Notes under the pieces: model-generated
The model's input: the letters and a program-made list of their open reading frames with translations, nothing else
The model's database searches: none
Told to the model about the DNA's origin: nothing
Assembly (NCBI GenBank): GCA_000990585.1
Contig: LBQD01000002.1
Coordinates: forward strand, 56,016 to 120,015
From: Candidatus Moranbacteria bacterium GW2011_GWE2_35_2-
Lineage (GTDB): Bacteria; Patescibacteriota; Minisyncoccia; Moranbacterales; UBA9337
DNA: 64,000 nt
Direction of reading: 5' to 3'
In this document: one piece after another, positions 1 through 64,000 of the stretch
Numbering within the stretch: the stretch's first letter is position 1
How the letters are laid out: each line of letters opens with the position of its first letter
Position numbers and translations under genes: made by a program

Positions 1-1196
1 CCCAATCCCCATCCAATCGCTCTTCCTGGCACTTTCCTAAATTTATTTCCTACACCTTTTGCAAATGAGGTGATTTTTCCTGCTCCATATATTCCCATAC
101 TTCCCGCCATTAAGATACTTATCCACATAATTATCATTGGAATAATCAATGAGGCTGCTGTTGCCATGAAATCAGAACTCCCTGGAACTTCATAATTCTC
201 AGAAAATCTTTTCAAACTATCTCCACCTATTATATTTTCCCCGCCTATTCCCGATTCCATTAACCTTAGTGCCAGTAAATACATAAACATCATTACCGGA
301 CCAACAAGCGCGTAATTAAATAGATAATCCCACCATTTCCCTAATTTAGAGAAGCTGGGGAAAATCGGACCTACAAATCCCAGAGGTGCAAAAATAACAA
401 TCATCGCCAATGCAATAATTCTTACAAGAAAAATTCCTGCCAATGCAATCATTGTCACTGCCATCAGAAATGAAAAAACAATCAACATAAGTAATTTTAC
501 TGTAAGATTGGCATCACCACTAACACTCTCTTTTCCATCAGGAATAACCAAATTAACCAAATTAGATTTATTTAAAAAATGTGAAGAAATACTACTACTA
601 GTGTAATCATATCCCGGAAAAGCTTGTTCAACAAAAAAATACATCGTTACATTTGTCGTATCGATAATAAACCGTGCCACTGGAAAACTGAAATTTACCA
701 AAAGCGCCATCAAAACCACCATTAAAAGAATATTTTTTTTCATCAAGTGGTATTTATCTATTTGAAAAATTGTAGCAAAAGCACTAAAAAGTAATACTAA
801 GATAAAACTCAAATTTAAAAAATCACGTACAATTGTCCATCCAGCATAAACAGAATCGCTTCCTACAATACCATTTATATTAACCGGATTAATTGACCAA
901 TCAAATAACATTCCTGCAATCCAAATAAAAAAACTAACAAGAAGCCAAATTCCATATAACAAATAATTAAAAACTAATAATAATCCGTTTTTTGCTATAT
1001 CCCCGGTAGTTTCTAATACAAGATCAGCAGGACTCTTGAAATTATTAAGAAAATCAAGAGGAGCAGCACTAGTGTTATTAAAAATATTCCCATTAATATT
1101 ACAAGATAAACTAAATATAAAAAAACTAAAAATAAAAACTAAAAATATTTTTGCGATATTTTTCTTTCTTTTATTATTTATTATTTTTTGTTTCAT
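1..1196 (-). CDS. Large membrane protein, partial (C-terminus lies beyond window start). The N-terminus has a basic/hydrophobic signal-like segment (MKQKIINNKKRKK...FLVFIFSFFIF) and multiple predicted TM helices.
   Basis: The reverse-strand frame is open from the window edge up to ATG at 1194-1196, with an in-frame upstream stop at 1209-1211. Translation is hydrophobic-rich. The forward ORF 1036..1257 overlaps it and is probably spurious. Confidence 0.55.
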   Translation of the reverse strand, partial: MKQKIINNKRKKNIAKIFLVFIFSFFIFSLSCNINGNIFNNTSAAPLDFLNNFKSPADLVLETTGDIAKNGLLLVFNYLLYGIWLLVSFFIWIAGMLFDWSINPVNINGIVGSDSVYAGWTIVRDFLNLSFILVLLFSAFATIFQIDKYHLMKKNILLMVVLMALLVNFSFPVARFIIDTTNVTMYFFVEQAFPGYDYTSSSISSHFLNKSNLVNLVIPDGKESVSGDANLTVKLLMLIVFSFLMAVTMIALAGIFLVRIIALAMIVIFAPLGFVGPIFPSFSKLGKWWDYLFNYALVGPVMMFMYLLALRLMESGIGGENIIGGDSLKRFSENYEVPGSSDFMATAASLIIPMIIMWISILMAGSMGIYGAGKITSFAKGVGNKFRKVPGRAIGWGL

Positions 1197-1640
1197 CTTT
1201 ATATTATATCAAAACAAGAATATATTTTCTCTTTTTAAAATTATAACAGATTTTTAAAATTAAACAAAATTAAAATTTATAAATTTAATTATGTATTCTT
1301 ATGATAACTTTTTTAATAAAACAAACCCGGCTCAATAAGAGTATTTAATAGAAGAATTAATATATTTAATTTATTAGTATATATTATTAAGAGATGGTTT
1401 TGTGTTAATAAGTATATAAATATAAAGAGTAAAAAGAAAAAAAGCTGGAATAAGTTGTGGATAAAAGGTAAATAAAGTGAATAATAAACCGTGAGGATAA
1501 AAGTGTATAAATAAGGATAAAAGGAATATTATTATTTTTTTTTTAAAAAACAAATAAAATATTAACAAAAATAAAAATGGATATCCACAAGGATATTAAC
1601 AGTTAAACAAAGCATTTTAACAACTTATACACAGAAAAAC

Positions 1641-1668
1641 AAAAAACCTAGTTTAGACTAGGTTTTTT
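1641..1668. terminator. Bidirectional intrinsic terminator hairpin (cctagtttagactagg) flanked by an A-run and a T-run
   Basis: Perfect inverted repeat with AAAAAA upstream and TTTTTT downstream, sitting immediately 3' of the minus-strand LysM/CHAP gene. Confidence 0.6.
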
Positions 1669-1680
1669 GTGGGCAGTTTT

Positions 1681-2853
1681 TTAATAAATATAACCCTTGA
1701 TAACTCGATTGGAAGTAGAAATAGTTCGTGAGCTTTTTTTCCCCCAGCCTTTATAATTCATTTCTGAAACAGTAATTGTATTTTTTCCTACACTTTCCAC
1801 GATAGCAACATGTCCCCACCAAGATTCAGAAGAAACCATAATAGCTCCTTTTTCCGGTTTTTTTCCGGTTTTATATCCCATAATTTTTGCTTGATATAAC
1901 CATGTTCCAGCATTTCCACCCCATGGGATAAAACGCCTTTGTGCAACATACCATGTGCAATAGCCATAGGGAAATATGTGTCCAGTTCCAGCTTTTCCTT
2001 CTAATTTTTTCCATCCGGAAGTGGTTGGTGTTCCACCGGAAGGGGTTGCATATTGACGACGCTCTACAACAATAGTATTTGTGTTTTGATTTTGTGCGGG
2101 AATTTCTTTTTGTCCCCCGGGAATAACAATTTCTTGTTTTTCTTTTAATTCTCCATTGGCGGGTAAATCATTAAAAGAAATTATTTTATTTTTATCCGCT
2201 TCATATTCCTTAGCGATAGAGTCAATAGTATCTCCATTTTTTACAATATGAGTTAATCCAGCAATAGGAAGGATAAATATTTGATCTCCTGGCATAATTG
2301 AATCAATATCTTCAATATCATTTGCCCATAGGATTGTGTTGATGGTAATTTTATTTTTTTGAGCTATTGAACTTAATGTGTCGCCATCTTTTACGGTATA
2401 AATTTTAACGCCGCCATTTTCTTCTGGATCTTTGAGTGTCGGACTAGATTCAGCCATAAGAACTTGATCTTGAGCAGAAGATAGTAATTTGGATTCTTCT
2501 TCTTTAGGGTTTGGATTTATTGAAGTACTTGCCATTGCCAGAGGAACTAAAACAAGGTCGTTTTTGCGCATTTCTTGACCACTAAAGAGGGTTTTTGGAG
2601 TGGTGTTGGAATTATTATTTCTCCAATATCCAAACAGAAATCCTCCCGATTTTCCTTCTGCTGCCAGATTGGTGGATATTACTAAAACGGCACTGGAAAT
2701 CACAATCACTAGAGCAGAATAGTTTCGTAGCATATGAAGAATTGAAACAGTTCGATGTCTTTTGATGAAGTTAGCAATATTTTGTTGTTTTTTATATAAT
2801 TTTTCTTGTATTTTCTTTGAATGCAATCCTTTCAGTTGACTAAAAATAAACAA
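1681..2853 (-). CDS. Cell-wall hydrolase with two LysM repeats and a C-terminal CHAP (Cys/His amidohydrolase/peptidase) domain, plus an N-terminal TM anchor
   Basis: LysM-like segments (GDTLSSIAQKNKITINTILWANDI..., VKNGDTIDSIAKEYEADKNKIISFNDL...). CHAP signature with catalytic Cys in GYCTWYVAQRR and His in WWGHVAIVESV. Confidence 0.75.
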   Translation of the reverse strand: MFIFSQLKGLHSKKIQEKLYKKQQNIANFIKRHRTVSILHMLRNYSALVIVISSAVLVISTNLAAEGKSGGFLFGYWRNNNSNTTPKTLFSGQEMRKNDLVLVPLAMASTSINPNPKEEESKLLSSAQDQVLMAESSPTLKDPEENGGVKIYTVKDGDTLSSIAQKNKITINTILWANDIEDIDSIMPGDQIFILPIAGLTHIVKNGDTIDSIAKEYEADKNKIISFNDLPANGELKEKQEIVIPGGQKEIPAQNQNTNTIVVERRQYATPSGGTPTTSGWKKLEGKAGTGHIFPYGYCTWYVAQRRFIPWGGNAGTWLYQAKIMGYKTGKKPEKGAIMVSSESWWGHVAIVESVGKNTITVSEMNYKGWGKKSSRTISTSNRVIKGYIY

Positions 2854-3121
2854 TAGTTGCTTACTAATAGGTTTAATTCCTTCTATATGGTTTTATTGTT
2901 AGATTGTTTGACAACAGAAAATAACTCACAGTCAAATGAATCATCCAATAAAACCCTAATAATTATTCTTGCATTCAAGTATAATCAGATAATGCGTAAA
3001 TGTCAATAAAGAAAACGGAAGTTATTAACAGGTTAAAAAATAGCTTGTTAGGGCTATTTTTTAAAGGTTTTTTACTTTATAATTCAAATAAGATAAAATA
3101 AGTAAGAAGAATGTAAAAAAT

Positions 3122-4024
3122 ATGAAATTGGAAGATGTGCTTTTGGACTATTTGGAATATTTGGAAATTGAGCTTAATCGTTCCGAAAAAACAGTAGAAA
3201 ACTACCGGCATTATTTGGAACGTTTTTTTGCGTGGTCCAATATATGCCAGCCGAAACAAATTACTATGGAATTAGTAAGAAAATATAGGCTTTATCTTAA
3301 TCGTTTAGAGGATAAGAAGGGTAATACATTAAAAAGAATAACTCAAAATTATCATATTATTGCTTTGCGAAATTTTCTTAAATATTTGGCAAAAAAAGAT
3401 ATTTCTTCGCTTTCGGCGGAAAAATTGGAGGTGGGTAGGAATCCAGAGAGGGAAGTTGATTTTCTTTCGGGCGAAGAAATGAGTCGAATTCTCGGAGGTG
3501 CTTCTGGTGAGGATTTAAAAACACTCAGAGATCGCAGCATTTTAGAACTTTTGTTTTCGGCAGGACTTCGCGTAAGTGAGCTTGTAAGTGTTAATCGTGA
3601 TCAATTGAATCTTAAAACTCAAGAATTCAGTGTGCGCGGAAAAGGCTCGAAGGTGAGAATTGTATTTATTTCCGATACCGCTAAATTTTTTTTGCAAAAA
3701 TATTTAAATAAAAGAGTAGACATTGATCAAGCTTTGTTTATTCGAATTGTAAAAAATTGGCAAAATAAGGATGATCTGCGTTTAACTTCACGCAGTATTC
3801 AGCGAATAGTAAAATATTATGCACATAAAGCCGGGATTGTGAAAGATGTTCATCCACATACCCTGCGCCACAGTTTCGCGACTGATTTACTCAGCAACGG
3901 CGCGGATATTCGCTCCGTCCAAGCAATGCTCGGCCACTCCTCAATCACCACTACGCAGATTTATACACATGTTACTAACAAACAATTAAAAGATATCCAC
4001 AAGAAGTTTCATCGAAAGAAATAA
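3122..4024 (+). CDS. xerC: Tyrosine site-specific recombinase XerC/XerD family
   Basis: C-terminal catalytic region HTLRHSFATDLLSNGADIRSVQAMLGHSSITTTQIYTHV (R..H..R..Y motif pattern), with an N-terminal SAM-like core-binding domain. Confidence 0.85.
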   Translation: MKLEDVLLDYLEYLEIELNRSEKTVENYRHYLERFFAWSNICQPKQITMELVRKYRLYLNRLEDKKGNTLKRITQNYHIIALRNFLKYLAKKDISSLSAEKLEVGRNPEREVDFLSGEEMSRILGGASGEDLKTLRDRSILELLFSAGLRVSELVSVNRDQLNLKTQEFSVRGKGSKVRIVFISDTAKFFLQKYLNKRVDIDQALFIRIVKNWQNKDDLRLTSRSIQRIVKYYAHKAGIVKDVHPHTLRHSFATDLLSNGADIRSVQAMLGHSSITTTQIYTHVTNKQLKDIHKKFHRKK

Positions 4025-4100
4025 TTTTTGCATAATATTTTTTTAATTTATAAAAACAGGATATTCCTGTTTTTAGTTATTTAAAAGTCATTGTGTTAAA

Positions 4101-6341
4101 ATGGTAATTATGAATGAATTATTAAAAGAACTTAATTCGGCGCAAAGGGAGGCTGTTCAGGCGACAGAAGGCCCAGTTTTGGTTATTGCTGGGGCTGGAT
4201 CCGGGAAAACACGAGTATTGACTCATCGGGTGGCTTATTTGATTTCAGAAAAAGGTGTGAAGGCGCAAAACATTTTGGCGGTGACTTTTACCAACAAAGC
4301 AGCACAGGAAATGAAAGAGCGAATATCGCAGTTAATAACCAGCAATAATTTGCCAAATGTCGGTACTTTTCACAGTATTTGCGTAAAAATTTTGCGCCGG
4401 GAGATTGACAAATTGGGATACAAAAAGTCCTTTAATATTTTTGATGATCAAGATCAAAAGGTTTTGATGAAAAAAATTGTCAAGGAATTGGAAATTAACA
4501 CTGAACAATTTATTCCCAATTCATTTTTGGGAATAATTAGTAAGGCAAAAAACGAACTTAGAGATGAATATGTTTTTGAGTCTCAAATTGGAGGTTATTA
4601 TGAGGAAATTGTGGCAAAAGTGTATAAGAAATATCAAAAAGAACTTCGGGAAAATAATGCACTGGATTTTGATGATTTGATTCGACTGACAATCGAAATT
4701 TTTCAAAAATTTCCTGATATATTGGAAAAATACCAAAGACTTTTTCAATATATTTTGGTTGATGAGTATCAGGACACCAATCATGCTCAATATACTTTCG
4801 TGAGACTGCTTGCGCAAAAACATTGTAATTTGTGTGTTGTTGGGGATGATTGGCAGTCAATTTACGGTTGGCGACAAGCGGATATTCGTAATATTTTGAA
4901 TTTCGAAAAAGATTATCCGGAAGCAAAAGTGATTAAATTGGAACAAAATTATCGTAGTACACAGATAATTTTAGATGCCGCTTACGGAGTGATTTCTCAA
5001 AATGTCAATCGTAAGGATAAAAAAGTATGGACTGAGAATAAAGGCGGACATTTAATAACATCATTTGAGGCAGAGGATGAACGCGAAGAGGCGGAATATG
5101 TGGCTAACGAAATTAAAAATTTTATTAGTAATCCGCCAGTCGGCGGACAATTTTCAATCCGCCAGTCGGCGGACAATTTCCAAAAAAATTCAAATAATAA
5201 AATTCGAAACTTCAAGCATCAAGAGGTATATAATTATTCTTCTTTTGCGGTTCTTTATCGCACTAACGCGCAATCACGCGCTATCGAAGAATCTTTCTTA
5301 AGAAATAACATCCCTTATCGAATTATTGGCGGCTTGAAATTTTATCAAAGAAAAGAAATCAAAGATATGATTGCCTATTTGCGCTTGATTCAAAATGGCG
5401 CTGACTATATTTCTCTGGAAAGAGTAATTAATGAGCCCAAAAGAGGTATTGGAAAGGCGACTCTGAGTAAGTGGATCGCATATGCTAAAAAGAATGGAAA
5501 GAATTTCATTTCTGTTGGATTAAATCTTAATAAAGATTGCGGATTAAATGACAGTAAAATCGAATCGATTACAAAATTTTGTGAGTTTATCGAAAGAATG
5601 CGCGAATATAAAGGAAAAATAAAAATAGCTGATTTTATCGAGAAAGTATTTATTGAAAGCGGATATGAAAAAAGCTTGTCAAATTTGGGTAGCGATGGGG
5701 AAATAAGAATTGAAAATATTCGCGAATTATTAAGTGTAGCGGGAAAATACGGACAAGAATTAACCGAACAAATGTTGGAATTATTCTTAGAAGAAGTTGC
5801 TCTAGCTTCGGATACTGACAAAATTGAGCAGAGAGAAAATTCGGTACATTTAATGACGTTGCACAGCGCTAAGGGATTGGAATTTCCAGTAGTTTTTATT
5901 GTTGGACTGGAAGAAGGAATCTTGCCACATTCTCGCAGTATGCTCGGTGGAGAAGAAATGGAAGAAGAGCGACGCTTGATGTATGTGGGAATTACCAGGG
6001 CAATGCAGAGAGTTTATCTGATTTTTACACATATTCGTATGATTTTTGGATCAAATCAAGCCAATCCACCCTCTCGATTTCTTAATGATATACCAGCATA
6101 TCTTGTGAATAATAATCAAGATATAATAATTGACAGTAAAAAAAATAATCTTGAAAGTCAGGAAAATGATGATATTAAAAAACAACAATCCGTGGGCTAT
6201 AAAGATGGACAAAGAGTAAAGCACAAAGAATTTGGCGAAGGAGTGATCATCTCTATTAGTGGAGATACTGCAACGGTTGTTTTTCCGAAGCGAGGAATTA
6301 AAAGACTCCCTCTTTTAAGTACACCTTTATCGAAAATGTGA
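4101..6341 (+). CDS. uvrD: ATP-dependent DNA helicase UvrD/PcrA family (superfamily 1)
   Basis: Walker A AGAGSGKTRVLTHR, motif II VDEYQDTN, motif IV VLYRTNAQSR, motif VI LMTLHSAKGLEFPVVF. Carries an internal 26-bp tandem duplication at 5130-5181. Confidence 0.9.
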   Translation: MVIMNELLKELNSAQREAVQATEGPVLVIAGAGSGKTRVLTHRVAYLISEKGVKAQNILAVTFTNKAAQEMKERISQLITSNNLPNVGTFHSICVKILRREIDKLGYKKSFNIFDDQDQKVLMKKIVKELEINTEQFIPNSFLGIISKAKNELRDEYVFESQIGGYYEEIVAKVYKKYQKELRENNALDFDDLIRLTIEIFQKFPDILEKYQRLFQYILVDEYQDTNHAQYTFVRLLAQKHCNLCVVGDDWQSIYGWRQADIRNILNFEKDYPEAKVIKLEQNYRSTQIILDAAYGVISQNVNRKDKKVWTENKGGHLITSFEAEDEREEAEYVANEIKNFISNPPVGGQFSIRQSADNFQKNSNNKIRNFKHQEVYNYSSFAVLYRTNAQSRAIEESFLRNNIPYRIIGGLKFYQRKEIKDMIAYLRLIQNGADYISLERVINEPKRGIGKATLSKWIAYAKKNGKNFISVGLNLNKDCGLNDSKIESITKFCEFIERMREYKGKIKIADFIEKVFIESGYEKSLSNLGSDGEIRIENIRELLSVAGKYGQELTEQMLELFLEEVALASDTDKIEQRENSVHLMTLHSAKGLEFPVVFIVGLEEGILPHSRSMLGGEEMEEERRLMYVGITRAMQRVYLIFTHIRMIFGSNQANPPSRFLNDIPAYLVNNNQDIIIDSKKNNLESQENDDIKKQQSVGYKDGQRVKHKEFGEGVIISISGDTATVVFPKRGIKRLPLLSTPLSKM

Positions 6342-6407
6342 ACAACTTAAAAAATCGCTATACGTAGAGGTTTTTGAAATGTGTATTGAAAACTTAGATC
6401 AAATAGG

Positions 6408-6845
6408 TCAAATAGTTTTGGACATCTCGATAATTCCTTGCATCTTGAATCCTTGTTTTTCCCAAAAATCTTTCGCCATAGATTGACGATGAGAGATGAG
6501 ATGAAAATTTTTTATGTCCTTATTTCGTGCAATTTTTTCAGTTTCACGAAAAAGTGCTGTTCCTACTCCATTTTTTCTTAAAGACGGGTCAACTACTATA
6601 TATTCGATGATTAAATGATTCCCGTCTTCCCATGGTTGGATTCGAGAAAAAATAAAACCAATATTTTTTTCATCTTCAGTTGCGATAAAGCAAAATCCTT
6701 TTCCGTTATTGAAAATTTCCACTAATTCTCCTTTTGCAGTTTCCTGATTCCATTTTTCATTATATGGAGCGTTTGTCATTACCTCCAAAAAAAGATTAAT
6801 GATACTATTTATGTCTTTATCGGTTTCAATTTTTTTGATTTGCAT
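6408..6845 (-). CDS. GNAT family N-acetyltransferase
   Basis: Acetyl-CoA binding motif region IVVDPSLRKNGVGTALF (R/Q-x-x-G-x-G/A); size 145 aa. Confidence 0.7.
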   Translation of the reverse strand: MQIKKIETDKDINSIINLFLEVMTNAPYNEKWNQETAKGELVEIFNNGKGFCFIATEDEKNIGFIFSRIQPWEDGNHLIIEYIVVDPSLRKNGVGTALFRETEKIARNKDIKNFHLISHRQSMAKDFWEKQGFKMQGIIEMSKTI

Positions 6846-7012
6846 AAGGTTTTTTAGTAAGCTTAGTAAATAATGATTATATTATAGCACAAATATAGAT
6901 AGCTTATGATATTATAAAATAAAAATAACAATATGTCAAGTATGCTTGGTATTTTTTACTCCCCCTCCCGAGCTATTTTTAATGCAAGTGTGATTATTAA
7001 AATAAACCATTA

Positions 7013-7714
7013 TTGTTCCACGTGGAACAATAATTACACAAAAACAATTTCTCGGAGTCATTTTTTATACTTGAATAGTTTAAATACAGATAAATGCTTA
7101 TTTTTATTAAATAAGAGGGTTAATTAATCTGAAAATATTTTAAAATTTTCTGCTATTTTTAGTATTATAGGTATTTCTGTTTAATTAATTGTTCCACGTG
7201 GAACAATATTGAAAATTACGCATTCGTATAGTAGCAGTATTTTTTTAAAAAACAATTGAGCCTCTTAGAATTTAATTGTTCCACGTGGAACAAGTTCAAT
7301 TCCGTTATAATTTTTCACGGAAAAATGAAAAATATTAATTTGTTAAGTAAAAAATAAAGCTGTTTATTTATATTTAATAAAAAAGCTTATTTTTTAATGT
7401 AAAAAACATTTAATATAGGAGTGGTAATAAATAAGAAGTTATTGTTCCACGTGGAACAATTTATAATAACAATATTTACAAAAAACAAACCTTATTGTAA
7501 ATATCTGTGTTGGTATGATAAAAATTAAATAATGTTAATTAGTTTAATATGCAATAATTCACTTTTTTCGGCCTAATGAATGTTTTTTAAATTTATAAAA
7601 TAAATTATTTTTTGTTTATAAATTTACAAAAGAGATTTTTTTGATAATAATTACGAGGCATATTTATAATTTAATATATTTTTTACTTCTATTGGATTGT
7701 TCCACGTGGAACAA
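7013..7714. repeat. Five dispersed perfect copies of the 18-bp palindrome TTGTTCCACGTGGAACAA (7013-7030, 7189-7206, 7276-7293, 7442-7459, 7697-7714) inside a ~1.1-kb AT-rich non-coding region
   Basis: Exact repeats read directly from the sequence. Spacers are irregular (86-254 bp) and not conserved, so this is not CRISPR-like. Confidence 0.9.
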
Positions 7715-7755
7715 TTTTTTAGAAAAATATTTTTTTAAAAATGAGATGAAAAAGG

Positions 7756-7825
7756 TTGATAACTTTTAGAAATATTTTAAATAAAGGGTTTTTGTTGATA
7801 AAAACTGTGGATAACTTGTGGAATA
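7756..7825. promoter_or_regulatory. Cluster of DnaA-box-like 9-mers (perfect TGTGGATAA at 7806-7814; near-matches at 7756-7764 and 7817-7825)
   Basis: Matches the reverse complement of the consensus TTATCCACA, adjacent to AT-rich DNA and the palindrome array. Confidence 0.4.
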
Positions 7826-7836
7826 AAATATTATAT

Positions 7837-7865
7837 TTGACAAAATGTATAATATATATTATAAT
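7837..7865 (+). promoter_or_regulatory. Sigma70-like promoter (TTGACA, 17-bp spacer, TATAAT) upstream of tRNA-Ala
   Basis: Consensus -35 at 7837-7842 and -10 at 7860-7865 with 17-bp spacing. Confidence 0.35.
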
Positions 7866-7967
7866 ATAAAGAAATAGATACCACAACGGATAAATCAAAA
7901 AAGTGTTTTTTGAATTTTTTGTTGACGGTTTGCTTTAATTTGTTTATGATTGATTTGCTGAAAATAA

Positions 7968-8040
7968 GGGCCATTAGCTCAATTGGTAGAGCGCTTCCAT
8001 GGCATGGAAGAGGTAGCCGGTTCGAATCCGGCATGGTCCA
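7968..8040 (+). tRNA. tRNA-Ala (anticodon GGC)
   Basis: Hand-folded cloverleaf: acceptor GGGCCAT with G3:U70 Ala identity pair; anticodon loop AT-GGC-AT; T-arm GGTTCGAATCC. Confidence 0.8.
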
Positions 8041-8159
8041 CTGCATTTAAAATAAGTTTAATTTTTTTTTATGCAGCGGCCACTCTTTGTGGTTTTTTGT
8101 TTATTTAAAACTATGATTGTGGTATTGTATAAAGAGGCGGTGCATAATTTTTTTGGTAA

Positions 8160-8231
8160 GCTCTCGTAGTTCAGTGGATAGAACAAGGGACTCCTAAGCC
8201 TTAGACGCAGGTTCAACTCCTGCCGAGAGCA
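8160..8231 (+). tRNA. tRNA-Arg (anticodon CCT)
   Basis: Acceptor GCTCTCG/CGAGAGC; D-stem GTTC/GAAC; anticodon loop CT-CCT-AA; T-arm GCAGG TTCAACT CCTGC. Confidence 0.7.
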
Positions 8232-8243
8232 CTGTTTAATTTT

Positions 8244-9743
8244 ATGATTAAAAAAATTCCAAAACAAGTAGTTGAGGTGTTGGAAAAAATTAAAAATGCT
8301 GGATTTGAGGCATATGTTGTCGGTGGATGTGTGCGTGATTTGATTATGGATAGGCTACCTAAGGATTGGGATGTGGCGACTAACGCTAAGCCGGAAGAAA
8401 TTCTAGCTATTTTCGGAGAGGAAAACGCTTTTTATGAGAATGATTTCGGAACAGTGGGAGTAAAAATCAGGAATCAAGAATCAGGAATCAAGAATCAAGA
8501 AGAAAAGAAAGAAATTGTGGAGGTGACGACCTATCGAATTGAAAGTAAATATTCCGATCGGAGAAGACCGGACGAGGTGAAATTCGCCAAAACGCTGGAA
8601 GAAGATTTGAGTCGGCGGGATTTTACGGTAAATGCGATTGCCCTGCGAGTTACGGACTTCACAAAATTGCAAACGGGAGCGGATGGATATGAAATTATTG
8701 ATTTATTCGGAGGACGGAAAGATATTAAAGATAGGATTATTCGAGCGGTAGGTGATGCAAGTAAAAGATTTGATGAGGATGCTCTGCGGATGATGCGGGC
8801 GGTGCGCTTCCACGCGCAATTGGGGTTTGATATTGAGAAAAAAACTTTCAAAGCGATCAAAGAAAACGCTTTTTTAATGAAACATATTTCCGCGGAAAGA
8901 ATAAAAGATGAATTTTCTAAAATAATTTTGTCAAGTAATCCGGCGGAAGGAGTGGATATGCTTCACGAAATCGGGCTTTTGAATTTTGTGATTCCGGAAT
9001 TGGAAAATGGGGTGAATGTGGGACAAAACCGCCATCATATCCATACGATATACAAACATAATTTGCTGGCGCTCAAGTTTTGTCCGTCGGAAAAATTGGA
9101 AGTGCGTCTGGCGGCGCTACTTCACGACATCGCCAAACCTCAAACCAAAAGAGGCGAGGGGTATTATTCAACTTTCTATAATCACGACCATGTGGGCGCG
9201 CGCGTGGCAAAAAAGATTTTGCAGCGGCTCAAGTTTTCCAATGAAATCATCAACAAAGTTGTGCTGTTAGTGGATAACCACATGTTTTATTACAATCCTG
9301 AAGAAGTCGGGGAGGCTTCAGTGCGCCGTTTGATTCGCAAAGTAGGATTGGAAAATATGAAAGATTTAATGGATGTGCGGATCGCCGACCGACTGGGAAG
9401 CGGAACACCGAAAGCTAAACCATACAAATTGCGCCATTTGGAATATTTAATCGACAAGGTTTCCAAAGATGCGGTATCGGTAAAAATGCTGAAAATCGGC
9501 GGCAATGATCTGATCAATGAATTGAAACTTGCCCCCGGTCCGAAAATCGGAGCGATTCTGGATGTACTTTTGGCAGAGGTGATTGAAGACGCAAAAAAGA
9601 ATAATCACCAGTATTTGCTCAAAAAAGCGACGGAACTTGACAAGGAAGATCTGTCAAAATTGCGGGAGATGGCAAAAGAAAAAATAGAAGAGAAAAAAGA
9701 GGAGGATGATAAAGAGTTGAAGGGGAGGCATTGGGTGAAATGA
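8244..9743 (+). CDS. cca: CCA-adding enzyme / tRNA nucleotidyltransferase (polymerase beta superfamily head plus HD domain)
   Basis: GGCVRDLIMDRLPKDWDVAT and RDFTVNAIA nucleotidyltransferase motifs; HD motif LLHDIAKP. Low-complexity insert coded by (CAGGAATCAAGAAT) repeats at 8468-8500. Confidence 0.85.
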   Translation: MIKKIPKQVVEVLEKIKNAGFEAYVVGGCVRDLIMDRLPKDWDVATNAKPEEILAIFGEENAFYENDFGTVGVKIRNQESGIKNQEEKKEIVEVTTYRIESKYSDRRRPDEVKFAKTLEEDLSRRDFTVNAIALRVTDFTKLQTGADGYEIIDLFGGRKDIKDRIIRAVGDASKRFDEDALRMMRAVRFHAQLGFDIEKKTFKAIKENAFLMKHISAERIKDEFSKIILSSNPAEGVDMLHEIGLLNFVIPELENGVNVGQNRHHIHTIYKHNLLALKFCPSEKLEVRLAALLHDIAKPQTKRGEGYYSTFYNHDHVGARVAKKILQRLKFSNEIINKVVLLVDNHMFYYNPEEVGEASVRRLIRKVGLENMKDLMDVRIADRLGSGTPKAKPYKLRHLEYLIDKVSKDAVSVKMLKIGGNDLINELKLAPGPKIGAILDVLLAEVIEDAKKNNHQYLLKKATELDKEDLSKLREMAKEKIEEKKEEDDKELKGRHWVK

Positions 9744-9816
9744 TTGTAAGATATATAGCATGGAACACGAAATATGGAATTTAAAGAAAAAAATGCATTA
9801 AAATAAAACAATTTTT

Positions 9817-9855
9817 AAAAAACCGGCTAATCTCGATGGATTCGCCGGTTTTTTA
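9817..9855. terminator. Bidirectional intrinsic terminator (aaccggc...gccggtt stem with flanking A/T runs)
   Basis: Inverted repeat with T-run, between convergent cca (+) and the 9867..10157 (-) gene. Confidence 0.6.
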
Positions 9856-9866
9856 TAGGAGGTTGA

Positions 9867-10157
9867 TTATATTTTTCCGCGAAATTTCTCGTATTGGGGA
9901 AATTCGTCGAGAAATTTATTCTTCAACTTGGCGCGGAAGAAAAATCCTACTGCGTACACTAGAATAATAAGCAATGAACAACTGAAAAAAATGAAGATAT
10001 CAAGATTTACTTTGAGTGTAGATGCTATAATATCTCCTCCCAATCCTAACCCAAGTATTCCAAAGGTGAGCAGTAACCCCAAAATAATTTTGCAAGGACT
10101 GGAGTTATCTTCAAGATATTTGAGAAACTTTTCCTTTGCGATTTGCTCCGGATTCAT
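9867..10157 (-). CDS. Small hypothetical membrane protein
   Basis: 96-aa ORF with two hydrophobic segments (ILGLLLTFGILGLGLGG; SLLIILVYAVGFFF). Confidence 0.4.
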   Translation of the reverse strand: MNPEQIAKEKFLKYLEDNSSPCKIILGLLLTFGILGLGLGGDIIASTLKVNLDIFIFFSCSLLIILVYAVGFFFRAKLKNKFLDEFPQYEKFRGKI

Positions 10158-10194
10158 GGTTGTTCTCCTTTGTTTTTGGTGTTGCGAATAGAAT

Positions 10195-10401
10195 TCAACC
10201 TATTTTGTAAATTAATATCACGTTTCCGTTAGGAGATTTTTGATCTGCAATTAATTCTCCATTTATGATAATATCTCCATCGGTTAGGATAATCTTATCA
10301 CCAACTTTAGGAGAAAGAAATTGTTTTTCTTTAATACAAGCACAGAATCCGTATCGTAGTAATGATTGCATTTCATCAAACGTGATAGTTTTAGTTATCA
10401 T
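10195..10401 (-). CDS. Small hypothetical protein
   Basis: 68-aa ORF, divergent from the TrmB-like regulator; no motif recognised. Confidence 0.3.
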   Translation of the reverse strand: MITKTITFDEMQSLLRYGFCACIKEKQFLSPKVGDKIILTDGDIIINGELIADQKSPNGNVILIYKIG

Positions 10402-10592
10402 ACCCCCTCCTGTAGCATGTTTTTAGTAGTAAAACCCCTTCTTATTAAAGAACCTGAAAATATAACACCTTACAATGTGAGTGTCAATATGGATTGTTTT
10501 AGTTTTCAAAGTATTTATCGATTTGACTTAATTTAAGGGATAAATTAGTATATAAATAACGACGAAAATTATCGTCATTAATATATTCTGAC

Positions 10593-11333
10593 ATGAATTT
10601 AAAAGAAAGACTTAAACAACTGGATTTAGGCGAAAAGGAAATCGAAGTTTATATTTCAATACTTAAGCAAAAGCAAACCACGATCACTAGAATTGCCGAT
10701 TCAGCAGGGATCAAAAGAACTTCGGTTTACCATTGTTTGGAAAATTTGATTAAAAAAGGCTTGATAAGCAGAATAAGCAAAGATGGCAGGAATTATTATA
10801 ACGCGGAAGATCCTAAGGAAAGTTTTAGTAATATTTTGAATGAAAAAAAGGAAATCATATTGTCATTGATTCCGAAAGTAAAAGAAATATATGGACAGTC
10901 TGGGAGTTTTCCTGAAATAAAGATTTATCATAATTTGGCGGGAATTAAGAAGATATTTGAAGATCTTTTGTCATGCAAAGAAAAAATCAATAGATATTAT
11001 CTGTCCGGATTTTTATTGGAAGGTATTCTGGGAAAAGAATTTGTCGATGATTTTGTAATGAAGAGAGTAAAAAAGGGAATTAAAAGTTTCTCTTTGCGAA
11101 CGTTTGCGTATAAACCTGAAAGGGAGAAAGGAGAAATACATTCTAAGCAGCTTCGCGAAGTAAGATTTATTCCGGAAAATGTCATCATAAAGCCATATAT
11201 GGTGATTTATGATGACAAGGTGGTTGTAATTTCCACCAAAGAGGAGAAAATCGGCTTTGTGATTCAATCCAAGGAATATGCTGATGCGCAAAAGGCTCTG
11301 TTTGATATGATTTGGAACAATGCAGCGATTTAG
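10593..11333 (+). CDS. TrmB-family HTH transcriptional regulator (paralog 1 of 3)
   Basis: N-terminal winged helix LGEKEIEVYISILKQKQTTITRIADSAGIKRTSVYHCLENLIKKGLI. Its C-terminal domain ends in a shared FDMIWNN-type motif. Confidence 0.65.
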   Translation: MNLKERLKQLDLGEKEIEVYISILKQKQTTITRIADSAGIKRTSVYHCLENLIKKGLISRISKDGRNYYNAEDPKESFSNILNEKKEIILSLIPKVKEIYGQSGSFPEIKIYHNLAGIKKIFEDLLSCKEKINRYYLSGFLLEGILGKEFVDDFVMKRVKKGIKSFSLRTFAYKPEREKGEIHSKQLREVRFIPENVIIKPYMVIYDDKVVVISTKEEKIGFVIQSKEYADAQKALFDMIWNNAAI

Positions 11334-11347
11334 ATTAAAAAATATTT

Positions 11348-11656
11348 ATGAAAAAATATCATAAAATCGATGAAAAAAAGGAAAAGCTGGCATATCGAAC
11401 TTTGGCGACTTTTCGGAGCAAGGTTTTTGATGTTGTGCGCGAAATTCCAAAGGGAAAAACTTTGACATACAAGCAAGTGGCGGAAAAAGTTGGAAGTCCG
11501 AAGGCTTATCGGGCGGTGGGCAACATCCTGAACAAAAATTTCGATCCCGAAATCCCGTGCCATCGCGTCATCCGTTCGGACGGAAAAATCGGCGGGTATA
11601 ATCGCGGTGAAGATAAAAAACGGGAAATTTTGGAAAAAGAAAGGAAAACAGGGTGA
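11348..11656 (+). CDS. ogt: Methylated-DNA-protein-cysteine S-methyltransferase, DNA-binding/active-site domain (Ogt/MGMT-like, ~100 aa)
   Basis: Active-site motif IPCHRVIRSDGKIGGY preceded by the AYRAVGNIL helix. Confidence 0.8.
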   Translation: MKKYHKIDEKKEKLAYRTLATFRSKVFDVVREIPKGKTLTYKQVAEKVGSPKAYRAVGNILNKNFDPEIPCHRVIRSDGKIGGYNRGEDKKREILEKERKTG

Positions 11657-11671
11657 ATATTTACCCTATAG

Positions 11672-11857
11672 TATTTACTTATATGTAAAAAGATTATCGA
11701 TAGAAAGATATTAATAATTAATGACGCGACTGGATCAGGCGCGACTCTCAATGAAACCGCGCGCAAAATCCGCAATATAGCCGATAAAAATATTAAAATT
11801 AGTGGATATTCGGTCGTGGGAAGTTATAAGGGGTTCGATGTGATTAGTGAAGTGTAG
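11672..11857 (+). pseudogene. 3' remnant of a ComF-like phosphoribosyltransferase gene (no start codon)
   Basis: Open frame without initiator encodes ...INDATGSGATLNETARKIRN..., a PRPP-binding-loop motif typical of ComF/PRTase C-termini. It ends at TAG 11855-11857. Confidence 0.5.
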
Positions 11858-11889
11858 GTCTTGTTGAAAAATAAAAAAACAAACAGAAT

Positions 11890-11985
11890 AATGAAAATGC
11901 TTTTGAAAAAATATTTTGGGTTTGAGGAGTTTCGGCCTTTGCAGGGGGAGATTATTTCCAATACGTTGGCAGGGAGGGTGATCTT
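11890..11985 (+). pseudogene. Duplicated 5' fragment of recQ (about 95 bp, ~90% identical to 13409-13503)
   Basis: Encodes [29 protein letters not shown] versus authentic Rec[30 protein letters not shown]. It then diverges and terminates. Confidence 0.8.
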
Positions 11986-12042
11986 GCAAAATATGCGATT
12001 GTATGATATTATACATTTAGTATAACAAATACGTTATACAAT

Positions 12043-12642
12043 ATGTTAAATTATACTAAAATTATGTCGAAAATGGCTAAAAAACTGAATATTTTACATC
12101 AAAGCGGGCAAACGGTTTTTTCTACCAATGAGCTGATGCTACATTGGAGTATCGAAAATAAAAAGATTTTGTATACTCAAATTTCCCGCGCCAAAGAGCA
12201 AGGTTTTTTGAGAACAATCCAGCGAGGTTTGTATGCTCTGGATGGTTTGGAAGTTGACAGACTGGAGTTGGCGGGAAACCTGAAAAAAAAATCGTACATA
12301 AGTTTTGAAACTGTCCTGGCAAAAAACGGATTAATCAACCAGTGGTACGGTTCATATTTTTTGGCATCGGACAGGGAAGCGGATATTGAAAATGAGTATG
12401 GAAAATTCAATTACAGAAAACTGTCTGAAAAGATTTTGAATAATCGTTTGGGGATAATCGATAGCGGTCATTATTTTACAGCTGGCACCGAAAGAGCTAT
12501 CTGCGATTATTTTTACAAAGTCGGCTTTCAACAGCTTGATGACTTGGAGGAAATCGACCAAAACAAGCTTATTGAAATATCTAAAATTTATCACAATAAA
12601 AGGTTGGAAAAAGATATTTTAAAATTAACTAAATTGTTATGA
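12043..12642 (+). CDS. Putative AbiEi-like antitoxin / transcriptional regulator, partner of the nucleotidyltransferase below
   Basis: 199-aa ORF whose stop overlaps the start of the AbiEii-like gene (ATGA overlap). Position and size fit type IV TA antitoxins; no strong motif recognised. Confidence 0.45.
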   Translation: MLNYTKIMSKMAKKLNILHQSGQTVFSTNELMLHWSIENKKILYTQISRAKEQGFLRTIQRGLYALDGLEVDRLELAGNLKKKSYISFETVLAKNGLINQWYGSYFLASDREADIENEYGKFNYRKLSEKILNNRLGIIDSGHYFTAGTERAICDYFYKVGFQQLDDLEEIDQNKLIEISKIYHNKRLEKDILKLTKLL

Positions 12643-13355
12643 AATTGGACAAAAGCGAACACAGAAGAATAATGCTAAAAATATTGGGAGATATTTCAGC
12701 CGATCCTCTCCTGGCCAATAATCTTGGTTTTAAAGGCGGCACTGCCTGTTATTTTTTGCATGGTTTGGATCGATTTTCAGTCGATCTTGATTTTGATTTG
12801 CTAGACAAAGAAAGGGAAGAGGAAATAAAAAAACGTCTTTTGGAAATTTTGAGTAAATATGGGTCAATCAAAACAAAAACTGCTATTAAGGTCAGGTATT
12901 CCGATGATTGTCAGGCTTTGAAAATAGATCTTTCAAACAGATATGAAAACAACAAGCGGAATAAATATCAAGTCAAGGATATAGTCTCGGGAATATCCTT
13001 GAAAGTTTTGCGCAAAGAAGATATTTTTGCCCATAAATTGGTGGCGCTCACTGACAGGAGCGCTTCCGGTCAAAGTGGCACTGCTTTTATCGCAAATCGC
13101 GATTTGTATGATATTTATTTTTTCTTCAAAAACGGATGGCATTATAACAAAGAAATTATTGAGTATCAAACAAATAAAAAAGTTAAAGATTATTTGGGAT
13201 ATGCCTCTAAGTTTATAGAAAAATATTCCAACGAGTCGAATATTTTGGACAGACTCGGAGATTTGGTGGATGATGAAAAAAAAGATTGGGTTAAAAAAAA
13301 TCTGAAAAGCGAAATATTGAAACAGTTGGCGATAGAAGTTAAATCATTGGATTAA
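12639..13355 (+). CDS. AbiEii/DUF1814-family nucleotidyltransferase toxin (type IV TA / abortive infection)
   Basis: Signature LGFKGGTACYFLHGLDRFSVDLDFDLLD matches the conserved GGTAL...RFSxDLDF motif of AbiEii nucleotidyltransferases. Confidence 0.7.
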   Translation: MKLDKSEHRRIMLKILGDISADPLLANNLGFKGGTACYFLHGLDRFSVDLDFDLLDKEREEEIKKRLLEILSKYGSIKTKTAIKVRYSDDCQALKIDLSNRYENNKRNKYQVKDIVSGISLKVLRKEDIFAHKLVALTDRSASGQSGTAFIANRDLYDIYFFFKNGWHYNKEIIEYQTNKKVKDYLGYASKFIEKYSNESNILDRLGDLVDDEKKDWVKKNLKSEILKQLAIEVKSLD

Positions 13356-13408
13356 GATATTTTCGGATTTATGTAGGATAACTTACCAGACAAATAATTT
13401 TACAAAAA

Positions 13409-15571
13409 ATGAAAACACTTTTGAAAAAATATTTCGGGTTTGAGGAGTTTCGGCCTTTGCAGGAGGAGATTATTTCCAATATTCTGGCGGGGAGGGACAC
13501 TTTTGTTTTGATGCCTACCGGCGGAGGAAAATCTCTTTGCTATCAGCTTCCCGCGCTCAAATTTCCCGGAATCACGATCGTGATTTCTCCTTTGATCGCC
13601 CTGATGAAAGACCAGGTTGATTCGCTGAAGGCCAACGGTGTGGCGGCGGAATTTTTGAATTCTTCGCTTTCTGTCGGGGAAATCGGGAAAATAAAAGATG
13701 AAGCGCAGAAGGGAAAGGTCAAAATTCTTTACATTGCTCCGGAACGTATGGCGATGCGGGATTTCGAGGATTTTCTGATCGGACTGAAACCCAGTTTGAT
13801 CGCGGTGGACGAAGCGCATTGTATTTCGGAGTGGGGACATGATTTCCGTCCGGATTATCGCAATCTTCGAAGGCTCAAGGATATTTTTCCCGGCGTGCCG
13901 ATTGTGGCGCTTACCGCGACGGCAACGGAAAAGGTACGAGAAGATATTTTGAGTCAGCTCAATTTCCGAAACCACAAAACATTCATTTCCAGTTTCAATC
14001 GGGAAAATTTGTTCTTTCGCGTGGTGGAAAAAAGAAACGCTTTTCCTAAATTATTGAAATTATTGGAAAACCGCAAGAAGGACTCCGTGATAATTTATTG
14101 TTTTTCCAGGAAAGATACGGAAAAAGTGGCCGCTGATTTGCGGGCGGAAGGTTTTTCGGCGTTGGCATACCATGCCGGATTGGATTCAGCGAAGCGGAAA
14201 AAGGCGCAGGAGGCGTTTATTCGCGATAAGGCGAATATTATCGTAGCGACAATCGCTTTCGGAATGGGAATTGACAAACCGAATGTCCGCTTGGTGGTGC
14301 ATTATACTTTTCCCAAATCACTGGAAGGATATTATCAAGAAGTCGGGCGCGCGGGACGGGATGGACTTCCGGCGGAATGCGTGATGTTTTACACCTATGC
14401 CGATGCGCGTAAGCACCAATATTTCCTAAACGACATTTCCGATGAGAAATTACGCGCTCAAACGGAGAAAAAACTGCAAGAAGTGATGGATTATGCCGAT
14501 TTGGAATTTTGCCGGAGGCGGCATCTTCTTTCCTACTTTGGTGAAAAATATGAAAAGGAAAATTGTGGCGCATGCGACGCGTGTCTTTCGGATAAAAAAG
14601 AAAAAGAAATGTTTGACGCGACAATTGTGGCGCAAAAGATTCTTTCCGCCATCGTCCGAACCGGACAAAGATTCGGCGCGGGATATATTGTTGACATATT
14701 GAAAGGAAAAAATATCAAGGCGATACGGGATAGAAAACACGACAAACTTTCGGTTTTCGGCATTGTTTCCGATTTTTCAGCCGATCAACTTCGGGAAATA
14801 ACTCGTTCGCTTGTCGGAATGGGATTGGTTGAAAAAGCGTCCGGGGAATATCCTGTTTTGCAATTGACACCCCGAGGCAAGAAATTTTTAAACGACAAGG
14901 AGAAGTTGGAATTGCCGAAACCGAAAGAGGAGGAGATTTTTGATGACAGCTTCAAGGTTGAGGATGATTTTAAATATGACGGACAATTGTTTGAAAAATT
15001 GCGCTCGCTTCGGCGGGAGATTGCCAATAACTTGAACGTTCCGCCATTTGTGGTTTTTTCTGATGTATCGTTGCGGGAAATGGCGTATTATTTTCCCTCA
15101 AATGAAACCGATTTTTTGCGGATTGCGGGTGTGGGGGAATTGAAGCTCAAAAATTTTGGAAAAAAGTTTTTGCAGGAAATAAACCGGTATGCAAAAGAAA
15201 AAAACATTGCGCCCAAAGAATTTTCTTCTATTAGCGAGAAAAAAATAAAAGTGAAAAAAGAAATCGGAAGTGTTTCCGGTGGAACTTTTCGAATTACGCG
15301 GGAATTCTTGAAAAAGAAAATTTCACTAGCTGAAATTGCCAAAGAGCGTCACTTGACCGAAGGAACGATTATTTCACATATTGAAAAAATAATCAATTCC
15401 GGAGAAAAATTGGATATTGACTATTTAAAACCGGAAAAAGAAATTTTTAAAGAAGTCAAAAAAGCTTTTGAGAAATGCGGAACGGGCGCCTTAAGTCCGG
15501 TATACAGGCAACTAAATGGAAAATATGATTACGATATGATTCGGCTGGTAAGGGTGTTTTTGGAAAAATAA
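13409..15571 (+). CDS. recQ: ATP-dependent DNA helicase RecQ
   Basis: Walker [18 protein letters not shown]; DEAH box [20 protein letters not shown]; Zn-binding [12 protein letters not shown]...CGACDAC; C-terminal HRDC-like region. Confidence 0.9.
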
Positions 15572-15640
15572 AAAAATCCCGGAAACTTTGCTGTCATATT
15601 TGACAGACGCGATGAGTTTGCAGGATTTTTTCTGCGGAAT

Positions 15641-16006
15641 CTAGTGTAATTTAGATAAGGTACACTCTAATTCATTTAGGAATATCGGTTTTTGTACGCA
15701 GAGTATTTTGTGTTGTTTGGAAAAATTCAAACATTCCTCTGAGATATAGCCAGTGATAAGAATAATTTTTTTTTCAATTCCCGGATTGTCTTTCATTGCT
15801 AATCTGCAGACCTCCAGCCCGTTCATAGCAGGCATTCCGACATCTAGGATGATGGCGTGAAAATTTTCAAGTTTTATTTTTAACAATGCTAAATTTCCTT
15901 CAGACACAGTGATTACTTCCCATTTTTTTCCGAAAAAAGTTTTAAATATTTCCAAAATTGTTATTTCATCATCAACTACTAAAATTTTTTTCTTTTTATT
16001 TAATAT
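15641..16006 (-). CDS. Single-domain response regulator (CheY-like receiver)
   Basis: Receiver motifs KKKKILVVDDE and ILDVGMPAMNGLEV. The ORF finder began at an internal TTG (15955). The upstream extension holds the DD pocket and a perfect AAGGAG RBS (16013-16018), but the only available initiator is a non-canonical ATA at 16004-16006. Confidence 0.6.
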   Translation of the reverse strand: MLNKKKKILVVDDEITILEIFKTFFGKKWEVITVSEGNLALLKIKLENFHAIILDVGMPAMNGLEVCRLAMKDNPGIEKKIILITGYISEECLNFSKQHKILCVQKPIFLNELECTLSKLH

Positions 16007-16186
16007 TTTCTTCTCCTTTTTAAGGAACTATTTGAAAACCCCTCATCATTTCTTTGTTAATTACTACGAAAAAGATATTTTAAAATTTCCCGATTATTTT
16101 TTGCTGAAATATTTCATTTGTGTATATTAAGAAATAAAAAATATTTTCGAAAAATCGTCACCTTTGCCGAAGAACAAAACATCGAC

Positions 16187-16258
16187 ATGATCCTCGAAAC
16201 CGAACACGAAAAAGTCATGGCCGACATCGCCCTCCTAAAATCCTTTCGCGGGAAATAA
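16187..16258 (+). repeat. Repeat copy A: a gene 3'-end fragment (…ILETEHEKVMADIALLKSFRGK*) followed by a hairpin; paralogous to 18975-19046
   Basis: About 75 bp, ~88% identical to the second copy; both end with TAA and a GC hairpin. Confidence 0.7.
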
Positions 16259-16308
16259 AAAAGCAGGGGCTATATTAAGCTCCCTGCTGATTTATTTATT
16301 AACCTTGA

Positions 16309-16836
16309 TTATCGTTGATTATTAATATGCTTACCACTAAGCAATCCCTCCATTAAGCCCTTCCAGTTTTTTATTAATTTTTCGTCCTCCACAATTAATG
16401 CATTGTAGCATTCCGGATAAATCATTACATCGCCCACAGTAAAAGGGGCGCCATTAGAAGATCCCATCCAAAGATCAAATGCTTTGCCAATAGCATCTTG
16501 ATGATGATTTGCATCTGTAATGATTCCAATTTTCTTTACTCCATACTGCAATGCTTTTAATACAATTACGAGACCAGTGGCTGCTTCAACGCAAACTTCT
16601 TCATCATGAGGCGAAGGAAGATTTATATCGGTTAATACAATATCAAATTCTGCAAGATTCATGCTTGGTTTGTCATGCCAACAATCACGAAATGTCTCAA
16701 AGAAATCAATGAAACTTTCCATAATAGTTAGGTCATGATCTGATAACTGCTTTCTTGCAGCTTCTTGATGAATAGGATTGTCTTCGATAATTAAAATTTT
16801 CATAGCAACCTCCTTCTCAGTTTTTATTAATAACAT
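16309..16836 (-). CDS. Hypothetical protein with a degenerate receiver-like N-terminus
   Basis: MKILIIEDNP... start resembles a REC domain and FDIVLTDINLP resembles the phospho-acceptor region, but the rest is not a canonical REC. It overlaps the upstream 68-aa ORF by 20 nt, so they are probably in one operon. Confidence 0.4.
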   Translation of the reverse strand: MLLIKTEKEVAMKILIIEDNPIHQEAARKQLSDHDLTIMESFIDFFETFRDCWHDKPSMNLAEFDIVLTDINLPSPHDEEVCVEAATGLVIVLKALQYGVKKIGIITDANHHQDAIGKAFDLWMGSSNGAPFTVGDVMIYPECYNALIVEDEKLIKNWKGLMEGLLSGKHINNQR

Positions 16837-17023
16837 CTATGGCCCTTGCCTGAACTTCTTCATCAAGCTCGCTTATTTTGAAAAACAACTCATTCTCCAT
16901 GCCAAGATAAATAGATTGAATAACCTTATCCATAATTGCAAATACACATTTGCAATTATAAATTTCTCTCCCAGTATCATTAGCAGAAAACAACCTCATT
17001 ATAAATTGCCTCTTCTCTGTCAT
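16817..17023 (-). CDS. Small hypothetical protein
   Basis: 68-aa ORF, first gene of the minus-strand operon that runs divergently from the TrmB-like regulator. Confidence 0.3.
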   Translation of the reverse strand: MTEKRQFIMRLFSANDTGREIYNCKCVFAIMDKVIQSIYLGMENELFFKISELDEEVQARAIDVINKN

Positions 17024-17208
17024 AGCAAATCTCCTTGCGTTTTAAGCCTGCTTACTGTTTAATTGTTAAAAAACTTCCTAAGTTATATTAAGATTTTTAT
17101 CTTAACAAGCTATTATATTCCCAAATCAACAAAATGTCAATAATTCCGTGTGTTTTATTGATATATTCATAATATTGCCTTAAAATAAACCTTATTGCAC
17201 TCTAAATA

Positions 17209-18069
17209 TTGACAATTTTATCGTTGTTTGTTAAGATGGCAGTAAATATGAGCCTAGAAAAAGACCTACAATCTATCGGCCTGGAAGAAAAAGAAGCCAA
17301 AATATACTTGGCCGCTCTTGAGCTTGGGTCGACCAATATCCAAGATCTGGCCGAAAAGGCGGACATCAAGCGCAGTACGGTCTATGAGATTTTGAAAAAA
17401 CTTGAGCCGATGGGTCTGATTACCGAATCCATCAAGGGTAAAAGGAAAACATACATCGCTTCCGGACCGGAAAAACTCAAAAAAAATATCAAAGAAAAAG
17501 AACAACTCATAAATCATATCCTTCCCGAGCTAAAATCTTTAAACAACACCGGAAATATAAAACCTAAGATAACTTATTACGAAGGCCGAGACGGACTCCG
17601 ACAAATTTATAATCTAGCGCTCGAAACCACCACTAAAAAAGTTGACTGGGTTTCGCCTATTCGGGCAGTCATGGACACGGTGGGTGAAAAGTTTCTAGAA
17701 GAATATATCGAAAAAAGAGCCAAGGAAAAATATTGGATCCGATCTATCCAAATCACTGAGCAACAAGTCGACACATACAAATATTTGGACCCAACAACTT
17801 TTGACAAAACCTACCGCCGCGTAAAATTTTCTCCGCCTGGCATCGATATTCCCAACACTATGGCTATTTGGGATAACAAAGTAGCTGTTATTAGCACCCG
17901 AAAAGAAGGATTTGGCTTCATCATTGAAAGCACTGACTATACCCGCTCCATGAAAGTTTTCTACGATCTCCTTTGGAACATCAGCAAATCCTGGGGCAAC
18001 ATGGATTTCAACAACAAAAACCCGCAAAATTCCGAGTTGACTGAAAAAGATGATACTTATTGGAAATAA
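17209..18069 (+). CDS. TrmB-family HTH transcriptional regulator (paralog 2 of 3)
   Basis: N-terminal wHTH LEEKEAKIYLAALELGSTNIQDLAEKADIKRSTVYEILKKLEPMGLI. C-terminal region ends in FYDLLWN, like the other paralogs. Confidence 0.65.
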   Translation: MTILSLFVKMAVNMSLEKDLQSIGLEEKEAKIYLAALELGSTNIQDLAEKADIKRSTVYEILKKLEPMGLITESIKGKRKTYIASGPEKLKKNIKEKEQLINHILPELKSLNNTGNIKPKITYYEGRDGLRQIYNLALETTTKKVDWVSPIRAVMDTVGEKFLEEYIEKRAKEKYWIRSIQITEQQVDTYKYLDPTTFDKTYRRVKFSPPGIDIPNTMAIWDNKVAVISTRKEGFGFIIESTDYTRSMKVFYDLLWNISKSWGNMDFNNKNPQNSELTEKDDTYWK

Positions 18070-18132
18070 AAAAAACCTTCTCCCATCTCAATTTACCCAA
18101 CATAACCAATCCCAATCTTTAAAAAATAATCA

Positions 18133-18168
18133 TTTAGTCAATTATATGCATATGCACAATATTGACTA
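18133..18168. repeat. 36-bp imperfect palindrome (ttagtcaattatatgcatatgcacaatattgactaa), upstream copy
   Basis: Internal dyad TTAGTCAAT/ATTGACTAA around TATGCATATGCA. A second copy (~80% identical) sits at 18888-18923, so the two flank gene 18234..18851. Confidence 0.75.
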
Positions 18169-18233
18169 ATATATCATTCGTAGCTATTATCATATTGCAT
18201 TTAACTTACTATATGCCAATCAAAAAATAAACT

Positions 18234-18851
18234 ATGCGAAAACCCTCCTTTTCAAAAAAATCACAGAATCTGCTTGAAAACTTCATCGAATCCGACACCT
18301 TCACTGCCACTGCCGGCAAATTTTTATTAATGACCTTAGCGTTAGGTGGAATTGTTTTTGCCGGAGCACTTGCTCCCGGCATCCTGCTGGCCACAAAAAA
18401 GAAAAAGCATTTTCATAAATACAATCCCAAACAGCTTCAAAATGCTATCTATAATCTCAAGAAGAGAAATCTAATTGAAATCATTCAAGAGGGTAACACC
18501 AAAACAAAAGTCCGTCTCACTAACAAGGGCAATGAGCGAGTCCGCGAATTTTGTTTTGAGACATTGAGGATAACCAAACCGAAGCGCTGGGACAAAAAAT
18601 GGCGGATTCTGATCTTTGATATACCCACCAGCCCTAAGATATATAACCAGGCACGCAATGCATTGCGAGAAAAAATAAAAAAACTGGGTTTCTACCAGAT
18701 GCAAAAAAGCGTTTGGGTCTGCCCCTATGAATGCGAGGATGAGATTCTTTTTGTCGCCGAAGCCTTTAGTGTTCAAAAATATATCGAGATTATCACCGCT
18801 GAAAAACTTCTGCATGAAAATTACCTCAAGAAAAAATTCAACTTAAACTAA
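18234..18851 (+). CDS. Hypothetical protein with an N-terminal TM segment, a winged-helix-like region and a C-terminal PaaX-like region (tentative)
   Basis: TM FLLMTLALGGIVFAGALAPGILLA; wHTH-like NLKKRNLIEIIQEGNTKTKVRLTNKG; C-terminal WRILIFDIPTSPK...LGFYQMQKSVWVCPYE resembles PaaX_C / Cas2-like folds. Assignment is by resemblance only. Confidence 0.35.
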   Translation: MRKPSFSKKSQNLLENFIESDTFTATAGKFLLMTLALGGIVFAGALAPGILLATKKKKHFHKYNPKQLQNAIYNLKKRNLIEIIQEGNTKTKVRLTNKGNERVREFCFETLRITKPKRWDKKWRILIFDIPTSPKIYNQARNALREKIKKLGFYQMQKSVWVCPYECEDEILFVAEAFSVQKYIEIITAEKLLHENYLKKKFNLN

Positions 18852-18887
18852 AGTTCACTAAATTAAATATCATTCCTATCCACCAAT

Positions 18888-18923
18888 TAGTCAGATATGT
18901 GCATATGCATAAAATTGACCAAC
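18888..18923. repeat. 36-bp imperfect palindrome, downstream copy (ttagtcagatatgtgcatatgcataaaattgaccaa)
   Basis: Paralogous to 18133-18168. Confidence 0.75.
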
Positions 18924-18974
18924 AAGTTAACTTTGATGATGTACAACTACTATCATTTTTGTTAACAATTTTGC

Positions 18975-19046
18975 ATCCTCGAAACCGAACACGGAAAAGT
19001 CATGGTTAACATCACTCTCCTAAAATCCTTTCGCGGGAAATAAAAA
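18975..19046 (+). repeat. Repeat copy B: the same gene 3'-end fragment (…ILETEHGKVMVNITLLKSFRGK*) followed by a hairpin
   Basis: Aligns with 16187-16258. Its open frame is only 24 codons, so it is a remnant. Confidence 0.7.
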
Positions 19047-19158
19047 AGGTGGAGAACTGCGATGAGTTTTCCACCTTCTAGTAATCTCGATGAGAGAGGC
19101 AAGAAAGTTAGATTCAACTTTCTTGCCCAAACCACAATCACCTCTATTTTTAATCACC

Positions 19159-19440
19159 TTATTCAAATTTTATTCCTAATTGAACAAGCTTATTTCTTGC
19201 CGACTCCAGTATTTTTGTGGATTTCGTTAAATATAAGTGTGCGTTATTAGCTCTTTCTTGAGAACATTTTAACTCATATTCTAATCCACACAGACCATCA
19301 GCTTGTTGCTGCAGGCGCCCTTCCAATCTTTCTAATCTATATTCAAAATATTTTTTATCGCGTTCAACTTTACTTCTAGCCATCTCGAATTCATCTATTA
19401 AGGACTTAATTTCACTAAAAAATAATCTTGGTCTTAGCAT
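19159..19440 (-). CDS. Hypothetical coiled-coil protein
   Basis: 93-aa ORF rich in heptad-like E/K/R/L pattern (RLERLEGRLQQQADGL...). Confidence 0.35.
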   Translation of the reverse strand: MLRPRLFFSEIKSLIDEFEMARSKVERDKKYFEYRLERLEGRLQQQADGLCGLEYELKCSQERANNAHLYLTKSTKILESARNKLVQLGIKFE

Positions 19441-19610
19441 TGTTTTGCTCCTGTAGTTGAGGTGATTTTAAAGGAACTGCTTGTCATGATTCTTTTCCTG
19501 TTCTCATCATAACTCTATAGTATAGCACCATTTGGACACTATTTCAATAGTTTACTTGATATTTTAGTAATTCTGTGCTAAACTTGATATATAAGTATAA
19601 GATTTAAAAA

Positions 19611-20657
19611 ATGAACCTCACTGAACTCGACAAAAAAATCCTTTTTGAACTGGACAAGGACGGCCGGGCTAGTTTTTCCGAAATTGCCCGCATAATCGGT
19701 TCTACGCCTCAAGTCGTGAAATACCATTTTGAGCAGATGATGGAAAAAGGCTTTATCAAGCACTTTTGGGCTTTCACCGACTACGACAAGCTGGATTATT
19801 CTTTCTTTTGGGGCTATTGGCTGAAATTCGCTGGCCTAACCAAAGACAAGGAAACTGAGATGTATGCCTATTTCAACGCTCACCAGAACATTCCGATTAT
19901 CCAGCGCGCTGATGGCTACGCCGATGTTTTGATCGGAATTATTAGTCGTGACATTTTCCATCACAATGAAGTCTTGCAAGACATTTTTTCTAAATACGGC
20001 CAATTCATCACCATGTCCGATATTTTCATTGGCCTTGGTTTTGTGAAATTCCCTCGCACATATCTCGGCAATAAACCTAATGAATTCCAAAAATTCGCTC
20101 TGTCCGGCGGAACCACCGAAAAAATCAAACTGGCTGAAATTGATCGCAAAATTATTTCCTTGCTTTTGATTGACGGACGAATGGAATTTACTAAAATCGC
20201 CAAAACTTTGGGCGTTGGCACCGGTCTGGTGCACAAACATTATAATAAGCTGGAAAAAAGTGGCGTTATTACCAAAATAACTTTTACTTTAGATTATCAA
20301 AAAATCGGACTCATACTTTATCGCTGTTGCTTTAAACTCGTACAATTTGATCAAGCTCGCATTGATGAGTTATATAAATTCTGTTGCCTGCATCCCAACA
20401 TCATCAACTATGTCAAGGGAATAGGAAGCTGGGAACTACTTCTGGACATTGAAGTAGAAAACCGCGAAGCTTTGCGTGATATCATTCGCGAACTCAAAAA
20501 CCAATTCCGCGATGTCATCCAAAAAGTCGAAATCAATGAAATCTACCAAATGGACAAATTCACCCAAATGGCCATCGAATATCCCGACTTGAAAAATGAA
20601 AAGGGAAATGATAGGAAGGAAGAGCAAAATGATAAGAATGATCATTATTGGGATTAG
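19611..20657 (+). CDS. Transcriptional regulator with tandem duplicated Lrp/AsnC-type HTH modules
   Basis: Two copies of the AsnC-like HTH signature: LDKKILFELDKDGRASFSEIARIIGSTPQVVKYHFEQM and IDRKIISLLLIDGRMEFTKIAKTLGVGTGLVHKHYNKL. Confidence 0.6.
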   Translation: MNLTELDKKILFELDKDGRASFSEIARIIGSTPQVVKYHFEQMMEKGFIKHFWAFTDYDKLDYSFFWGYWLKFAGLTKDKETEMYAYFNAHQNIPIIQRADGYADVLIGIISRDIFHHNEVLQDIFSKYGQFITMSDIFIGLGFVKFPRTYLGNKPNEFQKFALSGGTTEKIKLAEIDRKIISLLLIDGRMEFTKIAKTLGVGTGLVHKHYNKLEKSGVITKITFTLDYQKIGLILYRCCFKLVQFDQARIDELYKFCCLHPNIINYVKGIGSWELLLDIEVENREALRDIIRELKNQFRDVIQKVEINEIYQMDKFTQMAIEYPDLKNEKGNDRKEEQNDKNDHYWD

Positions 20658-20715
20658 GACGTATGGTATAATTTATGTGTAGGATAAAAATATTGAAATA
20701 AAATAAAAAATAGAT

Positions 20716-21330
20716 ATGGCTTCAATTGTTGCGCATATTGTTTATGCGCGGAAATATTTTGAGAAGTTTGAGCCGGCTTCCTTAGATCGGGATGAGTTTT
20801 TGTTGGGCTGTGTTTTTCCGGATATTCGGCGAATTGATGAAAGCATTTCACGTAAGGACTCACATTTGCATTTTTTTCCTATTGATTTGAATTTTAAAGG
20901 ACTTTCTTCATTTGAAGCTGGTTGGAAATTTCATTTATATTGCGATATGAGAAGAGAGGAAATTCTTAATGAAATGGGATTTTATAGAATTTCCGGCAGC
21001 GATGATTTTGCTAATTTGTCGGCAAAGTTATTGGAAGATGAAATTGTTTATGATATGTATAATAATTGGGAAAAAATAAAGCATTATTTTAATAATCCGC
21101 CGGAAATTGAAACTAGAATTGGCGTAAGTAAGGAGACATTTGAATTGTGGTTTGCACTTCTTTCTAATTATGTCAAAAGAAAGCCGGATAGTAAGTCAAT
21201 GCACATTTTTCTTTCCAAGCAGCCAAAGCTTGCTGAAAAGGCGGATAGTATTGTAGAATCAATAAATCGACTTAGAGAAAATAAGAGAATAGCGGATGTT
21301 TTGAAAAAGGTGGTGGATGAGATAATCTGA
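20716..21330 (+). CDS. Hypothetical protein (possible metal-dependent hydrolase; conserved His residues)
   Basis: 204-aa ORF. His cluster (HIVYARKY; DSHLHFFP; FHLYCD) is weakly reminiscent of Zn-dependent hydrolases; no firm motif. Confidence 0.3.
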   Translation: MASIVAHIVYARKYFEKFEPASLDRDEFLLGCVFPDIRRIDESISRKDSHLHFFPIDLNFKGLSSFEAGWKFHLYCDMRREEILNEMGFYRISGSDDFANLSAKLLEDEIVYDMYNNWEKIKHYFNNPPEIETRIGVSKETFELWFALLSNYVKRKPDSKSMHIFLSKQPKLAEKADSIVESINRLRENKRIADVLKKVVDEII

Positions 21331-21424
21331 TAGCTGAGTGTTATATGTCGATAATATATATTCTTTAAATAGGGTGCAGGCAGAGTTTAATTCTTTGACT
21401 TTGACGTTAAAATAAAAATAACAA

Positions 21425-21508
21425 GCCTTGGTGGTGAAATTGGTATACACGCATGCTTCAGGTGCATGTGGCAGTGATGTCGTGCGAGTTCGAGTCTCGC
21501 CCAAGGCA
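21425..21508 (+). tRNA. tRNA-Leu (anticodon CAG), class II with long variable arm
   Basis: Acceptor GCCTTGG/CCAAGGC; anticodon stem CATGC/GCATG with loop TT-CAG-GT; long variable arm; T-arm GCGAG TTCGAGT CTCGC. Confidence 0.8.
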
Positions 21509-21533
21509 CATAATTTTCAAAAGGTAGAAAGAT

Positions 21534-21824
21534 ATGCAGATTAAAATCGATTCAATTAAAGAAAATCCAGTCAATATCTTGCGAAGGATAGGATATATTT
21601 TTCAGCGTCATGAAGGAGATGAAATGAGTTTTGTGCGTCCTTTGGCACGCGCGGGCTTTCCGAGGTTTCATATTTATGCTAAAGTTGAAAACAGTGATTT
21701 GATTATCAATATTCATCTTGATCAGAAAAAAGAGACTTACGGAAAAGATACGAGGCATCACGGGGAATATGAAGATGATGGTGCGCTTAGTGAAGAAGTA
21801 AAAAGAATAAAAAGTATAATTTAA
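21534..21824 (+). CDS. Small hypothetical protein between the two tRNA-Leu genes
   Basis: 96-aa ORF with ATG start; no motif recognised. Confidence 0.35.
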   Translation: MQIKIDSIKENPVNILRRIGYIFQRHEGDEMSFVRPLARAGFPRFHIYAKVENSDLIINIHLDQKKETYGKDTRHHGEYEDDGALSEEVKRIKSII

Positions 21825-21830
21825 AAATAT

Positions 21831-21913
21831 GCCTGGGTGGTGAAATTGGTATACACGTTAGTCTTAGGAACTAATGGGTTTATCCCGTGGAGGTTCGAGT
21901 CCTCTCCCAGGCA
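21831..21913 (+). tRNA. tRNA-Leu (anticodon TAG), class II
   Basis: Acceptor GCCTGGG/CCCAGGC; anticodon stem TTAGT/ACTAA with loop CT-TAG-GA; long variable arm; T-arm GGAGG TTCGAGT CCTCT. Confidence 0.8.
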
Positions 21914-22027
21914 CGTAAGAGTCCTTGCCCCGTTATCCCGCAGGGATTTTACGGGGTCTCCCGCGGCACCACGTAAAATAAAAATAGGAATTTTTATCAC
22001 GTGGCGCAGCCACATATAAAATAGAAA

Positions 22028-22066
22028 ACCGCCGAAACGATGATTATGTTTCGAGCGGTTTTTTTG
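22028..22066. terminator. Bidirectional intrinsic terminator (ccgccgaaac...gtttcgagcgg with T-run)
   Basis: Inverted repeat flanked by A/T runs, 3' of the minus-strand NYN gene and of the plus-strand tRNA region. Confidence 0.55.
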
Positions 22067-22124
22067 AAAATAAGATGTAGTTTATTTTTTGGTTCAAACA
22101 TGGAACACCTCCTTCTGGATTTTT

Positions 22125-22622
22125 TTATATCAAAAATTTTTTCTTATTTTCGCTTAAATTGACAAAATCATCGGCTTTTTCGATAAGCTTATTGCTGGTT
22201 GACTCGGCAAAGGCGATTACTTCAACGCGGCAGCCAGTGGTACTTTGAATGTATTCCATCATTGGAATGTAATCCCCGTCACCGGAAACCAAAACAATAA
22301 CATCCAAGCTTTTACTCATTTTGATTGCATCAACCGCAATTCCAACATCCCAGTCGCCTTTTTTTGCGCCACCGGGAAATATTTGTAAATCCTTGGTTTT
22401 CACTTCAAATCCGGAAGTTTCAAGTGCTTCCAAAAATTTTTCTTCCGAGCCTTCTAAAGTGCGAATACCATAGGAAACTGCACGAATAAGTTTTCTGCCG
22501 GCAGTTGCTTCTTCAAGTATTTTTTTGAAGTTTACTTTTTTGTTGTGAAGTACGCGGGCACTATAATACATATTTTGAATATCAATCAATATACCCACGC
22601 GCTGTTCTTTGAATTTAGACAT
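22125..22622 (-). CDS. NYN-domain (LabA-like) protein, putative RNase
   Basis: VGILIDIQNMYY and VIVLVSGDGDYIPMMEYIQSTTGCRVEVIAF match the LabA/NYN acidic-residue pattern. Confidence 0.7.
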   Translation of the reverse strand: MSKFKEQRVGILIDIQNMYYSARVLHNKKVNFKKILEEATAGRKLIRAVSYGIRTLEGSEEKFLEALETSGFEVKTKDLQIFPGGAKKGDWDVGIAVDAIKMSKSLDVIVLVSGDGDYIPMMEYIQSTTGCRVEVIAFAESTSNKLIEKADDFVNLSENKKKFLI

Positions 22623-22666
22623 ATTTTTTGTGTTATATAAAAGCCAGTTGATCTGGCTTTTATGGG

Positions 22667-22936
22667 TTATCCTTTTAATTTAAGTTTTTTTATGATTTTT
22701 TTGTAAGCTTTTTCGTCGGTTTTTAATAGATATGCCATTAATCTTCTTCTCTTGGAAACCATTTGCAAAAGTCCTCGGCGGGAATGAAAATCTTTCTTGT
22801 TTTTCTTGAGATGATTGGTAAGTTTTTTGATGGATTCGGTAAAAAGAGCGATTTGAAATTCCGGAGATCCGGTATCTTTGTCATGCCTTTTTATTTCTTT
22901 GGTTACTTTCTGCTTTTGCTTGGGCGTAAGTGCCAT
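22667..22936 (-). CDS. rpsO: 30S ribosomal protein S15
   Basis: MALTPKQKQKVTKEIKRHDKDTGSPEFQIALFTESIKKLTNHLKKNKKDFHSRRGLLQMVSKRRRLMAYL is a canonical S15. I trimmed the start to the internal ATG at 22934-22936, because the ORF-track start at 22990 adds 18 unlikely residues. Confidence 0.85.
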   Translation of the reverse strand: MALTPKQKQKVTKEIKRHDKDTGSPEFQIALFTESIKKLTNHLKKNKKDFHSRRGLLQMVSKRRRLMAYLLKTDEKAYKKIIKKLKLKG

Positions 22937-23121
22937 AGCTTTTTTGGGCTCAACAATCGTTCCGTTTTCGTTTATTGGAGCGAAGCGCAAACCATTGTTG
23001 GCTAATTAGAATTATTAAACTGATTTGATAATAACATTAAAATTTATTTTTGGCAACAAAAAACCCTTCTACCTAAAAGAAGGGTTTGATTGTGCGGGTT
23101 TATCTTATTTTTACGTTTTGG

Positions 23122-25593
23122 TTATATTACTGCACTGGCAACAACCTTATCATTTGATTTGAGGCGCATAATACGGACTCCTTGAGTGGCTCTGCCGAGA
23201 ACAGAAATACTTACAAGAGGTATGCGAATTATTTGTCCTTGTGAAGATGTGATTATAAGATCAAAATCTTTAATATCATCAATGTTGACAATATTGGCAC
23301 CCGCCAATTTTCCGGTTTTAGTTGTTATTTTGGCGGTTTTAATTCCACTTCCTCCGCGTTTTTGAATTTTATATGATTTAATGTCGCTGCGTTTTCCAAA
23401 TCCGTTTTGAGAAAATACCATCAGCTGATTTCCTTTTTGTCCTTTTAAGACAGCATCCATACTAATAACATAATCCCCGCTGCGCAATTTAATTCCGCGA
23501 ACTCCAGCGGCAGTGCGTCCCATAGCACGAACGTCAGATTCTTTGAAACGGATTGATTGTCCGTTGGCGGTGGAAATTATTATTTCATCAGTGCTGGTTG
23601 TTGGTTTCACCCAACCGAGGCGGTCTTCTTTGTCAAGATTGATTGCAATCAGTCCGCTGCGACGAACATTTCCAAAATCTTCAATTTTTGCTTTTTTGAC
23701 AATACCTTTTTCTGTCGCCATAAAAAGATATTTATAGTCGTCGTCTTTGTTGAAAGCAATCATTTCGGTAATTTTTTCCTCTTGGGAGAGTTGAAGGAAA
23801 TTAACAATGGCTTGTCCTTTGGCTGTACGGCTTGATTCTGGAATTTCATAGGCCTTGGTTTGAAAAACTTTTCCGGTATTAGTAAAAAACATCAGGTTGT
23901 CGTGAGTCATAACTGCATTAACGCTGTCAATTACATCTCCTTCTCGGTTAGTGGCACCGATCACTCCTTTTCCTCCACGCTTTTGAACTCGATAGACTGT
24001 CGGACTCATACGTTTAATATATCCATCTTGAGAAAGTGTAATAATAGCTTCTTCATCGGCAATCAAATCTTCTTGTTTGAATTCACCGATTCCACCTTTA
24101 ATAACCTTTGTTTTTCTTGGGTCGCCGAATTTTTCCGTTAAATCGGTTAATTCTTTTTTAACAATACCTAGAATTCTACTTTTGCTTTTTAATATTGCTT
24201 CCAATTCAGAAATTAATTTTTTGATTTCTTTGAGTTCATCTTCAATCTTTTTTCTTTCTAGACCTGCCAAGGTTTGCAATTTCATTTCCAAAATAGCAGT
24301 AGCTTGAATAGCACTGAGCTTGAATTTACTCATCAAGGATTGATGAGCGATTTCTTTGGTCGAAGATTTTTTAATAGTGCTGATAACCTCATCAATATTA
24401 TCCAGCGCTTTTTTTAGTCCTTCCAATATATGCGCTCGATCTTTGGCTTTTTGTAAATCAAATTGTGTGCGACGAGTAACAATTTCTTGCCGGTGTTTAA
24501 TATATTCTTCTAAAATGGATTTAAGAGTGAGGATTCTTGGTTCGATTCCGTCCACCAACGCCAACATATTAACATTGAAATTTTTCTGCAAATCTGTCAT
24601 TGAATAGAGTTTGTTGAGAACTTTTTGCGGGTAAGCGTCTTTTTTGAGATCAACAACAATTCTGACGCCATCTTTGTCGGATTCATCTCGTAAATCTTTG
24701 ATTCCTTGAATTTTTCCTTCTTTTACTAAGTCGGCGATCTTGGTAATCAGCGCGGATTTATTGGTAGCATAGGTTATTTCGGAGACTATTATTTGAAAAG
24801 TTCCAGCTTTTGATTCTATGATATCCACTTTGGCGCGAGTAATAATTTTTCCTTTTCCGGTTGAATATGCTTCGCGAACATCTTTGGCGTTGTAAATTAT
24901 TCCTCCGGTGGGAAAATCCGGTCCTTTTACAAATTGCATCAAATCGTCAACATTCGCTTCCGGATTGTCAATCAAATGGCAAATAGCGCCGGATAATTCA
25001 GTTAAATTATGCGGAGGAATGTTGGTTGCCATACCAACGGCGATTCCCATGGTTCCATTAATGAGCAATTGCGGTAGTTTAGCAGGAAGAACAGTTGGTT
25101 CTTGGTGTGTTCCATCGAAATTGGGAATGAAGTTTACGGTTTCTTTTTCAATATCAAAAAGCATTTCTTCGGCAATGTGGGACAATTTGGCTTCAGTATA
25201 ACGATAAGCAGCCGCCCCATCTCCGTCCATTGAGCCGAAATTTCCTTGTCCCCAAACAAGAGGATAGCGGAGGGAAAAATCCTGAGCCATACGAACCATC
25301 GAGTCATAAACCGCACTGTCTCCATGCGGATGATATTTTCCCAACACTTCTCCGACGACGGTGGCGGATTTGCGGAATTTGGCGCTTGGTCTGAGTCCCG
25401 TTTTCCACATTGAGTAGAGAATTCGACGATGAACCGGTTTCATTCCGTCGCGAACATCCGGAAGGGCGCGCGAAACAATAACGCTCATGGCATAATCCAA
25501 GTAGGATTGTTGAACTTCATCGGTAATTTGACGTGAGTGAATATTTTCTTTTTTTTCTTCCTGCTCTGCAGGTTCTTTTTGAGATCTTTTCAT
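23122..25593 (-). CDS. gyrA: DNA gyrase subunit A
   Basis: N-terminal [12 protein letters not shown] and [20 protein letters not shown]; catalytic-Tyr region; C-terminal beta-pinwheel with GyrA-box-like QKRGGKG. Confidence 0.9.
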
Positions 25594-25666
25594 TCTGGTT
25601 TTATTTGAAATTGATTATTTTTTGAAAAACCCGATTTTTTATTGTTCAAATAGTCGGGTTGTATTT

Positions 25667-25960
25667 TTATTTCTCTACAAGAATCTCGGATGATTTTTGA
25701 AAAGAGTCTGTTATTAATGATTGAGTACCGGAAAATTCTTCTTTGATTTGTTCGGTTATTTTAGAAGTTGATTCATTTTGGATGCTTATGGAGGATAAAT
25801 TTTCTTTCAAGGAAAAAATCCACAAGAAAAGAATGAAAAACATTGAAATAATCATCATTACCCAAAAATAACGCACTCGAATATATTCTGGTTTTTGGCG
25901 GATTTCTTCAATTTTATGTTGAATATTCATTAGTATTTTGTATTTTTTGCTAATTATCAA
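25667..25960 (-). CDS. Small hypothetical membrane protein
   Basis: 97-aa ORF with one TM segment (WVMMIISMFFILFLWIF). Confidence 0.35.
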   Translation of the reverse strand: MIISKKYKILMNIQHKIEEIRQKPEYIRVRYFWVMMIISMFFILFLWIFSLKENLSSISIQNESTSKITEQIKEEFSGTQSLITDSFQKSSEILVEK

Positions 25961-26022
25961 TAACCCTAAATTCAGAATAATTTGTTGAATATATTAGTAA
26001 TTAAATGAGTAATTTATAAAGA

Positions 26023-26682
26023 TTACTCAATATCCATTAAAATTATTTCTAAACTTTTTTCTTCCAGATCTTTCTTTTTGAGAGTAATTTTATTGACTTT
26101 ATTTTTTGGGCAATTTCCCATTTGCGCACAAAAATCTTTTTCATCGGAAACATCCATAGTAGACCCTTTGATTTTATAGTGCATCGGAATGATGATATTA
26201 GGTTCTATTTTTCTGGCAAATTCTGCCGCTTTTTTTCCATCCAGCGTGTATTTTCCTCCAATCGGAATAAAGAGAATATCCACTGTTCCGATTTTTCCGA
26301 GTTGATCCGATGTTGGATCTGTCGCCAAATCTCCCAAAAAACAAAGGCGCATTTCTTCGGTTTCGATTGTAAAAACAATATTTTTTCCTTTTTCCGCTCC
26401 TTCTTGCGTATCATGAAAAGTTTCCAGCCCGAGGATATTCATTCCTTTGACGGCAAATTCCCCTGGGGTGTCAATAATAACAGGATTTCCTTTTAGAGCG
26501 CTAATATTATTGTGATCATTGTGTTGATGGGAAACAAAAACGGCATCCGCTTGACCGAAAGGCGGCTTGAGTCCCACGGATTTGTCAAAAGGATCAAAGA
26601 AAAAAACTACGTCTTCGGTGGCGCGTCCGCCCGGTTTGGTGTTGATTTTAAAACAAGAATGCCCGTAGTATTGAATGTTCAT
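26023..26682 (-). CDS. MBL-fold metal-dependent hydrolase (UPF0173-like)
   Basis: HxHxDH motif VSHQHNDHNN plus downstream His/Asp ligands; ~219 aa. Confidence 0.7.
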   Translation of the reverse strand: MNIQYYGHSCFKINTKPGGRATEDVVFFFDPFDKSVGLKPPFGQADAVFVSHQHNDHNNISALKGNPVIIDTPGEFAVKGMNILGLETFHDTQEGAEKGKNIVFTIETEEMRLCFLGDLATDPTSDQLGKIGTVDILFIPIGGKYTLDGKKAAEFARKIEPNIIIPMHYKIKGSTMDVSDEKDFCAQMGNCPKNKVNKITLKKKDLEEKSLEIILMDIE

Positions 26683-26820
26683 CTGTTTATTTAGCTAAAT
26701 TGTTATAAGGCTATATTTAAAATGGTTTATCATAGCTATTCTAGCACCAGAAAATGGTTTTGTCGAGATAAGGGCTTTGTTGATTAAAATGGGAGATTGG
26801 GATAATATTGAAGTAAGAAA

Positions 26821-26890
26821 TAAATTTACAATTTTCAATTTACAATTTTCAATCAATTTCCAATGATTCAATTTTCAATTGGGAAATGAT
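26821..26890. repeat. AT-rich simple-repeat tract (tacaattttcaatt units)
   Basis: Tandem and degenerate copies of caattttcaat. Related AATTGGAAATT/AATTGAAAATT repeats recur at 57541-57600 and 57781-57915 inside tsaD. Confidence 0.7.
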
Positions 26891-26916
26891 TCGGGGTTGT
26901 GATTTTATAGAAGTTT

Positions 26917-27900
26917 ATGAAAAAAAGGATATTTTCAGGAATACAGCCGAGTGGAAGTTTGCATATTGGGAATTATTTGGGGGCGATCAAGAATTGGGTT
27001 GATTTGCAGGATTCTTTTGAATCGATTTTTTGCATTGTGGATTTGCACGCGATTACAGTGGCGCAAAATCCGGAAGAGTTGCGCAAAAGAACTTTGGAAA
27101 TTGCCAAAATATATATAGCTTCTGGTATTGATCCAAAAAAATCGGCAATGTTTGTGCAATCGCATGTTTCTGAGCATTCTGAGATGACATGGATATTAAA
27201 CACGCTTGCAAGAATGTCAGATTTATTTAAGATGACTCAATTCAAGGATAAGGCGCAAAAAGAAGGACAAGAAAATTCTGGCGTGGGGCTTTTTGATTAT
27301 CCGGTTTTGATGGCGGCGGATATTTTACTTTATGATACCGAGGTTGTGCCGGTGGGAGAGGATCAGGTGCAACATATTGAATTGGCGCGGACTTTGGCGA
27401 GGAGATTCAACAAAAAATTCGGGCAAACTTTTGTGGTGCCGGAGGCGAGCGTGAAAAAAGAAACGATGCGGATTATGGGATTGGATGACCCGACCAAAAA
27501 AATGAGTAAGTCGGCTTCTTCGGAATATAGCTTCATTGGACTTTTGGATGATGTTGAGTTGATCAAAAAGAAAATCAAAAAAGCCGTGACGGGAAGTGGA
27601 AGTGAAGTGAAATATTCTGATGACGAGCCAGCACTGAAAAATTTGATCAACATATTTTCCGCTTTTTCCGGAAAATCTGCCAGCGAAATAGTTTTAGAAT
27701 ACAAGGGAAAAGGTTATGCCGACTTCAAAGAAGGATTGACAAAAGTGGTTTTGGATTTTATTATTCCTTTTCAAGAAAGGTTTAATAATATTAGCGACGA
27801 ACAAGTTTTGAATATTCTCCAAAATGGAGCGGAAAAAGTTCGACCATTGGCGGAGAAAAAAATTGAGGAGGTGAAAGAACGAATAGGATTCGTTCTTTGA
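26917..27900 (+). CDS. trpS: Tryptophanyl-tRNA synthetase
   Basis: Class I HIGH motif (SGIQPSGSLHIGNYLGAI) and KMSKS motif (KMSKSASSE). Confidence 0.9.
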   Translation: MKKRIFSGIQPSGSLHIGNYLGAIKNWVDLQDSFESIFCIVDLHAITVAQNPEELRKRTLEIAKIYIASGIDPKKSAMFVQSHVSEHSEMTWILNTLARMSDLFKMTQFKDKAQKEGQENSGVGLFDYPVLMAADILLYDTEVVPVGEDQVQHIELARTLARRFNKKFGQTFVVPEASVKKETMRIMGLDDPTKKMSKSASSEYSFIGLLDDVELIKKKIKKAVTGSGSEVKYSDDEPALKNLINIFSAFSGKSASEIVLEYKGKGYADFKEGLTKVVLDFIIPFQERFNNISDEQVLNILQNGAEKVRPLAEKKIEEVKERIGFVL

Positions 27901-27959
27901 ATTATCTAATTTCTAATTAACCTAATTGACCTAATAAAAATCTAAGCTCCAAATTTAAA

Positions 27960-28328
27960 TCATTTTTTCTTGAGCTTATTGTTTATTGAATTAAAAATTA
28001 GATTAAGTTCTCTTGCTTCTTGCCAAAGAATGCGTGCTTCATCTTTTATTTCCGGCAGAGCAGTTGCTATAATTCGAAACCAATATTTTGTTTCTCTCGA
28101 CTCCTTCTTGCAAATGCCTATTTTATGTTTGAAATCGTTTTTTGATTCTGCATCATCAGCCTCACAATAATTAGCTCCAACACTTGTTCCAGATCTTATT
28201 AGTTGAGAAATTATTGGCAATGTTATCGTGTCTTTAGGTAATTTTTTGCAAAATATTACAATTTTTTCTCCAAACATGGCAGTGCGTTCTTCAAGATTAT
28301 ATATTTTGTCATTTGGATTATTGGGCAT
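27960..28328 (-). CDS. Four-helix-bundle protein ('23S rRNA intervening-sequence protein' family)
   Basis: SQLIRSGTSVGANYCEADDAESKNDFKHKIGICKKESRETKYWFRI matches the family signature. Confidence 0.75.
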   Translation of the reverse strand: MPNNPNDKIYNLEERTAMFGEKIVIFCKKLPKDTITLPIISQLIRSGTSVGANYCEADDAESKNDFKHKIGICKKESRETKYWFRIIATALPEIKDEARILWQEARELNLIFNSINNKLKKK

Positions 28329-28351
28329 TTTTAGATCAATTAGAAATTAGA

Positions 28352-29725
28352 TCAATTAGAAATTATTTTTATAAGTTCGTTGCGTTTTTCTTCCATCAGC
28401 TGTTGATTGTCGGCTTCGAGGTTGAGGCGCAATACTGGTTCGGTGTTGGACGGGCGGACGTTGAACCACCATCTTTCTCCTGGTTTGTTTGTATTCCAGA
28501 AACTAATTTTAATTCCATCTAGCTTAGTAAGTTCTCCGTCTTTATAAATTTCTTTGATTTTTTCAAGGACTGCATCTTTGTCGGCGACTTCGCTGTTGAT
28601 TTCTCCACTGTGGTAATATTTTTTCAATTTTTGGGCGAGAGTGGAAATTTTTTCTCCGGTTTCTGTCATCAAATTGAGAAGATAAATCGCTGGAAGAGAG
28701 CCCGCCTCGGCAGTGAAATTTTCTTGGAAATAATAATGTCCGGAAAGTTCCCCAGCAAAAATGGATTTTTCTTCGCGCATTTGTTTTTTGATTAGGGCAT
28801 GACCCACGCGACACTCAATGGCTTTTCCTCCGTTTTCCTCAATGATTTCTTTGACTGCCATTGATGAACGCAGGTCGTATAGTATTGTTGCGTCTGGATT
28901 TTTTTCCAGGACTATTTCCGCAATGAGTCCCGTAATCAAATCCATAGGAATTATTTCTCCTTTTTCATCCACAAAACCGAGGCGGTCGCCGTCGCCGTCA
29001 TAAGAAATTCCCAGGTCGGCTTTTTCTTCGAGAACTTTTTTTTGCAAAGCTTGTAATGTTTCCAGTTTCAATGGGTTGGCTTCATGATTAGGGAAACTTC
29101 CGTTAAATTCTTCAAAAATAGTTACTAGTTCAATGTTTTCCGGAAATTTTTTGTACAGATCCAATTCCAAAGCGCCCATTGCATTGGCAGTGTCGACAAC
29201 GATTTTGAATTTCTTGTCGCCAAGACTGAAAAAGGAAGAAAGTTTTTTTAGGTATTGATCGCGGATGTCTTTTTCAATCAACTCTCCTTTGATTTCAGTT
29301 TCCGGAAAATTATTTTCTGCAACAATGTCGCGAATTTCGTGAAGACCACTGTTTTCTCCAATTGGAACGGCATTAAAACGACAAAATTTCATTCCATTGT
29401 ACTCGGCTGGATTGTGCGAAGCGGTGAGTATGATGGCGCCTTCAACGTCCAGTGTTCCGCTGGCAAAATATACCATCGGAGTGGTGCAAAGTCCGAGATC
29501 ATAGACGCTAGCGCCTTCATCGGAGATTCCTTTTTTGAGTTGTTCAAAAAGTGCCGGGCTGGATTGGCGGATATCTCTTCCGACAGCAACCTTTTTGGCG
29601 CCAAGGAAACGAGCAAAGGCGCGACCGATTTTGTAGACAATTTCTTCGTTAATTTGACTGGGATAAATTCCGCGGACATCATAGGCCTTGAATATTTTCA
29701 GTGTTTCATTGTTAGATTGTTCCAT
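28352..29725 (-). CDS. Phosphomannomutase/phosphoglucomutase (alpha-D-phosphohexomutase superfamily)
   Basis: N-terminal FKAYDVRGIY; active-site serine loop TASHNPAEYNGMKF; metal-binding DGDGDR. Confidence 0.85.
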   Translation of the reverse strand: MEQSNNETLKIFKAYDVRGIYPSQINEEIVYKIGRAFARFLGAKKVAVGRDIRQSSPALFEQLKKGISDEGASVYDLGLCTTPMVYFASGTLDVEGAIILTASHNPAEYNGMKFCRFNAVPIGENSGLHEIRDIVAENNFPETEIKGELIEKDIRDQYLKKLSSFFSLGDKKFKIVVDTANAMGALELDLYKKFPENIELVTIFEEFNGSFPNHEANPLKLETLQALQKKVLEEKADLGISYDGDGDRLGFVDEKGEIIPMDLITGLIAEIVLEKNPDATILYDLRSSMAVKEIIEENGGKAIECRVGHALIKKQMREEKSIFAGELSGHYYFQENFTAEAGSLPAIYLLNLMTETGEKISTLAQKLKKYYHSGEINSEVADKDAVLEKIKEIYKDGELTKLDGIKISFWNTNKPGERWWFNVRPSNTEPVLRLNLEADNQQLMEEKRNELIKIISN

Positions 29726-29852
29726 TGTTTTTATTTTTAAAATTATTAGGATGACTGTATTTTAACATATTTTAAAGAAATGAATAAAGTTTTTGTTATT
29801 CTTCCAATCAAAAAAAACAAACGCAACTTGTTTTTTTGTTTGGATTATTTTT

Positions 29853-32384
29853 TTAGGATATTTTTTCAAGAACGATATAGCGAATATCACCAGCTTCTTT
29901 TTTATTTTGAAAATAGCGAGTAAGTTTGTATTTTGATTGATTATTTTGAGTGGTATCTTGTAGGGAATTATCTTTTTCTGGCAGTGTTATTTTTAGCGTT
30001 TTTTTGAATTGCAGGATGTCTGTTTTCATATCAAAACGCAAAATGACAGTTTCCCTCCCTAATAGATTTTCTAAGTTTGCTGAATTTTTGGCGTTGCGGG
30101 TCATTTCTTCTTTTTCTTTGGAATCTGTTCCTTCATTGCGATAGGTGTATTTTTTGTTTTCTGTCGTGTCGGCCGTGATTGTTAAAAGAGGTTCGCCTGT
30201 ATTTTGATAATTTAAAATTATTCCATCAGCAATAAATCCAAATTTTTCGATATATTGTGATGTAATTAATTCTTGTGGAATGGCCGCGGCTTTGATATTT
30301 TTCTTTTTGCCTTCTGTTTTAACGGCATTGTCTAGCATTAAATTTCCAAGTTTGAGGTTTTGCAGTCCTGGAGCGACATTAAATGATCCGAAATATAATA
30401 TGTTATCATCAATTTTTTTGAATTTCAAAAAAGCTATTACTTTTCCCTTATAGCGCAAAACGTAGTATTTTTGACCGGCAGAATTTTCCAATTCTTTTTC
30501 TAAGCTGGAAATAATAGCCGAATGCATTTTTTCATTGCGTTGCCAATTCTCGTCAGCCATTTCTAGCATTTCTTTTTTGTCATTTTCATCCAATTCTTCT
30601 CCAAATCCGGAAATATCCAAATCCAAATCGCGGATCATTTCAAAATTGATTCCCTGTCCGGATTCTTGAAGGGATTTTAGCAGGGAAGACAAGATGGTTA
30701 TTTCCGAACGTTTCAGTCGCAGATTATCTATTAGTTCCGCCAATGTGGCTCTATCCGCTCCATTTCCGATGTTTTCTGAAAATCCGGTTATAATTGAACG
30801 GGCTTCTTTGAGAAGTTGTAATTTTATAGATGAACTTATGTCGAAATTCGCATTTTTTAAGAGCGTTTTTCCGATTTCCGCCGATTCCTTTTCTGCTAGA
30901 TCGATTATTTCAGCGACCTTTTCAAAAATCATAACGGCATCCTTTTTGGACATTTTTTCTCCGATATTCAGAATCTTTTTACTATCCTGCAAATCAAATT
31001 CGCAACTCAAAAAAGCTTTCAATCCGTCGAGTTTGTAATTATTCGCAAAAGAATATAATCTTTCCATTTCTCCTGAAAAACTCAGGTCATATGCGGCGGC
31101 GGCCAGCCATTGTTGTTCTCTCCAAGTAAGGTTGTGTATGCCGATGCCTGTTTTGGCGGAAAAATCGCCGGTGATTTTTTGGATAAAATCATAACTCTTG
31201 ATGGTTTGTAATCTTTTCGCGTAGTTCTCGGAGCTTTCTTCTTTTCTTTTTGGATTTTCTTGGGTGATATCCCAAGGGTAAATCCGGTCCAATGTTTCTT
31301 GTTTGTCCAAGATTGTGTACATCGTTACTTTGAAACCGTCTGGTATCTTTTTTTTATCTATTATTTCTTGTCTTTTTTTATTTTTTTCCTCTTCATCCAA
31401 AAGGTGAATGATATATTTTACTTCTTTGTAGTCTTGATTATTGGCTATGATTCCCGCTTTGTTTTTTTCCAATAGGACTACGGTTATGTTTTTTGCAGAT
31501 ATTCCTTTGAGCAGGGGCAATCCCAACGCTTTCTTGCCAATGGCATAGCGAACCCCATCTAAAGAAATATCGTAGCCTATTTCAGACAAGGGAATTTCTC
31601 TTCTTTGGATTTCGCCGCCTTTTTTTGTCGTGGCAAAGTGAAAGTCTGCCAATTTCAGCAATCCGCTGGTCAACAGGTTTTGACATTGGGTCGCAAGGGT
31701 TGTATGTGGATTTTGGTGGAAAGCTTCTTTCCCTTCGCCCAAATTGCCGATGTTTTTTCTTGTCCATTGGGCGGTTAATTTCGTGAAGTCTCCTTTTTCT
31801 TTGTCAAAAACAAGCAGGTTGCCGTCCGCATCCCTTCGTCCTTGATGATTTCGAAATATTTCAGTTGCCAAAGCCATTTCTTTTGTGCCGATTTCATCCC
31901 CATTTTCGGCTTTGATCCGGTATGACCATTTGCCGCCTAAATTTTTTCTGCCAGGCGCGGCGTATTGATCCCAATAGTTCAAATGATATTTTCCGTTCTT
32001 TATGTTATCCAAATCAAAAGCGGCTGCTTTGCTGGCGGGAACATTGAATAGTGGCATCGCTTCCGGCAACGGCTGGTTGTTCTGCCGTGCGTCGTCGTAG
32101 TCTTTTTTGGATATGACGGGCAAATTTCCCAACTGTTCAAAAAATAGTTGATAGACGTTGGAGCAATTGCGTCCATCCAGCGGGATTTCCTTTTCTTCGC
32201 AAATATTTTTTGAAACGGGCAATGTGGTGAATTTTTCCAAATCCAAAACCGGGAATCCCTCATGAAATTCCAATGATCCATTCTCTTGCAAAATTTCCAA
32301 AATTTTTTCGCGCGCTGATTCTTGTTTTTCTGCCCCGCGTTCTTGAGCGGGAATTTTCACACTGGGGAATTCAAAGGGTTTCAT
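29853..32384 (-). CDS. Large hypothetical protein (843 aa) with a C-terminal GNAT-like acetyltransferase domain
   Basis: C-terminal KYYVLRYKGKVIAFLKF...SFNVAPGLQNLKLGNLML...YIEKFGFI resembles the GNAT core (Q/R-x-x-G-x-G/A). No motif recognised in the N-terminal ~600 aa. The codon/GC style shifts within the gene: 5' half about 43-50% GC, 3' half AT-rich. Confidence 0.5.
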   Translation of the reverse strand: MKPFEFPSVKIPAQERGAEKQESAREKILEILQENGSLEFHEGFPVLDLEKFTTLPVSKNICEEKEIPLDGRNCSNVYQLFFEQLGNLPVISKKDYDDARQNNQPLPEAMPLFNVPASKAAAFDLDNIKNGKYHLNYWDQYAAPGRKNLGGKWSYRIKAENGDEIGTKEMALATEIFRNHQGRRDADGNLLVFDKEKGDFTKLTAQWTRKNIGNLGEGKEAFHQNPHTTLATQCQNLLTSGLLKLADFHFATTKKGGEIQRREIPLSEIGYDISLDGVRYAIGKKALGLPLLKGISAKNITVVLLEKNKAGIIANNQDYKEVKYIIHLLDEEEKNKKRQEIIDKKKIPDGFKVTMYTILDKQETLDRIYPWDITQENPKRKEESSENYAKRLQTIKSYDFIQKITGDFSAKTGIGIHNLTWREQQWLAAAAYDLSFSGEMERLYSFANNYKLDGLKAFLSCEFDLQDSKKILNIGEKMSKKDAVMIFEKVAEIIDLAEKESAEIGKTLLKNANFDISSSIKLQLLKEARSIITGFSENIGNGADRATLAELIDNLRLKRSEITILSSLLKSLQESGQGINFEMIRDLDLDISGFGEELDENDKKEMLEMADENWQRNEKMHSAIISSLEKELENSAGQKYYVLRYKGKVIAFLKFKKIDDNILYFGSFNVAPGLQNLKLGNLMLDNAVKTEGKKKNIKAAAIPQELITSQYIEKFGFIADGIILNYQNTGEPLLTITADTTENKKYTYRNEGTDSKEKEEMTRNAKNSANLENLLGRETVILRFDMKTDILQFKKTLKITLPEKDNSLQDTTQNNQSKYKLTRYFQNKKEAGDIRYIVLEKIS

Positions 32385-32631
32385 AGTTTTTTGGCTAGGC
32401 CTTATTTACTGATCTTATTTTATCACGCAAACAAAAACCGGCATAATTTCGCAGGGCAATCAGCGGGAATTGGAATAATGTTCCCAAGAGAGAGATTTGG
32501 AAAATCGTCCGAAATCCCTCCTTGCTCTGCGAAATTGCACCGATTTGAACCTTCTAAGAAGTTGCATGAAAATGCAAGCTCTATTGAAGTGGCAAGCGGT
32601 CAGATGACGCGCTTGCCCAAGTCTTTTTGTT

Positions 32632-33270
32632 CTATGCCAAATGCATGGCTCTGGCAAAATTCCAGTAGGCCAAAAAGTCTTTGTCGGCATTGGCATCAGC
32701 GTGCCAATCCGACATTTCCGGGTTGGTGATTTTTTTCTCATCGTACTCTTCAGATGAGAATGTCACATACCACGGATGGAGGTACCGGAACTCCTCCTTT
32801 ATATAGAGGAGTGTTTCCCGACGCTTTTTATTTAGGGGCGTCAGTCTGTGGTACGGAAGTTTTTCCAGGATGTCCTCATACATAGAGGGCATCGGAACTC
32901 CAGTTTCGTGCGCGCCAATAAAAATAGACGCATAGCAATCCAATGTATGAAATGCTATCGACACAAGAAGATCCCTCTTGTAATCAAGATCCCCAATCAT
33001 CTCAATTACAATCTTCCCAGTTACGCAGTCAGTGTCAGCATGACACCACAGCTCGTTGCCACTGAGATCGAGTGTCATTTCTGACCTTAAAACAGCTAAG
33101 GCCTTTTCAACCCCCTTTAGAATTCGCGGAGCGAATTTCCTTGTGGACAGGGACTCTCGTGACGTGACGTATCCCTTGACGCAATCATAACCAATTTGAT
33201 GCAAGAGGATTTCTTGCTCGGAAAGGTTATTTAAAGAGGAGGCTAAACGTTTAATCCTTCTTTTATTCAT
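32632..33270 (-). CDS. Hypothetical protein (GC-rich, Shine-Dalgarno-bearing; island gene)
   Basis: 212-aa ORF; RBS CCAGGAGAATACCATC-ATG; GC about 47% versus ~33% background. Confidence 0.45.
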   Translation of the reverse strand: MNKRRIKRLASSLNNLSEQEILLHQIGYDCVKGYVTSRESLSTRKFAPRILKGVEKALAVLRSEMTLDLSGNELWCHADTDCVTGKIVIEMIGDLDYKRDLLVSIAFHTLDCYASIFIGAHETGVPMPSMYEDILEKLPYHRLTPLNKKRRETLLYIKEEFRYLHPWYVTFSSEEYDEKKITNPEMSDWHADANADKDFLAYWNFARAMHLA

Positions 33271-33437
33271 GATGGTATTCTCCTGGAAGTATGTTGTTTT
33301 TAAGAAACTGAATGGCTACTATGAAATTTCGATATGTGTATCAAAGTTTCAATAATAGGGTGAACTTGTTAAATTACAACAAGTTCACCTTTAAGATATT
33401 TTTTATTTTGACTCAGAAATTTTCAAAAACTGAGTTC

Positions 33438-33947
33438 TTACAGTTCTAGCGTGAACTTCGAGGGGGCCAACTTTTCGTCCTCAAGATATTCATCGAGGAC
33501 AAAAATTGTTGCGCCGTCAGTTTTTTTGATGGCATATAACCCCAGCCAGATTAGTTCAAACACTTCCTGCTGCTGTTCTACTGGAATCACCTCCTTTAGT
33601 TTAGTCCAGAGCTTACTTTCTGGGATTTCAATAAAAGGAACTGTCGGGTCGATTTCTCCGACACCTTTCAGCGCTTTTTCAAAAAGCGACTCAAAGAGCC
33701 AAAGATCATCTTCCTCGAGCGTTGTTTCCGCCACGAGCTGGATATTAATCCTTAACGGATCAAATATCCCAAAACCCAAGTACGTTCCCTTTCTTCCATG
33801 CCAGTCGTTTTTTCTTTGGAAATAAAGTTCCCAAGAAAAATTCTGCTCTGGTTTCTCTTCTGCCCTCACCGTGGAAAAAGCCTTTCTATTAGGGGATGAG
33901 TTGAAGGCGTCGACTGCTTTGGCAAGGGCTTCTTTATAGTTTTTCAT
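33438..33947 (-). CDS. Hypothetical protein (island gene)
   Basis: Start trimmed to the ATG at 33945-33947, which is preceded by AAAAAGGAGAAAAAGTCC; 169 aa; acidic C-terminal half. Confidence 0.4.
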   Translation of the reverse strand: MKNYKEALAKAVDAFNSSPNRKAFSTVRAEEKPEQNFSWELYFQRKNDWHGRKGTYLGFGIFDPLRINIQLVAETTLEEDDLWLFESLFEKALKGVGEIDPTVPFIEIPESKLWTKLKEVIPVEQQQEVFELIWLGLYAIKKTDGATIFVLDEYLEDEKLAPSKFTLEL

Positions 33948-34004
33948 GGACTTTTTCTCCTTTTTGTTTTTTCTTCTACAAAAATACAAATTATTTGTAT
34001 TCTT

Positions 34005-34048
34005 GATTAAAGGGGAAAGTTTTAAGCTAACTTTTCCCTTGAGTTTTA
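34005..34048. repeat. Intergenic hairpin element, copy 1 (TTGATTAAAGGGGAAAG...CTTTTCCCTT)
   Basis: One of three related palindromic elements (also 34423-34468 and 34937-34985) with the shared 5' box TTATTGAAGrGGCAAG and 3' box CTTGCCCGT, sitting between island genes. None is followed by a T-run on the transcribed strand. Confidence 0.6.
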
Positions 34049-34366
34049 CGCGAGGTTTCGAGACTCAGCTGTGATTTTTTTATACCAACCATATCCACCC
34101 CATAGCTCCTTTTCTCCTATTTTTAAGCTTGAGGGTCCATCATAGCCCAGATGGATTTCAGCTTCGAAGTTAGTGCGAGGGGCATCTTCCCCCAGGATTT
34201 TCATCGTTTCTTTTTTAAGGAATGACTCGTATCCTATTCCCGAAGTGTTTACGGGTGGTATCTGTCCAGTGTGCCAGTCCTTACGGAGTTGACGGAGTGT
34301 TCCGTCATAGAGGTATTCGTATTCTCCGTTACTATCGTCATCGTCTACATACAGTATTCTTAGCAT
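34046..34366 (-). CDS. Hypothetical protein (island gene)
   Basis: 106-aa ORF with AAGGAG RBS. Confidence 0.4.
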   Translation of the reverse strand: MLRILYVDDDDSNGEYEYLYDGTLRQLRKDWHTGQIPPVNTSGIGYESFLKKETMKILGEDAPRTNFEAEIHLGYDGPSSLKIGEKELWGGYGWYKKITAESRNLA

Positions 34367-34422
34367 AGGTCACTCCTTTTTAGTAATTGGGTTTTATAAT
34401 GATGAATTTTGATGGAACGTAA

Positions 34423-34468
34423 CTTTTTATTGAAGAGGCAAGAGCGAATTATTTCGCTCTTGCCCGTA
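34423..34468. repeat. Intergenic hairpin element, copy 2 (TTATTGAAGAGGCAAGAGCG...CGCTCTTGCCCGT)
   Basis: See copy 1. Confidence 0.65.
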
Positions 34469-34469
34469 G

Positions 34470-34877
34470 CTAGAGGATTTCACCTATGACGTCAACATGC
34501 TCAAACTCATCCTCCCAGACATAGCGACAATCGTCGCATACACAACCCATCTTTTTAAAGACAGATTGTATTTTTTTTAGCAGTTTTTTGCCAACACCGC
34601 TTTCTGCGCCAATAAAGACGCCGGCGTTGACCTCGACTTCTATCTCGTGATATACGCGAGATACAGTCAATCCACTCATCAGCGTACACTCCTCCGGGTT
34701 AGTGCTTATTTTGCAACTAGAGTTGCATATTTTGCAGATAAGCGTGGGGTTATCAAAAATCTGCTCCTCAACACAAATCGGTATGGAGTAGGTGGTTTTT
34801 CCGATTTTGATTCCCACCTTCCTATTCATGGCGTAGTATTGCTTATCGATGACAATAGGGGATGTTGTTTTCTTCAT
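34470..34877 (-). CDS. Hypothetical Cys-rich protein (putative zinc ribbon)
   Basis: CxxC-type pairs: ICKICNSSCK...EEC and GCVCDDC; AGGAG RBS. Confidence 0.4.
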   Translation of the reverse strand: MKKTTSPIVIDKQYYAMNRKVGIKIGKTTYSIPICVEEQIFDNPTLICKICNSSCKISTNPEECTLMSGLTVSRVYHEIEVEVNAGVFIGAESGVGKKLLKKIQSVFKKMGCVCDDCRYVWEDEFEHVDVIGEIL

Positions 34878-34936
34878 GGCGTATCTCCTCTTTCTGGTTT
34901 TTTTGAAGGTACTTCTGAAAATTTATATTCCGACAA

Positions 34937-34985
34937 TATAAACTTTATTGAAGGGGCAAGTAGCTATTTAGCCTTTTGCCCGTTT
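34937..34985. repeat. Intergenic hairpin element, copy 3 (TTATTGAAGGGGCAAG...CTTTTGCCCGT)
   Basis: See copy 1. Confidence 0.65.
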
Positions 34986-35022
34986 TTTTCACCTCCTTTA
35001 CCAGTTTTTTTGGAGGAATTTT

Positions 35023-35316
35023 TCATCCGTTTGTTTTTTTGGAGAACATTAGTTTACTTGGATTTTCTTCGTCTGATAGAAATAAATATGCATCAACTTT
35101 TATTTGCTGTCTATATTTGTTATTGATTACAGCTGTGTTTGATTCATAATTATATCCACAAAAGTGGATATTGTGTGCTTTTTTCCAATTTATCCACCCA
35201 TCATCATCTAAGATGTATAATTCTCCTTTTTGGTGTTGTTTGTTAAGATTTTTTTTTGAGCCAAAAAAACTCCAAATCAAATTTATTTCTTCACCTATAA
35301 TAAGAACATTTATCAT
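35023..35316 (-). CDS. Hypothetical protein (island gene)
   Basis: 97-aa ORF with AGGGAGG RBS 7 nt upstream of the ATG. Confidence 0.35.
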   Translation of the reverse strand: MINVLIIGEEINLIWSFFGSKKNLNKQHQKGELYILDDDGWINWKKAHNIHFCGYNYESNTAVINNKYRQQIKVDAYLFLSDEENPSKLMFSKKTNG

Positions 35317-35565
35317 GATATTTCCTCCCTATTTTTTTAATGTGCTTTTTGCCAAGACCTATCTTTTCGCTCTCTCATCTTGACTCCGCAGTATAGCAGA
35401 TATTTTCCAAATTGTCAATAATATGTGGCTAAAAATAGAGCATATTTCACTAAATTCCTATAAAAAGCCAAAAGATTATGTGAAAAATAGGCATAAAATT
35501 GTCATAACAAATTGACAAAATACTTTTTATTTAATATAATAAAGATATAAAATAGAAAAAAAATT

Positions 35566-36327
35566 ATGTTTGAACAGTCATTGATTCAATTAGGTTTGAG
35601 CTATACGCAGGCGGCAGTTTATGAAGCCTTGCTTAAAAGTGGCCCATTGCCGGCTGGAAAGATTGCCAAGAAAACTGAATTTAAAAGAGGATTGATATAT
35701 AAAATATTGGAAGAATTGGGGGAAAGCGGACTAATTGAGAAAAAAGAAGAAGAAAATAAGGTGGCGATTTTTGAGGTAAAACACCCTTTGCAATTGCGTG
35801 ATTTTGCTGAAAAAAAGCAACAAGAGGCGCGGGATGCCAAGTTGGCGTTGGAAGGAGTTTTACCAGCAATTGTTTCCGAATTCAATTTGGTGTCGCAAAA
35901 ACCGGGGATTTTGTTTTTTGAAGGGGAAGAAGGTATCAGAGAAGTGTTGGCAGATTCCCTTAGTAGTCGTAGTGAAATTTATACTTATGCTGATATGGAA
36001 TCAGTGGTTAAATATATGGATAAGATAAATAAAGATTATGTTAAAAAGAGAAATAAGCTGGGATTAAAAAAGAAAGTTGTGATGATTGATAATGAATTTA
36101 CCAGAGAGTATATGAAAAAGTATTATAAAGAGACGACTGATGTTCGATTTATTGATCATGAATTATACCCATTCAGTGCGCTTACAGAAATATATGATGG
36201 AACAATTTCATATGTGACTGCGGAAAAAGAGAATAAGATTGGAGTTATCATTAAGAATGAAAGTATATATAAAATGCAAAAAGCACTTTTTGAGTTCGTC
36301 TGGAATAATGCAAAAAAAATAGATTAA
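35566..36327 (+). CDS. TrmB-family HTH transcriptional regulator (paralog 3 of 3)
   Basis: wHTH LSYTQAAVYEALLKSGPLPAGKIAKKTEFKRGLIYKILEELGESGLI; C-terminal FEFVWNNAKK motif shared with the paralogs; followed by terminator 36343-36370. Confidence 0.65.
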   Translation: MFEQSLIQLGLSYTQAAVYEALLKSGPLPAGKIAKKTEFKRGLIYKILEELGESGLIEKKEEENKVAIFEVKHPLQLRDFAEKKQQEARDAKLALEGVLPAIVSEFNLVSQKPGILFFEGEEGIREVLADSLSSRSEIYTYADMESVVKYMDKINKDYVKKRNKLGLKKKVVMIDNEFTREYMKKYYKETTDVRFIDHELYPFSALTEIYDGTISYVTAEKENKIGVIIKNESIYKMQKALFEFVWNNAKKID

Positions 36328-36415
36328 TGTATTTTGAAACATGAAACCGCACAACTTTGTGCGGTTTTGTAAGATTTTAGTGTCCAATCTAACCAAGAGA
36401 AATGTGGTGGGCAGA

Positions 36416-36673
36416 TTACATTGATGGCAGGTTGAGGTTGCCGGATTTCATTTCTTTTTGCATTTTCTTTTGAATGTTGAGCATAGCGGTGTTGATGGAT
36501 TTGAGCATATTTTTTTCCAAATCTTTGGACTCTCTAGCTTGCGGGCTAATTTGAACACTTACGACTTGCATTGCGCCGTTGACGGTGATTTTGATTCCTT
36601 TGTAATCTTCAGAGGAAGTCATCCCTTCCAAAAGCTTTTTCATTTGATACATTTGTTTCATCTTGTCGAACAT
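36416..36673 (-). CDS. ybaB: Nucleoid-associated protein YbaB/EbfC family
   Basis: MFDKMKQMYQMKKLLEGM...IKITVNGAMQVVSVQISPQ follows the YbaB pattern; 85 aa. Confidence 0.7.
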   Translation of the reverse strand: MFDKMKQMYQMKKLLEGMTSSEDYKGIKITVNGAMQVVSVQISPQARESKDLEKNMLKSINTAMLNIQKKMQKEMKSGNLNLPSM

Positions 36674-36939
36674 ACGGGGTTAATTTTCAATGTTTAATTT
36701 TTAATTTTTCCGCCCATGGCGGACCAGCCTTGGGCTGGCAAACAATTTTCAATGAATAAATTTTTGAATGATAAATTAAAATTAAGATTGAAATATGTAT
36801 AATAATTATATTTTTAATAATACATTGACAAGTTTTGATTTGCAAGGGAAAATCTATAGGTACTGTATATTTATTTATTTTAACGAATTCGGCTGAAATT
36901 ATTTGTATATTTGTAGCTGATTTGTAATTTTGTAGAAAT

Positions 36940-37995
36940 ATGAAAATTGGAATTGTGGGGTTGCCGAATGTTGGAAAATCAACCCTTTTCAAAGCATTAA
37001 CCAAAAATCCGGTGGATATTAATAATTATCCGTTTTGTACGATTGAACCGAATATCGGAATTGTGAAGGTTCCGGATGAGCGGCTTTTGAAGTTGTCCGA
37101 AATGTCGCAAACGGAAAAAATTGTGCCGGCAATTGTGGAATTTGTGGATATTGCCGGGATTGTTAAGGGCGCTTCGGAAGGTGAGGGATTGGGGAATAAA
37201 TTTTTGGCGAATATCCGCGAAGTGGATGCGATTGTGCAAGTAGTGCGGGTGTTTGAAAATGGAAATATAACTCACGTGCATAATAAAATTGATCCGGTTG
37301 GTGATATTGAAGTGATTAATGCCGAACTTATTTTGGCCGATCTTGAAACAGTTTCCAAAACAGAAGCGCGAATCGAAAAAGAAGTGCGGGGAAACAAAAA
37401 AGGCGCTGACAAGCAGATGGAAGTTATCCGCAGAATAAAAGCGACGCTGGAAAAAGGCGGTCTTGCCAATGAAGCGGAAGGACTTGAAGAGGCAATGAAG
37501 GAAGAAAATGGAAAAAATATTATTCGCGATATGTCCTTGCTTACAATGAAACCTTTTTTGTATGTGTATAATGTGGCGGATGTTCAGCAAAAATTGTCTG
37601 ATGATCTGGAAAAGCGAAAACATATTAAGTTAGATGTGAAAATTGAGGAAGAATTGATCGAAATGAGCGAGAAGGAAAAAAAAGAGATGGAATTGGTGTC
37701 GCATATCGATGATTTGATAACTGCCGCCTATGATCTTTTGGGATTGCAAACATTCCTGACAACCGGAAAAATTGAAACGCGCGCCTGGACAATCAAAAAA
37801 GGTGCGACTGCTCCTGAAGCCGGCGCGGCAATTCACACAGATTTTCAAGAAAGGTTTATCCGCGCGGATATCATTAATTGGCAAAAACTTTTGGAAATCG
37901 GATCTTGGGGGCGGGCCAAGGAACTCGGCGCGGTCAAAACCGTCGGCAAGGACTACATTATGCAAGACGGAGATGTGGTGGAATTTAAGGTATAA
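36940..37995 (+). CDS. ychF: Ribosome-binding ATPase YchF (Obg-family GTPase with TGS domain)
   Basis: G1 [19 protein letters not shown]; NKxD-like region; C-terminal [30 protein letters not shown]. Confidence 0.9.
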
Positions 37996-38106
37996 ACAAA
38001 CTTTTTCGGAAAACCTAGTGCGTAAGGCTCGATATAGCAGGAATGGCTTGCATGATTCCAAAAAATATGATAAAATGGAATTACTAATTCCATAATCATA
38101 ATAAAT

Positions 38107-39255
38107 ATGTATACTAGAATTTACAAGCCGAATAAAGACTTGAATCAAAGTTTTTTCTTGTTTGGTCCGCGTGGAACGGGAAAAACCACGTGGTTGAAGG
38201 CTAATTTTCCCAAAGCGGTTTATTTGGATTTGCTGGAATCTAAATTAAACAGAATATTGATGGCTTCGCCTGAAAAATTGGAAAATTATATTCCAAGTGG
38301 CTATTTTGGTTGGATTATTATTGACGAAGTGCAAAAAATTCCCGCCCTTTTGAATGAAGTCCATCGTTTGATTGAAAGCAAGAAGTATAAGTTCATATTA
38401 ACCGGATCAAGCGCGCGAAGCTTGCGAAAAAAAGGAGTGGATTTGCTGGCGGGGCGGGCGCTGACATATTATTTTCATCCACTAGTCAGAAAAGAGTTGG
38501 GAGAAAAATTTTCACTTTTGTATTCATTGAAATATGGACAATTGCCGATGGCATATAATTCTTCAAATCCGGAAAAATTCCTGGATTCATATGTGCAGAC
38601 TTATTTGCAAGAAGAAATTTTGCAAGAGGGTTTGACTCGTAATATCGGCAATTTTACCAGATTTTTGGAAATAGCTTCTTTTTCACAAGGACAGGTTTTG
38701 AATATTTCTCAAATTGCCCAGGAAACTCAGTTGGAAAGAAAAACAGTGGAAAATTATTTTGGAATTTTAGAAGATTTGTTGATAGGTTTGCGCCTGCCGG
38801 TTTTTAACAAGCGCGCAAAAAGGAAGTTGATTGCTCACAGTAAATTCTATTTTTTTGACACTGGAGTGTTTCGATCGCTCCGTCCAACCGGTCCGCTTGA
38901 TAGCGAGGCGGAAATTGACGGACCGGCTATTGAAACTCTTTTTTTGCAGGAAATACGGTCACTTAATGATTATTTGGAATTGAATTATGAAATTTTTTAT
39001 TGGCGCTCGATAACAGGAGTGGAAGTTGACTTTGTGTTATATGGCGCGAAGGGCTTGTTGGCTTTTGAAATCAAGCGAAAAGCAAATATCAATAACAATG
39101 ACTTGAAGGGATTGAAAGCTTTCAAGAAAGATTATCCGGAAGCGAGGTGTTTTTTGTTTTGTTCTACGGATAAGCAGGAATATCGCGGAGATGTTACTAT
39201 AATGCCGATTGAAAAAGCCTTGGATGATATGGATAAAATCTTGCAGGGAAAGTAA
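38107..39255 (+). CDS. AAA+ ATPase of the COG1373 / DUF4143 family
   Basis: Walker A LFGPRGTGKTTWLK; Walker B IIIDEVQK; C-terminal DUF4143-like region YFFDTGV. Confidence 0.75.
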   Translation: MYTRIYKPNKDLNQSFFLFGPRGTGKTTWLKANFPKAVYLDLLESKLNRILMASPEKLENYIPSGYFGWIIIDEVQKIPALLNEVHRLIESKKYKFILTGSSARSLRKKGVDLLAGRALTYYFHPLVRKELGEKFSLLYSLKYGQLPMAYNSSNPEKFLDSYVQTYLQEEILQEGLTRNIGNFTRFLEIASFSQGQVLNISQIAQETQLERKTVENYFGILEDLLIGLRLPVFNKRAKRKLIAHSKFYFFDTGVFRSLRPTGPLDSEAEIDGPAIETLFLQEIRSLNDYLELNYEIFYWRSITGVEVDFVLYGAKGLLAFEIKRKANINNNDLKGLKAFKKDYPEARCFLFCSTDKQEYRGDVTIMPIEKALDDMDKILQGK

Positions 39256-39371
39256 GAGCAATTAGAAATCAATGGTGAACTCGCAAAGTTTCTGCGAGTT
39301 CACCCTATTATTGAAACCTTGATTTCCAATGATTTGAAAATCGAAGTTTCATTGTAGGAGTTTTTTTTAAA

Positions 39372-39472
39372 ATCAATAAAGTTTCGCAAAGCGGGGAAAG
39401 AGAGGATTTTTTCAGATCTCTCTCCTGAAATATTTTTTCTTTCCGCTAAATGCTTTGCGAAACTTTGTTGAT
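39372..39472. repeat. Large inverted repeat (~21-23-nt arms around a ~55-nt interior that is itself partly palindromic) upstream of the histidine kinase gene
   Basis: Arms are atcaaTaaagtttcgcaaagcgg and its near-complement ccgctaaatgctttgcgaaactttgttgat; the interior is gagagga...tctctcc. Confidence 0.7.
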
Positions 39473-39594
39473 TTTTTGTTTTTCTTTTTATTTGTGGTAT
39501 AATTTTAACAATAAGAAAAAATATTTTTTGAAAAAAGTGCATCCTTCTGTTTAATCGTGCGAAGTGAAAAAAAATAAACAAAAATAAAAATCGA

Positions 39595-40539
39595 ATGAAA
39601 ATTGTTAATGATTTGAATATTAGAAAGCAGGCAGATGAACTAGGCGTGAGTATTTGGCAGGCGCCAAGTTTTCTTTTTTTGCTGATGGGAATTATCGTAG
39701 TAGTGGCGATGACGGTTGTCTATTTTGCTTCAATGAATTACGGTTCGCCGGAAATTTTGATTTTCAGTGAATTTGCGGTAGTAATTATTATTTTTACTAT
39801 TGGCACTTTTATTATTCGAAATGTTGAATATATGGCAGCGGCCAACAAAATCAAATCCGAATTTATTTCAATGGCATCGCATCAACTCAAAACTCCGATT
39901 GCCGAATTGAGTTGGGCATCTGAATTGTTGATATCGAAATATAAAAAAGGATTGGGAAAAAAACAACTTGATCTTATCGGAGAAATTTCCAAAGCGAACG
40001 CACACATGTCGCGTTTGGTTGGGGATTTGCTGGACGTTGCCAGACTTGATCGCGGAGCTTTGCTTTTGGCGCAAGACAAAATCAATATCGTAAATATCGT
40101 AAAAGAAGTCCATGAAGCTGATCTTCCTTTAGCAACAGCGATGGGAGTGAAAGTGGATGTGATAATTCCCGGAAGTTTGCCGGAAATTATTGCAGACAAA
40201 AGAAGAATAAAAGTGGCAATTGATAATCTTATTTCTAACGCCATAAAATATACGGCAGATGGAGGATATGTAGAAGTTCGCTTGGAAAAAGACGGCGATA
40301 AAATCAATTTTTGCGTAAAAGATAACGGAATAGGAATTCCAGAAAAACAGCAAGACAAGGTCTTTGAGAAATTTTTTCGTAGCGATAATTCCGCTAAATA
40401 TAAAATCGAAGGAACTGGACTGGGGTTGTATATCGTGAAAAATTATGTTGAACAATCTGGCGGAAAAATTTGGTTCAAATCAATTGAAAATGTCGGATCA
40501 AGTTTCTGTTTTTCACTTCCGATTGTGAATAAAAAATAA
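39595..40539 (+). CDS. Two-TM sensor histidine kinase (HisKA + HATPase_c)
   Basis: H-box MASHQLKTPIAEL; N-, G1- and G2-boxes (NLISNAIKYT, DNGIGIP, GTGLGLYIVK); two N-terminal TM helices. Confidence 0.85.
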   Translation: MKIVNDLNIRKQADELGVSIWQAPSFLFLLMGIIVVVAMTVVYFASMNYGSPEILIFSEFAVVIIIFTIGTFIIRNVEYMAAANKIKSEFISMASHQLKTPIAELSWASELLISKYKKGLGKKQLDLIGEISKANAHMSRLVGDLLDVARLDRGALLLAQDKINIVNIVKEVHEADLPLATAMGVKVDVIIPGSLPEIIADKRRIKVAIDNLISNAIKYTADGGYVEVRLEKDGDKINFCVKDNGIGIPEKQQDKVFEKFFRSDNSAKYKIEGTGLGLYIVKNYVEQSGGKIWFKSIENVGSSFCFSLPIVNKK

Positions 40540-40556
40540 CAAATTAGTAAAAAAAT

Positions 40557-40934
40557 ATGGAAAAGAAAAAAAAGATTGTAATTATTGAAGACGAAGTAAT
40601 TTTGCGTGAGACTTTGCAGGATTTTCTTGAAAAAGAAGATTTTGACGTTGATTCCGCGGCTGATGGAGAGGCCGGAGTAGAAATGGTTATGCGAAAAAAT
40701 CCGGATTTGGTTTTACTGGATATAATTTTGCCGAAAAAAAACGGCTATGAGGTTATTACTGAACTTCGAGAAAATCAAACTACGAAAGACGTGCCTATAA
40801 TTTTACTTACAAATTTGGGCAGTATCCGCGATATTGAAAAAGCTTTGGCATTAGGTGCAACTACTTATTTAGTGAAAGCGGATTATCAGCTGAAAGAAAT
40901 CGTAGAAAAAATAAAAGGAGTATTGGAAATGTAG
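40557..40934 (+). CDS. Stand-alone response regulator receiver (CheY-like)
   Basis: IVIIEDE acidic pocket, phospho-acceptor LLDIILP, downstream T and K positions; 125 aa with no output domain. Confidence 0.85.
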   Translation: MEKKKKIVIIEDEVILRETLQDFLEKEDFDVDSAADGEAGVEMVMRKNPDLVLLDIILPKKNGYEVITELRENQTTKDVPIILLTNLGSIRDIEKALALGATTYLVKADYQLKEIVEKIKGVLEM

Positions 40935-40946
40935 GAAAAAACAAAA

Positions 40947-42713
40947 ATGAAAATTGAAAACAAACAACTCAGGGATTTTTTGTTGGATACGGATATTGTC
41001 AAAAAAGATTCCTTGGAAAAATTTTTCAAAGATGCGGAAAAAAACGGCAAAGCGTTGGGTGATTTGCTTTTGGATAACAAATTGATAGATGAAAATGAGT
41101 TGAGAAAATTGTATTCTTATATTCTTGGAATACCTTTTGTTGATTTATCCAAGGATATTATTTCTTCCGATGTTTTGCAAATTATACCGGAACCTATTGC
41201 TAAAAAATACAATATTGTCGCGTTTGAAAAAAAAGGGAATGAATTGAAAGTGGCAATGTTGAATCCTGAAGATATTCAGACGATTGATTTTATCAGAAAA
41301 AAAACCGGACTCAAAATTATTCCTTGTTTGGCAACACAAGAGAGTATAAAATCTGTAATTCGCCAGTATGAAAAAAGTTTGAAAGCGGAATTTGGAGATA
41401 TTATAGATAAAAACGCTGAACGAATGACGGTTGAAAATCAGGAGGATGGAGAAGGTATTGGAGAGGATTTGGAGAAAATGGCTCAAGGTCTTCCGGTAAT
41501 TCGTGTTGTGGATACCTTACTTAAACACGCAATATTGCAATCGGCTAGTGATATTCATATTGAGCCGGATGAAAAAGAGGTCATCGTTCGCTATCGCATA
41601 GACGGAATTTTACACGACGCGATGGTTTTACCAAAACAAGTTTTACCAGGAATTGTGGCGAGAATAAAGGTTTTATCCAATTTGAAATTGGACGAGCATC
41701 GTTTGCCACAAGACGGAAGATTCAAAATAATCAAAGACGAATATAAAATTTCTTTTCGCGTAAGTATTTTACCTGTTTTTGACGGCGAGAAAATTGTTAT
41801 GCGTCTTTTGGATGAATCTTCCAAGGGGTTAACTTTGGAAAAGATGGGACTTCAAGGACGACCTCTGGAAATTATTCATCGAGAAATTAAGAAACCCAAT
41901 GGAATGATATTGGTTACCGGACCGACCGGATCGGGAAAAACCACTACACTTTATACAATAATGGATATTATCAATACTCCGGGAGTTAATATTAGTACAG
42001 TTGAAGATCCGGTTGAATATCGGATGCCGAGAGTAAATCAAACACAGGTTAATCCGAAAATCGGACTTACATTTGCCGCGTGTTTGCGAGCACTTCTTCG
42101 TCAAGACCCGGACATTATTATGGTGGGTGAAATTCGTGATAATGAAACTATGGAAATTGCTTTGCATGCGGCAATGACGGGGCATTTGGTACTATCAACA
42201 CTGCATACTAATAGTGCTGCCGGAGCCCTTCCTCGTCTTTTGGATATGGGAGCGGAACATTTTCTTGTTGCTTCGACAGTTAATGTGATTATTGCACAAC
42301 GCTTGGTTCGTAAATTGTGTCCGGAATGTAAGCAAGAATATAAAATGGATAAAAAAGAAGTAAAAACATTGGAAGATAATTTTGATATAAAAACAGTTTT
42401 GGAATATTTGAAAGTTTGCGAGCAAACAAAAGGGTTTGTAAAAAAAGATGATAATTGGGAAGATATTCGTTTTTATAAGGCAAAAGGATGTGATCAATGC
42501 GGTAATGAAGGATTTCATGGAAGAGTGGGAATTTATGAAGTTTTAGATATTGATCCGGATATTGAAAAATTGATTACTCAATCCGCATCAACCGAAACTA
42601 TTGAAAAGAAAGCGATGGAAAATGGAATGTCGACAATGATTGAAGACGGATTAAGCAAGGCGGTTCAAGGACTTACTACGATAGAAGAAATTATGAGAGT
42701 AACAAAAGAATAA
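40947..42713 (+). CDS. pilB: Type IV pilus assembly ATPase PilB (GspE family)
   Basis: N-terminal GSPII_E_N-like domain; Walker A VTGPTGSGKTTTLY; Asp/His boxes; tetracysteine CPEC...CDQC. Confidence 0.9.
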   Translation: MKIENKQLRDFLLDTDIVKKDSLEKFFKDAEKNGKALGDLLLDNKLIDENELRKLYSYILGIPFVDLSKDIISSDVLQIIPEPIAKKYNIVAFEKKGNELKVAMLNPEDIQTIDFIRKKTGLKIIPCLATQESIKSVIRQYEKSLKAEFGDIIDKNAERMTVENQEDGEGIGEDLEKMAQGLPVIRVVDTLLKHAILQSASDIHIEPDEKEVIVRYRIDGILHDAMVLPKQVLPGIVARIKVLSNLKLDEHRLPQDGRFKIIKDEYKISFRVSILPVFDGEKIVMRLLDESSKGLTLEKMGLQGRPLEIIHREIKKPNGMILVTGPTGSGKTTTLYTIMDIINTPGVNISTVEDPVEYRMPRVNQTQVNPKIGLTFAACLRALLRQDPDIIMVGEIRDNETMEIALHAAMTGHLVLSTLHTNSAAGALPRLLDMGAEHFLVASTVNVIIAQRLVRKLCPECKQEYKMDKKEVKTLEDNFDIKTVLEYLKVCEQTKGFVKKDDNWEDIRFYKAKGCDQCGNEGFHGRVGIYEVLDIDPDIEKLITQSASTETIEKKAMENGMSTMIEDGLSKAVQGLTTIEEIMRVTKE

Positions 42714-42778
42714 TTTGTTAGTTTTTGAAATCGTTTTATATTTTTTAGAAAAGACGAAGCTAATAAGCTAAAAGTAAT

Positions 42779-44005
42779 GTGATTATGTCGAAATTTGCGT
42801 ACACAGCCAGAAGTGCCAATGGTCAATCTAAAGGAGGCGAAATCACTGCCAAGGACGAAAGAACAGTTGCCGCGCAATTGCGAAGCGAAGGTTTTTTAAT
42901 TACCTCGATTAAAATTTTGGATGAAGAAAAAACAGGAGTCAAAGTGCGTTTTTGGGATCGTTTAACAACTATTCCATTAAAAGAAAAAATGATTTTTGCC
43001 AGAAATCTTAGTGTTATGATAGCATCCGGGCTCACAGTTTCCCGCGCTGTGAATAATTTGGCAACTCAAGTTAAAAGCAAGAAGTTCAAATTAATTTTGG
43101 AAGATATATATAATGAAATTCAAGGCGGAGTAAATCTTAGTGATTCTTTGGCGAAATATCCGCGCGTATTTGATGATCTTTTTGTAAATATGGTTCGCGT
43201 GGGAGAGGTTGGTGGAAATTTGGAGGAAGTTTTAAATATTATTGCTACGCAATTGGAGAAAGAACATGAATTAAAAAGCAAAGTTATCGGGGCGTTGATT
43301 TATCCAGGAGTTATTTTGACGTTAATGTTGGGAATTGGTATTTTAATGCTAACATTTGTTTTACCGAAAATATTAGGAGTATTTGCGGATATGGACGTTG
43401 TTTTGCCCCCAATGACCCGTTTCGTTATTGGACTTAGCAACTTTTTTAGAGATCACTACGTTATTGTTTTTGGAATTGTTTTTTTTATTGTTGTCGGTAT
43501 GAAAATTTTTCTACAAACAGGATTTGGAAAAAAAACACTTGGATTTATTTTGATAAAATTTCCGGTAATAAAAAATATTGTAATAAAGGTTAATTGCGCA
43601 AGATTTTCCAGAATATACAGTTCATTGCTCAAAAGCGGAGTTTCTTCGATAGATGCTTTGAATATTGTAGCAAATACGCTTGGAAATTTTTATTATAAAA
43701 AAGCGATTCGAGACGGGATTGAGGAAATTCAAAAAGGTGTGGCTCTTAGTGTTATTATTTCAAATAATGGAATTATATTCCCGGTTATGGTTTCTCAGAT
43801 GATGGAGGTGGGAGAAGAAACAGGAAAAACTGATGATATGCTTCTTAAAATAGCAGAATTCTATGAAGAAGAAGTTAACCAGATAACAAAAAATCTTTCT
43901 TCGATTATTGAGCCGATTTTGATGATCTTTATCGGGGGAGCGGTGGGAGCTTTTGCCATTTCAATGCTTCAGCCAATGTACAGTTTGATGGAAAATATCA
44001 AATAA
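42779..44005 (+). CDS. pilC: Type IV pilus platform protein PilC (GspF family)
   Basis: Two T2SS_F-type repeats with three TM segments; size 408 aa; immediately downstream of pilB. Confidence 0.8.
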   Translation: MIMSKFAYTARSANGQSKGGEITAKDERTVAAQLRSEGFLITSIKILDEEKTGVKVRFWDRLTTIPLKEKMIFARNLSVMIASGLTVSRAVNNLATQVKSKKFKLILEDIYNEIQGGVNLSDSLAKYPRVFDDLFVNMVRVGEVGGNLEEVLNIIATQLEKEHELKSKVIGALIYPGVILTLMLGIGILMLTFVLPKILGVFADMDVVLPPMTRFVIGLSNFFRDHYVIVFGIVFFIVVGMKIFLQTGFGKKTLGFILIKFPVIKNIVIKVNCARFSRIYSSLLKSGVSSIDALNIVANTLGNFYYKKAIRDGIEEIQKGVALSVIISNNGIIFPVMVSQMMEVGEETGKTDDMLLKIAEFYEEEVNQITKNLSSIIEPILMIFIGGAVGAFAISMLQPMYSLMENIK

Positions 44006-44034
44006 TTTTTACGAATTATGAATTAATTGGGAAT

Positions 44035-45429
44035 ATGCGAATTATAAATAAAATGCAAAAAATAAAACATAAAACTAAAATATCCTTTAATAAAGGGTTT
44101 ACTATTATTGAAGCTTTGGTAGTTCTTTCTATTTTTTCCATTATTCTTGTGACTTTTTATTCCACTTTTACTCTCGGAACGCGGTATATAATTGATGCAA
44201 AAAATCGCTTAGGGGCAATTTCATTGGCGAATCAAAAAATGGAAATTGTCCGAAATCTTCAATATGACGATATCGGAACGCTTACCGGAGTACCACAAGG
44301 AGTTCTTGACGATGATTATTATGAAAATGTTAACGCAGTAAGCTATCACGTCAAAACAGATATAAGTTTTATTGATGATGTTTTTGATGGTACTGAAGGT
44401 GCAGATGTTGTCGCAACGGACTATAAAACAGTTAGGATAAGTATTTTATGGGGAGATGAGGCGGCGTCTAGGCAAGTTTTTTTACTTTCGGATTTTGTTC
44501 CTCCGGGAATAGAAACTAATATTGGCGGAGGAACATTGCGTGTTAATGTTATTGACACTCCTGCTAATGGACTTTCGGATGTAGCGGTCAATATATCCAG
44601 CGCTTCCAATGGTATAAATATATCCACATCTACTGATTCAAGTGGAACAGTTTTACGTCCCGGAATGCCAGCCGGGGATGATTATGTGATAAGTGTTTCG
44701 AAAGAAAATTATGAAAGCATAACGACTTTGCCATTGAGTCCGGATTCTGATTATGATCCGGTGGCCGATCAGAATGCTTCAATAATTGAAGGAAGTCTAA
44801 ATATAAAATCAATTATCATTGATCTTTTAGCTGATATTAATATTACAGCAGAAGATTTTTTTGGAAATCCTATTCCAAATATTTCTTTTAATCTTAATGG
44901 AGGAAGGTTGGTTGGTAATAATATTTCCGAAGGAATGCCGGGATCTTTGGAATATAATTACAATGAAGATTTATCCACTGATTCAAGTGGGGAAATAAAT
45001 ATTGATAATGTAAGTCCCGGTTTTTACGTTTTTACTCTTCCTGATGAGATAGAGGGTTATGAATTTTATGAAATGATCCCGAATGATGATATAGACAGCG
45101 ATACTTTTGTAGTAGATCCGGGATCTGATATTGACGTGAAAGCGATTTTATTGGATGAGAGTTTTGATTCTTTGTTTGTTTCGGTTTCGGATATTAGTAG
45201 CGGAACGGCAATTGAAGGTGCCAAAGTGCATCTTACTAACAATTTATTGGGATATGACATTTCTCTTATTGCCGATAAATTTGGTAAAGTTTATTTTCCT
45301 CAAGATGAAACTCCACTTGTAAAAGATAGTTATGAATTGTCAGTTAGTGCCGATGGATTTAATGATAATAATTCAACAATAAGCATAGACGGACTAAATA
45401 TGTCATATATTCAGCTCACACCTCAGTAG
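44035..45429 (+). CDS. Large prepilin-type protein (class III signal peptide) with an extended Ser/Asp-rich C-terminal region
   Basis: Prepilin motif KGFTIIEALVVLSIFSIIL (G-F-T-x-x-E); the true start may be at M 44053. Confidence 0.7.
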   Translation: MRIINKMQKIKHKTKISFNKGFTIIEALVVLSIFSIILVTFYSTFTLGTRYIIDAKNRLGAISLANQKMEIVRNLQYDDIGTLTGVPQGVLDDDYYENVNAVSYHVKTDISFIDDVFDGTEGADVVATDYKTVRISILWGDEAASRQVFLLSDFVPPGIETNIGGGTLRVNVIDTPANGLSDVAVNISSASNGINISTSTDSSGTVLRPGMPAGDDYVISVSKENYESITTLPLSPDSDYDPVADQNASIIEGSLNIKSIIIDLLADINITAEDFFGNPIPNISFNLNGGRLVGNNISEGMPGSLEYNYNEDLSTDSSGEINIDNVSPGFYVFTLPDEIEGYEFYEMIPNDDIDSDTFVVDPGSDIDVKAILLDESFDSLFVSVSDISSGTAIEGAKVHLTNNLLGYDISLIADKFGKVYFPQDETPLVKDSYELSVSADGFNDNNSTISIDGLNMSYIQLTPQ

Positions 45430-45433
45430 GTTA

Positions 45434-46081
45434 TTGAATAAAATAAATAAAATGATTTCTAAAAAAAACAAGATAGGAATGTCTTTAGTTGAAATGATTA
45501 TGGCTATTGCGATTTTTTCTATCGGAATTGAAGGCTTTTCGTTACTTTTTGTGAAGAGTTGGAAAATAAATTCATTTGTTATTGAGGAAGGGGAGGCATC
45601 AATGATGGCATCGCGTGGTGTTCAAAAAATTGTAGATGTGGCTCGAAGAGCTCGGCAAGCTGATAATGGATCATATCCGATCGTTTCCGCTAACGATAAT
45701 GATTTTATTTTTTATTGCGATATTGATAAAGATGGAGTAACTGAAAGAGTTCATTATTATAGGAATGAGAATAGTTTGTTGGTTGGAGTTACTAAGCCTG
45801 GTGGAATTCCTCCTGTTTATTCGGCAGGAGATCAATCAGTTCAAGTTATTGCTAACTATATTGCCAATGATGTCGGTCATCCAATTTTTTCATATTATGA
45901 TGAAAATTATCCCAGTGATGAAGTCAATAATCCAATGTCGGTTCCGGCATCCGTGAGTGATATACGGATGGTAAAAATACATTTGATGATAAATATCGAT
46001 CCGAATAACGCTCCTGATTATATAAATATTCAATCATTTGCGACACTTAGAAATCTTAATGAATATGATCGTGCTGATTAA
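45434..46081 (+). CDS. Prepilin-type pseudopilin / minor pilin
   Basis: KIGMSLVEMIMAIAIFSI matches the prepilin cleavage / N-methylation motif. Confidence 0.65.
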   Translation: MNKINKMISKKNKIGMSLVEMIMAIAIFSIGIEGFSLLFVKSWKINSFVIEEGEASMMASRGVQKIVDVARRARQADNGSYPIVSANDNDFIFYCDIDKDGVTERVHYYRNENSLLVGVTKPGGIPPVYSAGDQSVQVIANYIANDVGHPIFSYYDENYPSDEVNNPMSVPASVSDIRMVKIHLMINIDPNNAPDYINIQSFATLRNLNEYDRAD

Positions 46082-46099
46082 TAAAAAATATATTTATTT

Positions 46100-47608
46100 A
46101 TGAAAAATCAAATCAATTATTATAAAGGAAGCGCTTTGGCATATATTTTAATTATAATGTCGGCAGTTATGATTATTTTGGTTTCAATGATTCAATTTGT
46201 TGTATCTCAATTGAAATACAGTCAATATGAAGCAGCCAGAGAAGAAACTTTGCAAATTGCTGAAGCTGGAATTTATTTTTATCGCTGGTATTTGGCGCAT
46301 GAGGTTGAAGGAAAAACAGCCTCTCAGGTGAAAGATTTTTGGGAGAATCAAAGCCCTCTTGGCGTTAGTGATCCGTACGTGAGAGATTACAAAGATCTTC
46401 AAGGTGGTGTTATAGGTCAATATAGTATCGAAGTAATTCCTCCCGATCCTAATTCTACAATCGTGGTTGTTCAATCTACTGGTTGGACGGTAAAAAAACC
46501 AACACTGCAAAGAACAGTGCGTGTGCGATTCAGGCGTCCTTCGTGGAGTGAATATATGGTTTTAAGCAATGCCAGTATTCGTTTTGGTGATGGTACGGAA
46601 GTTTTTGGATTGTTGCATTCTAATGGAGGAGTAAGATTTGACGGAATAGCTCATAATATTGTTTCTAGTTCGCAAGAAACTTATGTAGATCCGGATACCG
46701 GAATAACTCGTCCGGGAGTTTGGACATCATGGGATGATGAATATAATGATAATATGGATGGTGAGGTGTTTGGCGCAGGGAAGGAATTTCCGGTTTCGGA
46801 AGAAGATTTTAACGGAGTGTCAGCTGATTTAGCTCTGATGAAATCGGATGCAAATGTTGGAGTTAATGGCAGTATATATTTTGGGCATGGGGGAAAGGGT
46901 CAACACATAATTTTAAATGATGATGGAACTTTTGAGGCAAGAACAGTAAATCAATATGATTCATTTACAAAATCGATAATTAATTACGCGAATGCATGGT
47001 CAACGCATAATATACCAGATGGGGGGGTTATTTTTGTGGAAAATAATGTTTGGTTGGATGGAAAGATAAATAATGTTCGAGTGACTGTAGCGGCGGCGGA
47101 TATTGTTGGAGGTGATGGAGCGAGTGTTTATATAGGTAATGATATTAGCTATACGAATTATGACGGAAGTGATGTATTGGGAATAATAGGTCAAAATGAT
47201 ATTGAGATAATTAAAGATAGTGAAGATAATCTCAAAATAGATGCAGCTATGATTGCTCAGGCGGGAAGAGTAGGTAGAAGTTTTTATTCTACATATTATA
47301 AAGCGGGAAATGGAGGAGAAAAGGGATGGAAGATTAAAAGTGGAAATTCTTTTGAATGGGGAAATGGAAGCGGGTGGTATTTTTGTCCGTGTGACGATCT
47401 TTCTTGCTGGGACCATAAAGACACGATAACTGTTTATGGAGCAATAGCAACTAACAATCGATATGGATTTGCAATTTTAGATTCATGTCCACGTTCGTCG
47501 GGATACGTAAATCGAAATTTGATCTATGACAATAATTTACTGTATTATCCGCCACCATATTTTCCAGCCAGTCCAGAGTATTCCCTAGATATGTGGGATG
47601 AGTTATAA
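46100..47608 (+). CDS. Large pilus-associated protein with an N-terminal pilin-like TM helix (PilX-like minor pilin candidate)
   Basis: KGSALAYILIIMSAVMIILV is a pilin-like hydrophobic N-terminus, but it lacks the conserved Glu at +5. Confidence 0.4.
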   Translation: MKNQINYYKGSALAYILIIMSAVMIILVSMIQFVVSQLKYSQYEAAREETLQIAEAGIYFYRWYLAHEVEGKTASQVKDFWENQSPLGVSDPYVRDYKDLQGGVIGQYSIEVIPPDPNSTIVVVQSTGWTVKKPTLQRTVRVRFRRPSWSEYMVLSNASIRFGDGTEVFGLLHSNGGVRFDGIAHNIVSSSQETYVDPDTGITRPGVWTSWDDEYNDNMDGEVFGAGKEFPVSEEDFNGVSADLALMKSDANVGVNGSIYFGHGGKGQHIILNDDGTFEARTVNQYDSFTKSIINYANAWSTHNIPDGGVIFVENNVWLDGKINNVRVTVAAADIVGGDGASVYIGNDISYTNYDGSDVLGIIGQNDIEIIKDSEDNLKIDAAMIAQAGRVGRSFYSTYYKAGNGGEKGWKIKSGNSFEWGNGSGWYFCPCDDLSCWDHKDTITVYGAIATNNRYGFAILDSCPRSSGYVNRNLIYDNNLLYYPPPYFPASPEYSLDMWDEL

Positions 47609-47651
47609 TATAAGTGAAAACCACTAACAAAAAACAAACAATAAATAAAAA

Positions 47652-48740
47652 ATGTCTTTTTTTAATAAAAAAATTATTGATTTTTCCGATAATGCTTTTG
47701 GTTTGGATTTGAGTGATTTATCGGTGAAGGTTGTACAGATGGAGGAGTCGGGAAAAATTTTAAAAGTTAGAAGTTTTGGGAGTGAAAAAATAGCGCCGGC
47801 AAGCATATCTGACGGAGAAATTTTGAATAAAAAAAATGTTATCGATGCTATTGAAAAGGCGATAAAAAATGCCGGACCGAAAAAAATAAAAACAAAAAAA
47901 GTAATTTGTTCCTTGCCTGAAACGAAGGCTTTTTTGCGTATAATCAATATTCCAAAAATAAATTCGGATGAGGTAAGAGAAGCGATAAAATGGGAGATCG
48001 AGGCAAATATTCCGGTAGCTCTCGATCAGGTTTATTATGACTGGCAAGTGCTTGATGAAAAATTGGGCACAAATATGGAAAATAAGATGAGTATTTTGGT
48101 CGTGGCTGTTTCAAGGAAAACGATAGATCAATTTATTGAAACATTGGAAGCAGCCGGATTGGAGGTTATTGGGCTAGAAATTGAATCTGTCGCTCAATCG
48201 CGCAGTCTTTTGAGCGGATCGAAGCAAGACGGAACTGTTTTAGCTGTTGATCTGGGGGATCGAAGGAGTAGCATTTCAATATCTTATAATGGAATTCCTT
48301 GCTTTACTTCGAGTAATCCGGTTTCCGGGCAATCAATTAGTGGGGTTATTGCAAAGAATTTGAATATTTCATTTGAGGAAGCGGAAAAGATTAAATTTGC
48401 CAAAGGAATAGGTTCTTTTGTTAAAGGGGACGGAATATTTTTGGCAGTGAGTCCGGTAATTGAAAATCTTATTTCCGAAATTGAGAAATCTTCTGATTTT
48501 TATTTGTCAGGCTTGCAATATTCAAAGAATGTTGATCGAGTGATTATTTGCGGGGGAGGAGCTAATACTAAAGGATTGATTCCATATTTGTCAAAAAGAT
48601 TGAGCAAAGAAGTTGAAATAGGCAGCCCATGGATTGCGGAGGATATAAAAAATAAAATTCCCATAATGAACAAAGATGAATCTGTACAATATGCGACTGC
48701 GATAGGACTAGCTCTTATGAATTATATTTCAAAGCGGTAG
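47652..48740 (+). CDS. pilM: Type IV pilus assembly protein PilM (actin-like ATPase fold)
   Basis: N-terminal FGLDLSDLSVKVVQME; 362 aa; position upstream of pilN/pilO-like genes. Confidence 0.75.
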   Translation: MSFFNKKIIDFSDNAFGLDLSDLSVKVVQMEESGKILKVRSFGSEKIAPASISDGEILNKKNVIDAIEKAIKNAGPKKIKTKKVICSLPETKAFLRIINIPKINSDEVREAIKWEIEANIPVALDQVYYDWQVLDEKLGTNMENKMSILVVAVSRKTIDQFIETLEAAGLEVIGLEIESVAQSRSLLSGSKQDGTVLAVDLGDRRSSISISYNGIPCFTSSNPVSGQSISGVIAKNLNISFEEAEKIKFAKGIGSFVKGDGIFLAVSPVIENLISEIEKSSDFYLSGLQYSKNVDRVIICGGGANTKGLIPYLSKRLSKEVEIGSPWIAEDIKNKIPIMNKDESVQYATAIGLALMNYISKR

Positions 48741-48800
48741 TTTTTTTATATAATTTTAAAAGGAGGTTATCAATAATCTTTCTAAATAAAATATCAACAG

Positions 48801-49361
48801 ATGAATATATATTTAAATCTTTTGCCGGAAGAAAGAAAAGAAAAGCTAAAAAGAAAAAAACTTTTCTGGCTTATTATCAGGCACGAATTATTGCTTTGTT
48901 TCGCTGGATTAGTCTTTTTGGCAATACTTTTTAGCGCTAATTTTATTCTTAATTTGCAAAAAAAATCTTTAGACAATATTTATGCAATGGAAATATCTCG
49001 TAAAGAATATCGCGAAATAGAAAAGTATGAAAAAGCATTCGAAGAAGAAAATATTAAAATAGATAATTTTTTTATGTTACAAAAAAAACATCTCGATTGG
49101 CTGAATGTCTTGAATGAATTGGCCAAGGTTTTTTCGGATGATATAAAATTAAGCGAATTTGTTTCCGAGGATATAAAAATAAGTATTGCCGGAAAAGCCA
49201 GCACTCGTGAATCTCTATTAGATTTGAAAAATAAAATAGAAAATTCCGAATGTTTTTTTGAAACGGAAATTCCACTTTCAGATATTGTCGCTAAAAATAA
49301 TATTGATTTTGAAGCAGAGTTCAAAATAGAAGAAAAATGTATAAAAACAAAAAATAAATGA
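48801..49361 (+). CDS. pilN: PilN-like bitopic membrane protein
   Basis: Single TM (LFWLIIRHELLLCFAGLVFLAILF) followed by a periplasmic coiled region; synteny with pilM. Confidence 0.55.
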   Translation: MNIYLNLLPEERKEKLKRKKLFWLIIRHELLLCFAGLVFLAILFSANFILNLQKKSLDNIYAMEISRKEYREIEKYEKAFEEENIKIDNFFMLQKKHLDWLNVLNELAKVFSDDIKLSEFVSEDIKISIAGKASTRESLLDLKNKIENSECFFETEIPLSDIVAKNNIDFEAEFKIEEKCIKTKNK

Positions 49362-50029
49362 TAAATTTTTGGAAAAAACAAAAGCAAAATATACTTATTC
49401 TAGGACTTCCGCTTATCGGTTTGGGTATTGTATTTTTTTTAATAATTCCACAAAAAAGAAGTATAGAGTATAGGGTTAATGAAATTCAAAAAATGATTGT
49501 ACGACATGAGGATAAAATTAAGAAAATTTCAGAAATTGATAGAATGAGACAACAATATGAACTTATTGAAAAAAGCGAAAAAGATATCGGTATTATTTTT
49601 TCTTCTGATAAGGTTGTTGAGGTTATAGAAAAAATTGAAAAAATGGCCGAAGAAACGGGAAATAAAATTTCTATCGAAATTAATGAAATTGAAAAAGATG
49701 AAAAAAAATCAACTGATAATAAAAAACAAAATAATATTTTGCAGCCAGCGGTGGAAAATTATATTACTATGAAGATAAAAATAGAAGGAAGTTTTCGAAA
49801 TTTAGTCGAATTTGTCAATAAAGTAGAAAAATTTGATTATTATGCAGATATTTTTTCATTACAAACAACAATTGAGAAGCCGACATCTGTGAATTATAGC
49901 GGTTCTTATATTAATCCGTTTGTCGGGGGTGTGGCAGTGCCTAAAGAAAAAGAAGTTGAAAAATTAATAAATGAACAAGGAGAAAGGATTATATATTCGA
50001 CGCTCAATATTTTATTTTATATGAATTGA
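49358..50029 (+). CDS. pilO: PilO-like bitopic membrane protein
   Basis: Single TM plus coiled-coil region; overlaps the pilN stop (ATGA); synteny. Confidence 0.5.
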   Translation: MINFWKKQKQNILILGLPLIGLGIVFFLIIPQKRSIEYRVNEIQKMIVRHEDKIKKISEIDRMRQQYELIEKSEKDIGIIFSSDKVVEVIEKIEKMAEETGNKISIEINEIEKDEKKSTDNKKQNNILQPAVENYITMKIKIEGSFRNLVEFVNKVEKFDYYADIFSLQTTIEKPTSVNYSGSYINPFVGGVAVPKEKEVEKLINEQGERIIYSTLNILFYMN

Positions 50030-50035
50030 AAATGT

Positions 50036-50368
50036 ATGAATATAGAAAGTATAAAAAAAATTAATTTTAAAAATAAAGCGAAAAATCTTTTTTCTATATG
50101 GGAAAAGTATAACAATATGATTTTTATTGTATTTTTTTGCGTACTTTCTACATACGGAGCATTTTTAATATATCAAAGCTTGTATGATTCTACATGGAAT
50201 GAAAATCAAAAAAAAGAGTATATTTTGTCGCAACAAAAAAATATTAATTTTAATGAAGGTAAGTTGATGGAAATTATAGATGAAACGAATAGAAAAAGAA
50301 ATGAATATGAAAAAAATGTATTCTTGGGAAAAGATATTTTTATTCAACCTTTATTGGAAGTGGAATAA
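50036..50368 (+). CDS. Small bitopic membrane protein, last gene of the pilus operon
   Basis: 110 aa with one TM (MIFIVFFCVLSTYGAFLIY); followed by terminator 50378-50403. Confidence 0.4.
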   Translation: MNIESIKKINFKNKAKNLFSIWEKYNNMIFIVFFCVLSTYGAFLIYQSLYDSTWNENQKKEYILSQQKNINFNEGKLMEIIDETNRKRNEYEKNVFLGKDIFIQPLLEVE

Positions 50369-50414
50369 TGTGAAAAATAAAAAACGGCAAATGCCGTTTT
50401 TTATTCATACTTTG

Positions 50415-50486
50415 TGCCCTTGTCAGGACTCGAACCTGAAATGCTTGGTCCGAAGCCAAGCGTGATATCCATTTCACCACAAGGGC
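50415..50486 (-). tRNA. tRNA-Arg (anticodon TCG)
   Basis: Reverse-strand cloverleaf GCCCTTGTGGTGAAATGGATATCACGCTTGG CT-TCG-GA CCAAG...GGTTCGAGTCCTGACAAGGGCA. Confidence 0.7.
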
Positions 50487-50500
50487 TGGAATATTTTTTT

Positions 50501-50573
50501 GGGCGAGTAGAGGGAATCGGACCCTCGTACCTGGTACCACAAACCAGTGTTCTACCATTGAACTATACCCGCC
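50501..50573 (-). tRNA. tRNA-His (anticodon GTG) with encoded G-1
   Basis: Reverse-strand G-GCGGGTATAGTTCAATGGTAGAAC...CTGGT TT-GTG-GT ACCAG...GGTCCGATTCCCTCTACTCGCC-C; the G-1:C73 pair is characteristic of tRNA-His. Confidence 0.75.
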
Positions 50574-50687
50574 ATCTGATATTTTAAATTTCAAATTGTT
50601 CTACCTCAACCTTGTTTTATTATTGCTTGTCCGCCTTTGGAGGAAACTATACCCGCCATGGAAACTATACCCGCCATCTGATATTTC

Positions 50688-50759
50688 GTACCCTCGCCAG
50701 GAATCGAACCTAGATAACCAGCTTAGAAGGCTGGTGTTCTATCCATTGAACTACGAGGG
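50688..50759 (-). tRNA. tRNA-Arg (anticodon TCT)
   Basis: Reverse-strand GCCCTCGTAGTTCAATGGATAGAACACCAGC CT-TCT-AA GCTGG...GGTTCGATTCCTGGCGAGGGTA. Confidence 0.7.
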
Positions 50760-50822
50760 CTTTGTGTATCCAGAGGGATTCCCACTCTTGCGAGTGGTCG
50801 CCCGAGAGGGCGAGAACCTTTG

Positions 50823-50895
50823 TGCATCCAGAGGGATTCGAACCCCCGACCATATCCTTAAGAGGGATCTGCTCTACCGACTGAGCTATGGATGC
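50823..50895 (-). tRNA. tRNA-Lys (anticodon CTT)
   Basis: Reverse-strand GCATCCATAGCTCAGTCGGTAGAGCAGATCC CT-CTT-AA GGAT...GGTTCGAATCCCTCTGGATGCA. Confidence 0.7.
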
Positions 50896-50938
50896 ATAAG
50901 ACAGTAATGATTTTATCAGTAAAAAAACAATTAGTCAA

Positions 50939-52198
50939 TTAAATCCCATTGGCTTTTTTGTATTCATTCCATTGTTTTTTCGACCAATCTTCGGGTTTTT
51001 CTGTTAGTTTACTTTCTTGCCCAGGATGTGGATATTTATTCGGTGAATCATAGTTACTACGAAAGGTTTCATCTAAAACAACTTTTCCATTGAGCGAGGT
51101 TACTTTTTGGGTAAAATAGGTTTTCATTGAACTATCAGGATTTCTTTCCGTAATATGCGGACCGTCAATTTTTACAACTCTTCCGTCATCAGTTCCATAA
51201 AATTGAAAAATTAATTCTGTCCCATTTAATTTTGTTTGAATCAAAATATTTCCCGGAGTGTTGTTAATAAAACGTAAATCCGGGAGAGGAACATAAATTG
51301 TGGCATCCATACCTTGGGGATTATAGTAAGAAACCGGATAAGCGTGATTTCTGCGCGCGGTTATTTCTAATCCACTATAAATAGCGGCGCGAAAAACGGT
51401 AGTGGAAACTTGGCAAATTCCGCCTCCAAATTCCGGCTCTGTTTTGTCATTTTTAATTACTAATTCCGGAAGGTATCCATGTTCTCCATCAACTTCACCT
51501 AAAATTTCAACAAAAGAAAATTCTTCCCCTGGAGCGAGTAATATTCCGTCGAATCTGCCGGTAGCCACTTTGATATTATGAATTCTGTTTTTAGGTGAGC
51601 CGCTAAAATTTGATTTTCCTTCCCCTATAAGATTATTTATTCCTAATTGTGAAATTTTATCTTCTTTTATCTTTGGCTCAATTTCAGTAAATGGTAATGT
51701 TATTTCTTTTGTTAAAGTTTTTTTTTCACCAATCATTGCGGATAATAGTTGGATACTTTTTGCAATGTCAAGATGGATGCCATTTTTACCGGGCGCAAAC
51801 GCAACAACTTTTTCATTTTTTATTTCTAACTTTGCATTTACGGGGTCTTTATCACAACGCCTTGCTAAGTCAGTAAGGAATGTTTCTATTTTATTATGGT
51901 TAACTTTTTGAATGTCTATGTTTTTCAAATGGTATTTTTTTTCAATGTCTTGGGAAAAAAAACAAAAAAAATCTTGCGAGTGGCAAAAATTTATATTTTC
52001 AATTTCAGAATTATAAGAATTTTTATAAACTAATTTTGTTGATATTTCAACCCATTCCGAGATTTCTTTTTTAGAAATTTCTTCTTCAAAGCTCGATACT
52101 TTCAAGATAATATTTTCTGATTCCATGGTTGCTAAAACTGGACATAGTGGTATGCCGATAAAAAAAACAAACAAACTGATTTTGATGTATAGTCTCAT
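50939..52198 (-). CDS. VanW-family protein (secreted; N-terminal signal/TM)
   Basis: VanW signature EFGGGICQVSTTVFRAAIYSGLEITARRNHAYPVSYY...GMDATI. Confidence 0.75.
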   Translation of the reverse strand: MRLYIKISLFVFFIGIPLCPVLATMESENIILKVSSFEEEISKKEISEWVEISTKLVYKNSYNSEIENINFCHSQDFFCFFSQDIEKKYHLKNIDIQKVNHNKIETFLTDLARRCDKDPVNAKLEIKNEKVVAFAPGKNGIHLDIAKSIQLLSAMIGEKKTLTKEITLPFTEIEPKIKEDKISQLGINNLIGEGKSNFSGSPKNRIHNIKVATGRFDGILLAPGEEFSFVEILGEVDGEHGYLPELVIKNDKTEPEFGGGICQVSTTVFRAAIYSGLEITARRNHAYPVSYYNPQGMDATIYVPLPDLRFINNTPGNILIQTKLNGTELIFQFYGTDDGRVVKIDGPHITERNPDSSMKTYFTQKVTSLNGKVVLDETFRSNYDSPNKYPHPGQESKLTEKPEDWSKKQWNEYKKANGI

Positions 52199-52288
52199 AT
52201 TATACAGAATAAATTAAAAATTGCTTTTTAACAAGAAAACGCCAGTTTGATAAATGGCGTTTTCTTTGTTCGTTGATTTTTTTAAATA

Positions 52289-52828
52289 TTAAAACCCTCG
52301 AACTTGAATTCTTTTTACTTGGTTAGTTGCAGCCTTGGGAAGTTTGATAGTAAGAATTCCGTTTTTAAGCGAGGCTTCTGATTTGTCAGGAAGAACATCG
52401 ACTGGTAAAACAACCGAACGAGAAAACGATCCCCAATAGCATTCTTGATAGTAGTAATTCTCTTCTTCGATATCTTCTTCGGTTTTTCTTTCTCCTTTGA
52501 TGGTTACCATATCATTATTAATGGAAACTTCCAGATCTTCGGGTTTTACTCCGGCTATTGTTGATTTTATAATAATGTCATTATCAGTTTGATAAACATC
52601 GATTGTAAGTTGACCTTCTCCGTCATTGTCTCCGGTGTCATCATTACTCCATTGACGTTCCTCGTTTTGTACTCGCGCTTGATTTCGAAAAGGGTTATTG
52701 CTAGGCATTGTTATTTCTGATTCCTCGTCTTCGGAAAAAACATTCATTGCGCCCATTTCTCTTTCGTCATTTTCAATTCTTTTGGATCCAGTAAGTCTTT
52801 CCAGAAATGATTTTTTTTCTTTAGTCAT
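52289..52828 (-). CDS. Hsp20/alpha-crystallin family small heat-shock protein
   Basis: ACD region GQLTIDVYQTDNDIIIKSTIAGVKPEDLEVSINNDMVTIKGERK...GSFSRSVVLP...GILTIKLPK. Confidence 0.8.
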   Translation of the reverse strand: MTKEKKSFLERLTGSKRIENDEREMGAMNVFSEDEESEITMPSNNPFRNQARVQNEERQWSNDDTGDNDGEGQLTIDVYQTDNDIIIKSTIAGVKPEDLEVSINNDMVTIKGERKTEEDIEEENYYYQECYWGSFSRSVVLPVDVLPDKSEASLKNGILTIKLPKAATNQVKRIQVRGF

Positions 52829-52920
52829 ATTTTTAAATTTTTCTTAATTTTTTTCTTATGCGCTTTTAGATGCATAAACCTTCGCATCTTTCCAGCATTC
52901 TTATTATAATTTGAAAGCGG

Positions 52921-53484
52921 TTATGATGCAAGTTTGTGTTTGGCTGTGAATAAGTTCCAGATATTGAGCAAAATAATTATGGCAAGTAGAAGAGGGATAG
53001 CTAATGGGAATGTTTTTTCTCCCAACAGGACAATTAAATTGTATAAGGAATGAATGAAGAATGTGAATAAAACGGGTTTTAGGGTGATTTTGTTTGGAAT
53101 TGAATAATATGCGATTATGCCAAAAGTGGCAATATGCAGAATGGCTATTTGTATTAATATTTGAGTGGTAAAAAATTCCAAAGGAGAAAAATTGTAAATA
53201 AAAGTCAATTCAACAAAAGAAAATCCTGCTCCGGCAATAAAAGTATTCAATAGTGCCGATTTTTCTTTGGAATATAGCAGGATTTTTTTTGAAATTATGA
53301 TGTATTTTGATATTTCCTCAATCAAGACAAATAGGAAAATAGAAAAGGAAAAATGAGTAAAAACAGTTGAAAAATAGGCAGGGGAGAATATTATTCCGAG
53401 AAAAGTTTGCAATAGAATTTCTGCAATTAAAGCAAAGCCAGCGGCAAAAATTCCCCAGAAAAAAGATTGAATTATTTTTTGCAT
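52921..53484 (-). CDS. Polytopic membrane protein, possible PrsW/CPBP-type intramembrane protease
   Basis: EExxK-like LIEEISKY, a FxxxH-like motif and HxxxN (FIHSLYNL), spaced across predicted TM helices. Confidence 0.4.
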   Translation of the reverse strand: MQKIIQSFFWGIFAAGFALIAEILLQTFLGIIFSPAYFSTVFTHFSFSIFLFVLIEEISKYIIISKKILLYSKEKSALLNTFIAGAGFSFVELTFIYNFSPLEFFTTQILIQIAILHIATFGIIAYYSIPNKITLKPVLFTFFIHSLYNLIVLLGEKTFPLAIPLLLAIIILLNIWNLFTAKHKLAS

Positions 53485-53488
53485 TTTA

Positions 53489-56191
53489 TTATTTCAATTT
53501 CTCAAGATATTTTTCCAGCTCGGAGATTTTTATTTGCGCTTCTTTTAATTTTTTCTGTTCTTGCGCGACAATTTGGGCGGGCGCTTTTTGAACGAAAGAT
53601 TTGTTGTTTAATCTGCTTTCCATATCTGAAATATATTTTTTTAGATTTTCAATTTCTTTTTCGGCAGCGGTTTTTTCTTTTTGAATGTCGATCAATCCTT
53701 CCAGTGGAATAAAAATGTTGACTCCGGCAACAACTGTATGAGCGCAGTCGCTTGGTTTTTCTCCAGTTTCAATAATTTCAATTTTTTCAACTCCGGTGCG
53801 AAGATTTTTGATTAAATTTTCTTGAGAATTAAGCAAGTCTTTATTTTTTATCAAGCCAAATTCTACGGAATTTTTTGTGTCAAAAACAACTTTTATTTTT
53901 TTACCGGGTTCGATTTTGTTTTCACTGCGTAAGTTCCGAATGGCGATTATAATTTCTTTTATCAGATCAAATCTCATTTCGTCCGTTTGGGTTGCACTAG
54001 CAAGTTTCCAATAGCTTTCTTTTTCAGGATATTTTTCCGATATAAGCAGGGTTTCTTTCCCTAAAATACTCCAAATATTTTCCGTGACAAAAGGGGCGTA
54101 AGGGTGAATAATTTTCAAAATATCTTCCAGTAGCATGTTTAAGATGATATTTTTTTCCGTTTTATTGTTTTCAAATTTGCTTACTTCAACATACCAATCG
54201 GCGAAATCATTCCAAACAAATTCTCTTATTTTTTCTATTGCCAGGGAAAAATTATAAGTTTCTATTTCATTTATTATTTCTTCAATCAGATTCGACATTT
54301 TCTGCAATATCCAAAAGTCCGCCAAAGTCAGCTTGTTTTTGTTCAATTCCTGATTTATGATTTTCGATTCCTGATTTTTATTGATGATATATCGGCTAAT
54401 GTTCCAAAGTTTATTGATGAAATTTCGGGCGCTTTCGATTTTTTCTTGGTAAAATTTACTGTCGCTTCCCGGAGAAATTCCTGAAATTAAACTAAGACGA
54501 AGTGCGTCCGTTCCATATTTTTTTGAAATATCAATCGGATCGATGTTATTTCCGGCTGATTTGGAAAATTTGTCTCCTTTTTCATTGCGAAGCATTCCGT
54601 GAATGTAGACATTTTTAAAAGGGATTTCATTCAGGCAATAGGTGCTCATTAAAATCATCCTTGCCATCCAAAAGAATAAAAGCTCCGAACCCATCTGCAT
54701 CCAGCTGGTTGGGTGGAAAATTCCCCTTTCTTTTTCGGTGAGGGTGGAAAATGTCCAAAGTCCACTGGAAAACCAAGTATCAAGGGTGTCCGGATCTTGT
54801 TTTACAGTGCCTCCGCAGAGGGGACATTTCTCCATGTCGGATCCGCTTACGAAAGGTTTTTGACAATCCGGATTTTGGCAATACCAAACAGGGAGTCTAT
54901 GCCCCCACCAAACTTGGCGGGAAATGCACCAATCGCGCAAATTATCAATCCAATTGAAATATATTTTCTCAAATCTGCTCGGAGTTATGGTTATTTTTTG
55001 CGTGCTTTCATTATTCAGTCCTGTTTCGACAGCTTCTTTCATCAATTCTTTAAGGGTTTTGTTTTTGCCGGGAATTTTTTTGTTGACGGCGACAAACCAT
55101 TGAGTCATTGGCAGAACCTCCACGATATCCCCAAAACGGTCGGAAGTGCTGACATTTTGCGTAATTTCTTCTTCTTTTTCGAGTAGTCCTGCGCTTTTTA
55201 TCCACGCAACTATTTTTTCTCTAGCTTCTTTGACAACGAAGTTTTGATATTGACCCGCTTTTTCGTTCATTTTTCCATTTTGGTCGATAACCTGAATAAG
55301 TTTAATTTCATTGCCGGCCGAAATTTGTTTTTCGCGCATTTCGAAATCAACCATTGAGTGAGCGGGTGTTACGCCAACCGCTCCGGTTCCAAAATTCATA
55401 TCAACCGAATCTTCGGCAATAATTTTTATTTTCAAATCGATTCCGCTTCCGGCAAAGTCATGAACTTCAAATGTTTGCCCGATATATTTTACGTACCTTT
55501 CGTCTTTCGGATTGACTGCAACGGCGGTGTCGCCCAGTTTTGTTTCCGGACGGGTGGTGGCGATGGCAATCGGAAAGTTTTGGCAGTATTTGAAGGTATA
55601 TATTTTTCCAATTCTTTCTTTGTATTCAAGTTCATCGTCCGAGCAGGTGGATTGTCCTTTGACCGACCAATTAACCACGCGATGTCCTCGGTAAATGAGT
55701 CCGTCTGTGTACATTTTTTGAAAAACTTCATTAACTATTTTGCTTCGGGTTTCGTCGAAAGTGTATGCCAGACGCGACCAATCGCAACTCGTTCCCATTT
55801 TTCGGATTTGTTGCAAAATGGTGGATTTGGAATTCTCGGCAAAAGAACGAATTTCTTCCAAAAGTTTTTCCCGACCCAATTCTTTTCGCGGGTCTTTAAT
55901 TCCTCTTTCAATAAGAATTTTTTCCACTTTGGCCTGTGTGGCAACGGCCGCATGGTCAGTTCCGGGAAGAAGTAAAACCTTTTTCCCTTGCATTCTCTGG
56001 TAGCGAGCCATGATGTCCATCAGGGTATTTTCCATGGCGTGTCCCAAATGCAAAACACCGGTCACATTAGGAGGGGGCATCATGATTGAATAAGGCTCAC
56101 CTTCTAGGTTGTCCGGATTGAAAAAACCGGAATCTTCCCATTTTTGGTATATCCTATCCTCGTTTTCTTGAGGATCATATTGTTTTTCCAT
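53489..56191 (-). CDS. valS: Valyl-tRNA synthetase
   Basis: HIGH motif PPPNVTGVLHLGHA; KMSKS variant KFSKSAGN; editing domain; C-terminal coiled coil. Confidence 0.9.
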   Translation of the reverse strand: MEKQYDPQENEDRIYQKWEDSGFFNPDNLEGEPYSIMMPPPNVTGVLHLGHAMENTLMDIMARYQRMQGKKVLLLPGTDHAAVATQAKVEKILIERGIKDPRKELGREKLLEEIRSFAENSKSTILQQIRKMGTSCDWSRLAYTFDETRSKIVNEVFQKMYTDGLIYRGHRVVNWSVKGQSTCSDDELEYKERIGKIYTFKYCQNFPIAIATTRPETKLGDTAVAVNPKDERYVKYIGQTFEVHDFAGSGIDLKIKIIAEDSVDMNFGTGAVGVTPAHSMVDFEMREKQISAGNEIKLIQVIDQNGKMNEKAGQYQNFVVKEAREKIVAWIKSAGLLEKEEEITQNVSTSDRFGDIVEVLPMTQWFVAVNKKIPGKNKTLKELMKEAVETGLNNESTQKITITPSRFEKIYFNWIDNLRDWCISRQVWWGHRLPVWYCQNPDCQKPFVSGSDMEKCPLCGGTVKQDPDTLDTWFSSGLWTFSTLTEKERGIFHPTSWMQMGSELLFFWMARMILMSTYCLNEIPFKNVYIHGMLRNEKGDKFSKSAGNNIDPIDISKKYGTDALRLSLISGISPGSDSKFYQEKIESARNFINKLWNISRYIINKNQESKIINQELNKNKLTLADFWILQKMSNLIEEIINEIETYNFSLAIEKIREFVWNDFADWYVEVSKFENNKTEKNIILNMLLEDILKIIHPYAPFVTENIWSILGKETLLISEKYPEKESYWKLASATQTDEMRFDLIKEIIIAIRNLRSENKIEPGKKIKVVFDTKNSVEFGLIKNKDLLNSQENLIKNLRTGVEKIEIIETGEKPSDCAHTVVAGVNIFIPLEGLIDIQKEKTAAEKEIENLKKYISDMESRLNNKSFVQKAPAQIVAQEQKKLKEAQIKISELEKYLEKLK

Positions 56192-56411
56192 GATATTTTC
56201 TGCGAGCTACAAATAATATTTTTTCAATATTGTTATATTATCAGTAAACAAGGGAAAATTCAAGTAATTAGCTTTGCACGAGCTTTGTTTGACAAAAACC
56301 TTGGTGGGTGTAAAATATATATTCTGATTATGAAAGTTCTTTACACGGGTTAATTTGCGATTCAGGTTGCTTTAAATATATAAACCAAAAAACGATTAGG
56401 AGGACAGAAAA

Positions 56412-56885
56412 GTGGACAAAATACTAGAAGAGAAGGTCGGAAACGAATGGAATCCTATTGTTTACGTCGACCGCACTGGCCGTCCTGCGTATCCGGATTT
56501 CGTAAAAGAGGTAAAACATTTGAAGCTCGAGCTTGTCGGTCCTACGGATTTCGATGTAAGAAAAATTGAGCTGTGGCTTCACTCCAAGCAGGTGAATGGT
56601 TGTGCCATAGGCACCGAGATCTACGAAGATCTTCTTACCAAGAAATTGCTTGAAGGCTGTCTCGGTTTCGCTGATCTTCAGGTTATACAGGAGAGAGGTA
56701 TCGGATTTTTTAGGAAGTACTTTTTTGGTAAATCAGTGTTCGGCTGGAAGTCTGTCGTTCTGGATTGTCGTGGCAGACTCAATGTCCCATATCTCTTCGA
56801 GGGTGGCGACGAGGTGGAATTGTTATGGCGCTGGCTTGACGATGACTTCTATTCCCACAACCCTGCCTTGCGTTTTGCAAATTAG
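56412..56885 (+). CDS. Hypothetical protein (GC-rich singleton with GTG start and strong RBS)
   Basis: 157-aa ORF; AGGAGG at 56398-56403, 8 nt before GTG; GC about 48%; followed by terminator 56950-56986. Confidence 0.45.
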   Translation: MDKILEEKVGNEWNPIVYVDRTGRPAYPDFVKEVKHLKLELVGPTDFDVRKIELWLHSKQVNGCAIGTEIYEDLLTKKLLEGCLGFADLQVIQERGIGFFRKYFFGKSVFGWKSVVLDCRGRLNVPYLFEGGDEVELLWRWLDDDFYSHNPALRFAN

Positions 56886-57047
56886 CTCTCAAGATTTTGT
56901 TTTCTAGATCTAGCTCTCTTGAAAATTAGTCCTCGTGGCGAATTTTTTGAGCCTTACATTGAATATTCCATGTAAGGCTTTTTTTATGCTAAAACAAAAT
57001 AGTTATTAGTAAGACGTTTAGCTGATTACGATAAGAATTATGTAAGT

Positions 57048-58304
57048 TTATCCTAGTTTCAAATTCGCGTCGGCTTCCAGATTTTTCCAGTTTTGCTGGG
57101 CGTTTTCTTTTTCTTGGGCGGACATTTTTTGCCAGCGAAAAGCGGCGGCGCTAGCGATCATGGCGGCGTTGTCGCCGGTTAGTGAAATATCCGGAATTAT
57201 ATAGGAGGTGGCGGGTAATTTTTCTTCTATATTTTTTCCCAGTTGTTTGCGAAGCTCTTTATTGGCACTCACTCCACCGGCAAGCATTATTGTTTTGGGG
57301 TTGTACTGCTGGGCGGCTTTGATGGTTTTGTGGACAAGGACATCGATGGCGGCTTGCTGGAATTCACAAGCCATTTCTTCAATGACCAATGACCAATTAT
57401 CAATTTTCGATTTATTTTCTTGAAATTTTTTCATTTGGTACAAGACCGCGGTTTTAAGTCCGGAAAAAGAAAAATTGAAATCTTTCGAGTGTAGCATCGG
57501 ACGGGGCAGCTTTATTTTATGGGAAGAATTTGTTTTTGATTTTGAAATTTTGTCATTGGAAATTGTTTGGAAATTGGAAATTGGAAATTTGAAATTTGCA
57601 GCAGCAGCTGCTGCAATAGCTGGTCCTCCTGGATATCCCAAATCCAGAATTCTCGCCACTTTGTCAAAAGCTTCGCCGGCGGCATCATCCAATGTTTGTC
57701 CGACGATTTCATATTGCAGATGATCCTTCATCAAAACTAATTGCGTGTGGCCACCGGAAACGACCAAGCATAAGACAGGGAATTTTATACTGGAATTTTT
57801 AATTTTTAATTTGTAATTTTTATTGAATTTTAAATTATTTAATTTTGAACTAATATGTTTTTGTTTTGAAATTTGATTATTTGAACTTGAAAATTGTTTG
57901 GAAATTGGAAATTGAGAATTGGAAATTTCGCCAATGAAATTGGCGTATATGTGTCCTTCAATATGATGAATTCCAAGAAGCGGTTTTTTCCATTTGTATG
58001 CTAATGTCTTCGCGGTGTTGGTGCCGACAAGAAGTGCCGGAATAAGTCCCGGTCCGGCGGTAACGGCAATTAGGTCAATTTCTTTGGGAGTAATTTTAGT
58101 AGTGTCGAGAGCTTCTTTGAGGACGGGAAGAATATTTTTGAGATGTTCGCGCGCCGCCAAATTCGGCACTACGCCGCCCCATTTAGCATGAAGTTTTACT
58201 TGTGAAGAAACGATATTGGAAAGCACGTTCAAATTGTCATTATCAAAACTAATGACAGCAATCGCGGTTTCATCACAAGATGTTTCGATGGATAAAATAT
58301 TCAT
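57048..58304 (-). CDS. tsaD: tRNA N6-adenosine threonylcarbamoyltransferase TsaD (Kae1/Gcp family) with two low-complexity insertions
   Basis: SCDETAIAVI, HHIEGHIY, VVSGGHTQL, DDAAGEAFDKVARILDLGYPGGP, FSFSGLKTAV. Insertions (…ISNSQFPISKQFSSSNNQISKQKH…KIKNSSIKFP and AAAAAANFKFPISNFQTISNDKISKSKTNSSHKIKL) make it 418 aa versus a typical ~340. Confidence 0.85.
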   Translation of the reverse strand: MNILSIETSCDETAIAVISFDNDNLNVLSNIVSSQVKLHAKWGGVVPNLAAREHLKNILPVLKEALDTTKITPKEIDLIAVTAGPGLIPALLVGTNTAKTLAYKWKKPLLGIHHIEGHIYANFIGEISNSQFPISKQFSSSNNQISKQKHISSKLNNLKFNKNYKLKIKNSSIKFPVLCLVVSGGHTQLVLMKDHLQYEIVGQTLDDAAGEAFDKVARILDLGYPGGPAIAAAAAANFKFPISNFQTISNDKISKSKTNSSHKIKLPRPMLHSKDFNFSFSGLKTAVLYQMKKFQENKSKIDNWSLVIEEMACEFQQAAIDVLVHKTIKAAQQYNPKTIMLAGGVSANKELRKQLGKNIEEKLPATSYIIPDISLTGDNAAMIASAAAFRWQKMSAQEKENAQQNWKNLEADANLKLG

Positions 58305-58405
58305 ATATCTATTCTAACATAAAACCGCCCTCAGGCGGCTCATTTTGGTAGCGCTACGGAGAATCCCAGTCCGCTGGTCACCCGTCAGGGAGAGAACTCC
58401 TCTTG

Positions 58406-58480
58406 ATGGTAGCGCTACGGAGAATCGAACTCCGGTTACCAGGATGAAAACCTGGTGTCCTAACCACTAGACGATAGCGC
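58406..58480 (-). tRNA. tRNA-Glu (anticodon TTC), CCA encoded
   Basis: Reverse-strand GGCGCTATCGTCTAGTGGTTAGGACACCAGG TT-TTC-AT CCTGG TAAC CGGAG TTCGATT CTCCG TAGCGCT A CCA. Confidence 0.75.
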
Positions 58481-58728
58481 CTTGCATATTATGTTTATAT
58501 CATCAAAAACCTAATTTTTAATAATATTTTTCTTATTTGATAATCTCTCCTTTGAGCATCGAGGATGCCACCCTGGCGGGTGGTCACCTGTTAGGGTGAA
58601 AAACCTGGTGTCCTAACCACTAGACGATAGCGCCAAAATTGAAATTTAACTTTATCCAGCATAACACAGATAAAAAATAAATCAAGGGTTAGTGGCAGAT
58701 TTTTTATTTTGGGTGTAAAATTACAATT

Positions 58729-59340
58729 ATGGAGCAAACAGGACAACAAATTTTTCAATTTCTTTCCCAATATGGGTATTGGGTGATGTTGCCTTTGATG
58801 ATTGTCGAAGGACCGATAGCGACTATTTTTGCGGCGACTTTGGCGGCACTCGGTGCTTTTAATGTTTGGATTGTGCTTATCTTTTCGATTTTGGGAGATT
58901 CGGTCGGAGATGTTTTGCTTTATGGTGCCGGATATAGGTGGGGAATGGGATTTGTGCGGAATTTTGGAAAATATATCGGCATTACGGAAAAATTGGTTCT
59001 CAAAATGGAAAAATATTTTGCCAGTCATGGAGGAAAAACTATTTTCGCGGTCAAATCGACCACCGGACTTTGCTGGGCGACTTTTACGGCGGCAGGGATC
59101 GTGAAAATGGATTTTCGAAAGTTTTTGAAATATTCTATTTTAGGCGGGGTGGTATGGAGCGGATTTTTGGTGGCGATGGGATATTTTTACGGCTATCTGT
59201 GGAGGGAAATCAGCCAATACATCGATTGGATCGGCTGGGCAATTGGAGGAGTAGCAGTAGTTTCATTTTTCGGCATAACTTTGTACAAAAAATACGAATC
59301 CAAAGAACTTTTTAAAAATAATAATGGAAATAATATATAA
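58729..59340 (+). CDS. DedA-family (VTT/SNARE-associated domain) membrane protein
   Basis: YGYWVMLPLMIVEGPIATIFAATLAALG...GYRWGMGFVRNFGKYIG pattern with four TM helices. Confidence 0.75.
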   Translation: MEQTGQQIFQFLSQYGYWVMLPLMIVEGPIATIFAATLAALGAFNVWIVLIFSILGDSVGDVLLYGAGYRWGMGFVRNFGKYIGITEKLVLKMEKYFASHGGKTIFAVKSTTGLCWATFTAAGIVKMDFRKFLKYSILGGVVWSGFLVAMGYFYGYLWREISQYIDWIGWAIGGVAVVSFFGITLYKKYESKELFKNNNGNNI

Positions 59341-59401
59341 AAAAGTAGAAGTATAAGATCCTGCTTTTTTTCTTGTCCAAAATTGAAAAATGGCATAAGA
59401 T

Positions 59402-60241
59402 TTGAGTATGATTGAGAATGCGAAAAAAATATTTGGTAAAGTTAAGGGCGCGGCGTTTGCCGACCCTTATGTTTTATATAAAAAAGAAAAACATCTTTTG
59501 AATCAGCCATTTTTTTTTCAAGGAAACAACGGTAAATCGATACTGTTGATTCATGGATGGACGACCACGCCGTATGAGTTGCGTCGGCTGGGAACATATT
59601 TGAATAAAAACGGATATACGGTTTATGCGCCGATGCTTTCCGGGCATGGAACAACTTCAAATGATTTGGAAGATGTGAGGTGGACGGACTGGGTTTATGA
59701 TGTTGAAATAGCTTATGAAAAACTTGCCAAAGAAAATGAAAAAGTTTTTGTAGTGGGAACTTCGATTGGGGCGAGCCTGGCTTTGATTTTAGCAAAAAAA
59801 CATCCGGAATTGTCTGGTATTGTTTTGATGGCGACTCCGTATAAATTGCGTTTGGAAAAAATAGTGGAATTTTTCATAACAATCGAAAGTAAATTTAGAA
59901 AATATCGAAAAAAGTTTTATCCGCCAACTTTTGGAAAAAGAGAAACGATTACGCGCTTAATTTCCTATCAAACCTATCCGATTAAAAATGTACTGGAGGC
60001 AGCGGAGGTTGTGCGGGAGGCAAGAAGAAATTTGAATTTGGTGAAGCAACCATGCTTATTGATGCAATCGACCAGTGATCATATTGTTTGCCGCAAAAGT
60101 ATGGAAAAAATTTACATTCAAATCAGTTCAAAGATAAAAGATATGAAATATATCAAAAGAGCTTATCATACTTTTATTTCCGATATCAAAAATGAGTATG
60201 TTTTTGATGATATTTTGGATTTTTTAAACCGATGCACATAG
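59402..60241 (+). CDS. Alpha/beta-hydrolase fold esterase/lipase
   Basis: Oxyanion LLIHGWTTTPYE; nucleophile elbow GTSIGASLA (GxSxG); C-terminal His region. Confidence 0.75.
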   Translation: MSMIENAKKIFGKVKGAAFADPYVLYKKEKHLLNQPFFFQGNNGKSILLIHGWTTTPYELRRLGTYLNKNGYTVYAPMLSGHGTTSNDLEDVRWTDWVYDVEIAYEKLAKENEKVFVVGTSIGASLALILAKKHPELSGIVLMATPYKLRLEKIVEFFITIESKFRKYRKKFYPPTFGKRETITRLISYQTYPIKNVLEAAEVVREARRNLNLVKQPCLLMQSTSDHIVCRKSMEKIYIQISSKIKDMKYIKRAYHTFISDIKNEYVFDDILDFLNRCT

Positions 60242-61383
60242 CGATTTTTACCAACAATTATCTTCCCAATCCGTATGGCGTTTCGGGTTCAATTGAAAGT
60301 TTCCGCAAGGAATTTGAGAAGATGGGGCACACGGTATATATTTTTGCTCCCGCCTGGAAAGGATATGAGGATGAAAATCCGAACGTTTTTCGTTATCCTT
60401 CTTTGGATATTGCCATAAAATTTCGTTTTCCACTTCCGATTCCATATTCCCACAAGATGGACAAAATCATTGCGGAATTGGATTTGGACATTATCCACTG
60501 CCAGCATCCCAATCTTCTTGGATTGGCGGCGAGCAAATGGGCGCGTAAAAAAAATATTCCTTTGATTTTCACTTGGCATACTTTGTATGATCAATACACA
60601 AATTTCGTTCCTTTTGTGCCAAAGAAAATGGCGGCAGATTGGATAATCAAAAAAGCGGCAAAATATGCCAATCAGGCGGATGCGGTGGTTGTTCCTACTC
60701 TTTCAGTGAAAAATATTATTCAAAAATGGGGAGTGTCCAACGAAAATATCGTTGCGATTTCAACCGGGGTGGATGAAAAGGATTTTGAAGGTGCCGATGG
60801 AGAGAGTATTCGAAAAAAATACAATATTAGCGAGGATGAAATTTTACTGCTTTTGGTTTCTCGATTAACGGAAGAAAAGAATATGCAATTTTTGTTCGAA
60901 GCGATGTTTGATGTTTTGAAAAAAAAGAGTAATGCGAAGTTTTTGATTGCCGGAGGCGGGTATTTGCAAAAAGTTTTGGAAGAAAAAAGCAAAGATGAAA
61001 AATTGGACAGCAGAATATTTTTTTCCGGAGAAGTCGGTCGCGATCAAGTGAAGAATTTTTATGCCGGAGCGGATATTTTTGTCTATGCTTCTAAAAGCGA
61101 AACGCAGGGGATGATTATTTCCGAGGCGATGTATTCCGGGCTTCCGGTGGTGGCGGTAAACGCGACGGGTATTTGCGATTTGGTTATTGATGGAAAAACC
61201 GGATACTTGGTAGCTGAAAATAAAAAAGAATTCAGTGATGCGGTTTTTGATTTGGCTGGCGATGAAAATAAAAGAAAATTGTTTGGTGAAAATTCCAAAA
61301 AAGTAGCTATGGAAAATTACACTTCAAAAGTTTGCGCAAAAAAAATGATTGAGTTGTATGAAAGGATAAAGACAAAAAAATAA
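60232..61383 (+). CDS. Glycosyltransferase family 4 (GT-B, group 1)
   Basis: N-terminal IAIFTNNYLPNPYGVSG; C-terminal E-x7-E-like motif ETQGMIISEAMYSGLPVVAV. Confidence 0.8.
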   Translation: MHIAIFTNNYLPNPYGVSGSIESFRKEFEKMGHTVYIFAPAWKGYEDENPNVFRYPSLDIAIKFRFPLPIPYSHKMDKIIAELDLDIIHCQHPNLLGLAASKWARKKNIPLIFTWHTLYDQYTNFVPFVPKKMAADWIIKKAAKYANQADAVVVPTLSVKNIIQKWGVSNENIVAISTGVDEKDFEGADGESIRKKYNISEDEILLLLVSRLTEEKNMQFLFEAMFDVLKKKSNAKFLIAGGGYLQKVLEEKSKDEKLDSRIFFSGEVGRDQVKNFYAGADIFVYASKSETQGMIISEAMYSGLPVVAVNATGICDLVIDGKTGYLVAENKKEFSDAVFDLAGDENKRKLFGENSKKVAMENYTSKVCAKKMIELYERIKTKK

Positions 61384-61797
61384 TAAAATATTTTTTCTTT
61401 ATAATCTCTCTGTCATTTCCGCGAAGGCGGGAATCTAGAAAATTTCTAATAAAAAAAAGCGCCCCGTCACTTTATTTCGATGCGCTGTCGAATAAGATCA
61501 GGGGCTAGGGGCGGGGGAGGAGTTATGTTTAATGAGTTGTTTTTTCCAAAAATTTTTTAAAAGTATTTCCAACGGTACCGTCGGAAAACTTTATTTTTAC
61601 CCTTTTTTCCCCTTGGCAGTTGCCAAGGGTATCGAGTATGATAACAACCTCTCCATGAAGGTTATCATTTGGATGTTCTTCAGAAATTTCATATTTTTTC
61701 ATATTTTTTTTCTCCCCATCTTTTATGGTATTTTCAAAAAACTCCCTCCGTTCCCATATGCCGATTTTTACTCAGAATTTGATTTTTGTCAAGGATT

Positions 61798-63969
61798 TTA
61801 TTCTAAATGCACGTTTTGTTTGAATTTTTTCAGTTCTTTTTGCAGGAGTGGATGGTTTTCCAACTTGGGATCATTTTTGAGTAGATTGAGCGCTTCTTGG
61901 CGGGAAATTTCGATTAGTTTGATATTACCCAGGTTTTCCATTGTAATATCGGGCAATCCCGATTGGCGCGAGCCCAGAAATTCTCCCGGACCGCGAAGTT
62001 TCAAATCCTTTTCCGCGATATCAAATCCGCTGGAATATTTTTCCATAGTTTTCAATCTGGCATTAGATGACGCGCCGAAAAGAAAACAATATGATTGAAA
62101 ATCTCCGCGTCCCACGCGTCCGCGAAATTGGTGAAGCTGAGAGAGTCCGAAGCGGTCGGCATCCTCGATAATCATAATCGTGGCATTGGGAATGTCGACT
62201 CCAACTTCGACAACGGAAGTGGAAACCAAAATATTATATTCTTTATTCTTGAAAGCTTGCATTGTTTCTTCTTTTTCTTTTGATTTCAATCTTCCGTGGA
62301 GCAGGCCCAATTTCAAATCGGGAAATATTTTTTCCGATAATCTTTGGTGTTCGCTCACGGCCGCTTTGACTTCGCTCATGGCTTTGGACTGCTCCACGAG
62401 CGGTAAAATGACAAAAACTTGTCGACCTTGTTGAATTTGATCGCGAACAAAGTCATATATCTTTTTTCTTTCAATCGGCGCGACAACTTTTGTGATGATT
62501 TCTTTTCTGTTTTTCGGCATTTCGTCCAAAAGGGAAATATCCAAGTTGCCAAAAAATGCCATCGTCAAGGTTCTGGGTATCGGAGTGGCGGTCATAGTTA
62601 ACAGATGAGGTATTTTGTTCTTTACTCCATCAGATATTTCAGTTGTTTGCTGTTGGAGAAAAGCGCGCTGTCCGACACCGAACCGATGCTGTTCATCGAC
62701 AATAACCAACGCCAGTTTTCCAAACCGCACATCTTTTTGAATCAAAGCGTGAGTACCTATTACTATACTCATCTTCATTTCTTTTATAAATCGAAGTAAA
62801 TCATCGCGCTTTACTTTTGTAGTATTTCTGGAAAAATTTTCAATTTTCAATTTATAATTTTCAAACAATTTTAAATTTTTAATGTCTGAATTTTTATTAT
62901 GCGATATTAGTTGATAAGAGTTTGTTAATAGAGAAATATTTATATTATAGTCTTTAAATATTTTGCAAAAACTTTCAAAATGTTGGAGGGCGAGAACTTC
63001 GGTGGGTGCCATAATGGCGACTTGATGACCGAAAGAAGCGACCTTGAGAGCGGCAATGGCGGCGACAATGGTTTTTCCGCTTCCCACATCTCCATTGAGC
63101 AAGCGATTCATTGGGTGGGATTTTTCCAGATCGGACAGGATTTGCTTTGTTGCTTTTTTTTGCGCGCCGGTAAGTTCAAACGGCAATCCCTTGATGAATT
63201 CATCAGTTATATTTTCTTTATCTTTGATCGCAACTGCGCTTTCATTTTCCCACTGCGAGCGGATTTGCAATGATTTCAATTGTAGGAGAAACATTTCGGA
63301 AAAGGCGAATCTTTTGCGGGCGATTTTGAAATGGTTTTCGGTTTTTGGGAAATGGGCAAAAATCAAAGATTTTTTCAAGTCGTGCAGATTGAGTTTCTCC
63401 ACGATTTTTTCGGGAAGCGGATCGTCAATCTCAAAATCACTTTGAAAAATATTTCCGATTTGCCAGCGGATCCATTTGGAAGAAATGCCTTCCGTTTCCG
63501 GATAAATTGGAACCAGTCGTCCGGTATGGGTAGCATCGCGCGAAGAAAATTCCCATGCCGGATTGGATATGGACAAACCTTTTTTTCCGAGTATTATTTT
63601 TCCGCTTAGACGTAGCTCCTTGCCTTCTTTCAATGCACTCGCCAAATAGCGCTGATTGAACCATACCGCTTGAATACTTCCGCTGTCATCGGAAATGACC
63701 GTTTCAGTAAGTTGCATTTTTCTTTTGGTCCAGCTTTTTCGGGCATTGACCGAAATAATTTTTCCAATAACAGTAGCTTGTTCTCCGACAACGACTTCGG
63801 AAATTGGAATAACCTTGGAATAATCCTCATAGCGAAAAGGCAAATGAAAAATCAAATCACGCAGAGTAAAAATCCCCAGTCTGTGAAGCGCTTTGATGTG
63901 AGAAACTCGAATCCCGGATATTTCTTCAATTTTTTGTTCCAAATCAACCATAAATTCAGTATATAGCAT
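61798..63969 (-). CDS. recG: ATP-dependent DNA helicase RecG
   Basis: Walker A GDVGSGKTIVAAIAAL; DEQH box VIVDEQHRFGV; C-terminal helicase motifs; N-terminal wedge-domain region; 723 aa. Confidence 0.85.
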   Translation of the reverse strand: MLYTEFMVDLEQKIEEISGIRVSHIKALHRLGIFTLRDLIFHLPFRYEDYSKVIPISEVVVGEQATVIGKIISVNARKSWTKRKMQLTETVISDDSGSIQAVWFNQRYLASALKEGKELRLSGKIILGKKGLSISNPAWEFSSRDATHTGRLVPIYPETEGISSKWIRWQIGNIFQSDFEIDDPLPEKIVEKLNLHDLKKSLIFAHFPKTENHFKIARKRFAFSEMFLLQLKSLQIRSQWENESAVAIKDKENITDEFIKGLPFELTGAQKKATKQILSDLEKSHPMNRLLNGDVGSGKTIVAAIAALKVASFGHQVAIMAPTEVLALQHFESFCKIFKDYNINISLLTNSYQLISHNKNSDIKNLKLFENYKLKIENFSRNTTKVKRDDLLRFIKEMKMSIVIGTHALIQKDVRFGKLALVIVDEQHRFGVGQRAFLQQQTTEISDGVKNKIPHLLTMTATPIPRTLTMAFFGNLDISLLDEMPKNRKEIITKVVAPIERKKIYDFVRDQIQQGRQVFVILPLVEQSKAMSEVKAAVSEHQRLSEKIFPDLKLGLLHGRLKSKEKEETMQAFKNKEYNILVSTSVVEVGVDIPNATIMIIEDADRFGLSQLHQFRGRVGRGDFQSYCFLFGASSNARLKTMEKYSSGFDIAEKDLKLRGPGEFLGSRQSGLPDITMENLGNIKLIEISRQEALNLLKNDPKLENHPLLQKELKKFKQNVHLE

Positions 63970-64000
63970 TTGGTATTTTGGATAAAGTATTTCCTGATTA

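Follow-up and report, generated by a model that had tools for sequence, protein, structure and literature searches.

In the general ParABS-SMC system, CTP-bound ParB forms a clamp that is loaded at parS, spreads from there, and brings in SMC, and parS sites normally lie close to oriC. The sites of Pseudomonas aeruginosa are spread over roughly 15 kb, in or near genes, and those of Bacillus subtilis are single sites scattered over the origin-proximal chromosome, one of them inside spo0J. In Myxococcus xanthus, Corynebacterium glutamicum, and Streptomyces, many near-identical parS copies near the origin form arrays that lie beside parAB and span tens of kilobases. It is common, but not obligatory, for dnaA and dnaN to adjoin oriC itself.

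The whole stretch of Moranbacteria DNA analyzed here (64 kb, referred to as the window) carries five perfect palindromes that we compared with these systems. Like the arrays of M. xanthus, C. glutamicum, and Streptomyces, they are clustered copies in what appears to be an origin-proximal region, but the array spans 0.7 kb and has no parAB for at least 8 kb to its left and 56 kb to its right. Spo0J-bound parS of B. subtilis (consensus tGTTNCACGTGAAACa) belongs to the same motif family, with a site that differs by one base from TGTTCCACGTGGAACA, the 16-bp core of the window palindromes; in contrast to the scattered B. subtilis sites, those of the window form one tight array. P. aeruginosa and P. 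putida parS share with the window an identical 16-bp palindrome and a clustering of sites close to oriC, here a candidate origin. They differ in that the window array has no parAB in its neighborhood and in that P. aeruginosa has four sites near its origin, of which just two are perfect palindromes, whereas the window has five perfect palindromes in 700 bp of noncoding DNA.

The chromosome biology of CPR bacteria is essentially unstudied, and for one uncultivated, ultra-small member of this group the locus would supply both a centromere and a candidate origin. Our literature search found no account of ParB or parS in CPR bacteria; the most that a Peregrinibacteria paper says is that there are "short repeats" near the origin.

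Five palindromes in the largest intergenic region

The palindromes lie in a gap at positions 6846-7967 (1,122 bp, 21.7% GC), which is the largest intergenic region of the window (the runner-up is 484 bp) and among the most AT-rich. The features of the locus are listed in Table 1. From left to right, the order is T4SS-like genes (-), the 484-bp intergenic region, LysM-CHAP (-), XerC-like (+), PcrA (+), and GNAT (-), followed by the palindrome gap, two tRNA genes, the CCA-enzyme gene (+), and genes for TrmB, AbiEi/AbiEii, and RecQ. GyrA is encoded farther right, at 23-25.6 kb of the window. The two promoters that bound the array pair with each other as inverted repeat I3, and in the explanation that we favor the array would sit where no transcription passes, with a strong promoter directed away from it on either side. 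A structured RNA within the gap was considered and rejected, as Rfam returned the two tRNAs only.

Table 1. Features of the palindrome locus and the candidate origin (positions in the window)
Feature	Position	Strand	Basis or remark
Candidate oriC, 484-bp intergenic region, 19% GC, DnaA boxes at 1456 (perfect), 1492, 1581, and 1625	1197-1680	.	Sequence, box score, skew
XerC-like integrase gene	3122-4024	+	Pfam
Third DnaA-box cluster, four same-orientation 1-mismatch boxes inside the 3' end of the xerC-like gene	3817-4001	+	Score 8.0
UvrD/PcrA gene	4101-6341	+	Pfam
GNAT acetyltransferase gene, left neighbor of the gap	6408-6845	-	Pfam
Sigma-70 promoter TTGACA-17-TATAAT, leftward into the GNAT gene, left array boundary	6911-6939	-	12/12 consensus
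Putative parS-1, 16-bp palindrome TGTTCCACGTGGAACA (18-mer 7013-7030)	7014-7029	.	Exact match; identical to P. aeruginosa parS2/parS3
Putative parS-2	7190-7205	.	Exact match
Putative parS-3	7277-7292	.	Exact match
Putative parS-4	7443-7458	.	Exact match
Putative parS-5	7698-7713	.	Exact match
Minor DnaA-box cluster, all in TGTGGATAA orientation (one perfect, one 1-mismatch, two 2-mismatch)	7755-7826	-	Score 7.5
Sigma-70 promoter TTGACA-17-TATAAT, rightward into the tRNA-Ala/tRNA-Arg/CCA-adding enzyme gene, right array boundary	7837-7865	+	12/12 consensus
tRNA-Ala(GGC)	7968-8041	+	ARAGORN, Rfam
tRNA-Arg(CCT)	8160-8232	+	ARAGORN, Rfam
CCA-adding enzyme / poly(A) polymerase family gene	8244-9743	+	Pfam; synteny

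The 18-mer TTGTTCCACGTGGAACAA was present in five exact copies, which started at 7013, 7189, 7276, 7442, and 7697 (start-to-start spacings of 176, 87, 166, and 255 bp) and spanned 7013-7714. When up to 3 mismatches were allowed over the 64-kb window, 0 extra matches were found, with 0.03 expected by chance, and 0 of 100 shuffled sequences attained five copies. The 8.3 kb to the left of the window also contained none, so that no other copy, mismatched copies included, was found in 72 kb. The flanks common to the five copies consisted of A/T only (A-T-TGTT...AACA-A-T). The spacers in the gap were all unique and unrelated to one another, and no repeat unit that exceeded the palindrome was found.

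Much of the initial annotation of this DNA was borne out by these results. It had pointed to an unusual, AT-rich gap of 1.1 kb with a consensus sigma-70 promoter ahead of two tRNA genes and with xerC and uvrD just upstream, all of which we confirmed. It had also described five perfect palindromes with irregular, nonconserved spacers, which agrees with our exact-match scan and spacer comparison, and had proposed a search for the 18-mer elsewhere, which placed five copies in about 700 bp and 0 in the rest of the 72 kb searched. Its view of the palindromes as strongly selected protein-binding sites was supported as well. Its suggestion that they are head-to-head DnaA-like sites did not hold: the half-site TGTTCCACG mismatches the DnaA box TTATCCACA at 3 of 9 positions, whereas the core of the palindrome matches parS at 16 of 16. 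We rejected the half-sites as DnaA boxes on these grounds, and the parS reading replaces a plausible but wrong one.

The match to the canonical ParB site parS was 16/16 in all five copies. TGTTCCACGTGGAACA is the P. putida parS, and for P. aeruginosa it is listed as the perfect palindrome parS2/parS3. It is one base off the M. xanthus consensus parS, TGTTCCACGTGGAACG, of which that bacterium has 22 sites, and the general parS consensus is tGTTNCACGTGAAACa. All nine papers that we found to contain the TGTTCCACGTGGAACA string concern parS/ParB.

When each bacterial species was represented by one genome, a scan found the exact 18-mer in at least 120 genomes, which span more than 10 phyla, among them Bacteroidota, Acidobacteriota, Verrucomicrobiota, Pseudomonadota, Bacillota, Nitrospirota, Planctomycetota, Myxococcota, Bdellovibrionota, and CPR. 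We clustered the ORFs of the 120 listed 8-kb loci all against all, without recourse to gene names, and confirmed the clusters via Pfam. The most frequent neighbors in these 120 loci were GidA/MnmG (60), YbeY (25), ParA (21), ParB with ParB_N and HTH_ParB domains (19), MnmE (17), RecF (14), DnaN (13), GyrB (12), GidB (11), and YidC (9). At least one of gidA, gidB, parA, parB, mnmE, recF, dnaN, gyrB, and yidC lay within 8 kb in 90 of the 120 listed loci, an origin-gene context that is the signature of parS.

Thus, the five palindromes are very probably chromosomal parS sites that form a ParB-docking centromere array near the likely origin of the Moranbacteria chromosome. What is established is the parS sequence identity, the confinement to a single locus within the 72 kb searched, the parS-type context elsewhere, the origin-type signals nearby, and the syntenic arrays in relatives described below. 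The element is of a known kind; its unusual aspects are its density, its place in noncoding DNA with a consensus promoter pointing outward on each side, and the fact that its relatives carry such arrays inside a gene.

Probable position of the replication origin

We scored DnaA boxes in 200-bp windows over 72 kb and compared the scores with those of 60 simulated sequences (maximum, 7.0; mean, 4.6). The outliers were 1448-1647 (11.5), 3809-4008 (8.0), and 7639-7838 (7.5), and all three perfect DnaA boxes of the 72 kb fell between 119 and 7814. The strongest cluster lies in the 484-bp intergenic region, which holds one perfect and three 1-mismatch DnaA boxes in 170 bp, three GGATAAAAG repeats, and, at 1197-1445, a putative unwinding region with 15% GC.

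The cumulative GC-skew minimum within the 72 kb was at about 1100-2016. A per-gene analysis was used to separate the effect of transcription on skew from that of replication. Plus-strand genes had a mean skew of +0.209 (n=29), and minus-strand genes to the right of 3 kb had a mean of -0.017 (n=14). The minus-strand ORF at 3-1196 had a skew of -0.317, with -0.276 in the 8.3 kb to its left, and the minus-strand ORF at 1681-2853 had a skew of -0.022. Because the ORFs at 3-1196 and 1681-2853 are both on the minus strand, the difference between them indicates that the replication-strand skew flips within 1197-1680. A second, local skew anomaly was observed at 16-20 kb.

The region at 1197-1680 thus shows all three signs of an oriC (a DnaA-box cluster, an AT-rich unwinding region, and a skew switch), and the replication origin is probably located there, 5.4 kb to the left of the palindrome gap. 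The array lies this far from the skew switch and also from the strongest of the DnaA-box clusters in the 72 kb of the approximately 0.8-Mb genome that were analyzed. The candidate resembles other bacterial origins in its DnaA-box cluster, its 15% GC DNA, and its skew switch, and the gap resembles them in its small DnaA-box cluster. The differences are that dnaA and dnaN do not adjoin the candidate and that the palindromes are not DnaA boxes. Among window ORFs of at least 300 aa, none had a Bac_DnaA or DNA_pol3_beta domain, and no DnaN was detected by tblastn. Positions 1.2-1.7 kb of the window correspond to about 233.4-233.9 kb on contig LBSS01000002.1.

The initial annotation had put a candidate origin in the gap itself. 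In such a reading, the gap would be the origin or half of a bipartite origin, with DnaA bound at 7755-7826, and possibly at the palindrome half-sites, unwinding the AT-rich DNA. The size and AT content of the gap suit this idea, parS normally lies near oriC, three DnaA-box clusters fall inside 6.4 kb, and the 7.5 scored at 7639-7838 exceeds the simulated maximum. However, the skew switch was found to the left of the gap, and the genes on either side of the gap region both have right-arm skew. The 1448-1647 cluster outscores that of the gap by a wide margin, in DNA of still higher AT content (15-19% GC), and neither dnaA nor dnaN, which the annotation had proposed to locate, adjoins the gap in the window and its flanks (Pfam and tblastn). 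The half-sites, as noted above, match parS far better than a DnaA box. We therefore consider an origin inside the gap unlikely; what stands of the earlier claim is the origin-proximal location.

The DnaA-box cluster that had been described in the gap is present, although it is secondary to the one at 1448-1647. Its perfect box, TGTGGATAA, starts at 7806, and the near-matches in the same orientation are GGTTGATAA at 7755, TGTTGATAA at 7793, and TGTGGAATA at 7818. The cluster ranks third in the region, and its score is statistically marginal. It directly abuts the -35 element of the tRNA promoter, so that several roles are possible: it may be an auxiliary origin element or a DnaA-regulated promoter or regulatory site, or it may be due to chance. 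The adjacency also fits a regulatory role.

Predicted partition complex

Given the parS identity of the palindromes and the parS-type context of the motif, the gap is predicted to be a dense ParB-loading centromere. By homology with the ParABS systems that have been studied, a ParB dimer would recognize each 16-bp palindrome via its helix-turn-helix domain, take CTP, close into a clamp, and slide to the flanking DNA, as is expected from the B. subtilis system. Five loading sites in 700 bp could then give rise to a large, high-occupancy ParB-DNA partition complex beside the origin. ParA would move this complex, SMC condensin would be loaded from it, and newly replicated origin regions would separate as a result. 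We infer ParB binding, clamp loading, and a role in segregation for this organism by analogy, and the presence of ParB in its genome is assumed.

The genes for such a system were not found near the array. Searches for ParB and ParA with Pfam and tblastn gave no match in the window or its flanks, and dnaA, dnaN, parA, and parB genes were all absent from the window plus flanks. A Pfam listing of the strain contig (L122) gave no ParB or ParA in the 8 kb to the left of the window or in approximately 10 kb to its right. In none of five related genomes was ParB, ParA, or DnaA encoded within 10 kb of the array, and no ParB or ParA was found in 1.36 Mb of CPR loci. Should these lineages prove to have no ParB, a different protein would have to recognize parS. 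A YidC-Jag pair in another locus (L132) was followed by glycosyltransferases, not parAB.

Contig LBSS01000002.1 (GCA_000992055.1, Rifle aquifer Moranbacteria) encodes PcrA as KKP70881.1 and the CCA enzyme as KKP70883.1, and the longest contig with both proteins is 788 kb. Strain contigs were 99.96-100% identical across the first 12 kb of the window, and a cross-strain comparison of the gap was uninformative for this reason. The array and the candidate origin could serve as landmarks for peak-to-trough analyses of replication rate, and the array could serve as a native parS for stable vectors and genetic tools.

Arrays in related CPR genomes

Related CPR genomes carried arrays of 4-12 sites within 0.8-1.5 kb. 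Dense arrays were the norm among the CPR matches listed, as in L012 (4 sites in 1.4 kb), L032 (10 in 1.5 kb), L038 (10 in 0.8 kb), and L085 (6 in 1 kb). In L032, L038, and L085, the sites lay within a long, intact ORF for a membrane protein of the Wzy_C / O-antigen-ligase family. All three frames are used for the palindrome in this ORF, and the resulting peptides are FHVE(Q), CSTWN, and VPRGT; some of the palindromes were interrupted by GC-rich hairpin inserts. A protein search with Wzy_C returned 1,255 homologues, and palindrome peptides were present in 112 of the best 120 (median, approximately 6; maximum, 13), a figure that is biased because the candidates were gathered by shared words and the query carries palindrome peptides. 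In five related 21-kb loci, every parS site was inside this single gene. Our literature search found no description of a gene-embedded parS array in Wzy_C.

The five related contexts shared the order CCA(-), 0-3 genes, Wzy_C(+), small genes, GyrA(-), and MBL(-), and one of them was additionally flanked by PcrA, LysM-CHAP, and XerC. The arrays of the relatives face the 5' end of the CCA-enzyme gene, near gyrA, PcrA, XerC, and LysM-CHAP genes. The gap in the window is in an equivalent position, as it faces the 5' end of the CCA-enzyme gene and has PcrA, XerC, and LysM on its other side, and its gene order is consistent with inversion of the CCA-Wzy_C block. No parS site (up to 1 mismatch) was found in the 1.04 Mb of 80 related CPR loci anchored on PcrA. 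PcrA synteny is therefore not conserved at 43-64% identity, and the motif is rare and locus-specific.

We tentatively suggest, while holding it to be somewhat doubtful, that the centromere of Moranbacteria and Parcubacteria normally lies in the Wzy_C gene, with about 5-13 in-frame parS sites in the cca-gyrA interval, and that the window array is that centromere, moved by inversion and outliving its host ORF. If this is true, the survival of the array beyond its host ORF would show that it is the DNA sites, rather than the peptides they encode, that are selected. We used an HMM built from 120 homologues to look for a decayed Wzy_C gene in the gap and rejected this idea: a six-frame search of the window gave no hit, and the best E value, 0.47, was outside the gap. 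In a tblastn search for Wzy_C in the gap, the sole matches were palindrome-derived peptides. The arrays of the relatives suggest that CPR centromeres are unusually dense and often lie within a coding gene. A gene-embedded centromere, if confirmed, would be a new bacterial arrangement and a natural test of dual coding constraints.

These arrays also bear on whether the palindromes could be operators for a local TrmB- or AsnC-type regulator that governs the two divergent promoters. Perfect palindromes between perfect divergent promoters would be in keeping with such a role, and 6 of 8 CPR loci examined had TrmB-family genes at a distance of no more than about 3 kb from the array. However, the TrmB adjacency is accounted for by conserved synteny with the CCA-enzyme gene, TrmB paralogues are abundant (three in the window), and we rejected TrmB-like regulators as the palindrome-binding protein. 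In addition, the sites of the relatives are inside a coding region and not in promoters, the nearest sites in the window lie 74 bp from one -35 box and 123 bp from the other, five sites over 700 bp are unlike an operator layout, and the same sequence is a ParB site with origin-gene context in unrelated phyla. We consider the operator reading very improbable.

The in-frame palindromes in the intact Wzy_C gene of related Parcubacteria, read in three frames, resemble Rickettsia palindromic elements, but each of these genomes has its copies in a single gene, the copies match the ParB site exactly, and the window array is noncoding, with no Wzy_C remnant. In another reading, a short repeat that is mobile or propagates itself (MITE- or RPE-like) has accumulated here and serves no segregation function. 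This reading could draw on the resemblance, on the copies split by hairpins, and on the occurrence of the 18-mer in at least 120 viral contigs, mostly with no ParB nearby, but it is hardly credible. Dispersal would be expected, and yet the copies are confined to one locus per genome in the sequence examined, the unit is a palindrome of only 16-20 bp whose flanks are not conserved and which shows no target duplications, and its sequence is exactly that recognized by ParB.

Among the viral contigs listed, ParB was encoded nearby in 2 of 120 and Wzy_C in 0 of 120. As in the window, tRNA-Ala(GGC) adjoins parS in the CPR loci L012 and L063.

parS arrays within Wzy_C genes of relatives

In related Moranbacteria and Parcubacteria, an intact gene of the Wzy_C (O-antigen-ligase) family housed an array of 5 to 12 parS sites, the 16-bp ParB-site palindrome, and lay between the cca and gyrA genes. 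We found no description of such an arrangement in the literature searched. All three frames were used to read the palindrome in the Wzy_C gene, yielding the peptides FHVE, CSTWN, and VPRGT. Peptides encoded by parS were present in 112 of the 120 best Wzy_C homologues (P0012 to P0131; maximum of 13 per protein), a count from a search that was word-biased toward members with such peptides.

An insert of roughly 21 bp, a GC-rich hairpin, divided some parS copies of relatives in the middle (TGTTCCAC-CCGCCTCATCGGCGGACAAA-CGTGGAACA); in-frame translation of these split copies gave, for instance, MFHA...RVEQ. Further GC-rich repeat peptides, PLSFIRRGAGGEV and HPNLLLIKEKE, recurred within the same Wzy_C genes.

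Coordinates of features in the window and in comparison loci (L-numbers) from other genomes or contigs
Feature	Location	Strand
Wzy_C gene with parS array	L032:6189-8000	-
Wzy_C gene with parS array	L038:6840-8000	-
Wzy_C gene with parS array	L085:6675-8000	-
Wzy_C gene with parS array	L208:10001-11881	
Wzy_C gene with parS array	L212:10001-11827	
Wzy_C gene with parS array	L215:10001-11653	
Wzy_C gene with parS array	L217:10001-11164	
parS copies split by hairpin insert	L208:10428-10464 and L208:11520-11556; also protein P0014	
tRNA-Ala(GGC) beside parS	window 7968-8041	
tRNA-Ala(GGC) beside parS	L012:160-236	
tRNA-Ala(GGC) beside parS	L063:1673-1748	
T4SS-like cluster	L001:1-8753 (window about -5900 to 2853); L125:11658-21173	-
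TrmB-like gene, negative GC skew	window 17209-18069	+
PaaX/Cas2-like gene, negative GC skew	window 18234-18851	+
Double AsnC-type HTH gene, negative GC skew	window 19611-20657	+

Other settings of parS

The exact 18-mer (parS with its flanks) occurred in at least 120 IMG/VR viral contigs (L218 to L337). Only 2 of those listed carried a ParB gene within the fetched stretch, and two (L271 and L337) had 5 parS sites apiece. These contigs may derive from phages or phage-plasmids making use of the host's ParB, or else they may be host fragments. A groundwater MAG labelled Bacteroidetes held 7 parS sites at an exact 99-bp period (L052:5202-5810), an array in tandem-repeat form.

In three CPR genomes of different classes, tRNA-Ala(GGC) directly adjoined the parS sites. 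One of these loci (L012) shared with the window a downstream TrmB-like gene and AbiEi/AbiEii pair.

Putative oriC and other features of the window

Among the DnaA-box clusters of the locus, the strongest lay in the AT-rich intergenic region at window 1197-1680 (15 to 19% GC), as did the replication-strand skew switch. This region is likely to be oriC; no dnaA gene was found near it. Directly to its left lay a T4SS-like cluster encoding a TraC-like protein, a DUF87/TraG P-loop ATPase, and several large unknown proteins. The cluster terminated in a LysM-CHAP peptidoglycan hydrolase adjoined by a XerC-like integrase, and a LysM-CHAP, XerC, and PcrA trio also adjoined the parS-bearing gene in a relative (L216).

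A 92-bp direct repeat (90% identity) linked window 11887-11978 and 13405-13496. The second copy was the 5' end of recQ (13409-15571), and the first, a duplicated recQ start, preceded the AbiEi/AbiEii toxin-antitoxin pair (12043-13355); therefore, the cassette appears to have inserted into the 5' region of recQ, with a duplication. GC skew was negative in plus-strand genes at window 16000-20000, the reverse of its sign elsewhere in the right arm, and this segment may have been recently inverted or acquired.

Follow-up and report, generated by a model that had tools for sequence, protein, structure and literature searches.

Why does the start of the recQ gene occur twice in a Moranbacteria genome, and how did the two genes between the copies come to be there? 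We examined these questions in a stretch of 64,000 nucleotides from Candidatus Moranbacteria bacterium GW2011_GWE2_35_2- (referred to below as the window). A sequence-only reading of it had proposed that an AbiEi/AbiEii-like module was inserted long ago into the 5' region of recQ, with a target duplication that has since diverged, next to a remnant of a comF-like gene. The genes, repeat copies and promoter described here all lie on the + strand.

The duplicated recQ start and the AbiE pair between its copies

A repeat search of the window revealed a direct repeat of 92 nt with 90% identity at 11887-11978 and 13405-13496, at a spacing of 1518 nt, and self-blastn of the entire window gave an E-value of 5.9e-29 for the pair. 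The copy of the recQ 5' end that the sequence-only reading had placed at 11890-11985 and 13409-13503 (about 95 bp) was confirmed by this alignment, its positions being off by a few bases. Pairwise alignment showed that the homology begins about 4 nt 5' of the ATG and ends past codon 29. The right copy is the 5' end of an intact recQ gene (13409-15571), whose 720-aa product matches TIGR01389 over its full length (745 bits) and contains the DEAD, Helicase_C, RecQ_Zn_bind, RQC, HRDC and HTH_40 domains. The left copy, recQ', is an orphan that covers approximately -4 to +88 of recQ; it has its ATG at 11891, and its frame continues into the cassette sequence up to a stop at 12025. Because more than 20 assemblies of the species, obtained independently (NCBI, JGI, ENA and Logan), have the same abiE/recQ arrangement, an assembly artefact is excluded.

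Among the ORFs of the window, only abiEi (12043-12642) and abiEii (12639-13355) lie between the repeats, and no recombinase gene is found there. The two ORFs overlap, as had been noticed, by the 4-nt ATGA at 12639-12642, with the antitoxin gene first. abiEii encodes a predicted DUF1814 Pol-beta-type nucleotidyltransferase toxin. Its product scored 65.6 bits (8.5e-18) against PF08843, for which the cut-off is 22.5, bearing out the earlier DUF1814 assignment, and it matched the PADLOC profile PDLC02324 at 3.5e-55 (positions 3-222 of 231). The four motifs of such nucleotidyltransferases, I (hGG), II (R..DhD), III (KLxAxxxR) and IV (+DxxD), have been defined by Dy et al. 2014 (PMC3985639). In AbiEii, motif I (FKG33G34TA), motif II (R45FSVD49LD51), motif III (K133LVALTDR140) and motif IV (R154D155LYD158) are invariant in 25 homologues and align with those of JHP933, with a G-to-D spacing that falls 2 residues short of that in the S. 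agalactiae protein. The AF2 model (pLDDT 87.7) has a DUF1814 nucleotidyltransferase fold; its top Foldseek matches are 4o8s/4ok0 (JHP933; E 3e-8, TM 0.55-0.63) and, further, 6y56 (MenT4) and 6j7n (TglT/MenT3).

AbiEi, the presumed autorepressor, matched the PADLOC AbiEi profile at 2.2e-30 across its full length, while it reached only 20.4 bits against Pfam AbiEi_4 (cut-off 25) and 42.7 against NCBIfam TAA_AbiEi (cut-off 150). The sequence profiles are thus divided over the AbiEi assignment. The AF2 model (pLDDT 94.3) consists of an N-terminal wHTH and a C-terminal domain. Its top PDB match is S. agalactiae AbiEi (6y8q; E 3.6e-7, TM 0.54-0.59), and it also matches Rv2827c (1zel). The true start of abiEi is probably 12064 rather than 12043, as judged from the sequence, which would give a protein of 192 aa; homologues are 189-196 aa long. 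Both genes are under purifying selection, dN/dS being 0.067 for abiEi and 0.090 for abiEii when compared with the same cassette family in a more distant lineage, L099. Taken together, as judged by HMMs, motifs, predicted folds and dN/dS below 0.1, the AbiEi/AbiEii-like module is a genuine AbiE type IV toxin-antitoxin/abortive-infection pair. By sequence and by analogy, AbiEii would act as toxin and AbiEi as antitoxin. As a gene pair it is an unremarkable representative of a family already known, and what is instructive is the context of its insertion.

A consensus scan predicted a promoter for abiE at 11984-12012 (TTGCAA, a 17-nt spacer, and TG-TATTAT with an extended -10). It lies exactly where the conserved cassette begins on the left, homology with L099 starting at 11983, and the related cassettes L185, L186 and L105 have the same layout. 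The element would function as the abiE promoter. Between the -10 element and the likely start of abiEi, a repeat search found an inverted repeat (12011-12065) with 15-nt arms at 12011-12025 and 12051-12065, 25 nt apart and 87% complementary. This candidate operator resembles the IR1-N27-IR2 arrangement bound by S. agalactiae AbiEi (PMC3985639). The start of recQ lies 53 nt past the abiEii stop and no terminator-like site was predicted in 13355-13409, suggesting that recQ is probably co-transcribed with abiE and read from the abiE promoter. If so, a DNA-repair helicase is now under an autoregulated toxin-antitoxin promoter.

To the left, the rearranged segment adjoins an ogt-like gene (11348-11656), which encodes the catalytic/DNA-binding domain of an O6-alkylguanine-DNA methyltransferase (PF01035 1.5e-30, TIGR00589 83 bits) with the active-site motif PCHRV. 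Between this gene and recQ' lies a pseudogene remnant (11672-11857) of the last 55-61 or so codons of a wHTH-PRTase gene of the PRTase-CE type; its frame has no start codon, contains INDATGSGATLNETARKIRN and ends in SEV and a stop. Over 55 aa it is 85% identical to residues 273-327 of an intact 327-aa protein of a sister lineage (L098:5129-6112), which matches PF24390 PRTase-CE at 2.5e-7 and N-terminal HTH models. Comparison with that gene showed an internal deletion from about -25 to about codon 265. The sequence-only reading was right about a start-less phosphoribosyltransferase C-terminus and wrong about its type. The family model search gave no ComF match for the remnant, and ComF was rejected because the full-length orthologue scored 18 bits against TIGR00201, which has a cut-off of 233.55.

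Turnover upstream of recQ in related lineages

The junction between recQ' and abiE is identical in three sister lineages, the window, L096/L187 and L098, whose RecQ proteins are 85-88% identical. The insertion is therefore old, as had been supposed. Two of the three, L096 and L098, later lost most of abiE, which was replaced by a 3' fragment of ogt (ogt'), a gene of about 190 aa and TrmB. One end of the replacement is an illegitimate join inside abiEi, linking codon 9-16 or so to ogt -99, and at the other end homology resumes in recQ. This exchange created a second gene-end duplication, ogt/ogt', of 91 nt with 85% identity. Immediately downstream of recQ, a block of 2.7 kb lies between the copies of a third gene-end repeat (16190-16263 and 18975-19048; 74 nt, 92%). 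The recQ gene itself is a recombination mosaic; among the window, L096 and L098, the identity of 150-nt windows ranges from 67% to 100%, with a 99.5% identical stretch at 15901-16089, and this mosaicism shows frequent homologous exchange.

The recQ' stub is present in all four lineages with abiE or an abiE remnant upstream of recQ, and it is absent from four relatives without abiE there (L100, L102, L103 and L189). The fourth stub-bearing lineage, L099, has a shorter recQ' of its own. Its gene order is MerR-DUF4325-recQ'-abiEi-abiEii-recQ, that of L100 is MerR-DUF4325-recQ, and the left neighbours of the cassette differ between L099 and the window. The repeat ends at +88 in the window clade and at +36 in L099, in which a 44-nt filler separates stub and cassette; the first 30 nt of the L099 stub match the lineage's own recQ. 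The window and L099 cassettes are 80-92% identical without gaps, and the flanks drop to 57-78%. The similarity falls right at the abiEii stop and does not extend into recQ, for which dS is 2.2, as against 0.8-1.0 for the cassette. The ogt-comF-recQ order that was expected of an empty site is absent from all relatives examined; various cassettes are found there instead, and the region upstream of recQ is, by sequence comparison, a turnover hotspot with several different cassettes.

How the cassette may have reached recQ

We somewhat favour the explanation that a self-promoted AbiE cassette recombined into the start of recQ by homology-facilitated illegitimate recombination of transformed DNA. 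The compact cassette (11983-13355) would consist of a promoter, the wHTH antitoxin/autorepressor AbiEi and the DUF1814 nucleotidyltransferase AbiEii, which by analogy may bind GTP and/or modify tRNA and thereby arrest translation. In an ancestor of the Moranbacteria lineage, the cassette would have entered recQ within its first 90 nt, through a homologous crossover within recQ and an illegitimate join at the opposite end. The incoming DNA would have brought its own recQ 5' end, which is why recQ stayed intact, and the resident gene's start, together with the upstream region native to it, would have been left as the dead stub recQ'. The wHTH-PRTase gene beside it would have been truncated later by deletion.

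This one-sided route is favoured by the mosaic recQ, the replacement in L096 and L098 and the other gene-end repeats at the locus. The L096/L098 replacement clearly shows homology at one end and an illegitimate join at the other, whereas the original abiE insertion can be read only from its product. Given the mosaicism and the illegitimate joins nearby, the two recQ copies may stem from donor and recipient and may have been different from the outset. Among patescibacteria, natural competence has been demonstrated only in a different group, the Saccharibacteria (PMC10633639). Several observations argue against the route. A donor-type locus, with abiE directly 5' of recQ and no stub, was not found among the relatives examined. 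The drop in similarity at the abiEii stop counts against direct transfer of this kind between the window and L099 lineages. The match of the L099 stub to its own recQ would be expected of local duplication or gene conversion. Finally, recQ dS is far above cassette dS and yet the same gene was hit, which looks like target preference and favours a site-directed or repeat-guided mechanism.

One such mechanism is site-specific integration, in which a small integrase-less element was moved by a tyrosine recombinase encoded elsewhere and the recQ copies are attL and attR. Such an element would resemble cis-mobilizable elements, or the islands that target dusA or prfC and exchange the 5' end of the gene. 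We consider it unlikely, although there are points in its favour. Like dusA islands (PMC4482086), the cassette lies between direct repeats of its target gene and provides that gene with a new 5' end. The cassette has discrete edges, is younger than recQ by dS, and its family is found at recQ in two lineages whose left neighbours differ. Moreover, gene-end direct repeats are enriched at distant AbiE loci, flanking 8 of 33, compared with 4 of 121 shifted controls (p=5e-4). The repeats at AbiE loci comprise recQ 5', radC-like 5', tRNA 3' and TrmB-like 3' ends; the tRNA 3' end flanks AbiE at L142, and at L159 three copies of one repeat separate two AbiE cassettes, like tandem accretion. However, no integrase lies between or beside the repeats, and the only nearby tyrosine recombinase, an XerC/D-like gene about 9.5 kb upstream, is present in other assemblies of the same species too. 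The closest repeat-flanked relative of the cassette, L105, has repeats of a TrmB-like 3' end that are unrelated in sequence to recQ, so that there is no common att core. The length and end point of the recQ repeat vary between the window clade and L099, the cassettes L185 and L186 (73-74% identical) have no flanking repeats, and non-AbiE segments of the recQ locus have similar gene-end repeats.

It is distinctly improbable, in our estimate, that the cassette spread in the manner of Campbell, with recombination between recQ' and recQ looping out a circle of the cassette and one repeat, and a single homologous crossover at the conserved recQ 5' end of another cell re-integrating it. The order of stub, cassette and gene would thereby be formed anew, and its repeats would in part be of the local type. 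This would account for the preference for recQ, the discrete edges and the L099 stub that starts as L099-type sequence; homologous recombination is evidently active in recQ, and recombination between the two repeats would remove the cassette and give back a recQ without a stub, as in L100. But the origin of the first stub is left unexplained, and homology of 36-92 nt at 75-90% identity is a poor RecA substrate. The differing repeat end points and the L099 filler also argue against it, as do the lack of observed circles and the presence of the cassette in all of the more than 20 assemblies of the species.

A broader proposal, to which we give a low probability, is that AbiE pairs are minimal mobile cassettes of about 1.4 kb, made up of promoter, antitoxin and toxin, that have slotted repeatedly into conserved gene ends, duplicating 20-100 nt and leaving the target intact. 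They would be moved either by a recombinase acting in trans that has escaped recognition or by circle integration guided by the repeats. The proposal would account for the tight bracketing of about a quarter of distant AbiE loci by gene-end repeats and for the arrival of the same cassette at recQ on two occasions.

The diverged target duplication of the sequence-only reading corresponds to a transposon-like event, in which a staggered cut produced a target-site duplication of about 92 bp whose initially identical copies have since diverged by 10%. Repeats of the target sequence do flank the insert immediately, and the event, with its junction common to three lineages, is old enough for such divergence. 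We nevertheless find it very improbable. A transposase is lacking, the best candidate for terminal inverted repeats is an unconvincing AT-rich match of 20 nt at 75%, and the duplication lengths across loci, 20-102 nt, are unlike those of any transposase. The right repeat begins 50 nt past the abiEii stop, so that the element must include extra non-target DNA, and this spacer is not conserved in L099. A 92-nt staggered cut would have to be assumed in the midst of illegitimate joins and a mosaic recQ. Hardly credible at all is that nothing was inserted into recQ itself, and that its start was first duplicated locally in tandem and unrelated DNA including abiE was captured between the copies later. 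Different cassettes do fill the space between recQ' and recQ at this hotspot. However, recQ' is joined directly to abiE promoter sequence in every lineage examined, even after abiE loss, the stub is missing from relatives in which abiE does not precede recQ, and none of 9 lineages has a recQ'-recQ tandem without a trace of abiE.

The locus of this groundwater Moranbacteria genome is a legible account of the gain and loss of accessory modules in such reduced genomes. It contains nested orphan gene ends (recQ', ogt' and a small-ORF 3' end), and these, together with the replacement of cassettes between sisters and the mosaic recQ, suggest that imported DNA is often recombined in, with conserved genes as anchors. 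With this gene pair, the Candidate Phyla Radiation (CPR), in which defence and toxin-antitoxin biology is barely explored, gains a strongly diverged AbiE system that is well supported. The frequent flanking of AbiE pairs by gene-end repeats merits a systematic survey.

Comparison with known systems

The pair resembles AbiE of S. agalactiae and Lactococcus lactis (PMC3985639) in its antitoxin-first bicistron with a 4-nt ATGA overlap, its predicted wHTH antitoxin (the modelled fold best matches 6y8q), its promoter inverted repeats and its DUF1814 nucleotidyltransferase motifs I-IV. It differs in that identity to the solved S. agalactiae AbiEi is merely 11-16% and in that the Moranbacteria pair falls below the Pfam AbiEi_4 and NCBIfam TAA_AbiEi cut-offs. 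In addition, its host belongs to the CPR, and the pair lies in the chromosome, is lodged in the start of recQ and probably shares a transcript with that gene.

The toxin belongs to the same nucleotidyltransferase superfamily as those of the M. tuberculosis MenAT systems (MenT3/TglT, Rv1045; MenT4, Rv2826c), 6y56 and 6j7n being among the model matches, and the antitoxin model has the fold of the AbiEi-like Rv2827c (1zel) of MenAT4. Unlike MenAT, identity is about 16% and the proteins are shorter (238 vs about 290 aa). MenT toxins are reported to nucleotidylate the tRNA acceptor stem, and by analogy the acceptor stem may be the substrate of AbiEii here.

SXT/R391 at prfC is an island that integrates into a gene 5' end and re-supplies it. 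The recQ insert shares several features with the dusA-specific islands (Farrugia et al. 2015, PMC4482086): the native 5' end is orphaned on one side, the functional gene on the other has a 5' end, and probably a promoter, from the element, and the insert lies between imperfect direct repeats of the target. The dusA and prfC islands measure 10-100+ kb and have a dedicated integrase beside att and a common core of about 17-21 bp, whereas the recQ insert is 1.4 kb, has no recombinase and has no core in common with related cassettes.

The displacement of T6SS effector-immunity modules in Vibrio cholerae and the orphan 3' ends of Rhs/CDI systems are arrays of fragments left by homology-facilitated illegitimate recombination (Kirchberger et al. 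2017, PMC5361080). The recQ locus is like these arrays in that an incoming module was probably anchored by a conserved flanking gene with an illegitimate join opposite, and in its displaced fragments of the resident gene and the nested relics of successive events. What those systems displace are the 3' ends of toxin genes or immunity genes, whereas at recQ the module is a toxin-antitoxin pair and the fragment left over comes from the 5' end of a housekeeping helicase gene.

The recQ 5' repeat and the gene remnant on its left

The window comes from a groundwater CPR bacterium, Candidatus Moranbacteria GW2011_GWE2_35_2-. A blastn search within it confirmed that the 5' end of recQ is present twice, at 11887-11978 and 13405-13496, as copies of 92 nt that are 90% identical and 1518 nt apart (E=5.9e-29). 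The homology runs from about 4 nt 5' of the ATG to the end of codon 29, just before the region of recQ that encodes the Walker A motif. The right copy opens the intact recQ gene (13409-15571, plus strand); the left copy (recQ') continues into unrelated sequence and reaches a stop at 12025. We rejected recQ' as a conserved small ORF and regard it as a pseudogene, since the frames diverge after about codon 29 in each lineage and the copy at L096, the recQ locus of a relative, has no start. Integron/attC and IMEX/dif readings were dropped because the repeats are recQ coding sequence, and an assembly artefact because the same arrangement is found in independent assemblies, the order recQ'-abiE-recQ recurring in more than 20 of them. 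The odd abiEii-recQ spacing at one comparison locus (L009) is a gene-call difference only, the sequence being identical. Concerted evolution within the window clade was also dropped: the 88-nt copies of three genomes, pseudogene and functional alike, all lie about 7-15% apart and form no clear groups, and their signal is too small for dating the duplication or for assigning donor and recipient.

Frame 11672-11857, between ogt (11348-11656) and recQ', had been taken for a comF-like remnant, and this identity was not borne out. Its translation aligns over 55 aa, with 85% identity, to the C-terminal end (residues 273-327) of a protein of 327 aa at L098, another relative's recQ locus. In the L098 protein, a wHTH at the N terminus is combined with a PRTase-CE domain (PF24390, 2.5e-7); the ComF model, with a cut-off of 233.55, gives it only 18 bits. 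Against L098, the window retains the region between ogt and the PRTase gene, and a deletion of about 820 nt has removed the stretch between roughly -25 and codon ~265 of the PRTase gene. By these alignments, what is left at 11672-11857 belonged to a wHTH-PRTase gene that has decayed, and not to comF. Paralogous genes of two kinds, TrmB-like wHTH and wHTH-PRTase (~326-348 aa), are numerous around recQ in the window clade (window 10593-11333, 17209-18069 and 35569-36312; also in L098 and L099).

The abiE gene pair

The assignment of the two ORFs between the repeats to an AbiEi/AbiEii pair was upheld by HMM matches, motifs and folds. The AbiEii ORF (12639-13355) scored 65.6 bits on the Pfam AbiEii model against a cut-off of 22.5, and 3.5e-55 on the PADLOC model. 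It holds all four nucleotidyltransferase motifs defined by Dy et al. 2014 (PMC3985639), namely G33-G34 (I), R45, D49 and D51 (II), K133...R140 (III) and R154-D155..D158 (IV), whose residues are invariant in 25 homologues. Its predicted fold (pLDDT 87.7) best matched JHP933, MenT4 and TglT/MenT3. Along its whole length, the AbiEi ORF (12043-12642) matched a PADLOC model for AbiEi (2.2e-30); its scores on the Pfam and NCBIfam models were under their cut-offs. A phmmer search against PDB sequences gave no meaningful match for AbiEi; the relation came from the fold search, in which the predicted structure (pLDDT 94.3) had 6y8q (S. agalactiae AbiEi) and 1zel (Rv2827c) as top PDB matches. At its longest, the abiEi ORF begins at 12043, but nearly all homologues have lengths of 189-196 aa, which makes the ATG at 12064 (MSKMAKK...) the probable true start. 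Relative to the orthologous cassette at L099, dN/dS is 0.067 for abiEi and 0.090 for abiEii. From sequence and models, the pair with its upstream region (11983-13355) looks like a functional AbiE module of the type IV TA/Abi kind.

Relatives' recQ loci and the route of insertion

Among GTDB species representatives, the closest RecQ proteins were only 56-66% identical, with no shared synteny, and were no help in locating an empty site. Closer relatives were found by protein search and their contigs fetched. At L098 (RecQ 85% identical by global alignment) the order is ogt, full PRTase gene, recQ', the first abiEi codons, an ogt 3' fragment (ogt'), a 186-aa gene on the minus strand, TrmB and recQ; L096 and L187 (88%, likewise global) are arranged as L098 with ogt and the PRTase gene deleted. 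L099 (77%) reads MerR-DUF4325-recQ'-abiEi-abiEii-recQ, and L100 (76%) reads MerR-DUF4325-recQ, with no cassette and no stub. Neither was present upstream of recQ at L102, L103 and L189. Window positions 11691-12090 and L098 5946-6343 align with 87.8% identity; at the recQ'/abiE junction, the window, L096 and L098 do not differ. On this shared junction, the abiE insertion predates the split of the window, L096/L187 and L098 lineages, and most of abiE was later lost in L096 and L098.

The L099 stub is shorter (-22 to +36) and of L099's own sequence type, and is followed by a 44-nt filler; this filler (L099 6540-6583; CTCCGCCTTCGTTAAAGCTATGGCGAGACGAAGCGGGCTTCAGC) could form a hairpin and separates the short recQ' from the abiE promoter. 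Between the window and L099, the cassette has 84-85% nucleotide identity and a dS of 0.8-1.0, whereas recQ has 73% and 2.2; identity is 80-92% without gaps over 11991-13340 and 57-78% on both sides. By these differences, the cassette behaves as a discrete unit, exchanged when the lineages had already diverged. Cassettes related to it (73-74% AbiEii identity) are found elsewhere, for instance upstream of relA/spoT, and there lack flanking repeats. None flank the close cassettes L185 and L186, and such repeats are therefore not obligatory.

How did the cassette come to lie between two recQ starts? We favour homology-facilitated illegitimate recombination (HFIR), in which imported DNA recombines by homology at one end and is joined illegitimately at the other (for precedents and references see PMC5361080), because of four observations. 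First, recQ is a patchwork among the window, L096 and L098, with 150-nt windows ranging from 67% to 100% identity (13409-16100 compared); the window and L096 share 99.5% identity in the response-regulator flank (15901-16089), against about 85% overall in recQ, which points to a very recent exchange. Second, the later replacement of most of abiE at L096 and L098 is built just as an HFIR product would be: abiEi codon ~9-16 is joined to ogt at -99 from the ogt stop with essentially no homology, and homology picks up again in recQ. This replacement also left the 3' end of ogt in two copies, ogt and ogt' (91 nt, 85%; L098 4958-5048 and 6350-6440, L096 6319-6417), the second case of a duplicated gene end. 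Third, a 74-nt gene-end repeat (92%; 16190-16263 and 18975-19048) lies just downstream of recQ. It duplicates the 3' end of a 46-aa ORF (16118-16258, ...ILETEHEKVMADIALLKSFRGK*) and brackets a 2.7-kb block without abiE, containing 175-aa and 68-aa genes (minus strand), a TrmB-like gene and a PaaX_M-domain gene. Fourth, the close relative L105 has a TrmB-like 3' end as its repeat; this bears no relation to the recQ repeat, and the two thus have no att core in common.

Several side observations concern these repeats. The ogt 3'-end duplication is nested and brackets [PRTase - recQ' - abiEi start]; ogt' is 88.9% identical to the window ogt, and the full-length L098 ogt 78.6%. A different hairpin follows each 74-nt copy, and 16090-20715 is absent as a whole from L096. 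A divergent pair (a ~175-192-aa minus-strand gene and TrmB) precedes recQ in L096 and L098 and follows it in the window and L098.

By the HFIR route, the functional recQ 5' end would have arrived together with the cassette and the stub would be the recipient's own recQ start; the 10% difference between copies from donor and recipient need then not measure age. Against this, no donor-type locus (abiE upstream of recQ without a stub) was found among the relatives' loci, similarity between the window and L099 does not continue from the cassette into recQ, where it would have marked a direct HFIR transfer, and the recurrence of the cassette at recQ suggests a target preference. Possibly, an integrase acting in trans inserted the cassette, which would then be a CIME-like element. 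Alternatively, it would be an analogue of the islands at dusA 5' ends (PMC4482086). Campbell-type re-integration of a looped-out circle is another possibility. A target duplication of the kind that transposons make is unlikely, with no transposase, no convincing terminal repeats and lengths of 20-102 nt across loci; the sequence-only reading, which proposed a target duplication, was right in what it observed, the repeat and the AbiE pair, and is not supported on this duplication or on ComF.

A metagenome scan with an AbiEii alignment gave mostly 36-45% relatives among the matches listed, only L105 and L106 being close. Among 33 distant AbiE pairs from those matches, tightly bracketing direct repeats (E<=1e-6) occurred at 8, compared with 4 of 121 when the same geometry was shifted along the loci (Fisher p=5e-4). 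The repeats include a radC-like 5' end (L141), a tRNA 3' end (L142), the 3' end of a convergent gene (L154) and, at L159, three copies of ~40-50 nt (1456-1505, 3213-3252, 4710-4759) that separate an AAA_14/DUF4143 ATPase gene from the AbiE pair. The pattern could represent generic recombination scars or a feature specific to these cassettes. L159 looks like a tandem array of cassettes, and genes of the AAA_14/DUF4143 ATPase type are found close to AbiE or recQ also at L096, L099, L100, L103, L105, L155 and L185. Elsewhere in the window, a perfect 35-nt repeat (58447-58481 and 58600-58634, 153 nt away) is the 5' half of tRNA-Glu (minus strand, 58407-58481) and may represent a tRNA fragment or an att-like scar; close by, 57527-57597 and 57852-57928 are similar (79%).

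Possible coupling to recQ and comparison with known AbiE systems

A promoter with a near-consensus extended -10 is predicted 5' of abiEi at 11984-12012, and is followed by a 15-nt inverted repeat (12011-12025 and 12051-12065). If abiEi starts at 12064, the second arm lies just upstream of the start codon. RecQ itself is intact (TIGR01389 745 bits; dN/dS ~0.1). Because recQ starts 53 nt past abiEii with no terminator predicted in the gap, and because the upstream region native to recQ is now in front of the dead stub, we infer that abiE and recQ are probably co-transcribed, under a promoter on which AbiEi would act as repressor. The locus is of interest for its recombination history and for a possible regulatory coupling of abiE to recQ.

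In relatives, the recQ flanks seem to collect toxin-antitoxin-like modules. An NTP_transf_2/HEPN pair lies directly 3' of recQ at L100 (10218-11211), an AbiEii-like gene with a 194-aa partner is convergent with recQ at L189 (4103-5381), and a second AbiEi/AbiEii pair precedes an MBL-fold gene at L096 (16761-18088). AbiE pairs in Patescibacteria were noted earlier (bioRxiv 10.1101/2024.03.08.584096). The abiE genes of the window, which overlap by ATGA as do those of S. agalactiae AbiE, are a further member of this known family.

Follow-up and report, generated by a model that had tools for sequence, protein, structure and literature searches.

Gene organisation and transcription signals

The 64,000-nt stretch of Candidatus Moranbacteria GW2011_GWE2_35_2- DNA analysed here (the window) carries, on the minus strand between 32632 and 35316, an array of five co-oriented small ORFs in the order F-E-D-C-B, followed by gene A (29853..32384), which encodes an 843-aa anchor protein and has no Shine-Dalgarno (SD) site. 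A first-pass annotation had located these ORFs correctly but took A to lead the island, whereas it is transcribed last. Housekeeping genes (pgm, trpS, gyrA and ychF) flank the locus, of which at least 24 contigs, coming from several samples, carry identical copies.

Divergent from the array lies gene G (35566..36327, plus strand; GC 0.34, no SD site), confirmed as encoding a TrmB-family winged-helix regulator of 253 aa (Pfam TrmB, E=1.6e-12). Nearly all related loci have a homologue of G next to one of A. G has its own consensus promoter, TTGACA-17-TATAAT (35512-35540, plus strand; 12/12 in the promoter scan), whose -35 is overlapped by a candidate operator, the inverted repeat TTGTCA-N8-TGACAA (35499-35518; combined span 35499..35540), read from the sequence as a putative binding site; TTGTCAAT/ATTGACAA k-mers were found again in 8-9 related loci. 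The cassette promoter (35390..35418, minus strand), TTGACA-17-TGcTATACT with an extended -10 (scan 11/12, TG present), stands alone as a consensus promoter ahead of the F-E-D-C-B array and A, and the form TTGACA-17-TGnTATACT occurs in 13 related sequences representing 12 other loci. It is followed by a 5' leader hairpin, GUCAAGA...UCUUGGC with loop UGAGAGAGCGAAAAGAUAGG (35351..35384, minus strand), read directly from the sequence. By eye, both arms of its stem are changed across related loci: GTTATGA/TCATGAC near window position 19500, ATCAAG/CTTGAT in L033, and GTTAAG/CTTAAC in L005, L008 and L016. The layout supports F-E-D-C-B and A as a putative single co-oriented unit behind one consensus promoter divergent from the TrmB gene; it would form an operon of small genes controlled by TrmB repression. 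Winged-helix regulators paired with divergent SD-led ORFans occur at two further sites in the window as well.

The N-terminal ~590 aa of A have no assigned domain and hold an invariant block (GIGIHNLSWREQQWL...FLSCE) as well as invariant R, H, Y, E and W residues; a GNAT domain follows at residues ~612-740, and then a C-terminal extension. A structured leader precedes the gene (32385..32550, minus strand; inverted repeat I1 and RNA fold), with a long-range helix (32435-32459 / 32522-32546) around a hairpin (32481-32502) whose loop, AUCUCUCUC, is predicted to be able to pair with the SD-like AAGGAGGGA. The RNA fold of 32385-32640 has a z of -7.1. This leader is 88-90% identical to that of L004 and is deleted in L033.

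Shine-Dalgarno sites and base composition

SD sites, defined as matches to AAGGAGGTGA of 5 nt or more at -20..-4, were found on all five island genes versus 3 of the 52 other window genes (Fisher p=1.3e-5), which bears out the strong sites noted at first reading. SD-led ORFans are not peculiar to the island, since three more occur at 9867-10157, 19159-19440 and 56412-56885. Genes B-E (32632-34877) have a GC content of 0.43-0.45 and rank first to second when compared with the window's 52 other genes (mean GC 0.364, sd 0.042; Mann-Whitney p=5e-5), which makes these four the richest in GC. The elevated GC claimed for the island therefore holds for B-E and fails for the fifth gene, F (35023-35316), which is GC-poor at 0.28; the contrast itself is 43-45% versus 36%, not 45-50% versus 33%. 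In A, the supposedly GC-rich 5' half is reduced to the 5' third (0.43-0.45), with 0.32 at the 3' end.

A structured element in every intergenic gap

All five intergenic gaps of the array, not three as originally noted, carry a previously undescribed folded RNA element of ~80 nt, R1, which has no match in Rfam. It consists of a GC-rich hairpin and then a hairpin of three helices whose internal loop is AAU/UAG, and its outer boxes are CTTC/GAAG. A covariance model run with filters off placed five copies in a 3-kb stretch and only a single further copy in the remaining 61 kb of the window. On the minus strand, these lie between F and E (34875..34984; cmsearch 96.4 bits, E=1e-21), between E and D (34364..34468; 59.7 bits, E=2.6e-12), between D and C (33945..34041; 67.1 bits, E=3e-14), between C and B (33268..33392; 27.3 bits, E=1e-4 to 5e-4) and after B (32506..32621; 78.3 bits, E=5e-17). 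The fourth is a divergent subtype (GGTGAAC...GTTCACC plus CTATTATTGA) that also follows C in L004 and L033 and recurs as the sixth copy, outside the island (39271..39391, plus strand; 23.3 bits, E=0.001-0.005), after a gene for an AAA_14/DUF4143 ATPase (38107-39255; Pfam).

The R1 hairpins lack a T-tract, unlike the window's native terminators with their canonical A-tract/stem/T-tract, in agreement with the earlier remark that they are not canonical terminators. Across 23 copies from 10 sources, all on the coding strand of the cargo, 92.7% of cells were paired versus 44-51% (~48%) with the partners slid, the alignment being model-fitted, which inflates pairing somewhat. Double changes occurred in 27 of 28 pairs, and 0/500 shuffles attained the observed values. 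G-U outnumbered A-C mismatches by 43:15 in favour of the sense strand, and this wobble bias points to folding of R1 at the RNA level. R1 was also found directly upstream of remote B homologues in L037, L038 and L039, these homologues coming from protein search alone. Like REP/BIME palindromes and mRNA-stabilising hairpins, R1 lies between genes of one operon, has no U-tract and is repeated within the locus; it differs in its second, three-helix hairpin with conserved internal-loop bases and in its confinement to cassette loci (5/6 window copies fall in a 3-kb span), and a RAYT transposase is absent.

Four orphan cassettes and a Csx30-related protein

PADLOC, PHROGs and Pfam gave no match for B-F, and 5.8 billion protein clusters yielded no more than one or two close homologues for B and for E. 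Genes of the locus have dN/dS values of 0.12-0.27, which indicates that they are real, and C-F are still orphans that evolve under purifying selection. F (35023..35316, minus strand) encodes a 97-aa ORFan with a homologue in L033 (35% identical; dN/dS 0.18), and D (34046..34366, minus strand) an acidic ORFan of 106 aa (pI 5.0), 30% identical to its L033 homologue. C (33438..33947, minus strand; ATG start at 33947) is likewise acidic, 169 aa long, and has homologues in L004 (51%) and L033 (45%), with dN/dS 0.16-0.27. The 135-aa product of E (34470..34877, minus strand) has homologues of 65-66% identity in L004 and L033 (dN/dS 0.17). It is indeed Cys-rich, although the pattern is CxxC, two single Cys and CxCxxC instead of three CxxC motifs; all eight Cys are kept in the homologue, and the protein is probably zinc-binding.

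The first-pass annotation had recognised no family among the island proteins, which stands for C-F but not for B (32632..33270, minus strand; 212 aa, GC 0.45). Profile comparison identifies B as a homologue of the N-terminal domain of Csx30, a type III-E CRISPR accessory protein (NCBIfam CAS_csx30, E=5.5e-11): residues 51-174 align with Csx30-family residues 39-179 (hhalign 98.9%, E=1.2e-17), with the same conserved core (PYHRLxPLNxxRR...YLxPWY), and exhaustive HMMER connected B to bona fide Csx30. The family score is 42 bits versus a cut-off of 125, and B covers ~120-150 residues of the ~430-residue domain; its structure model was weak (pLDDT 62), and a fold search gave no match. Csx30 is a Craspase substrate and an anti-sigma-like partner of CASP-sigma/RpoE and Csx31, and its N-terminal domain carries toxicity and binds an ECF sigma factor (bioRxiv 10.1101/2022.08.17.504292; PMC10028731). 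Whereas Csx30 has ~560 aa, including a C-terminal domain and a Csx29 cleavage site that B lacks, and resides in a CRISPR locus, B sits in a CPR cassette array, and no genes for an ECF sigma factor (rpoE), Csx29, Csx31 or Cas7-11 were found nearby.

A conserved frame with exchangeable cargo

Sequence comparison shows window 29853-36327 to be a single copy of a lineage-specific locus type of Moranbacteria-like Parcubacteria. About 18 distinct loci have a common frame: adjacent TrmB and ~850-aa A-type proteins, the latter ending in a GNAT domain, a divergent consensus promoter and leader, and SD-led, GC-richer cargo (GC 0.44-0.66 in hosts of 0.36-0.41). L005 and L008 have the same polA-fpg-DUF3048-holA flank and different cargo. 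On this comparison, the flagged island is a variable slot within a conserved locus of Moranbacteria-type ultra-small bacteria. The TrmB gene and A have a composition like that of the host and no SD sites, and the idea of a one-off foreign island is not supported; what holds of the proposed horizontally acquired operon is the co-oriented unit and horizontal exchange.

The window's cassette set is partly common to three genomes in permuted order: F-E-D-C-B-A in the window, B-E-C-A in L004 and F'-b95-D'-E-C-A in L033. E, C, A and the TrmB gene are present in all three, which would also fit a stable lineage function and not arms-race cargo. L004 and L033 agree at 97-100% (~99%) over the E cassette plus the element on either side of it, while the flanks are at 70-85%; dS is 0.025 for the E cassette, 0.54 for C and 1.19 for A, and A is itself a recombinant mosaic. 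These patterns argue that cassettes are swapped horizontally, one gene at a time, with breakpoints that map inside R1.

Proposed function and alternative explanations

We favour, with a probability of about 0.6, a lineage-specific locus in which a TrmB-repressed promoter drives swappable SD-led cassettes with R1 and which has a role in conflict or stress. The regulator would repress the cassette promoter through the TTGTCA/TGACAA repeats until a signal comes. R1 would be active between cistrons as a sense-strand structure of the mRNA that stabilises it, directs its processing or sets translation, and its sequence conservation may incidentally supply the homology for cassette swapping. The products would jointly serve the response: B, being a Csx30 N-terminal domain on its own, may bind a sigma factor or other transcription component, as Csx30 does, and A may acetylate a target.

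A role in defence or stress is suggested indirectly by the contents of the same slot elsewhere, namely Radical_SAM+SAVED in L008 and L020, Prok-E2/JAB/ThiF in L009 and bpMoxR+VWA in L010, and by the Csx30 relationship of B; the cargo of L018 includes MYG1. Most cargo of the related loci is also unannotated, so that "defence" draws on the conflict-type Pfam domains of 3-4 loci. Those domains and B lend indirect support to the earlier suggestion of a defence or conflict system, although PADLOC and PHROGs return nothing on B-F; secondary metabolism is not supported, as the locus has no biosynthetic domains. Defence islands or core-genome defence hotspots with a dedicated regulator (BrxR/CapW-type) similarly combine a conserved frame, variable, horizontally exchanged cargo and a divergent winged-helix regulator, and SAVED, E1/E2/JAB and MoxR-VWA modules fill the slot in some genomes. 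In contrast to them, the regulator here is TrmB-type, not WYL-type, the window cargo has no PADLOC match, and the structured intercistronic RNA, long leaders and SD/GC contrast have no described counterpart.

An integron-like system, in which R1 copies are single-strand-folded DNA recombination sites like attC for a dedicated recombinase, is unlikely, even though the resemblance to sedentary chromosomal integrons or CALINs is extensive. Co-oriented cassettes without detectable promoters of their own lie behind one consensus promoter, each ORF has a 3' structured repeat whose fold is conserved above its sequence, a divergent gene stands at the array head, and cassettes are gained, lost and reshuffled, with order permuted and one cassette exchanged at breakpoints within the elements. 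Other loci have the order A>, <TrmB, >cargo, a circular permutation of that in the window. The recombinase would be encoded elsewhere or be of a new type, and the N-terminal ~590 aa of A, always adjacent, without known fold and with invariant R, H, Y, E and W, would be the obvious candidate. However, the divergent gene is a TrmB regulator and not IntI, and Pfam lists of the window locus and related loci contain no tyrosine or serine recombinase domain. R1 forms two separate hairpins with CTTC/GAAG outer boxes, without R/L boxes or a GTTRRRY core (RYYYAAC/GTTRRRY in attC), and no attC sites are present; its 3:1 wobble bias towards the sense strand fits RNA. Each cassette has a strong SD site, which is rare among other window genes (3/52), the array is closed by the conserved 850-aa protein A, and ordinary homologous recombination suffices at 85-90% identity over ~90 nt.

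It is also doubtful that the locus is a vertically kept regulon of ordinary physiology (such as episymbiont host attachment or stress adaptation) unrelated to defence, whose SD sites and higher GC would stem from selection on expression and not from foreign origin. The retention of E, C, A and TrmB under purifying selection in the three close genomes fits this, as do the silence of PADLOC, the two further regulator-ORFan pairs in the window and the identity of the locus among contigs. Yet more distant loci with the same flanks carry entirely different cargo, single cassettes are exchanged with dS 20-50 times below neighbouring genes, and cargo GC stays at 0.40-0.45 across hosts of 0.33, 0.36 and 0.45; conflict-type domains occupy the slot elsewhere, and B is related to a CRISPR-associated effector. 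A prophage or mobile-element remnant with phage-borne morons or early genes is very improbable: small, acidic, SD-led ORFans of atypical composition would suit it, but there are no PHROG matches below E=0.01, no relatives of either A or E among 2.9 million contigs of IMG/VR, and no integrase, capsid, terminase or att repeats, while the flanks are housekeeping genes and the TrmB and A frame is conserved in distant genomes.

Composition and Shine-Dalgarno sites of the island genes

The island comprises five small minus-strand genes, F (35023-35316), E (34470-34877), D (34046-34366), C (33438-33947) and B (32632-33270). Next on the same strand comes A (29853-32384), which encodes 843 aa, and gene G (35566-36327, plus strand) lies upstream of F. 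We compared them with the 52 other genes called in the window, whose GC is 0.362. A Shine-Dalgarno (SD) site was called wherever 5 nt or more matched the consensus within -20 to -4; such sites were found in 5/5 island genes against 3/52 other window genes (Fisher p=1.3e-5). The GC of B to E was 0.43-0.45; set against the 52 other genes, whose mean is 0.364 (sd 0.042), they rank 1st-2nd. F was GC-poor at 0.28. The first-pass annotation had described GC-rich, SD-bearing minus-strand genes of about 45-50% GC against ~33%; the SD sites are present throughout and a GC contrast exists, but it is smaller than described and does not include F. The raised GC claimed for the 5' half of A was recovered in its 5' third (0.43-0.45, falling to 0.32 at the 3' end), but A does not lead the island, as it comes last in the order of transcription.

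GC by itself is insufficient proof of foreignness, since values of 0.42-0.43 occur in several native genes, and F is low in GC. The identical locus is present in at least 24 contigs from several samples, and an assembly artefact is therefore excluded. Furthermore, A, B, C, E and F are under purifying selection (dN/dS 0.12-0.27) and are thus real genes.

A conserved locus with the island as its variable slot

A search for relatives of A yielded 14 homologues. Their alignment, together with exact look-up, was used to gather loci from genome and metagenome collections, giving ~18 distinct related loci, all from Moraniibacteriota/Parcubacteria-type assemblies. A TrmB homologue adjoins A in nearly all of them. 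By its profile match, G is likewise a TrmB-family winged-helix regulator (PF01978 at the N-terminus, 47.6 bits against a cut-off of 25.6), as had been proposed for this divergent gene. A promoter of the form TTGACA-17-TGnTATACT runs divergently from the TrmB gene in 13 related sequences, representing 12 other loci, and is followed in the related loci by a conserved 5' hairpin. In the window's locus, only one promoter reaches at least 11/12 consensus positions, and it lies upstream of the five co-oriented ORFs. The loci come in two layouts: the TrmB gene pointing away from cargo that is followed by A, as in the window, or A followed by the TrmB gene pointing towards it, with the cargo divergent.

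The cargo between the conserved TrmB gene and A varies from locus to locus. It carries AAGGAG sites and has a GC of 0.44-0.66, and the host genes of the same loci, TrmB and A included, have no SD site and a GC of 0.33-0.41. Pfam assigned Radical_SAM and SAVED domains to cargo in L008 and L020, Prok-E2/JAB/ThiF in L009, bpMoxR and VWA in L010, and MYG1 in L018, so that conflict-type domains (SAVED, Prok-E2/JAB/ThiF, bpMoxR/VWA) occur in four loci; most of the remaining cargo had no Pfam family. L005 and L008 have a common flank, polA-fpg-DUF3048-holA, with different cargo. Taken together, the island is not a one-off insertion but the variable slot within a conserved locus. The combination of TrmB gene, promoter and A provides a recognisable slot for mining CPR metagenomes for accessory or conflict genes missed by current models.

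In many related loci the conserved promoter is separated from the first cargo gene by a non-coding leader of 0.7-1.7 kb (L005 11560-12300, L008 10140-11070, L009 1800-3220 and L010 11310-12080; also L016, L018, L020, L027, L028, L029 and L031). These leaders are full of hairpins with GAGAGAG(A/C) or (G/A)UCUCUCU loops, and those of L005, L008 and L020 have sequence blocks in common. They matched no Rfam family and may represent a new large structured RNA. The window keeps only short leader remnants, at 35351-35384 and 32481-32502.

A structured RNA element follows each cassette

A GC-rich hairpin without a trailing U-tract was present in 5/5 gaps, downstream of F, E, D, C and B; the first-pass annotation had rightly recognised a palindromic element but placed it in three gaps. 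Eight copies, taken from the window and from two related loci, were aligned, folded with RNAalifold and used to build a covariance model. The resulting ~80-nt element, R1, consists of hairpin 1 and a second hairpin with three stacked helices and a conserved AAU/UAG internal loop. The model recovered 23 copies at E<0.01 from ten sources, all 23 on the cargo-coding strand. In the 23-copy alignment, pairing held in 92.7% of cells against 44-51% when the 3' partners were slid by 1-3 columns, figures that are flattered because the alignment was fitted to the model. Altered on both sides were 27 of 28 pairs, and 0/500 shuffles matched the observed values. Compensatory changes are plain in the raw rows (CTTC/GAAG, TCAC/GTGA, CTAT/ATAG, TCTC/GAGA). 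G-U pairs outnumbered A-C mismatches by 43:15, and the antisense strand scored 16.7 bits against 96.4 for the sense strand, which indicates that the sense strand is the one that folds. Against Rfam 15, the region 32200-35700 gave chance-level matches only, for element or leaders, at E<=10, and at the gathering threshold nothing but tRNAs was found in the window and 15 loci. R1 is a new, strongly covarying structured RNA motif that goes with these cassettes.

An intrinsic terminator reading of the hairpins was rejected because they have no U-tract while the native terminators of the window are canonical, with A-tract, stem and T-tract. After hairpin 1 comes CUUCAAUA instead of U, and only the divergent copy at 33359-33389 passed a lenient terminator scan. 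This agrees with the earlier view that the palindrome is not a canonical terminator.

With filters off, the window contained the five island copies of R1 and one more at 39271-39391, 3' of an AAA_14/DUF4143 ATPase gene. Such ATPase genes recur beside or inside cassette loci (window 38107-39391, where an R1 copy follows the gene; L013 1130-2266; L028 2991-4121 and 11961-13190; L037 1770-2534).

Cassettes are exchanged singly

Three genomes share parts of the gene set in different orders: F-E-D-C-B-A in the window, B-E-C-A in L004 and F'-b95-D'-E-C-A in L033. Between the window and the other two, the intergenic elements are 84-91% identical in nucleotides and the coding sequences 68-75%. L004 and L033 are 97-100% identical over a tract that begins with the R1 copy upstream of E and runs to the downstream copy, against 70-85% in C and A, with no identity further upstream. 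Their dS values are 0.025 for E, 0.54 for C and 1.19 for A. The identity profile shows that the E cassette was exchanged singly, and, with the permuted order, it upholds the proposal of horizontal acquisition.

A itself is a mosaic. Over the N-terminal 600 residues, L004 and L033 share 80-90% identity, and the GNAT part groups the window with L033 (60-72%) to the exclusion of L004 (33-47%). The 5' part of A has island composition because exchanged tracts extend into it. The C-terminal part of A has a GNAT fold and a corresponding profile match.

B resembles the N-terminal domain of Csx30

Searches of B to F against Pfam, PADLOC, PHROGs and NCBIfam returned a single match, that of B to Csx30, an accessory protein of type III-E CRISPR systems; the earlier statement that no gene belongs to a recognised family thus stands for C to F but not for B. 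B matched the NCBIfam model (NF041234) with E=5.5e-11 over profile positions 127-164 only, its most conserved stretch, and the 42 bits lie below the curated cut-off of 125 bits for full-length Csx30. In hhalign, B residues 51-174 aligned with family residues 39-179 over 112 columns (98.9%, E=1.2e-17). In sequence, B is the same as a protein from Candidatus Moranbacteria bacterium GW2011_GWE2_35_2-. Close homologues of B amounted to one among 5.8 billion protein clusters, and an exhaustive HMMER search with a B profile added five weak relatives, all of which (5/5) matched the Csx30 model at 4e-18 to 3e-96. One of these, P0023, is a 577-aa full-length Csx30 (323 bits). On these profile comparisons, B is homologous to the conserved Csx30 N-terminal domain. 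The structure model of B was weak (pLDDT 62.5), and Foldseek on PDB was uninformative.

B has neither the C-terminal domain nor the cleavage site of Csx30. Among genes within 10 kb and the scanned window genes there was no cas7-11, csx29 (TPR-CHAT), csx31 or rpoE, nor any other CRISPR or sigma-factor neighbour. B is therefore a relative of the domain and not a Csx30. As far as these searches go, B gives the first indication that the Csx30 N-terminal domain can occur on its own outside CRISPR type III-E loci. In published work, the toxicity of Csx30 resides in its N-terminal fragment, which binds Csx31 and the ECF sigma factor RpoE/CASP-sigma, and the full-length protein blocks this sigma factor (bioRxiv 10.1101/2022.08.17.504292; PMC10028731). 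A stand-alone domain bears on how it causes growth arrest. Two candidates for a degenerate ECF sigma factor partner, C and, in L037, the ORF that precedes the B homologue, were dropped, as neither found support in Pfam at E<=1 or in a PDB sequence search.

Remote B homologues found from protein similarity alone (L037, L038, L039) sit directly behind an R1 copy, which ties the element to the B cassette type across large evolutionary distances. The L037 homologue also lies behind the promoter sequence shared by the related loci. In L039 (54-895), a Csx30-N-terminal-like gene is preceded by cassettes for a small Cys-rich protein and for one with a minimal nucleotidyltransferase-like motif (GGSRRFG...DVDILV), with an R1 copy between each and the next.

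As for the other cassettes, the eight Cys of E are conserved in its homologue, and E is probably a zinc protein; the protein-cluster search found one E cluster besides that in L004. C and D are acidic, and B to F have no hydrophobic segment.

Comparison with integrons and defence systems

Among known systems, the integron is a close parallel. As with integron cassettes, five co-oriented ORFs stand behind a single near-consensus promoter, and cassettes are exchanged one by one, with permuted order in L004 and L033. However, the divergent gene of the window encodes a TrmB protein by Pfam and not an IntI tyrosine recombinase, and no recombinase family appeared in the Pfam lists of the 20-kb source locus or the related loci. 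The repeat also differs: attC folds into one imperfect hairpin that bears R''(RYYYAAC)...R'(GTTRRRY) and L boxes, whereas R1 has two hairpins, the second with an outer CTTC/GAAG helix and an inner GTTTATA...TATAAAC in the order reverse to attC. An attC reading of R1 was rejected on both architecture and consensus. The comparison is apt for how the locus works, but the locus is no integron, since it lacks an integrase and its repeat differs from attC.

Function is the weakest part of our model. A role in defence or stress response is suggested by the Csx30-like B, by conflict-type cargo in other loci and by the layout, which is gated by a regulator. PADLOC-DB 2.0 gave no match for A to F at E<=1, and G resembled CasR/Csa3 in the HTH only. 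Against a defence reading, the close genomes also retain E, C, A and TrmB stably. The defence or conflict system first considered possible thus keeps B and the domains of four loci in its favour and has no defence model behind it. A viral origin was dismissed, as A and E had no relatives in IMG/VR.

A working model and its translation signals

CPR/Patescibacteria have tiny genomes and few recognised defence systems and, to our knowledge, almost none of their gene-regulatory and mobile-element biology has been described. In the model that we consider most likely, the TrmB-type protein would repress the divergent promoters through TTGTCA/TGACAA repeats, and induction would yield a single mRNA with the cassettes and A. 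Within it, R1 would sit between cistrons as a module for protecting or processing its neighbours or for setting up their translation. Because it is conserved, R1 could double as homology for cassette swapping. A bolder version, which we put at roughly one chance in eight, is that Moranbacteria-type CPR own a gene-cassette system: a repressor-gated platform that captures and shuffles SD-led cassettes at R1, as a new class of structured site, through a novel recombinase (the unassigned domain of A) or no dedicated enzyme. The SD sites would then be a translational gate that silences imported, possibly toxic immune cargo until ribosomes or leader RNA change state.

In a published survey, about half of Parcubacteria had no anti-SD motif in their 16S rRNA (PMC9297842). 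The window contains two further units of like design, each with a winged-helix regulator divergent from SD-led ORFans, so that the contrast between SD-less core and SD-led accessory genes belongs to the genome and not to the island alone. Its presence in one genome makes mRNA choice by ribosomes testable in such lineages.

Other features of the window

The second unit (9867-11333) has a TrmB-family gene (10593-11333, plus strand) divergent from a promoter and two SD-led small minus-strand ORFs (about 10401-10195 and 10157-9867); the latter is a membrane ORFan, and a canonical terminator closes the unit. In the third unit (19019-20657), a double winged-helix regulator (19611-20657, plus strand) is divergent from an SD-led 93-aa ORFan (19159-19440, minus strand). 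The island's promoter and 5' hairpin are mirrored here (GTTATGA...TCATGAC, about 19470-19530), with compensatory stem changes, and a GGCAAG...CTTGCC hairpin that follows is a weak R1 match (E=0.23). Another TrmB-family gene (17209-18069) precedes a protein with a PaaX-type Cas2-like domain (18234-18851). An isolated SD-led ORFan of 157 aa with a GTG start (56412-56885), for which no family match was found, has a GC of 0.46 and a composition like that of island cargo. At 12043-13355, 20 kb from the island, lies an AbiEi-like antitoxin with an AbiEii nucleotidyltransferase toxin, a type IV TA/abortive-infection pair. Finally, the perfect palindrome ATTGTTCCACGTGGAACAAT occurs in five copies at 7009-7715. 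The 1.1-kb stretch that contains them has a GC of 0.22 and lies immediately upstream of two tRNA genes (7968-8040 and 8160-8231); the copies may form an operator or origin-like array.

What the first reader, a model, noticed from the sequence alone, without database searches (positions are those of the whole stretch)
58345..58634. tRNA-Glu flanked by a 5'-half copy upstream and a 3'-end copy downstream, each joined to a shared CCCTnnCGGGyGACCA motif
In transcription order: a 35-nt copy of tRNA-Glu positions 1-35 (58600-58634), ~120 nt, the intact tRNA-Glu with encoded CCA, ~40 nt, then a 20-nt copy of its 3' end including CCA (58345-58364), then a terminator. The sequences adjoining both fragments contain ccct[a/g]ac[a/g]ggtgacca. 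A similar ccctctcgggcgacca precedes the tRNA-Lys 3'-end copy at 50790-50805. Downstream of tRNA-Leu(TAG) (21914-22010) there is again a degenerate T-arm/acceptor-like copy ending GGCACCA after a cccgcaggg hairpin. This is a recurring architecture: tRNA followed by a hairpin motif and a degenerate acceptor/T-arm copy.
Basis: partly seen in the sequence, partly recalled or inferred. Interest (0 to 1): 0.55.

Follow-up and report, generated by a model that had tools for sequence, protein, structure and literature searches.

The report
Decayed endonuclease cassette splitting tRNA-Glu
The tRNA-Glu fragments and their shared motif are what is left of a small mobile element, built from a GIY-YIG nuclease gene and a 32-base double hairpin, that invades tRNA genes in Patescibacteria while keeping one working tRNA copy; I found no published description of it.

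Summary
tRNA-Glu(TTC) is flanked by an exact copy of its positions 1-35 upstream and an exact copy of positions 56-75 downstream. Each copy abuts the shared motif.

The motif is the first half of a 28-32 nt GC-rich double hairpin, which I call H. H sits inside what was the anticodon loop (35/36) or T-loop (56/57) of a truncated tRNA copy. tRNA-Lys(CTT) carries the same unit. The tRNA-Leu(TAG) case uses a different hairpin.

H recurs in Patescibacteria genomes and metagenomes. About 40 of 49 non-redundant copies lie in tRNA fragments next to an intact tRNA. In many relatives the space between H and tRNA-Glu holds an 81-90 aa GIY-YIG nuclease gene (Pfam PF01541). The window's own organism, a Candidatus Moranbacteria, has the complete version at its tRNA-Glu(CTC) locus. 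A relative, L198, has the empty site: the same upstream flank followed by a plain tRNA-Glu.

The locus is therefore an ORF-less relic of a homing-endonuclease-like cassette. The nuclease's target and the role of H are inferred, not shown. Rfam and the paper library hold no description of it.

The parts
58600..58634 (-). Displaced 5' fragment of tRNA-Glu: an exact copy of positions 1-35, ending inside the anticodon (T34 T35 | C36).
   Evidence: blastn 35/35 identical, E 5.6e-15. In relative L198 the same upstream flank runs straight into an intact tRNA-Glu.
58568..58599 (-). Upstream double hairpin H (32 nt): TCACCC-TAAC-AGGTGA and CCACCC-GCCA-GGGTGG. It has one C.A mismatch and is decaying.
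   Evidence: Model R1 scores it 52.5 bits. Fold z = -3.2 as DNA and -2.8 as RNA with flank. Three of the four window-versus-L018 differences in this roughly 290-nt stretch fall inside it.
58560..58567 (-). catcctcg: a copy of tRNA-Glu positions 36-43 (7 of 8 bases). The anticodon arm of the pseudo-copy is therefore complete around H.
   Evidence: Read directly from the sequence. The same CATCC follows H in 18 of 49 copies.
58482..58559 (-). 78-nt spacer at the position where relatives carry the 81-90 aa GIY-YIG ORF. It is 100% identical to L018.
   Evidence: Its similarity to ORF tails is not significant: the best shuffle results were 7-9 of 200 shuffles scoring at least as high.
58407..58481 (-). 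Intact tRNA-Glu(TTC) with encoded CCA, the working copy.
   Evidence: ARAGORN. Rfam tRNA model 65.4 bits.
58394..58406 (-). 6-nt spacer tcaaga followed by ggagttc, a tRNA-specific copy of positions 50-56 (T-stem 5' strand plus TTC).
   Evidence: L018 has the same GGAGTTC.
58366..58393 (-). Downstream double hairpin H (28 nt): TCTCCC-TGAC-GGGTGA and CCAG-CGGA-CTGG. It is weak, with a T.T mismatch and a short second stem.
   Evidence: R1 scores it 40.3 bits. Fold z = -1.3. L018 has a different hairpin pair at the same place.
58346..58365 (-). Displaced 3' fragment of tRNA-Glu: an exact copy of positions 56-75 including CCA.
   Evidence: blastn 20/20 identical, E 5e-6.
58321..58338 (-). Terminator-like hairpin ccgcc-tgag-ggcgg followed by tttt, then the tsaD start at 58304.
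50822..50895 (-). Intact tRNA-Lys(CTT), the first gene of a Lys-Arg-His-Arg cluster.
50782..50818 (-). GGTTC followed by double hairpin H: TCGCCC-TCTC-GGGCGA and CCACTC-GCAA-GAGTGG.
   Evidence: R1 scores it 57.4 bits. Fold z = -5.0 as DNA and -2.9 as RNA with flank.
50760..50781 (-). Copy of tRNA-Lys from position 57 to 6 nt beyond its 3' end (21 of 22 bases). tRNA-Arg(TCT) follows directly.
36709..36738 (+). Variant double hairpin with 3-nt loops (H2): TCCGCC-CAT-GGCGGA and CCAGCC-TTG-GGCTGG. It is intergenic and not inside a tRNA copy.
   Evidence: R1 scores it 17.8 bits. Fold z = -4.6. A related copy sits in-frame in tsaD of L018 and of L198.

Best explanation
The tRNA-Glu locus is a decayed, ORF-less copy of a mobile insertion that targets tRNA genes.

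The complete form runs in this order:
- an old tRNA 5' piece (1-35)
- the double hairpin H
- a copy of positions 36-43
- a free-standing 81-90 aa GIY-YIG nuclease gene
- an intact tRNA-Glu
- a short spacer
- a copy of positions 50-56
- H again
- an old tRNA 3' piece (57-76)
- the original terminator

One working tRNA is always kept. The severed pieces of the other copy remain outside it, each with H exactly in its former anticodon loop or T-loop. In this window the nuclease gene is gone at tRNA-Glu(TTC). tRNA-Lys(CTT) carries only the short downstream (T-loop) version.

Inferred mechanism: the nuclease breaks a tRNA gene in or near a loop, after a run of T. The break is repaired by copying from a cassette-bearing allele, using the tRNA pieces and flanks as homology. 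This is homing, and it reproduces the partial duplication. ORF-less copies persist, or are moved in trans, and then decay.

Shown: the architecture, its recurrence, the link with GIY-YIG, an empty site, and an intact cassette in the same organism.

Inferred: cleavage by the nuclease, its site, and whether H arrives with the cassette or inserts separately.
For: 1. Anatomy at both loci.

2. H is a structured unit:
- 98% of pair cells are paired, against 34-50% when the 3' partners are slid.
- There are compensatory pairs: AU 7, GC 3, CG 1 in hairpin 1, and CG 7, GC 3 in hairpin 2.
- Fold z-scores are -3 to -5 for four of the five copies folded as DNA, and -1.3 for the degraded Glu-downstream copy.

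3. Recurrence:
- All 12 true genome hits lie after tRNAs.
- By my reading of the flanks, about 40 of 49 non-redundant copies sit in tRNA fragments.

4. The GIY-YIG ORF:
- In 11 metagenome loci and in L192, H is followed after about 20-45 nt by an 84-90 aa ORF, and then by an intact tRNA-Glu that starts 301-320 nt after the start of H.
- The ORF matches PF01541 at E 1e-15.
- It has 1211 homologues, in Patescibacteria and Bacteroidota.

5. L192-194 show the complete two-ended form. The two H copies there are identical at 32 of 32 bases.

6. That nuclease (P0007) and the window's TsaD (P0121) carry accessions in the same four accession series. I take these to be the same Candidatus Moranbacteria assemblies.

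7. Empty site: L198 has an upstream flank almost identical to the window's (identical to L018's), followed directly by a plain tRNA-Glu.

8. In L104 the outer 5' and 3' pieces pair with each other, not with the inner tRNA. In L115 and L182 the outer 3' piece differs from the adjacent tRNA. A whole tRNA therefore travelled with the cassette.

9. L109 shows the downstream form with the ORF in place. L145 and L195 show tandem units, as expected if the intact tRNA can be hit again.

10. The window and L018 are almost identical around tRNA-Glu, yet carry different spacer and hairpin sequences at the downstream site.
Against: - No nuclease gene lies in the 64-kb window.
- The 78-nt spacer cannot be shown to be an ORF remnant.
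- The intact tRNA inside the cassette is identical to the presumed target, so the usual homing immunity through site disruption is not explained.
- The 81-90 aa protein is a bare catalytic domain with no obvious DNA-binding module.
- H also occurs outside tRNA copies and without an adjacent ORF (window 36709-36738, tsaD of L018 and L198, L150, L078).
- Pseudo-copies in L080, L109 and L138 carry several different hairpin inserts. H may therefore be a separate small element that merely accumulates in dispensable tRNA pieces.
- The short T-loop versions at tRNAs other than Glu were never seen with an ORF in place.
Confidence: 0.68

Rival explanations
1. H is an autonomous miniature palindromic repeat, comparable to mitochondrial double-hairpin elements, REP or RPE. 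It inserts after TT(C) in hairpin loops and survives only where insertion is harmless, that is, in tRNA pseudo-fragments created by some other process. The GIY-YIG gene is unrelated to H mobility.
For: - H lies in non-tRNA sites and in-frame in tsaD of relatives.
- Several different hairpin inserts sit in one pseudo-copy.
- There is a flank preference: TTC, TTT, TCT or GTT on the 5' side in 40 of 49 copies.
Against: - At least one H sits next to the tRNA pseudo-fragment in every cassette I examined, though it is truncated or shifted in L104, L109 and L128.
- The two H copies of one locus are the same variant: 32 of 32 in L192, the same rare loop in L109, and the same rare C-G pair in L104.
- H keeps a constant distance to the ORF.
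- No other source of the pseudo-fragments is known.
Confidence: 0.17
2. H together with the tRNA end copy is a functional RNA module of tRNA transcripts, serving as a processing, stability or regulatory structure and kept by selection.
For: - Compensatory changes keep both stems.
- Hairpins are retained although their sequence was replaced between the window and L018.
- H always has the tRNA's orientation and lies inside the transcription unit, before the terminator.
Against: - Presence and absence vary between close relatives.
- The window's Glu copies are visibly degrading.
- H occurs in coding sequence and elsewhere.
- No Rfam family matches it.
- Stems would be kept equally well by a DNA-level requirement.
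Confidence: 0.07
3. These are remnant attachment sites (attL/attR) of integrase-borne islands or prophages that integrated into tRNA genes and were later deleted.
For: - Direct repeats running from the T-loop to the tRNA 3' end are typical of integrase targets.
- A XerC/D-like tyrosine recombinase gene lies at 3122-4024.
Against: - No integrase gene is adjacent in any of the loci I read or whose gene calls were returned.
- The insert between the repeats is only 40-60 nt and conserved.
- 5'-side duplications also occur.
- The hairpin interrupts the loop where an integrase crossover would leave it intact.
- The inner boundaries of the copies vary, from 2 to 13 nt.
- The viral contig scan gave no hit.
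Confidence: 0.03
4. H plus the 20-nt tRNA copy is a guide-RNA-like unit, with H as the scaffold, a tRNA-matching guide, and TTC as the adjacent motif, serving an RNA-guided nuclease or transposase.
For: - The layout is a roughly 37-nt structured repeat followed by about 20 nt identical to the tRNA gene, next to TTC.
Against: - In the upstream type the tRNA copy lies 5' of H, and its length varies (5, 8, 11 or 35 nt).
- The copies extend a variable distance into the tRNA flanks.
- No Cas, TnpB or IscB gene was seen in the window or in the loci.
Confidence: 0.02

Closest known systems
Free-standing GIY-YIG homing endonuclease genes, such as phage T4 SegB in the tRNA gene cluster (PMC2330249). 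From my own knowledge: mobile endonuclease ORFs in fungal mitochondria that bring a replacement copy of a gene end and displace the original, as in Allomyces atp6.
   Same: - The nuclease gene is small and free-standing, not inside an intron or intein.
- It lies in or next to conserved RNA genes.
- Its distribution is patchy, with filled, empty and degenerate states.
- It is accompanied by a duplicated gene portion, so the host gene stays functional.
   Different: - The protein is only 81-90 aa: a bare catalytic domain of the UPF0213 type, with closest solved structures 1zg2 and 1ywl.
- The target gene copy inside the cassette is unchanged, so immunity is unexplained.
- A conserved double hairpin marks the break point.
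- The hosts are Patescibacteria and Bacteroidota chromosomes.
- No cleavage data exist.
Double-hairpin and repetitive hairpin-forming elements of mitochondrial genomes (Allomyces DHEs, as reviewed in PMC2800124); yeast mtDNA GC clusters; Rickettsia palindromic elements (from my own knowledge).
   Same: - They are short GC-rich two-stem-loop units in an AT-rich genome.
- They occur in many dispersed copies.
- They differ in presence between close relatives.
- They are found in intergenic DNA, structural RNA genes and in-frame in proteins.
   Different: - No sequence relationship was tested or is expected.
- Here there is a strong preference for tRNA stem-loops after TT(C).
- Here there is a physical link to a nuclease gene and to partial tRNA duplication.
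Integrase-mediated insertion into tRNA genes (T-loop and anticodon-loop sublocations).
   Same: - A direct repeat of the tRNA 3' part is produced.
- The tRNA is kept intact.
- The same loops are used.
   Different: - There is no integrase.
- The insert is tiny.
- The hairpin sits in the loop.
- 5' duplications occur.
- A GIY-YIG gene is present instead.

Membership tests
Free-standing homing endonuclease cassette (GIY-YIG) | Encodes a GIY-YIG nuclease. | tested here: met
   The ORFs between H and tRNA-Glu in relatives match PF01541 at E 1e-15 and 3e-16. The same organism carries one at tRNA-Glu(CTC). The window locus itself has no ORF.
Free-standing homing endonuclease cassette (GIY-YIG) | Presence/absence polymorphism at a conserved target among close relatives. 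| tested here: met
   L198 is empty while the window and L018 are filled, with near-identical upstream flanks. L027 is filled while the window is empty at tRNA-Arg(CCT).
Free-standing homing endonuclease cassette (GIY-YIG) | The nuclease cleaves the cassette-less allele site-specifically. | not testable with these tools
   This needs an enzyme assay.
Free-standing homing endonuclease cassette (GIY-YIG) | The cassette-bearing allele is immune because the site is disrupted or altered. | tested here: inconclusive
   H disrupts the loop of the pseudo-copy, but the intact tRNA is identical to the presumed target. Tandem units in L145 and L195 suggest repeated hits.
Free-standing homing endonuclease cassette (GIY-YIG) | Co-conversion or import of flanking donor sequence. 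| tested here: met
   In L104, L115 and L182 the inner tRNA differs from the outer fragments. In L104 the outer 5' and 3' pieces pair with each other.
Double-hairpin / repetitive hairpin elements | Two adjacent GC-rich stem-loops, present as many dispersed copies and variable between relatives. | tested here: met
   Genome GC content is 36%.
Double-hairpin / repetitive hairpin elements | Sequence homology to the described mitochondrial elements. | not tested
   No reference sequences were on hand. Any resemblance is of form only.
Integrase attachment-site remnant | An integrase gene, or a kb-sized element, lies between the repeats. | tested here: not met
   Inserts are 37-60 nt. None of the loci I read, or whose gene calls were returned, has an adjacent integrase.
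tRNA intron (group I or bulge-helix-bulge) | Interrupts an otherwise complete tRNA gene. | tested here: not met
   Deleting H in silico gave no tRNA across the junction in any of 33 loci. An intact tRNA of the same kind lies alongside.
IS200/IS605-type miniature element or REP | An associated Y1/HUH transposase (TnpA or RAYT). | tested here: inconclusive
   None was found in the window's gene set. The rest of the genome was not searched. The lack of a target duplication and the insertion 3' of a short T-rich motif do resemble this class.
Any Rfam RNA family | A match to a curated covariance model. | tested here: not met
   Only tRNA hits were returned, at both gathering and relaxed thresholds.

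The most novel reading that the evidence does not exclude
The 81-90 aa GIY-YIG protein and the double hairpin together form a new class of bacterial mobile element. In this reading, a catalytic-domain-only nuclease gets its specificity from nucleic-acid structure: either the hairpin itself or the extruded tRNA stem-loops. It cuts tRNA gene loops and spreads as a self-healing cassette that carries its own tRNA. The hairpin would be an essential cis-acting or guide-like part, not a passenger.
Probability: 0.2. Interest if true: 0.85.

Novelty: new variant of a known kind. Interest (0 to 1): 0.6.

Why it matters
- It explains the tRNA halves and 3'-end copies that litter Patescibacteria genomes, which can mislead tRNA annotation and island prediction.
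- It proposes a biological role, as a selfish tRNA-gene-invading nuclease, for a very large family of tiny GIY-YIG proteins of the UPF0213 type. These are often mis-annotated as 'excinuclease ABC subunit C' and have no assigned function.
- It shows in bacterial chromosomes the pairing of a mobile endonuclease ORF with double-hairpin repeats, a pairing so far known from fungal mitochondria.
- If the nuclease recognises DNA structure or uses the hairpin, it would be one of the smallest site-selective nuclease systems known.

Tried and rejected
- **Viral contigs:** a scan with the motif gave 0 hits.
- **Rfam:** nothing but tRNA, at gathering and at relaxed thresholds.
- **tRNA intron:** rejected. 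No tRNA is recovered after removing H.
- **Integrase att remnant, guide RNA, Cas1-like long target duplication, ribozyme three-way junction:** considered from anatomy and rejected (see the rival explanations). The main reasons are the variable inner boundaries, the 5' versus 3' symmetry and the GIY-YIG link.
- **Spacer as ORF remnant:** the 78-nt spacer was compared with the ORF tails of nine loci and the similarity is not significant.
- **tRNA-Leu(TAG) downstream region:** not matched by the H model. It is a different nested hairpin.
- **High-GC hits:** these hits in both collection scans appear to be chance matches in coding sequence.
- **Literature:** seven searches found no description. 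They covered CPR tRNA insertions, GIY-YIG with tRNA, YhbQ/UPF0213 and double-hairpin elements.
- **96-aa ORF between the two tRNA-Leu genes:** a Pfam search gave nothing.

Full report
**1.

On the - strand, tRNA-Glu(TTC) lies at 58481-58407 and has an encoded CCA.

An exact copy of its positions 1-35 lies at 58634-58600. An exact copy of positions 56-75 lies at 58365-58346.

The motif CCCTNNCGGGNGACCA adjoins both copies. It also occurs after tRNA-Lys(CTT), at 50810-50795. The search found 5 matches at up to 2 mismatches, against 0.33 expected from shuffles. A 22-nt copy of the tRNA-Lys 3' end plus trailer follows it at 50781-50760.

**2. Anatomy of the hairpin unit.**

The motif is only half of a unit that I call H. 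H consists of two abutting hairpins: TCNCCC-NNNN-GGGNGA and CCANNN-NNNN-NNNTGG.

The 'CCA' is the 5' strand of the second stem, not an acceptor end.

H does not simply join the tRNA fragments. It sits inside a loop of a truncated tRNA copy:
- Upstream, the order is Glu 1-35 | H | catcctcg (positions 36-43).
- Downstream, the order is ggagttc (positions 50-56) | H | positions 57-76.
- At Lys, the order is GGTTC | H | position 57 to 6 nt beyond the 3' end.

Across 13 copies, 98% of pair cells are standard pairs, against 34-50% when the 3' partners are slid. Compensatory changes occur in both stems.

**3. The unit recurs, and almost always with tRNAs.**

An exact-pattern scan of one genome per species gave 68 hits. 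About 54 are in high-GC genomes, apparently in coding sequence.

All 12 convincing low-GC hits lie 15-55 nt after a tRNA gene. Each is followed by a copy of that tRNA from position 57 onward. They come from three genomes labelled Patescibacteria and two MAGs labelled Bdellovibrionales. Those two MAGs are 80-91% identical to this window.

A covariance model found further diverged copies.

A metagenome scan that used no tRNA-derived flank gave about 41 true copies.

Over all 49 non-redundant copies, the 5' flank is TTC, TTT, TCT or GTT in 40. The 3' flank is CAT, GAT or GAA in 32. By my reading of the flanks, about 40 of the 49 lie in recognisable tRNA fragments.

Removing H in silico never restores a tRNA, so H is not an intron.

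**4. The link to a nuclease gene.**

In 11 metagenome loci and in L192, H lies in a tRNA-Glu 5' fragment. It is followed after about 20-45 nt by an 84-90 aa ORF. An intact tRNA-Glu then starts 301-320 nt after the start of H. The ORF sometimes overlaps the start of the tRNA.

The ORF is a GIY-YIG catalytic domain (PF01541, E 1e-15). It has 1211 homologues in Patescibacteria and Bacteroidota. Its closest solved structures are UPF0213 proteins.

A Bacteroidota-type genome has the same layout with a variant hairpin, once or twice in tandem.

L192-194 show the full two-ended form: 5' piece - H - ORF - tRNA-Glu(CTC) - 19 nt - GGGGGTTC - H - 3' piece - terminator. The two H copies are identical at 32 of 32 bases. 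The window's tRNA-Glu(TTC) locus has exactly this architecture minus the ORF.

That nuclease (P0007) and the window's TsaD carry accessions in the same four accession series, which I take to be the same Candidatus Moranbacteria assemblies. This organism therefore has an intact cassette elsewhere in its genome.

**5. It is an insertion and it turns over.**

- *Empty site.* Relative L198 has an upstream flank almost identical to the window's (identical to L018's). The flank runs directly into a plain tRNA-Glu, with no H and no duplication. Relative to L198, the window therefore carries a 153-nt insertion at position 35/36.
- *tRNA-Arg(CCT).* L027 is filled at this tRNA and the window is empty.
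- *Replacement at one site.* The window and L018 are almost identical around tRNA-Glu. Yet they have different spacer and hairpin sequences at the downstream site. Within each genome the tRNA end and its copy co-vary.
- *Imported tRNA.* In L104 the outer 5' and 3' pieces pair with each other and differ from the inner tRNA. L115 and L182 also show a foreign outer 3' piece. A complete tRNA therefore travelled with the cassette.
- *Other forms.* L109 shows the downstream form with the ORF in place. L145 and L195 show tandem units.

**6. Most likely mechanism (inferred).**

The cassette behaves like a free-standing homing-endonuclease gene. A break in a tRNA gene loop is repaired by copying from a cassette-bearing allele. 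The tRNA pieces and flanks serve as homology, and one intact tRNA is retained. The window then shows the degeneration stage expected for such elements.

Several points remain unexplained:
- how the intact inner tRNA escapes cutting;
- how an 85-aa catalytic domain finds its target;
- what H does.

H also occurs alone: intergenic at window 36709-36738, and in-frame in tsaD of L018 and L198. Some pseudo-copies carry several different hairpins. H may therefore be a separate small repeat that accumulates where insertion is harmless. Against that, the H copies within one cassette are the same variant.

**7. Comparison with what is known, and novelty.**

The closest parallels are:
- T4 SegB, a GIY-YIG homing enzyme in a tRNA cluster (PMC2330249);
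- mitochondrial double-hairpin elements (PMC2800124);
- from my own knowledge, mobile ORFs in fungal mitochondria that duplicate a gene end.

Rfam has no family for H. Seven literature searches found no description. The library is incomplete, so prior description cannot be excluded.

I rate it a new variant of a known kind. The window itself holds only relics.

**8. The tRNA-Leu(TAG) case.**

There is a degenerate 3'-end copy. The hairpin is a different, nested one and does not match the H model. The theme is the same but the element is not.

Noticed in passing
window 50630-50686 (- strand), between tRNA-Arg(TCT) and tRNA-His: Two partial 5' copies of tRNA-His. One includes 12 nt of leader (24 of 24 bases) and the other matches 15 of 15. 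Both end at position 12 (GTT). The second is followed by TCCTCC-AAA-GGCGGA, which resembles a degenerate first hairpin of the H2 variant. This may be another relic of the same process.
   Followed up: partly
L018 ~205-234 (- strand) and L198 2208-2237, inside tsaD; corresponding window region ~57780-57900: A 30-nt H2 double hairpin lies in-frame inside tsaD of two relatives, in two different variable regions of the protein. The window's tsaD has low-complexity inserts there but no hairpin. Small palindromic repeats may contribute to the protein inserts typical of these bacteria, as Rickettsia palindromic elements do.
   Followed up: partly
window 21915-22010 (+ strand), after tRNA-Leu(TAG); L027 5195-5243: The degenerate tRNA-Leu 3' copy is interrupted by a nested hairpin (ccccgt..tccc-gca-ggga..acgggg). 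It is followed by a module ACGTAAAAT...ATCACGTGGCRCAGC, which also follows the tRNA-Arg(CCT) 3' copy in relative L027. Its meaning is unknown.
   Followed up: partly
window 21534-21824 (+ strand): A 96-aa ORF with no Pfam match sits between tRNA-Leu(CAG) and tRNA-Leu(TAG). The two tRNAs match at 26 of their first 27 bases. It could be another small gene lodged in a tRNA locus.
   Followed up: partly
window 58407-58410 and 58346-58349, compared with L018 and L198: The window's tRNA-Glu and its 3' copy both end in CTACCA, an encoded CCA. Relatives L018 and L198 have CTACAAA. In the window and in L018 the one-base difference is present in both repeat copies of that genome, which points to gene conversion or independent re-insertion. 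Most other tRNAs in the window lack an encoded CCA, and a CCA-adding enzyme gene (8244-9743) follows tRNA-Arg(CCT).
   Followed up: partly
L109 ~8270-8700 (- strand): The tRNA-Glu 5' pseudo-copies here are riddled with several different GC-rich hairpin inserts: after positions 12 and 21, and at 35/36. They are accompanied by a second, divergent GIY-YIG ORF. This is a nested pile-up of such elements.
   Followed up: no
window 27960-28328 (- strand); 12639-13355; 22125-22622: There is a lone Avd-like '23S rRNA intervening sequence protein' gene with no reverse transcriptase nearby. An AbiEii-family gene is also present, as is a NYN-domain gene next to the tRNA-Leu locus.
   Followed up: no
L018 and L027 record titles: Two MAGs deposited as 'uncultured Bdellovibrionales' are 80-91% identical in DNA to this Candidatus Moranbacteria window. 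Their taxonomic label looks wrong.
   Followed up: partly
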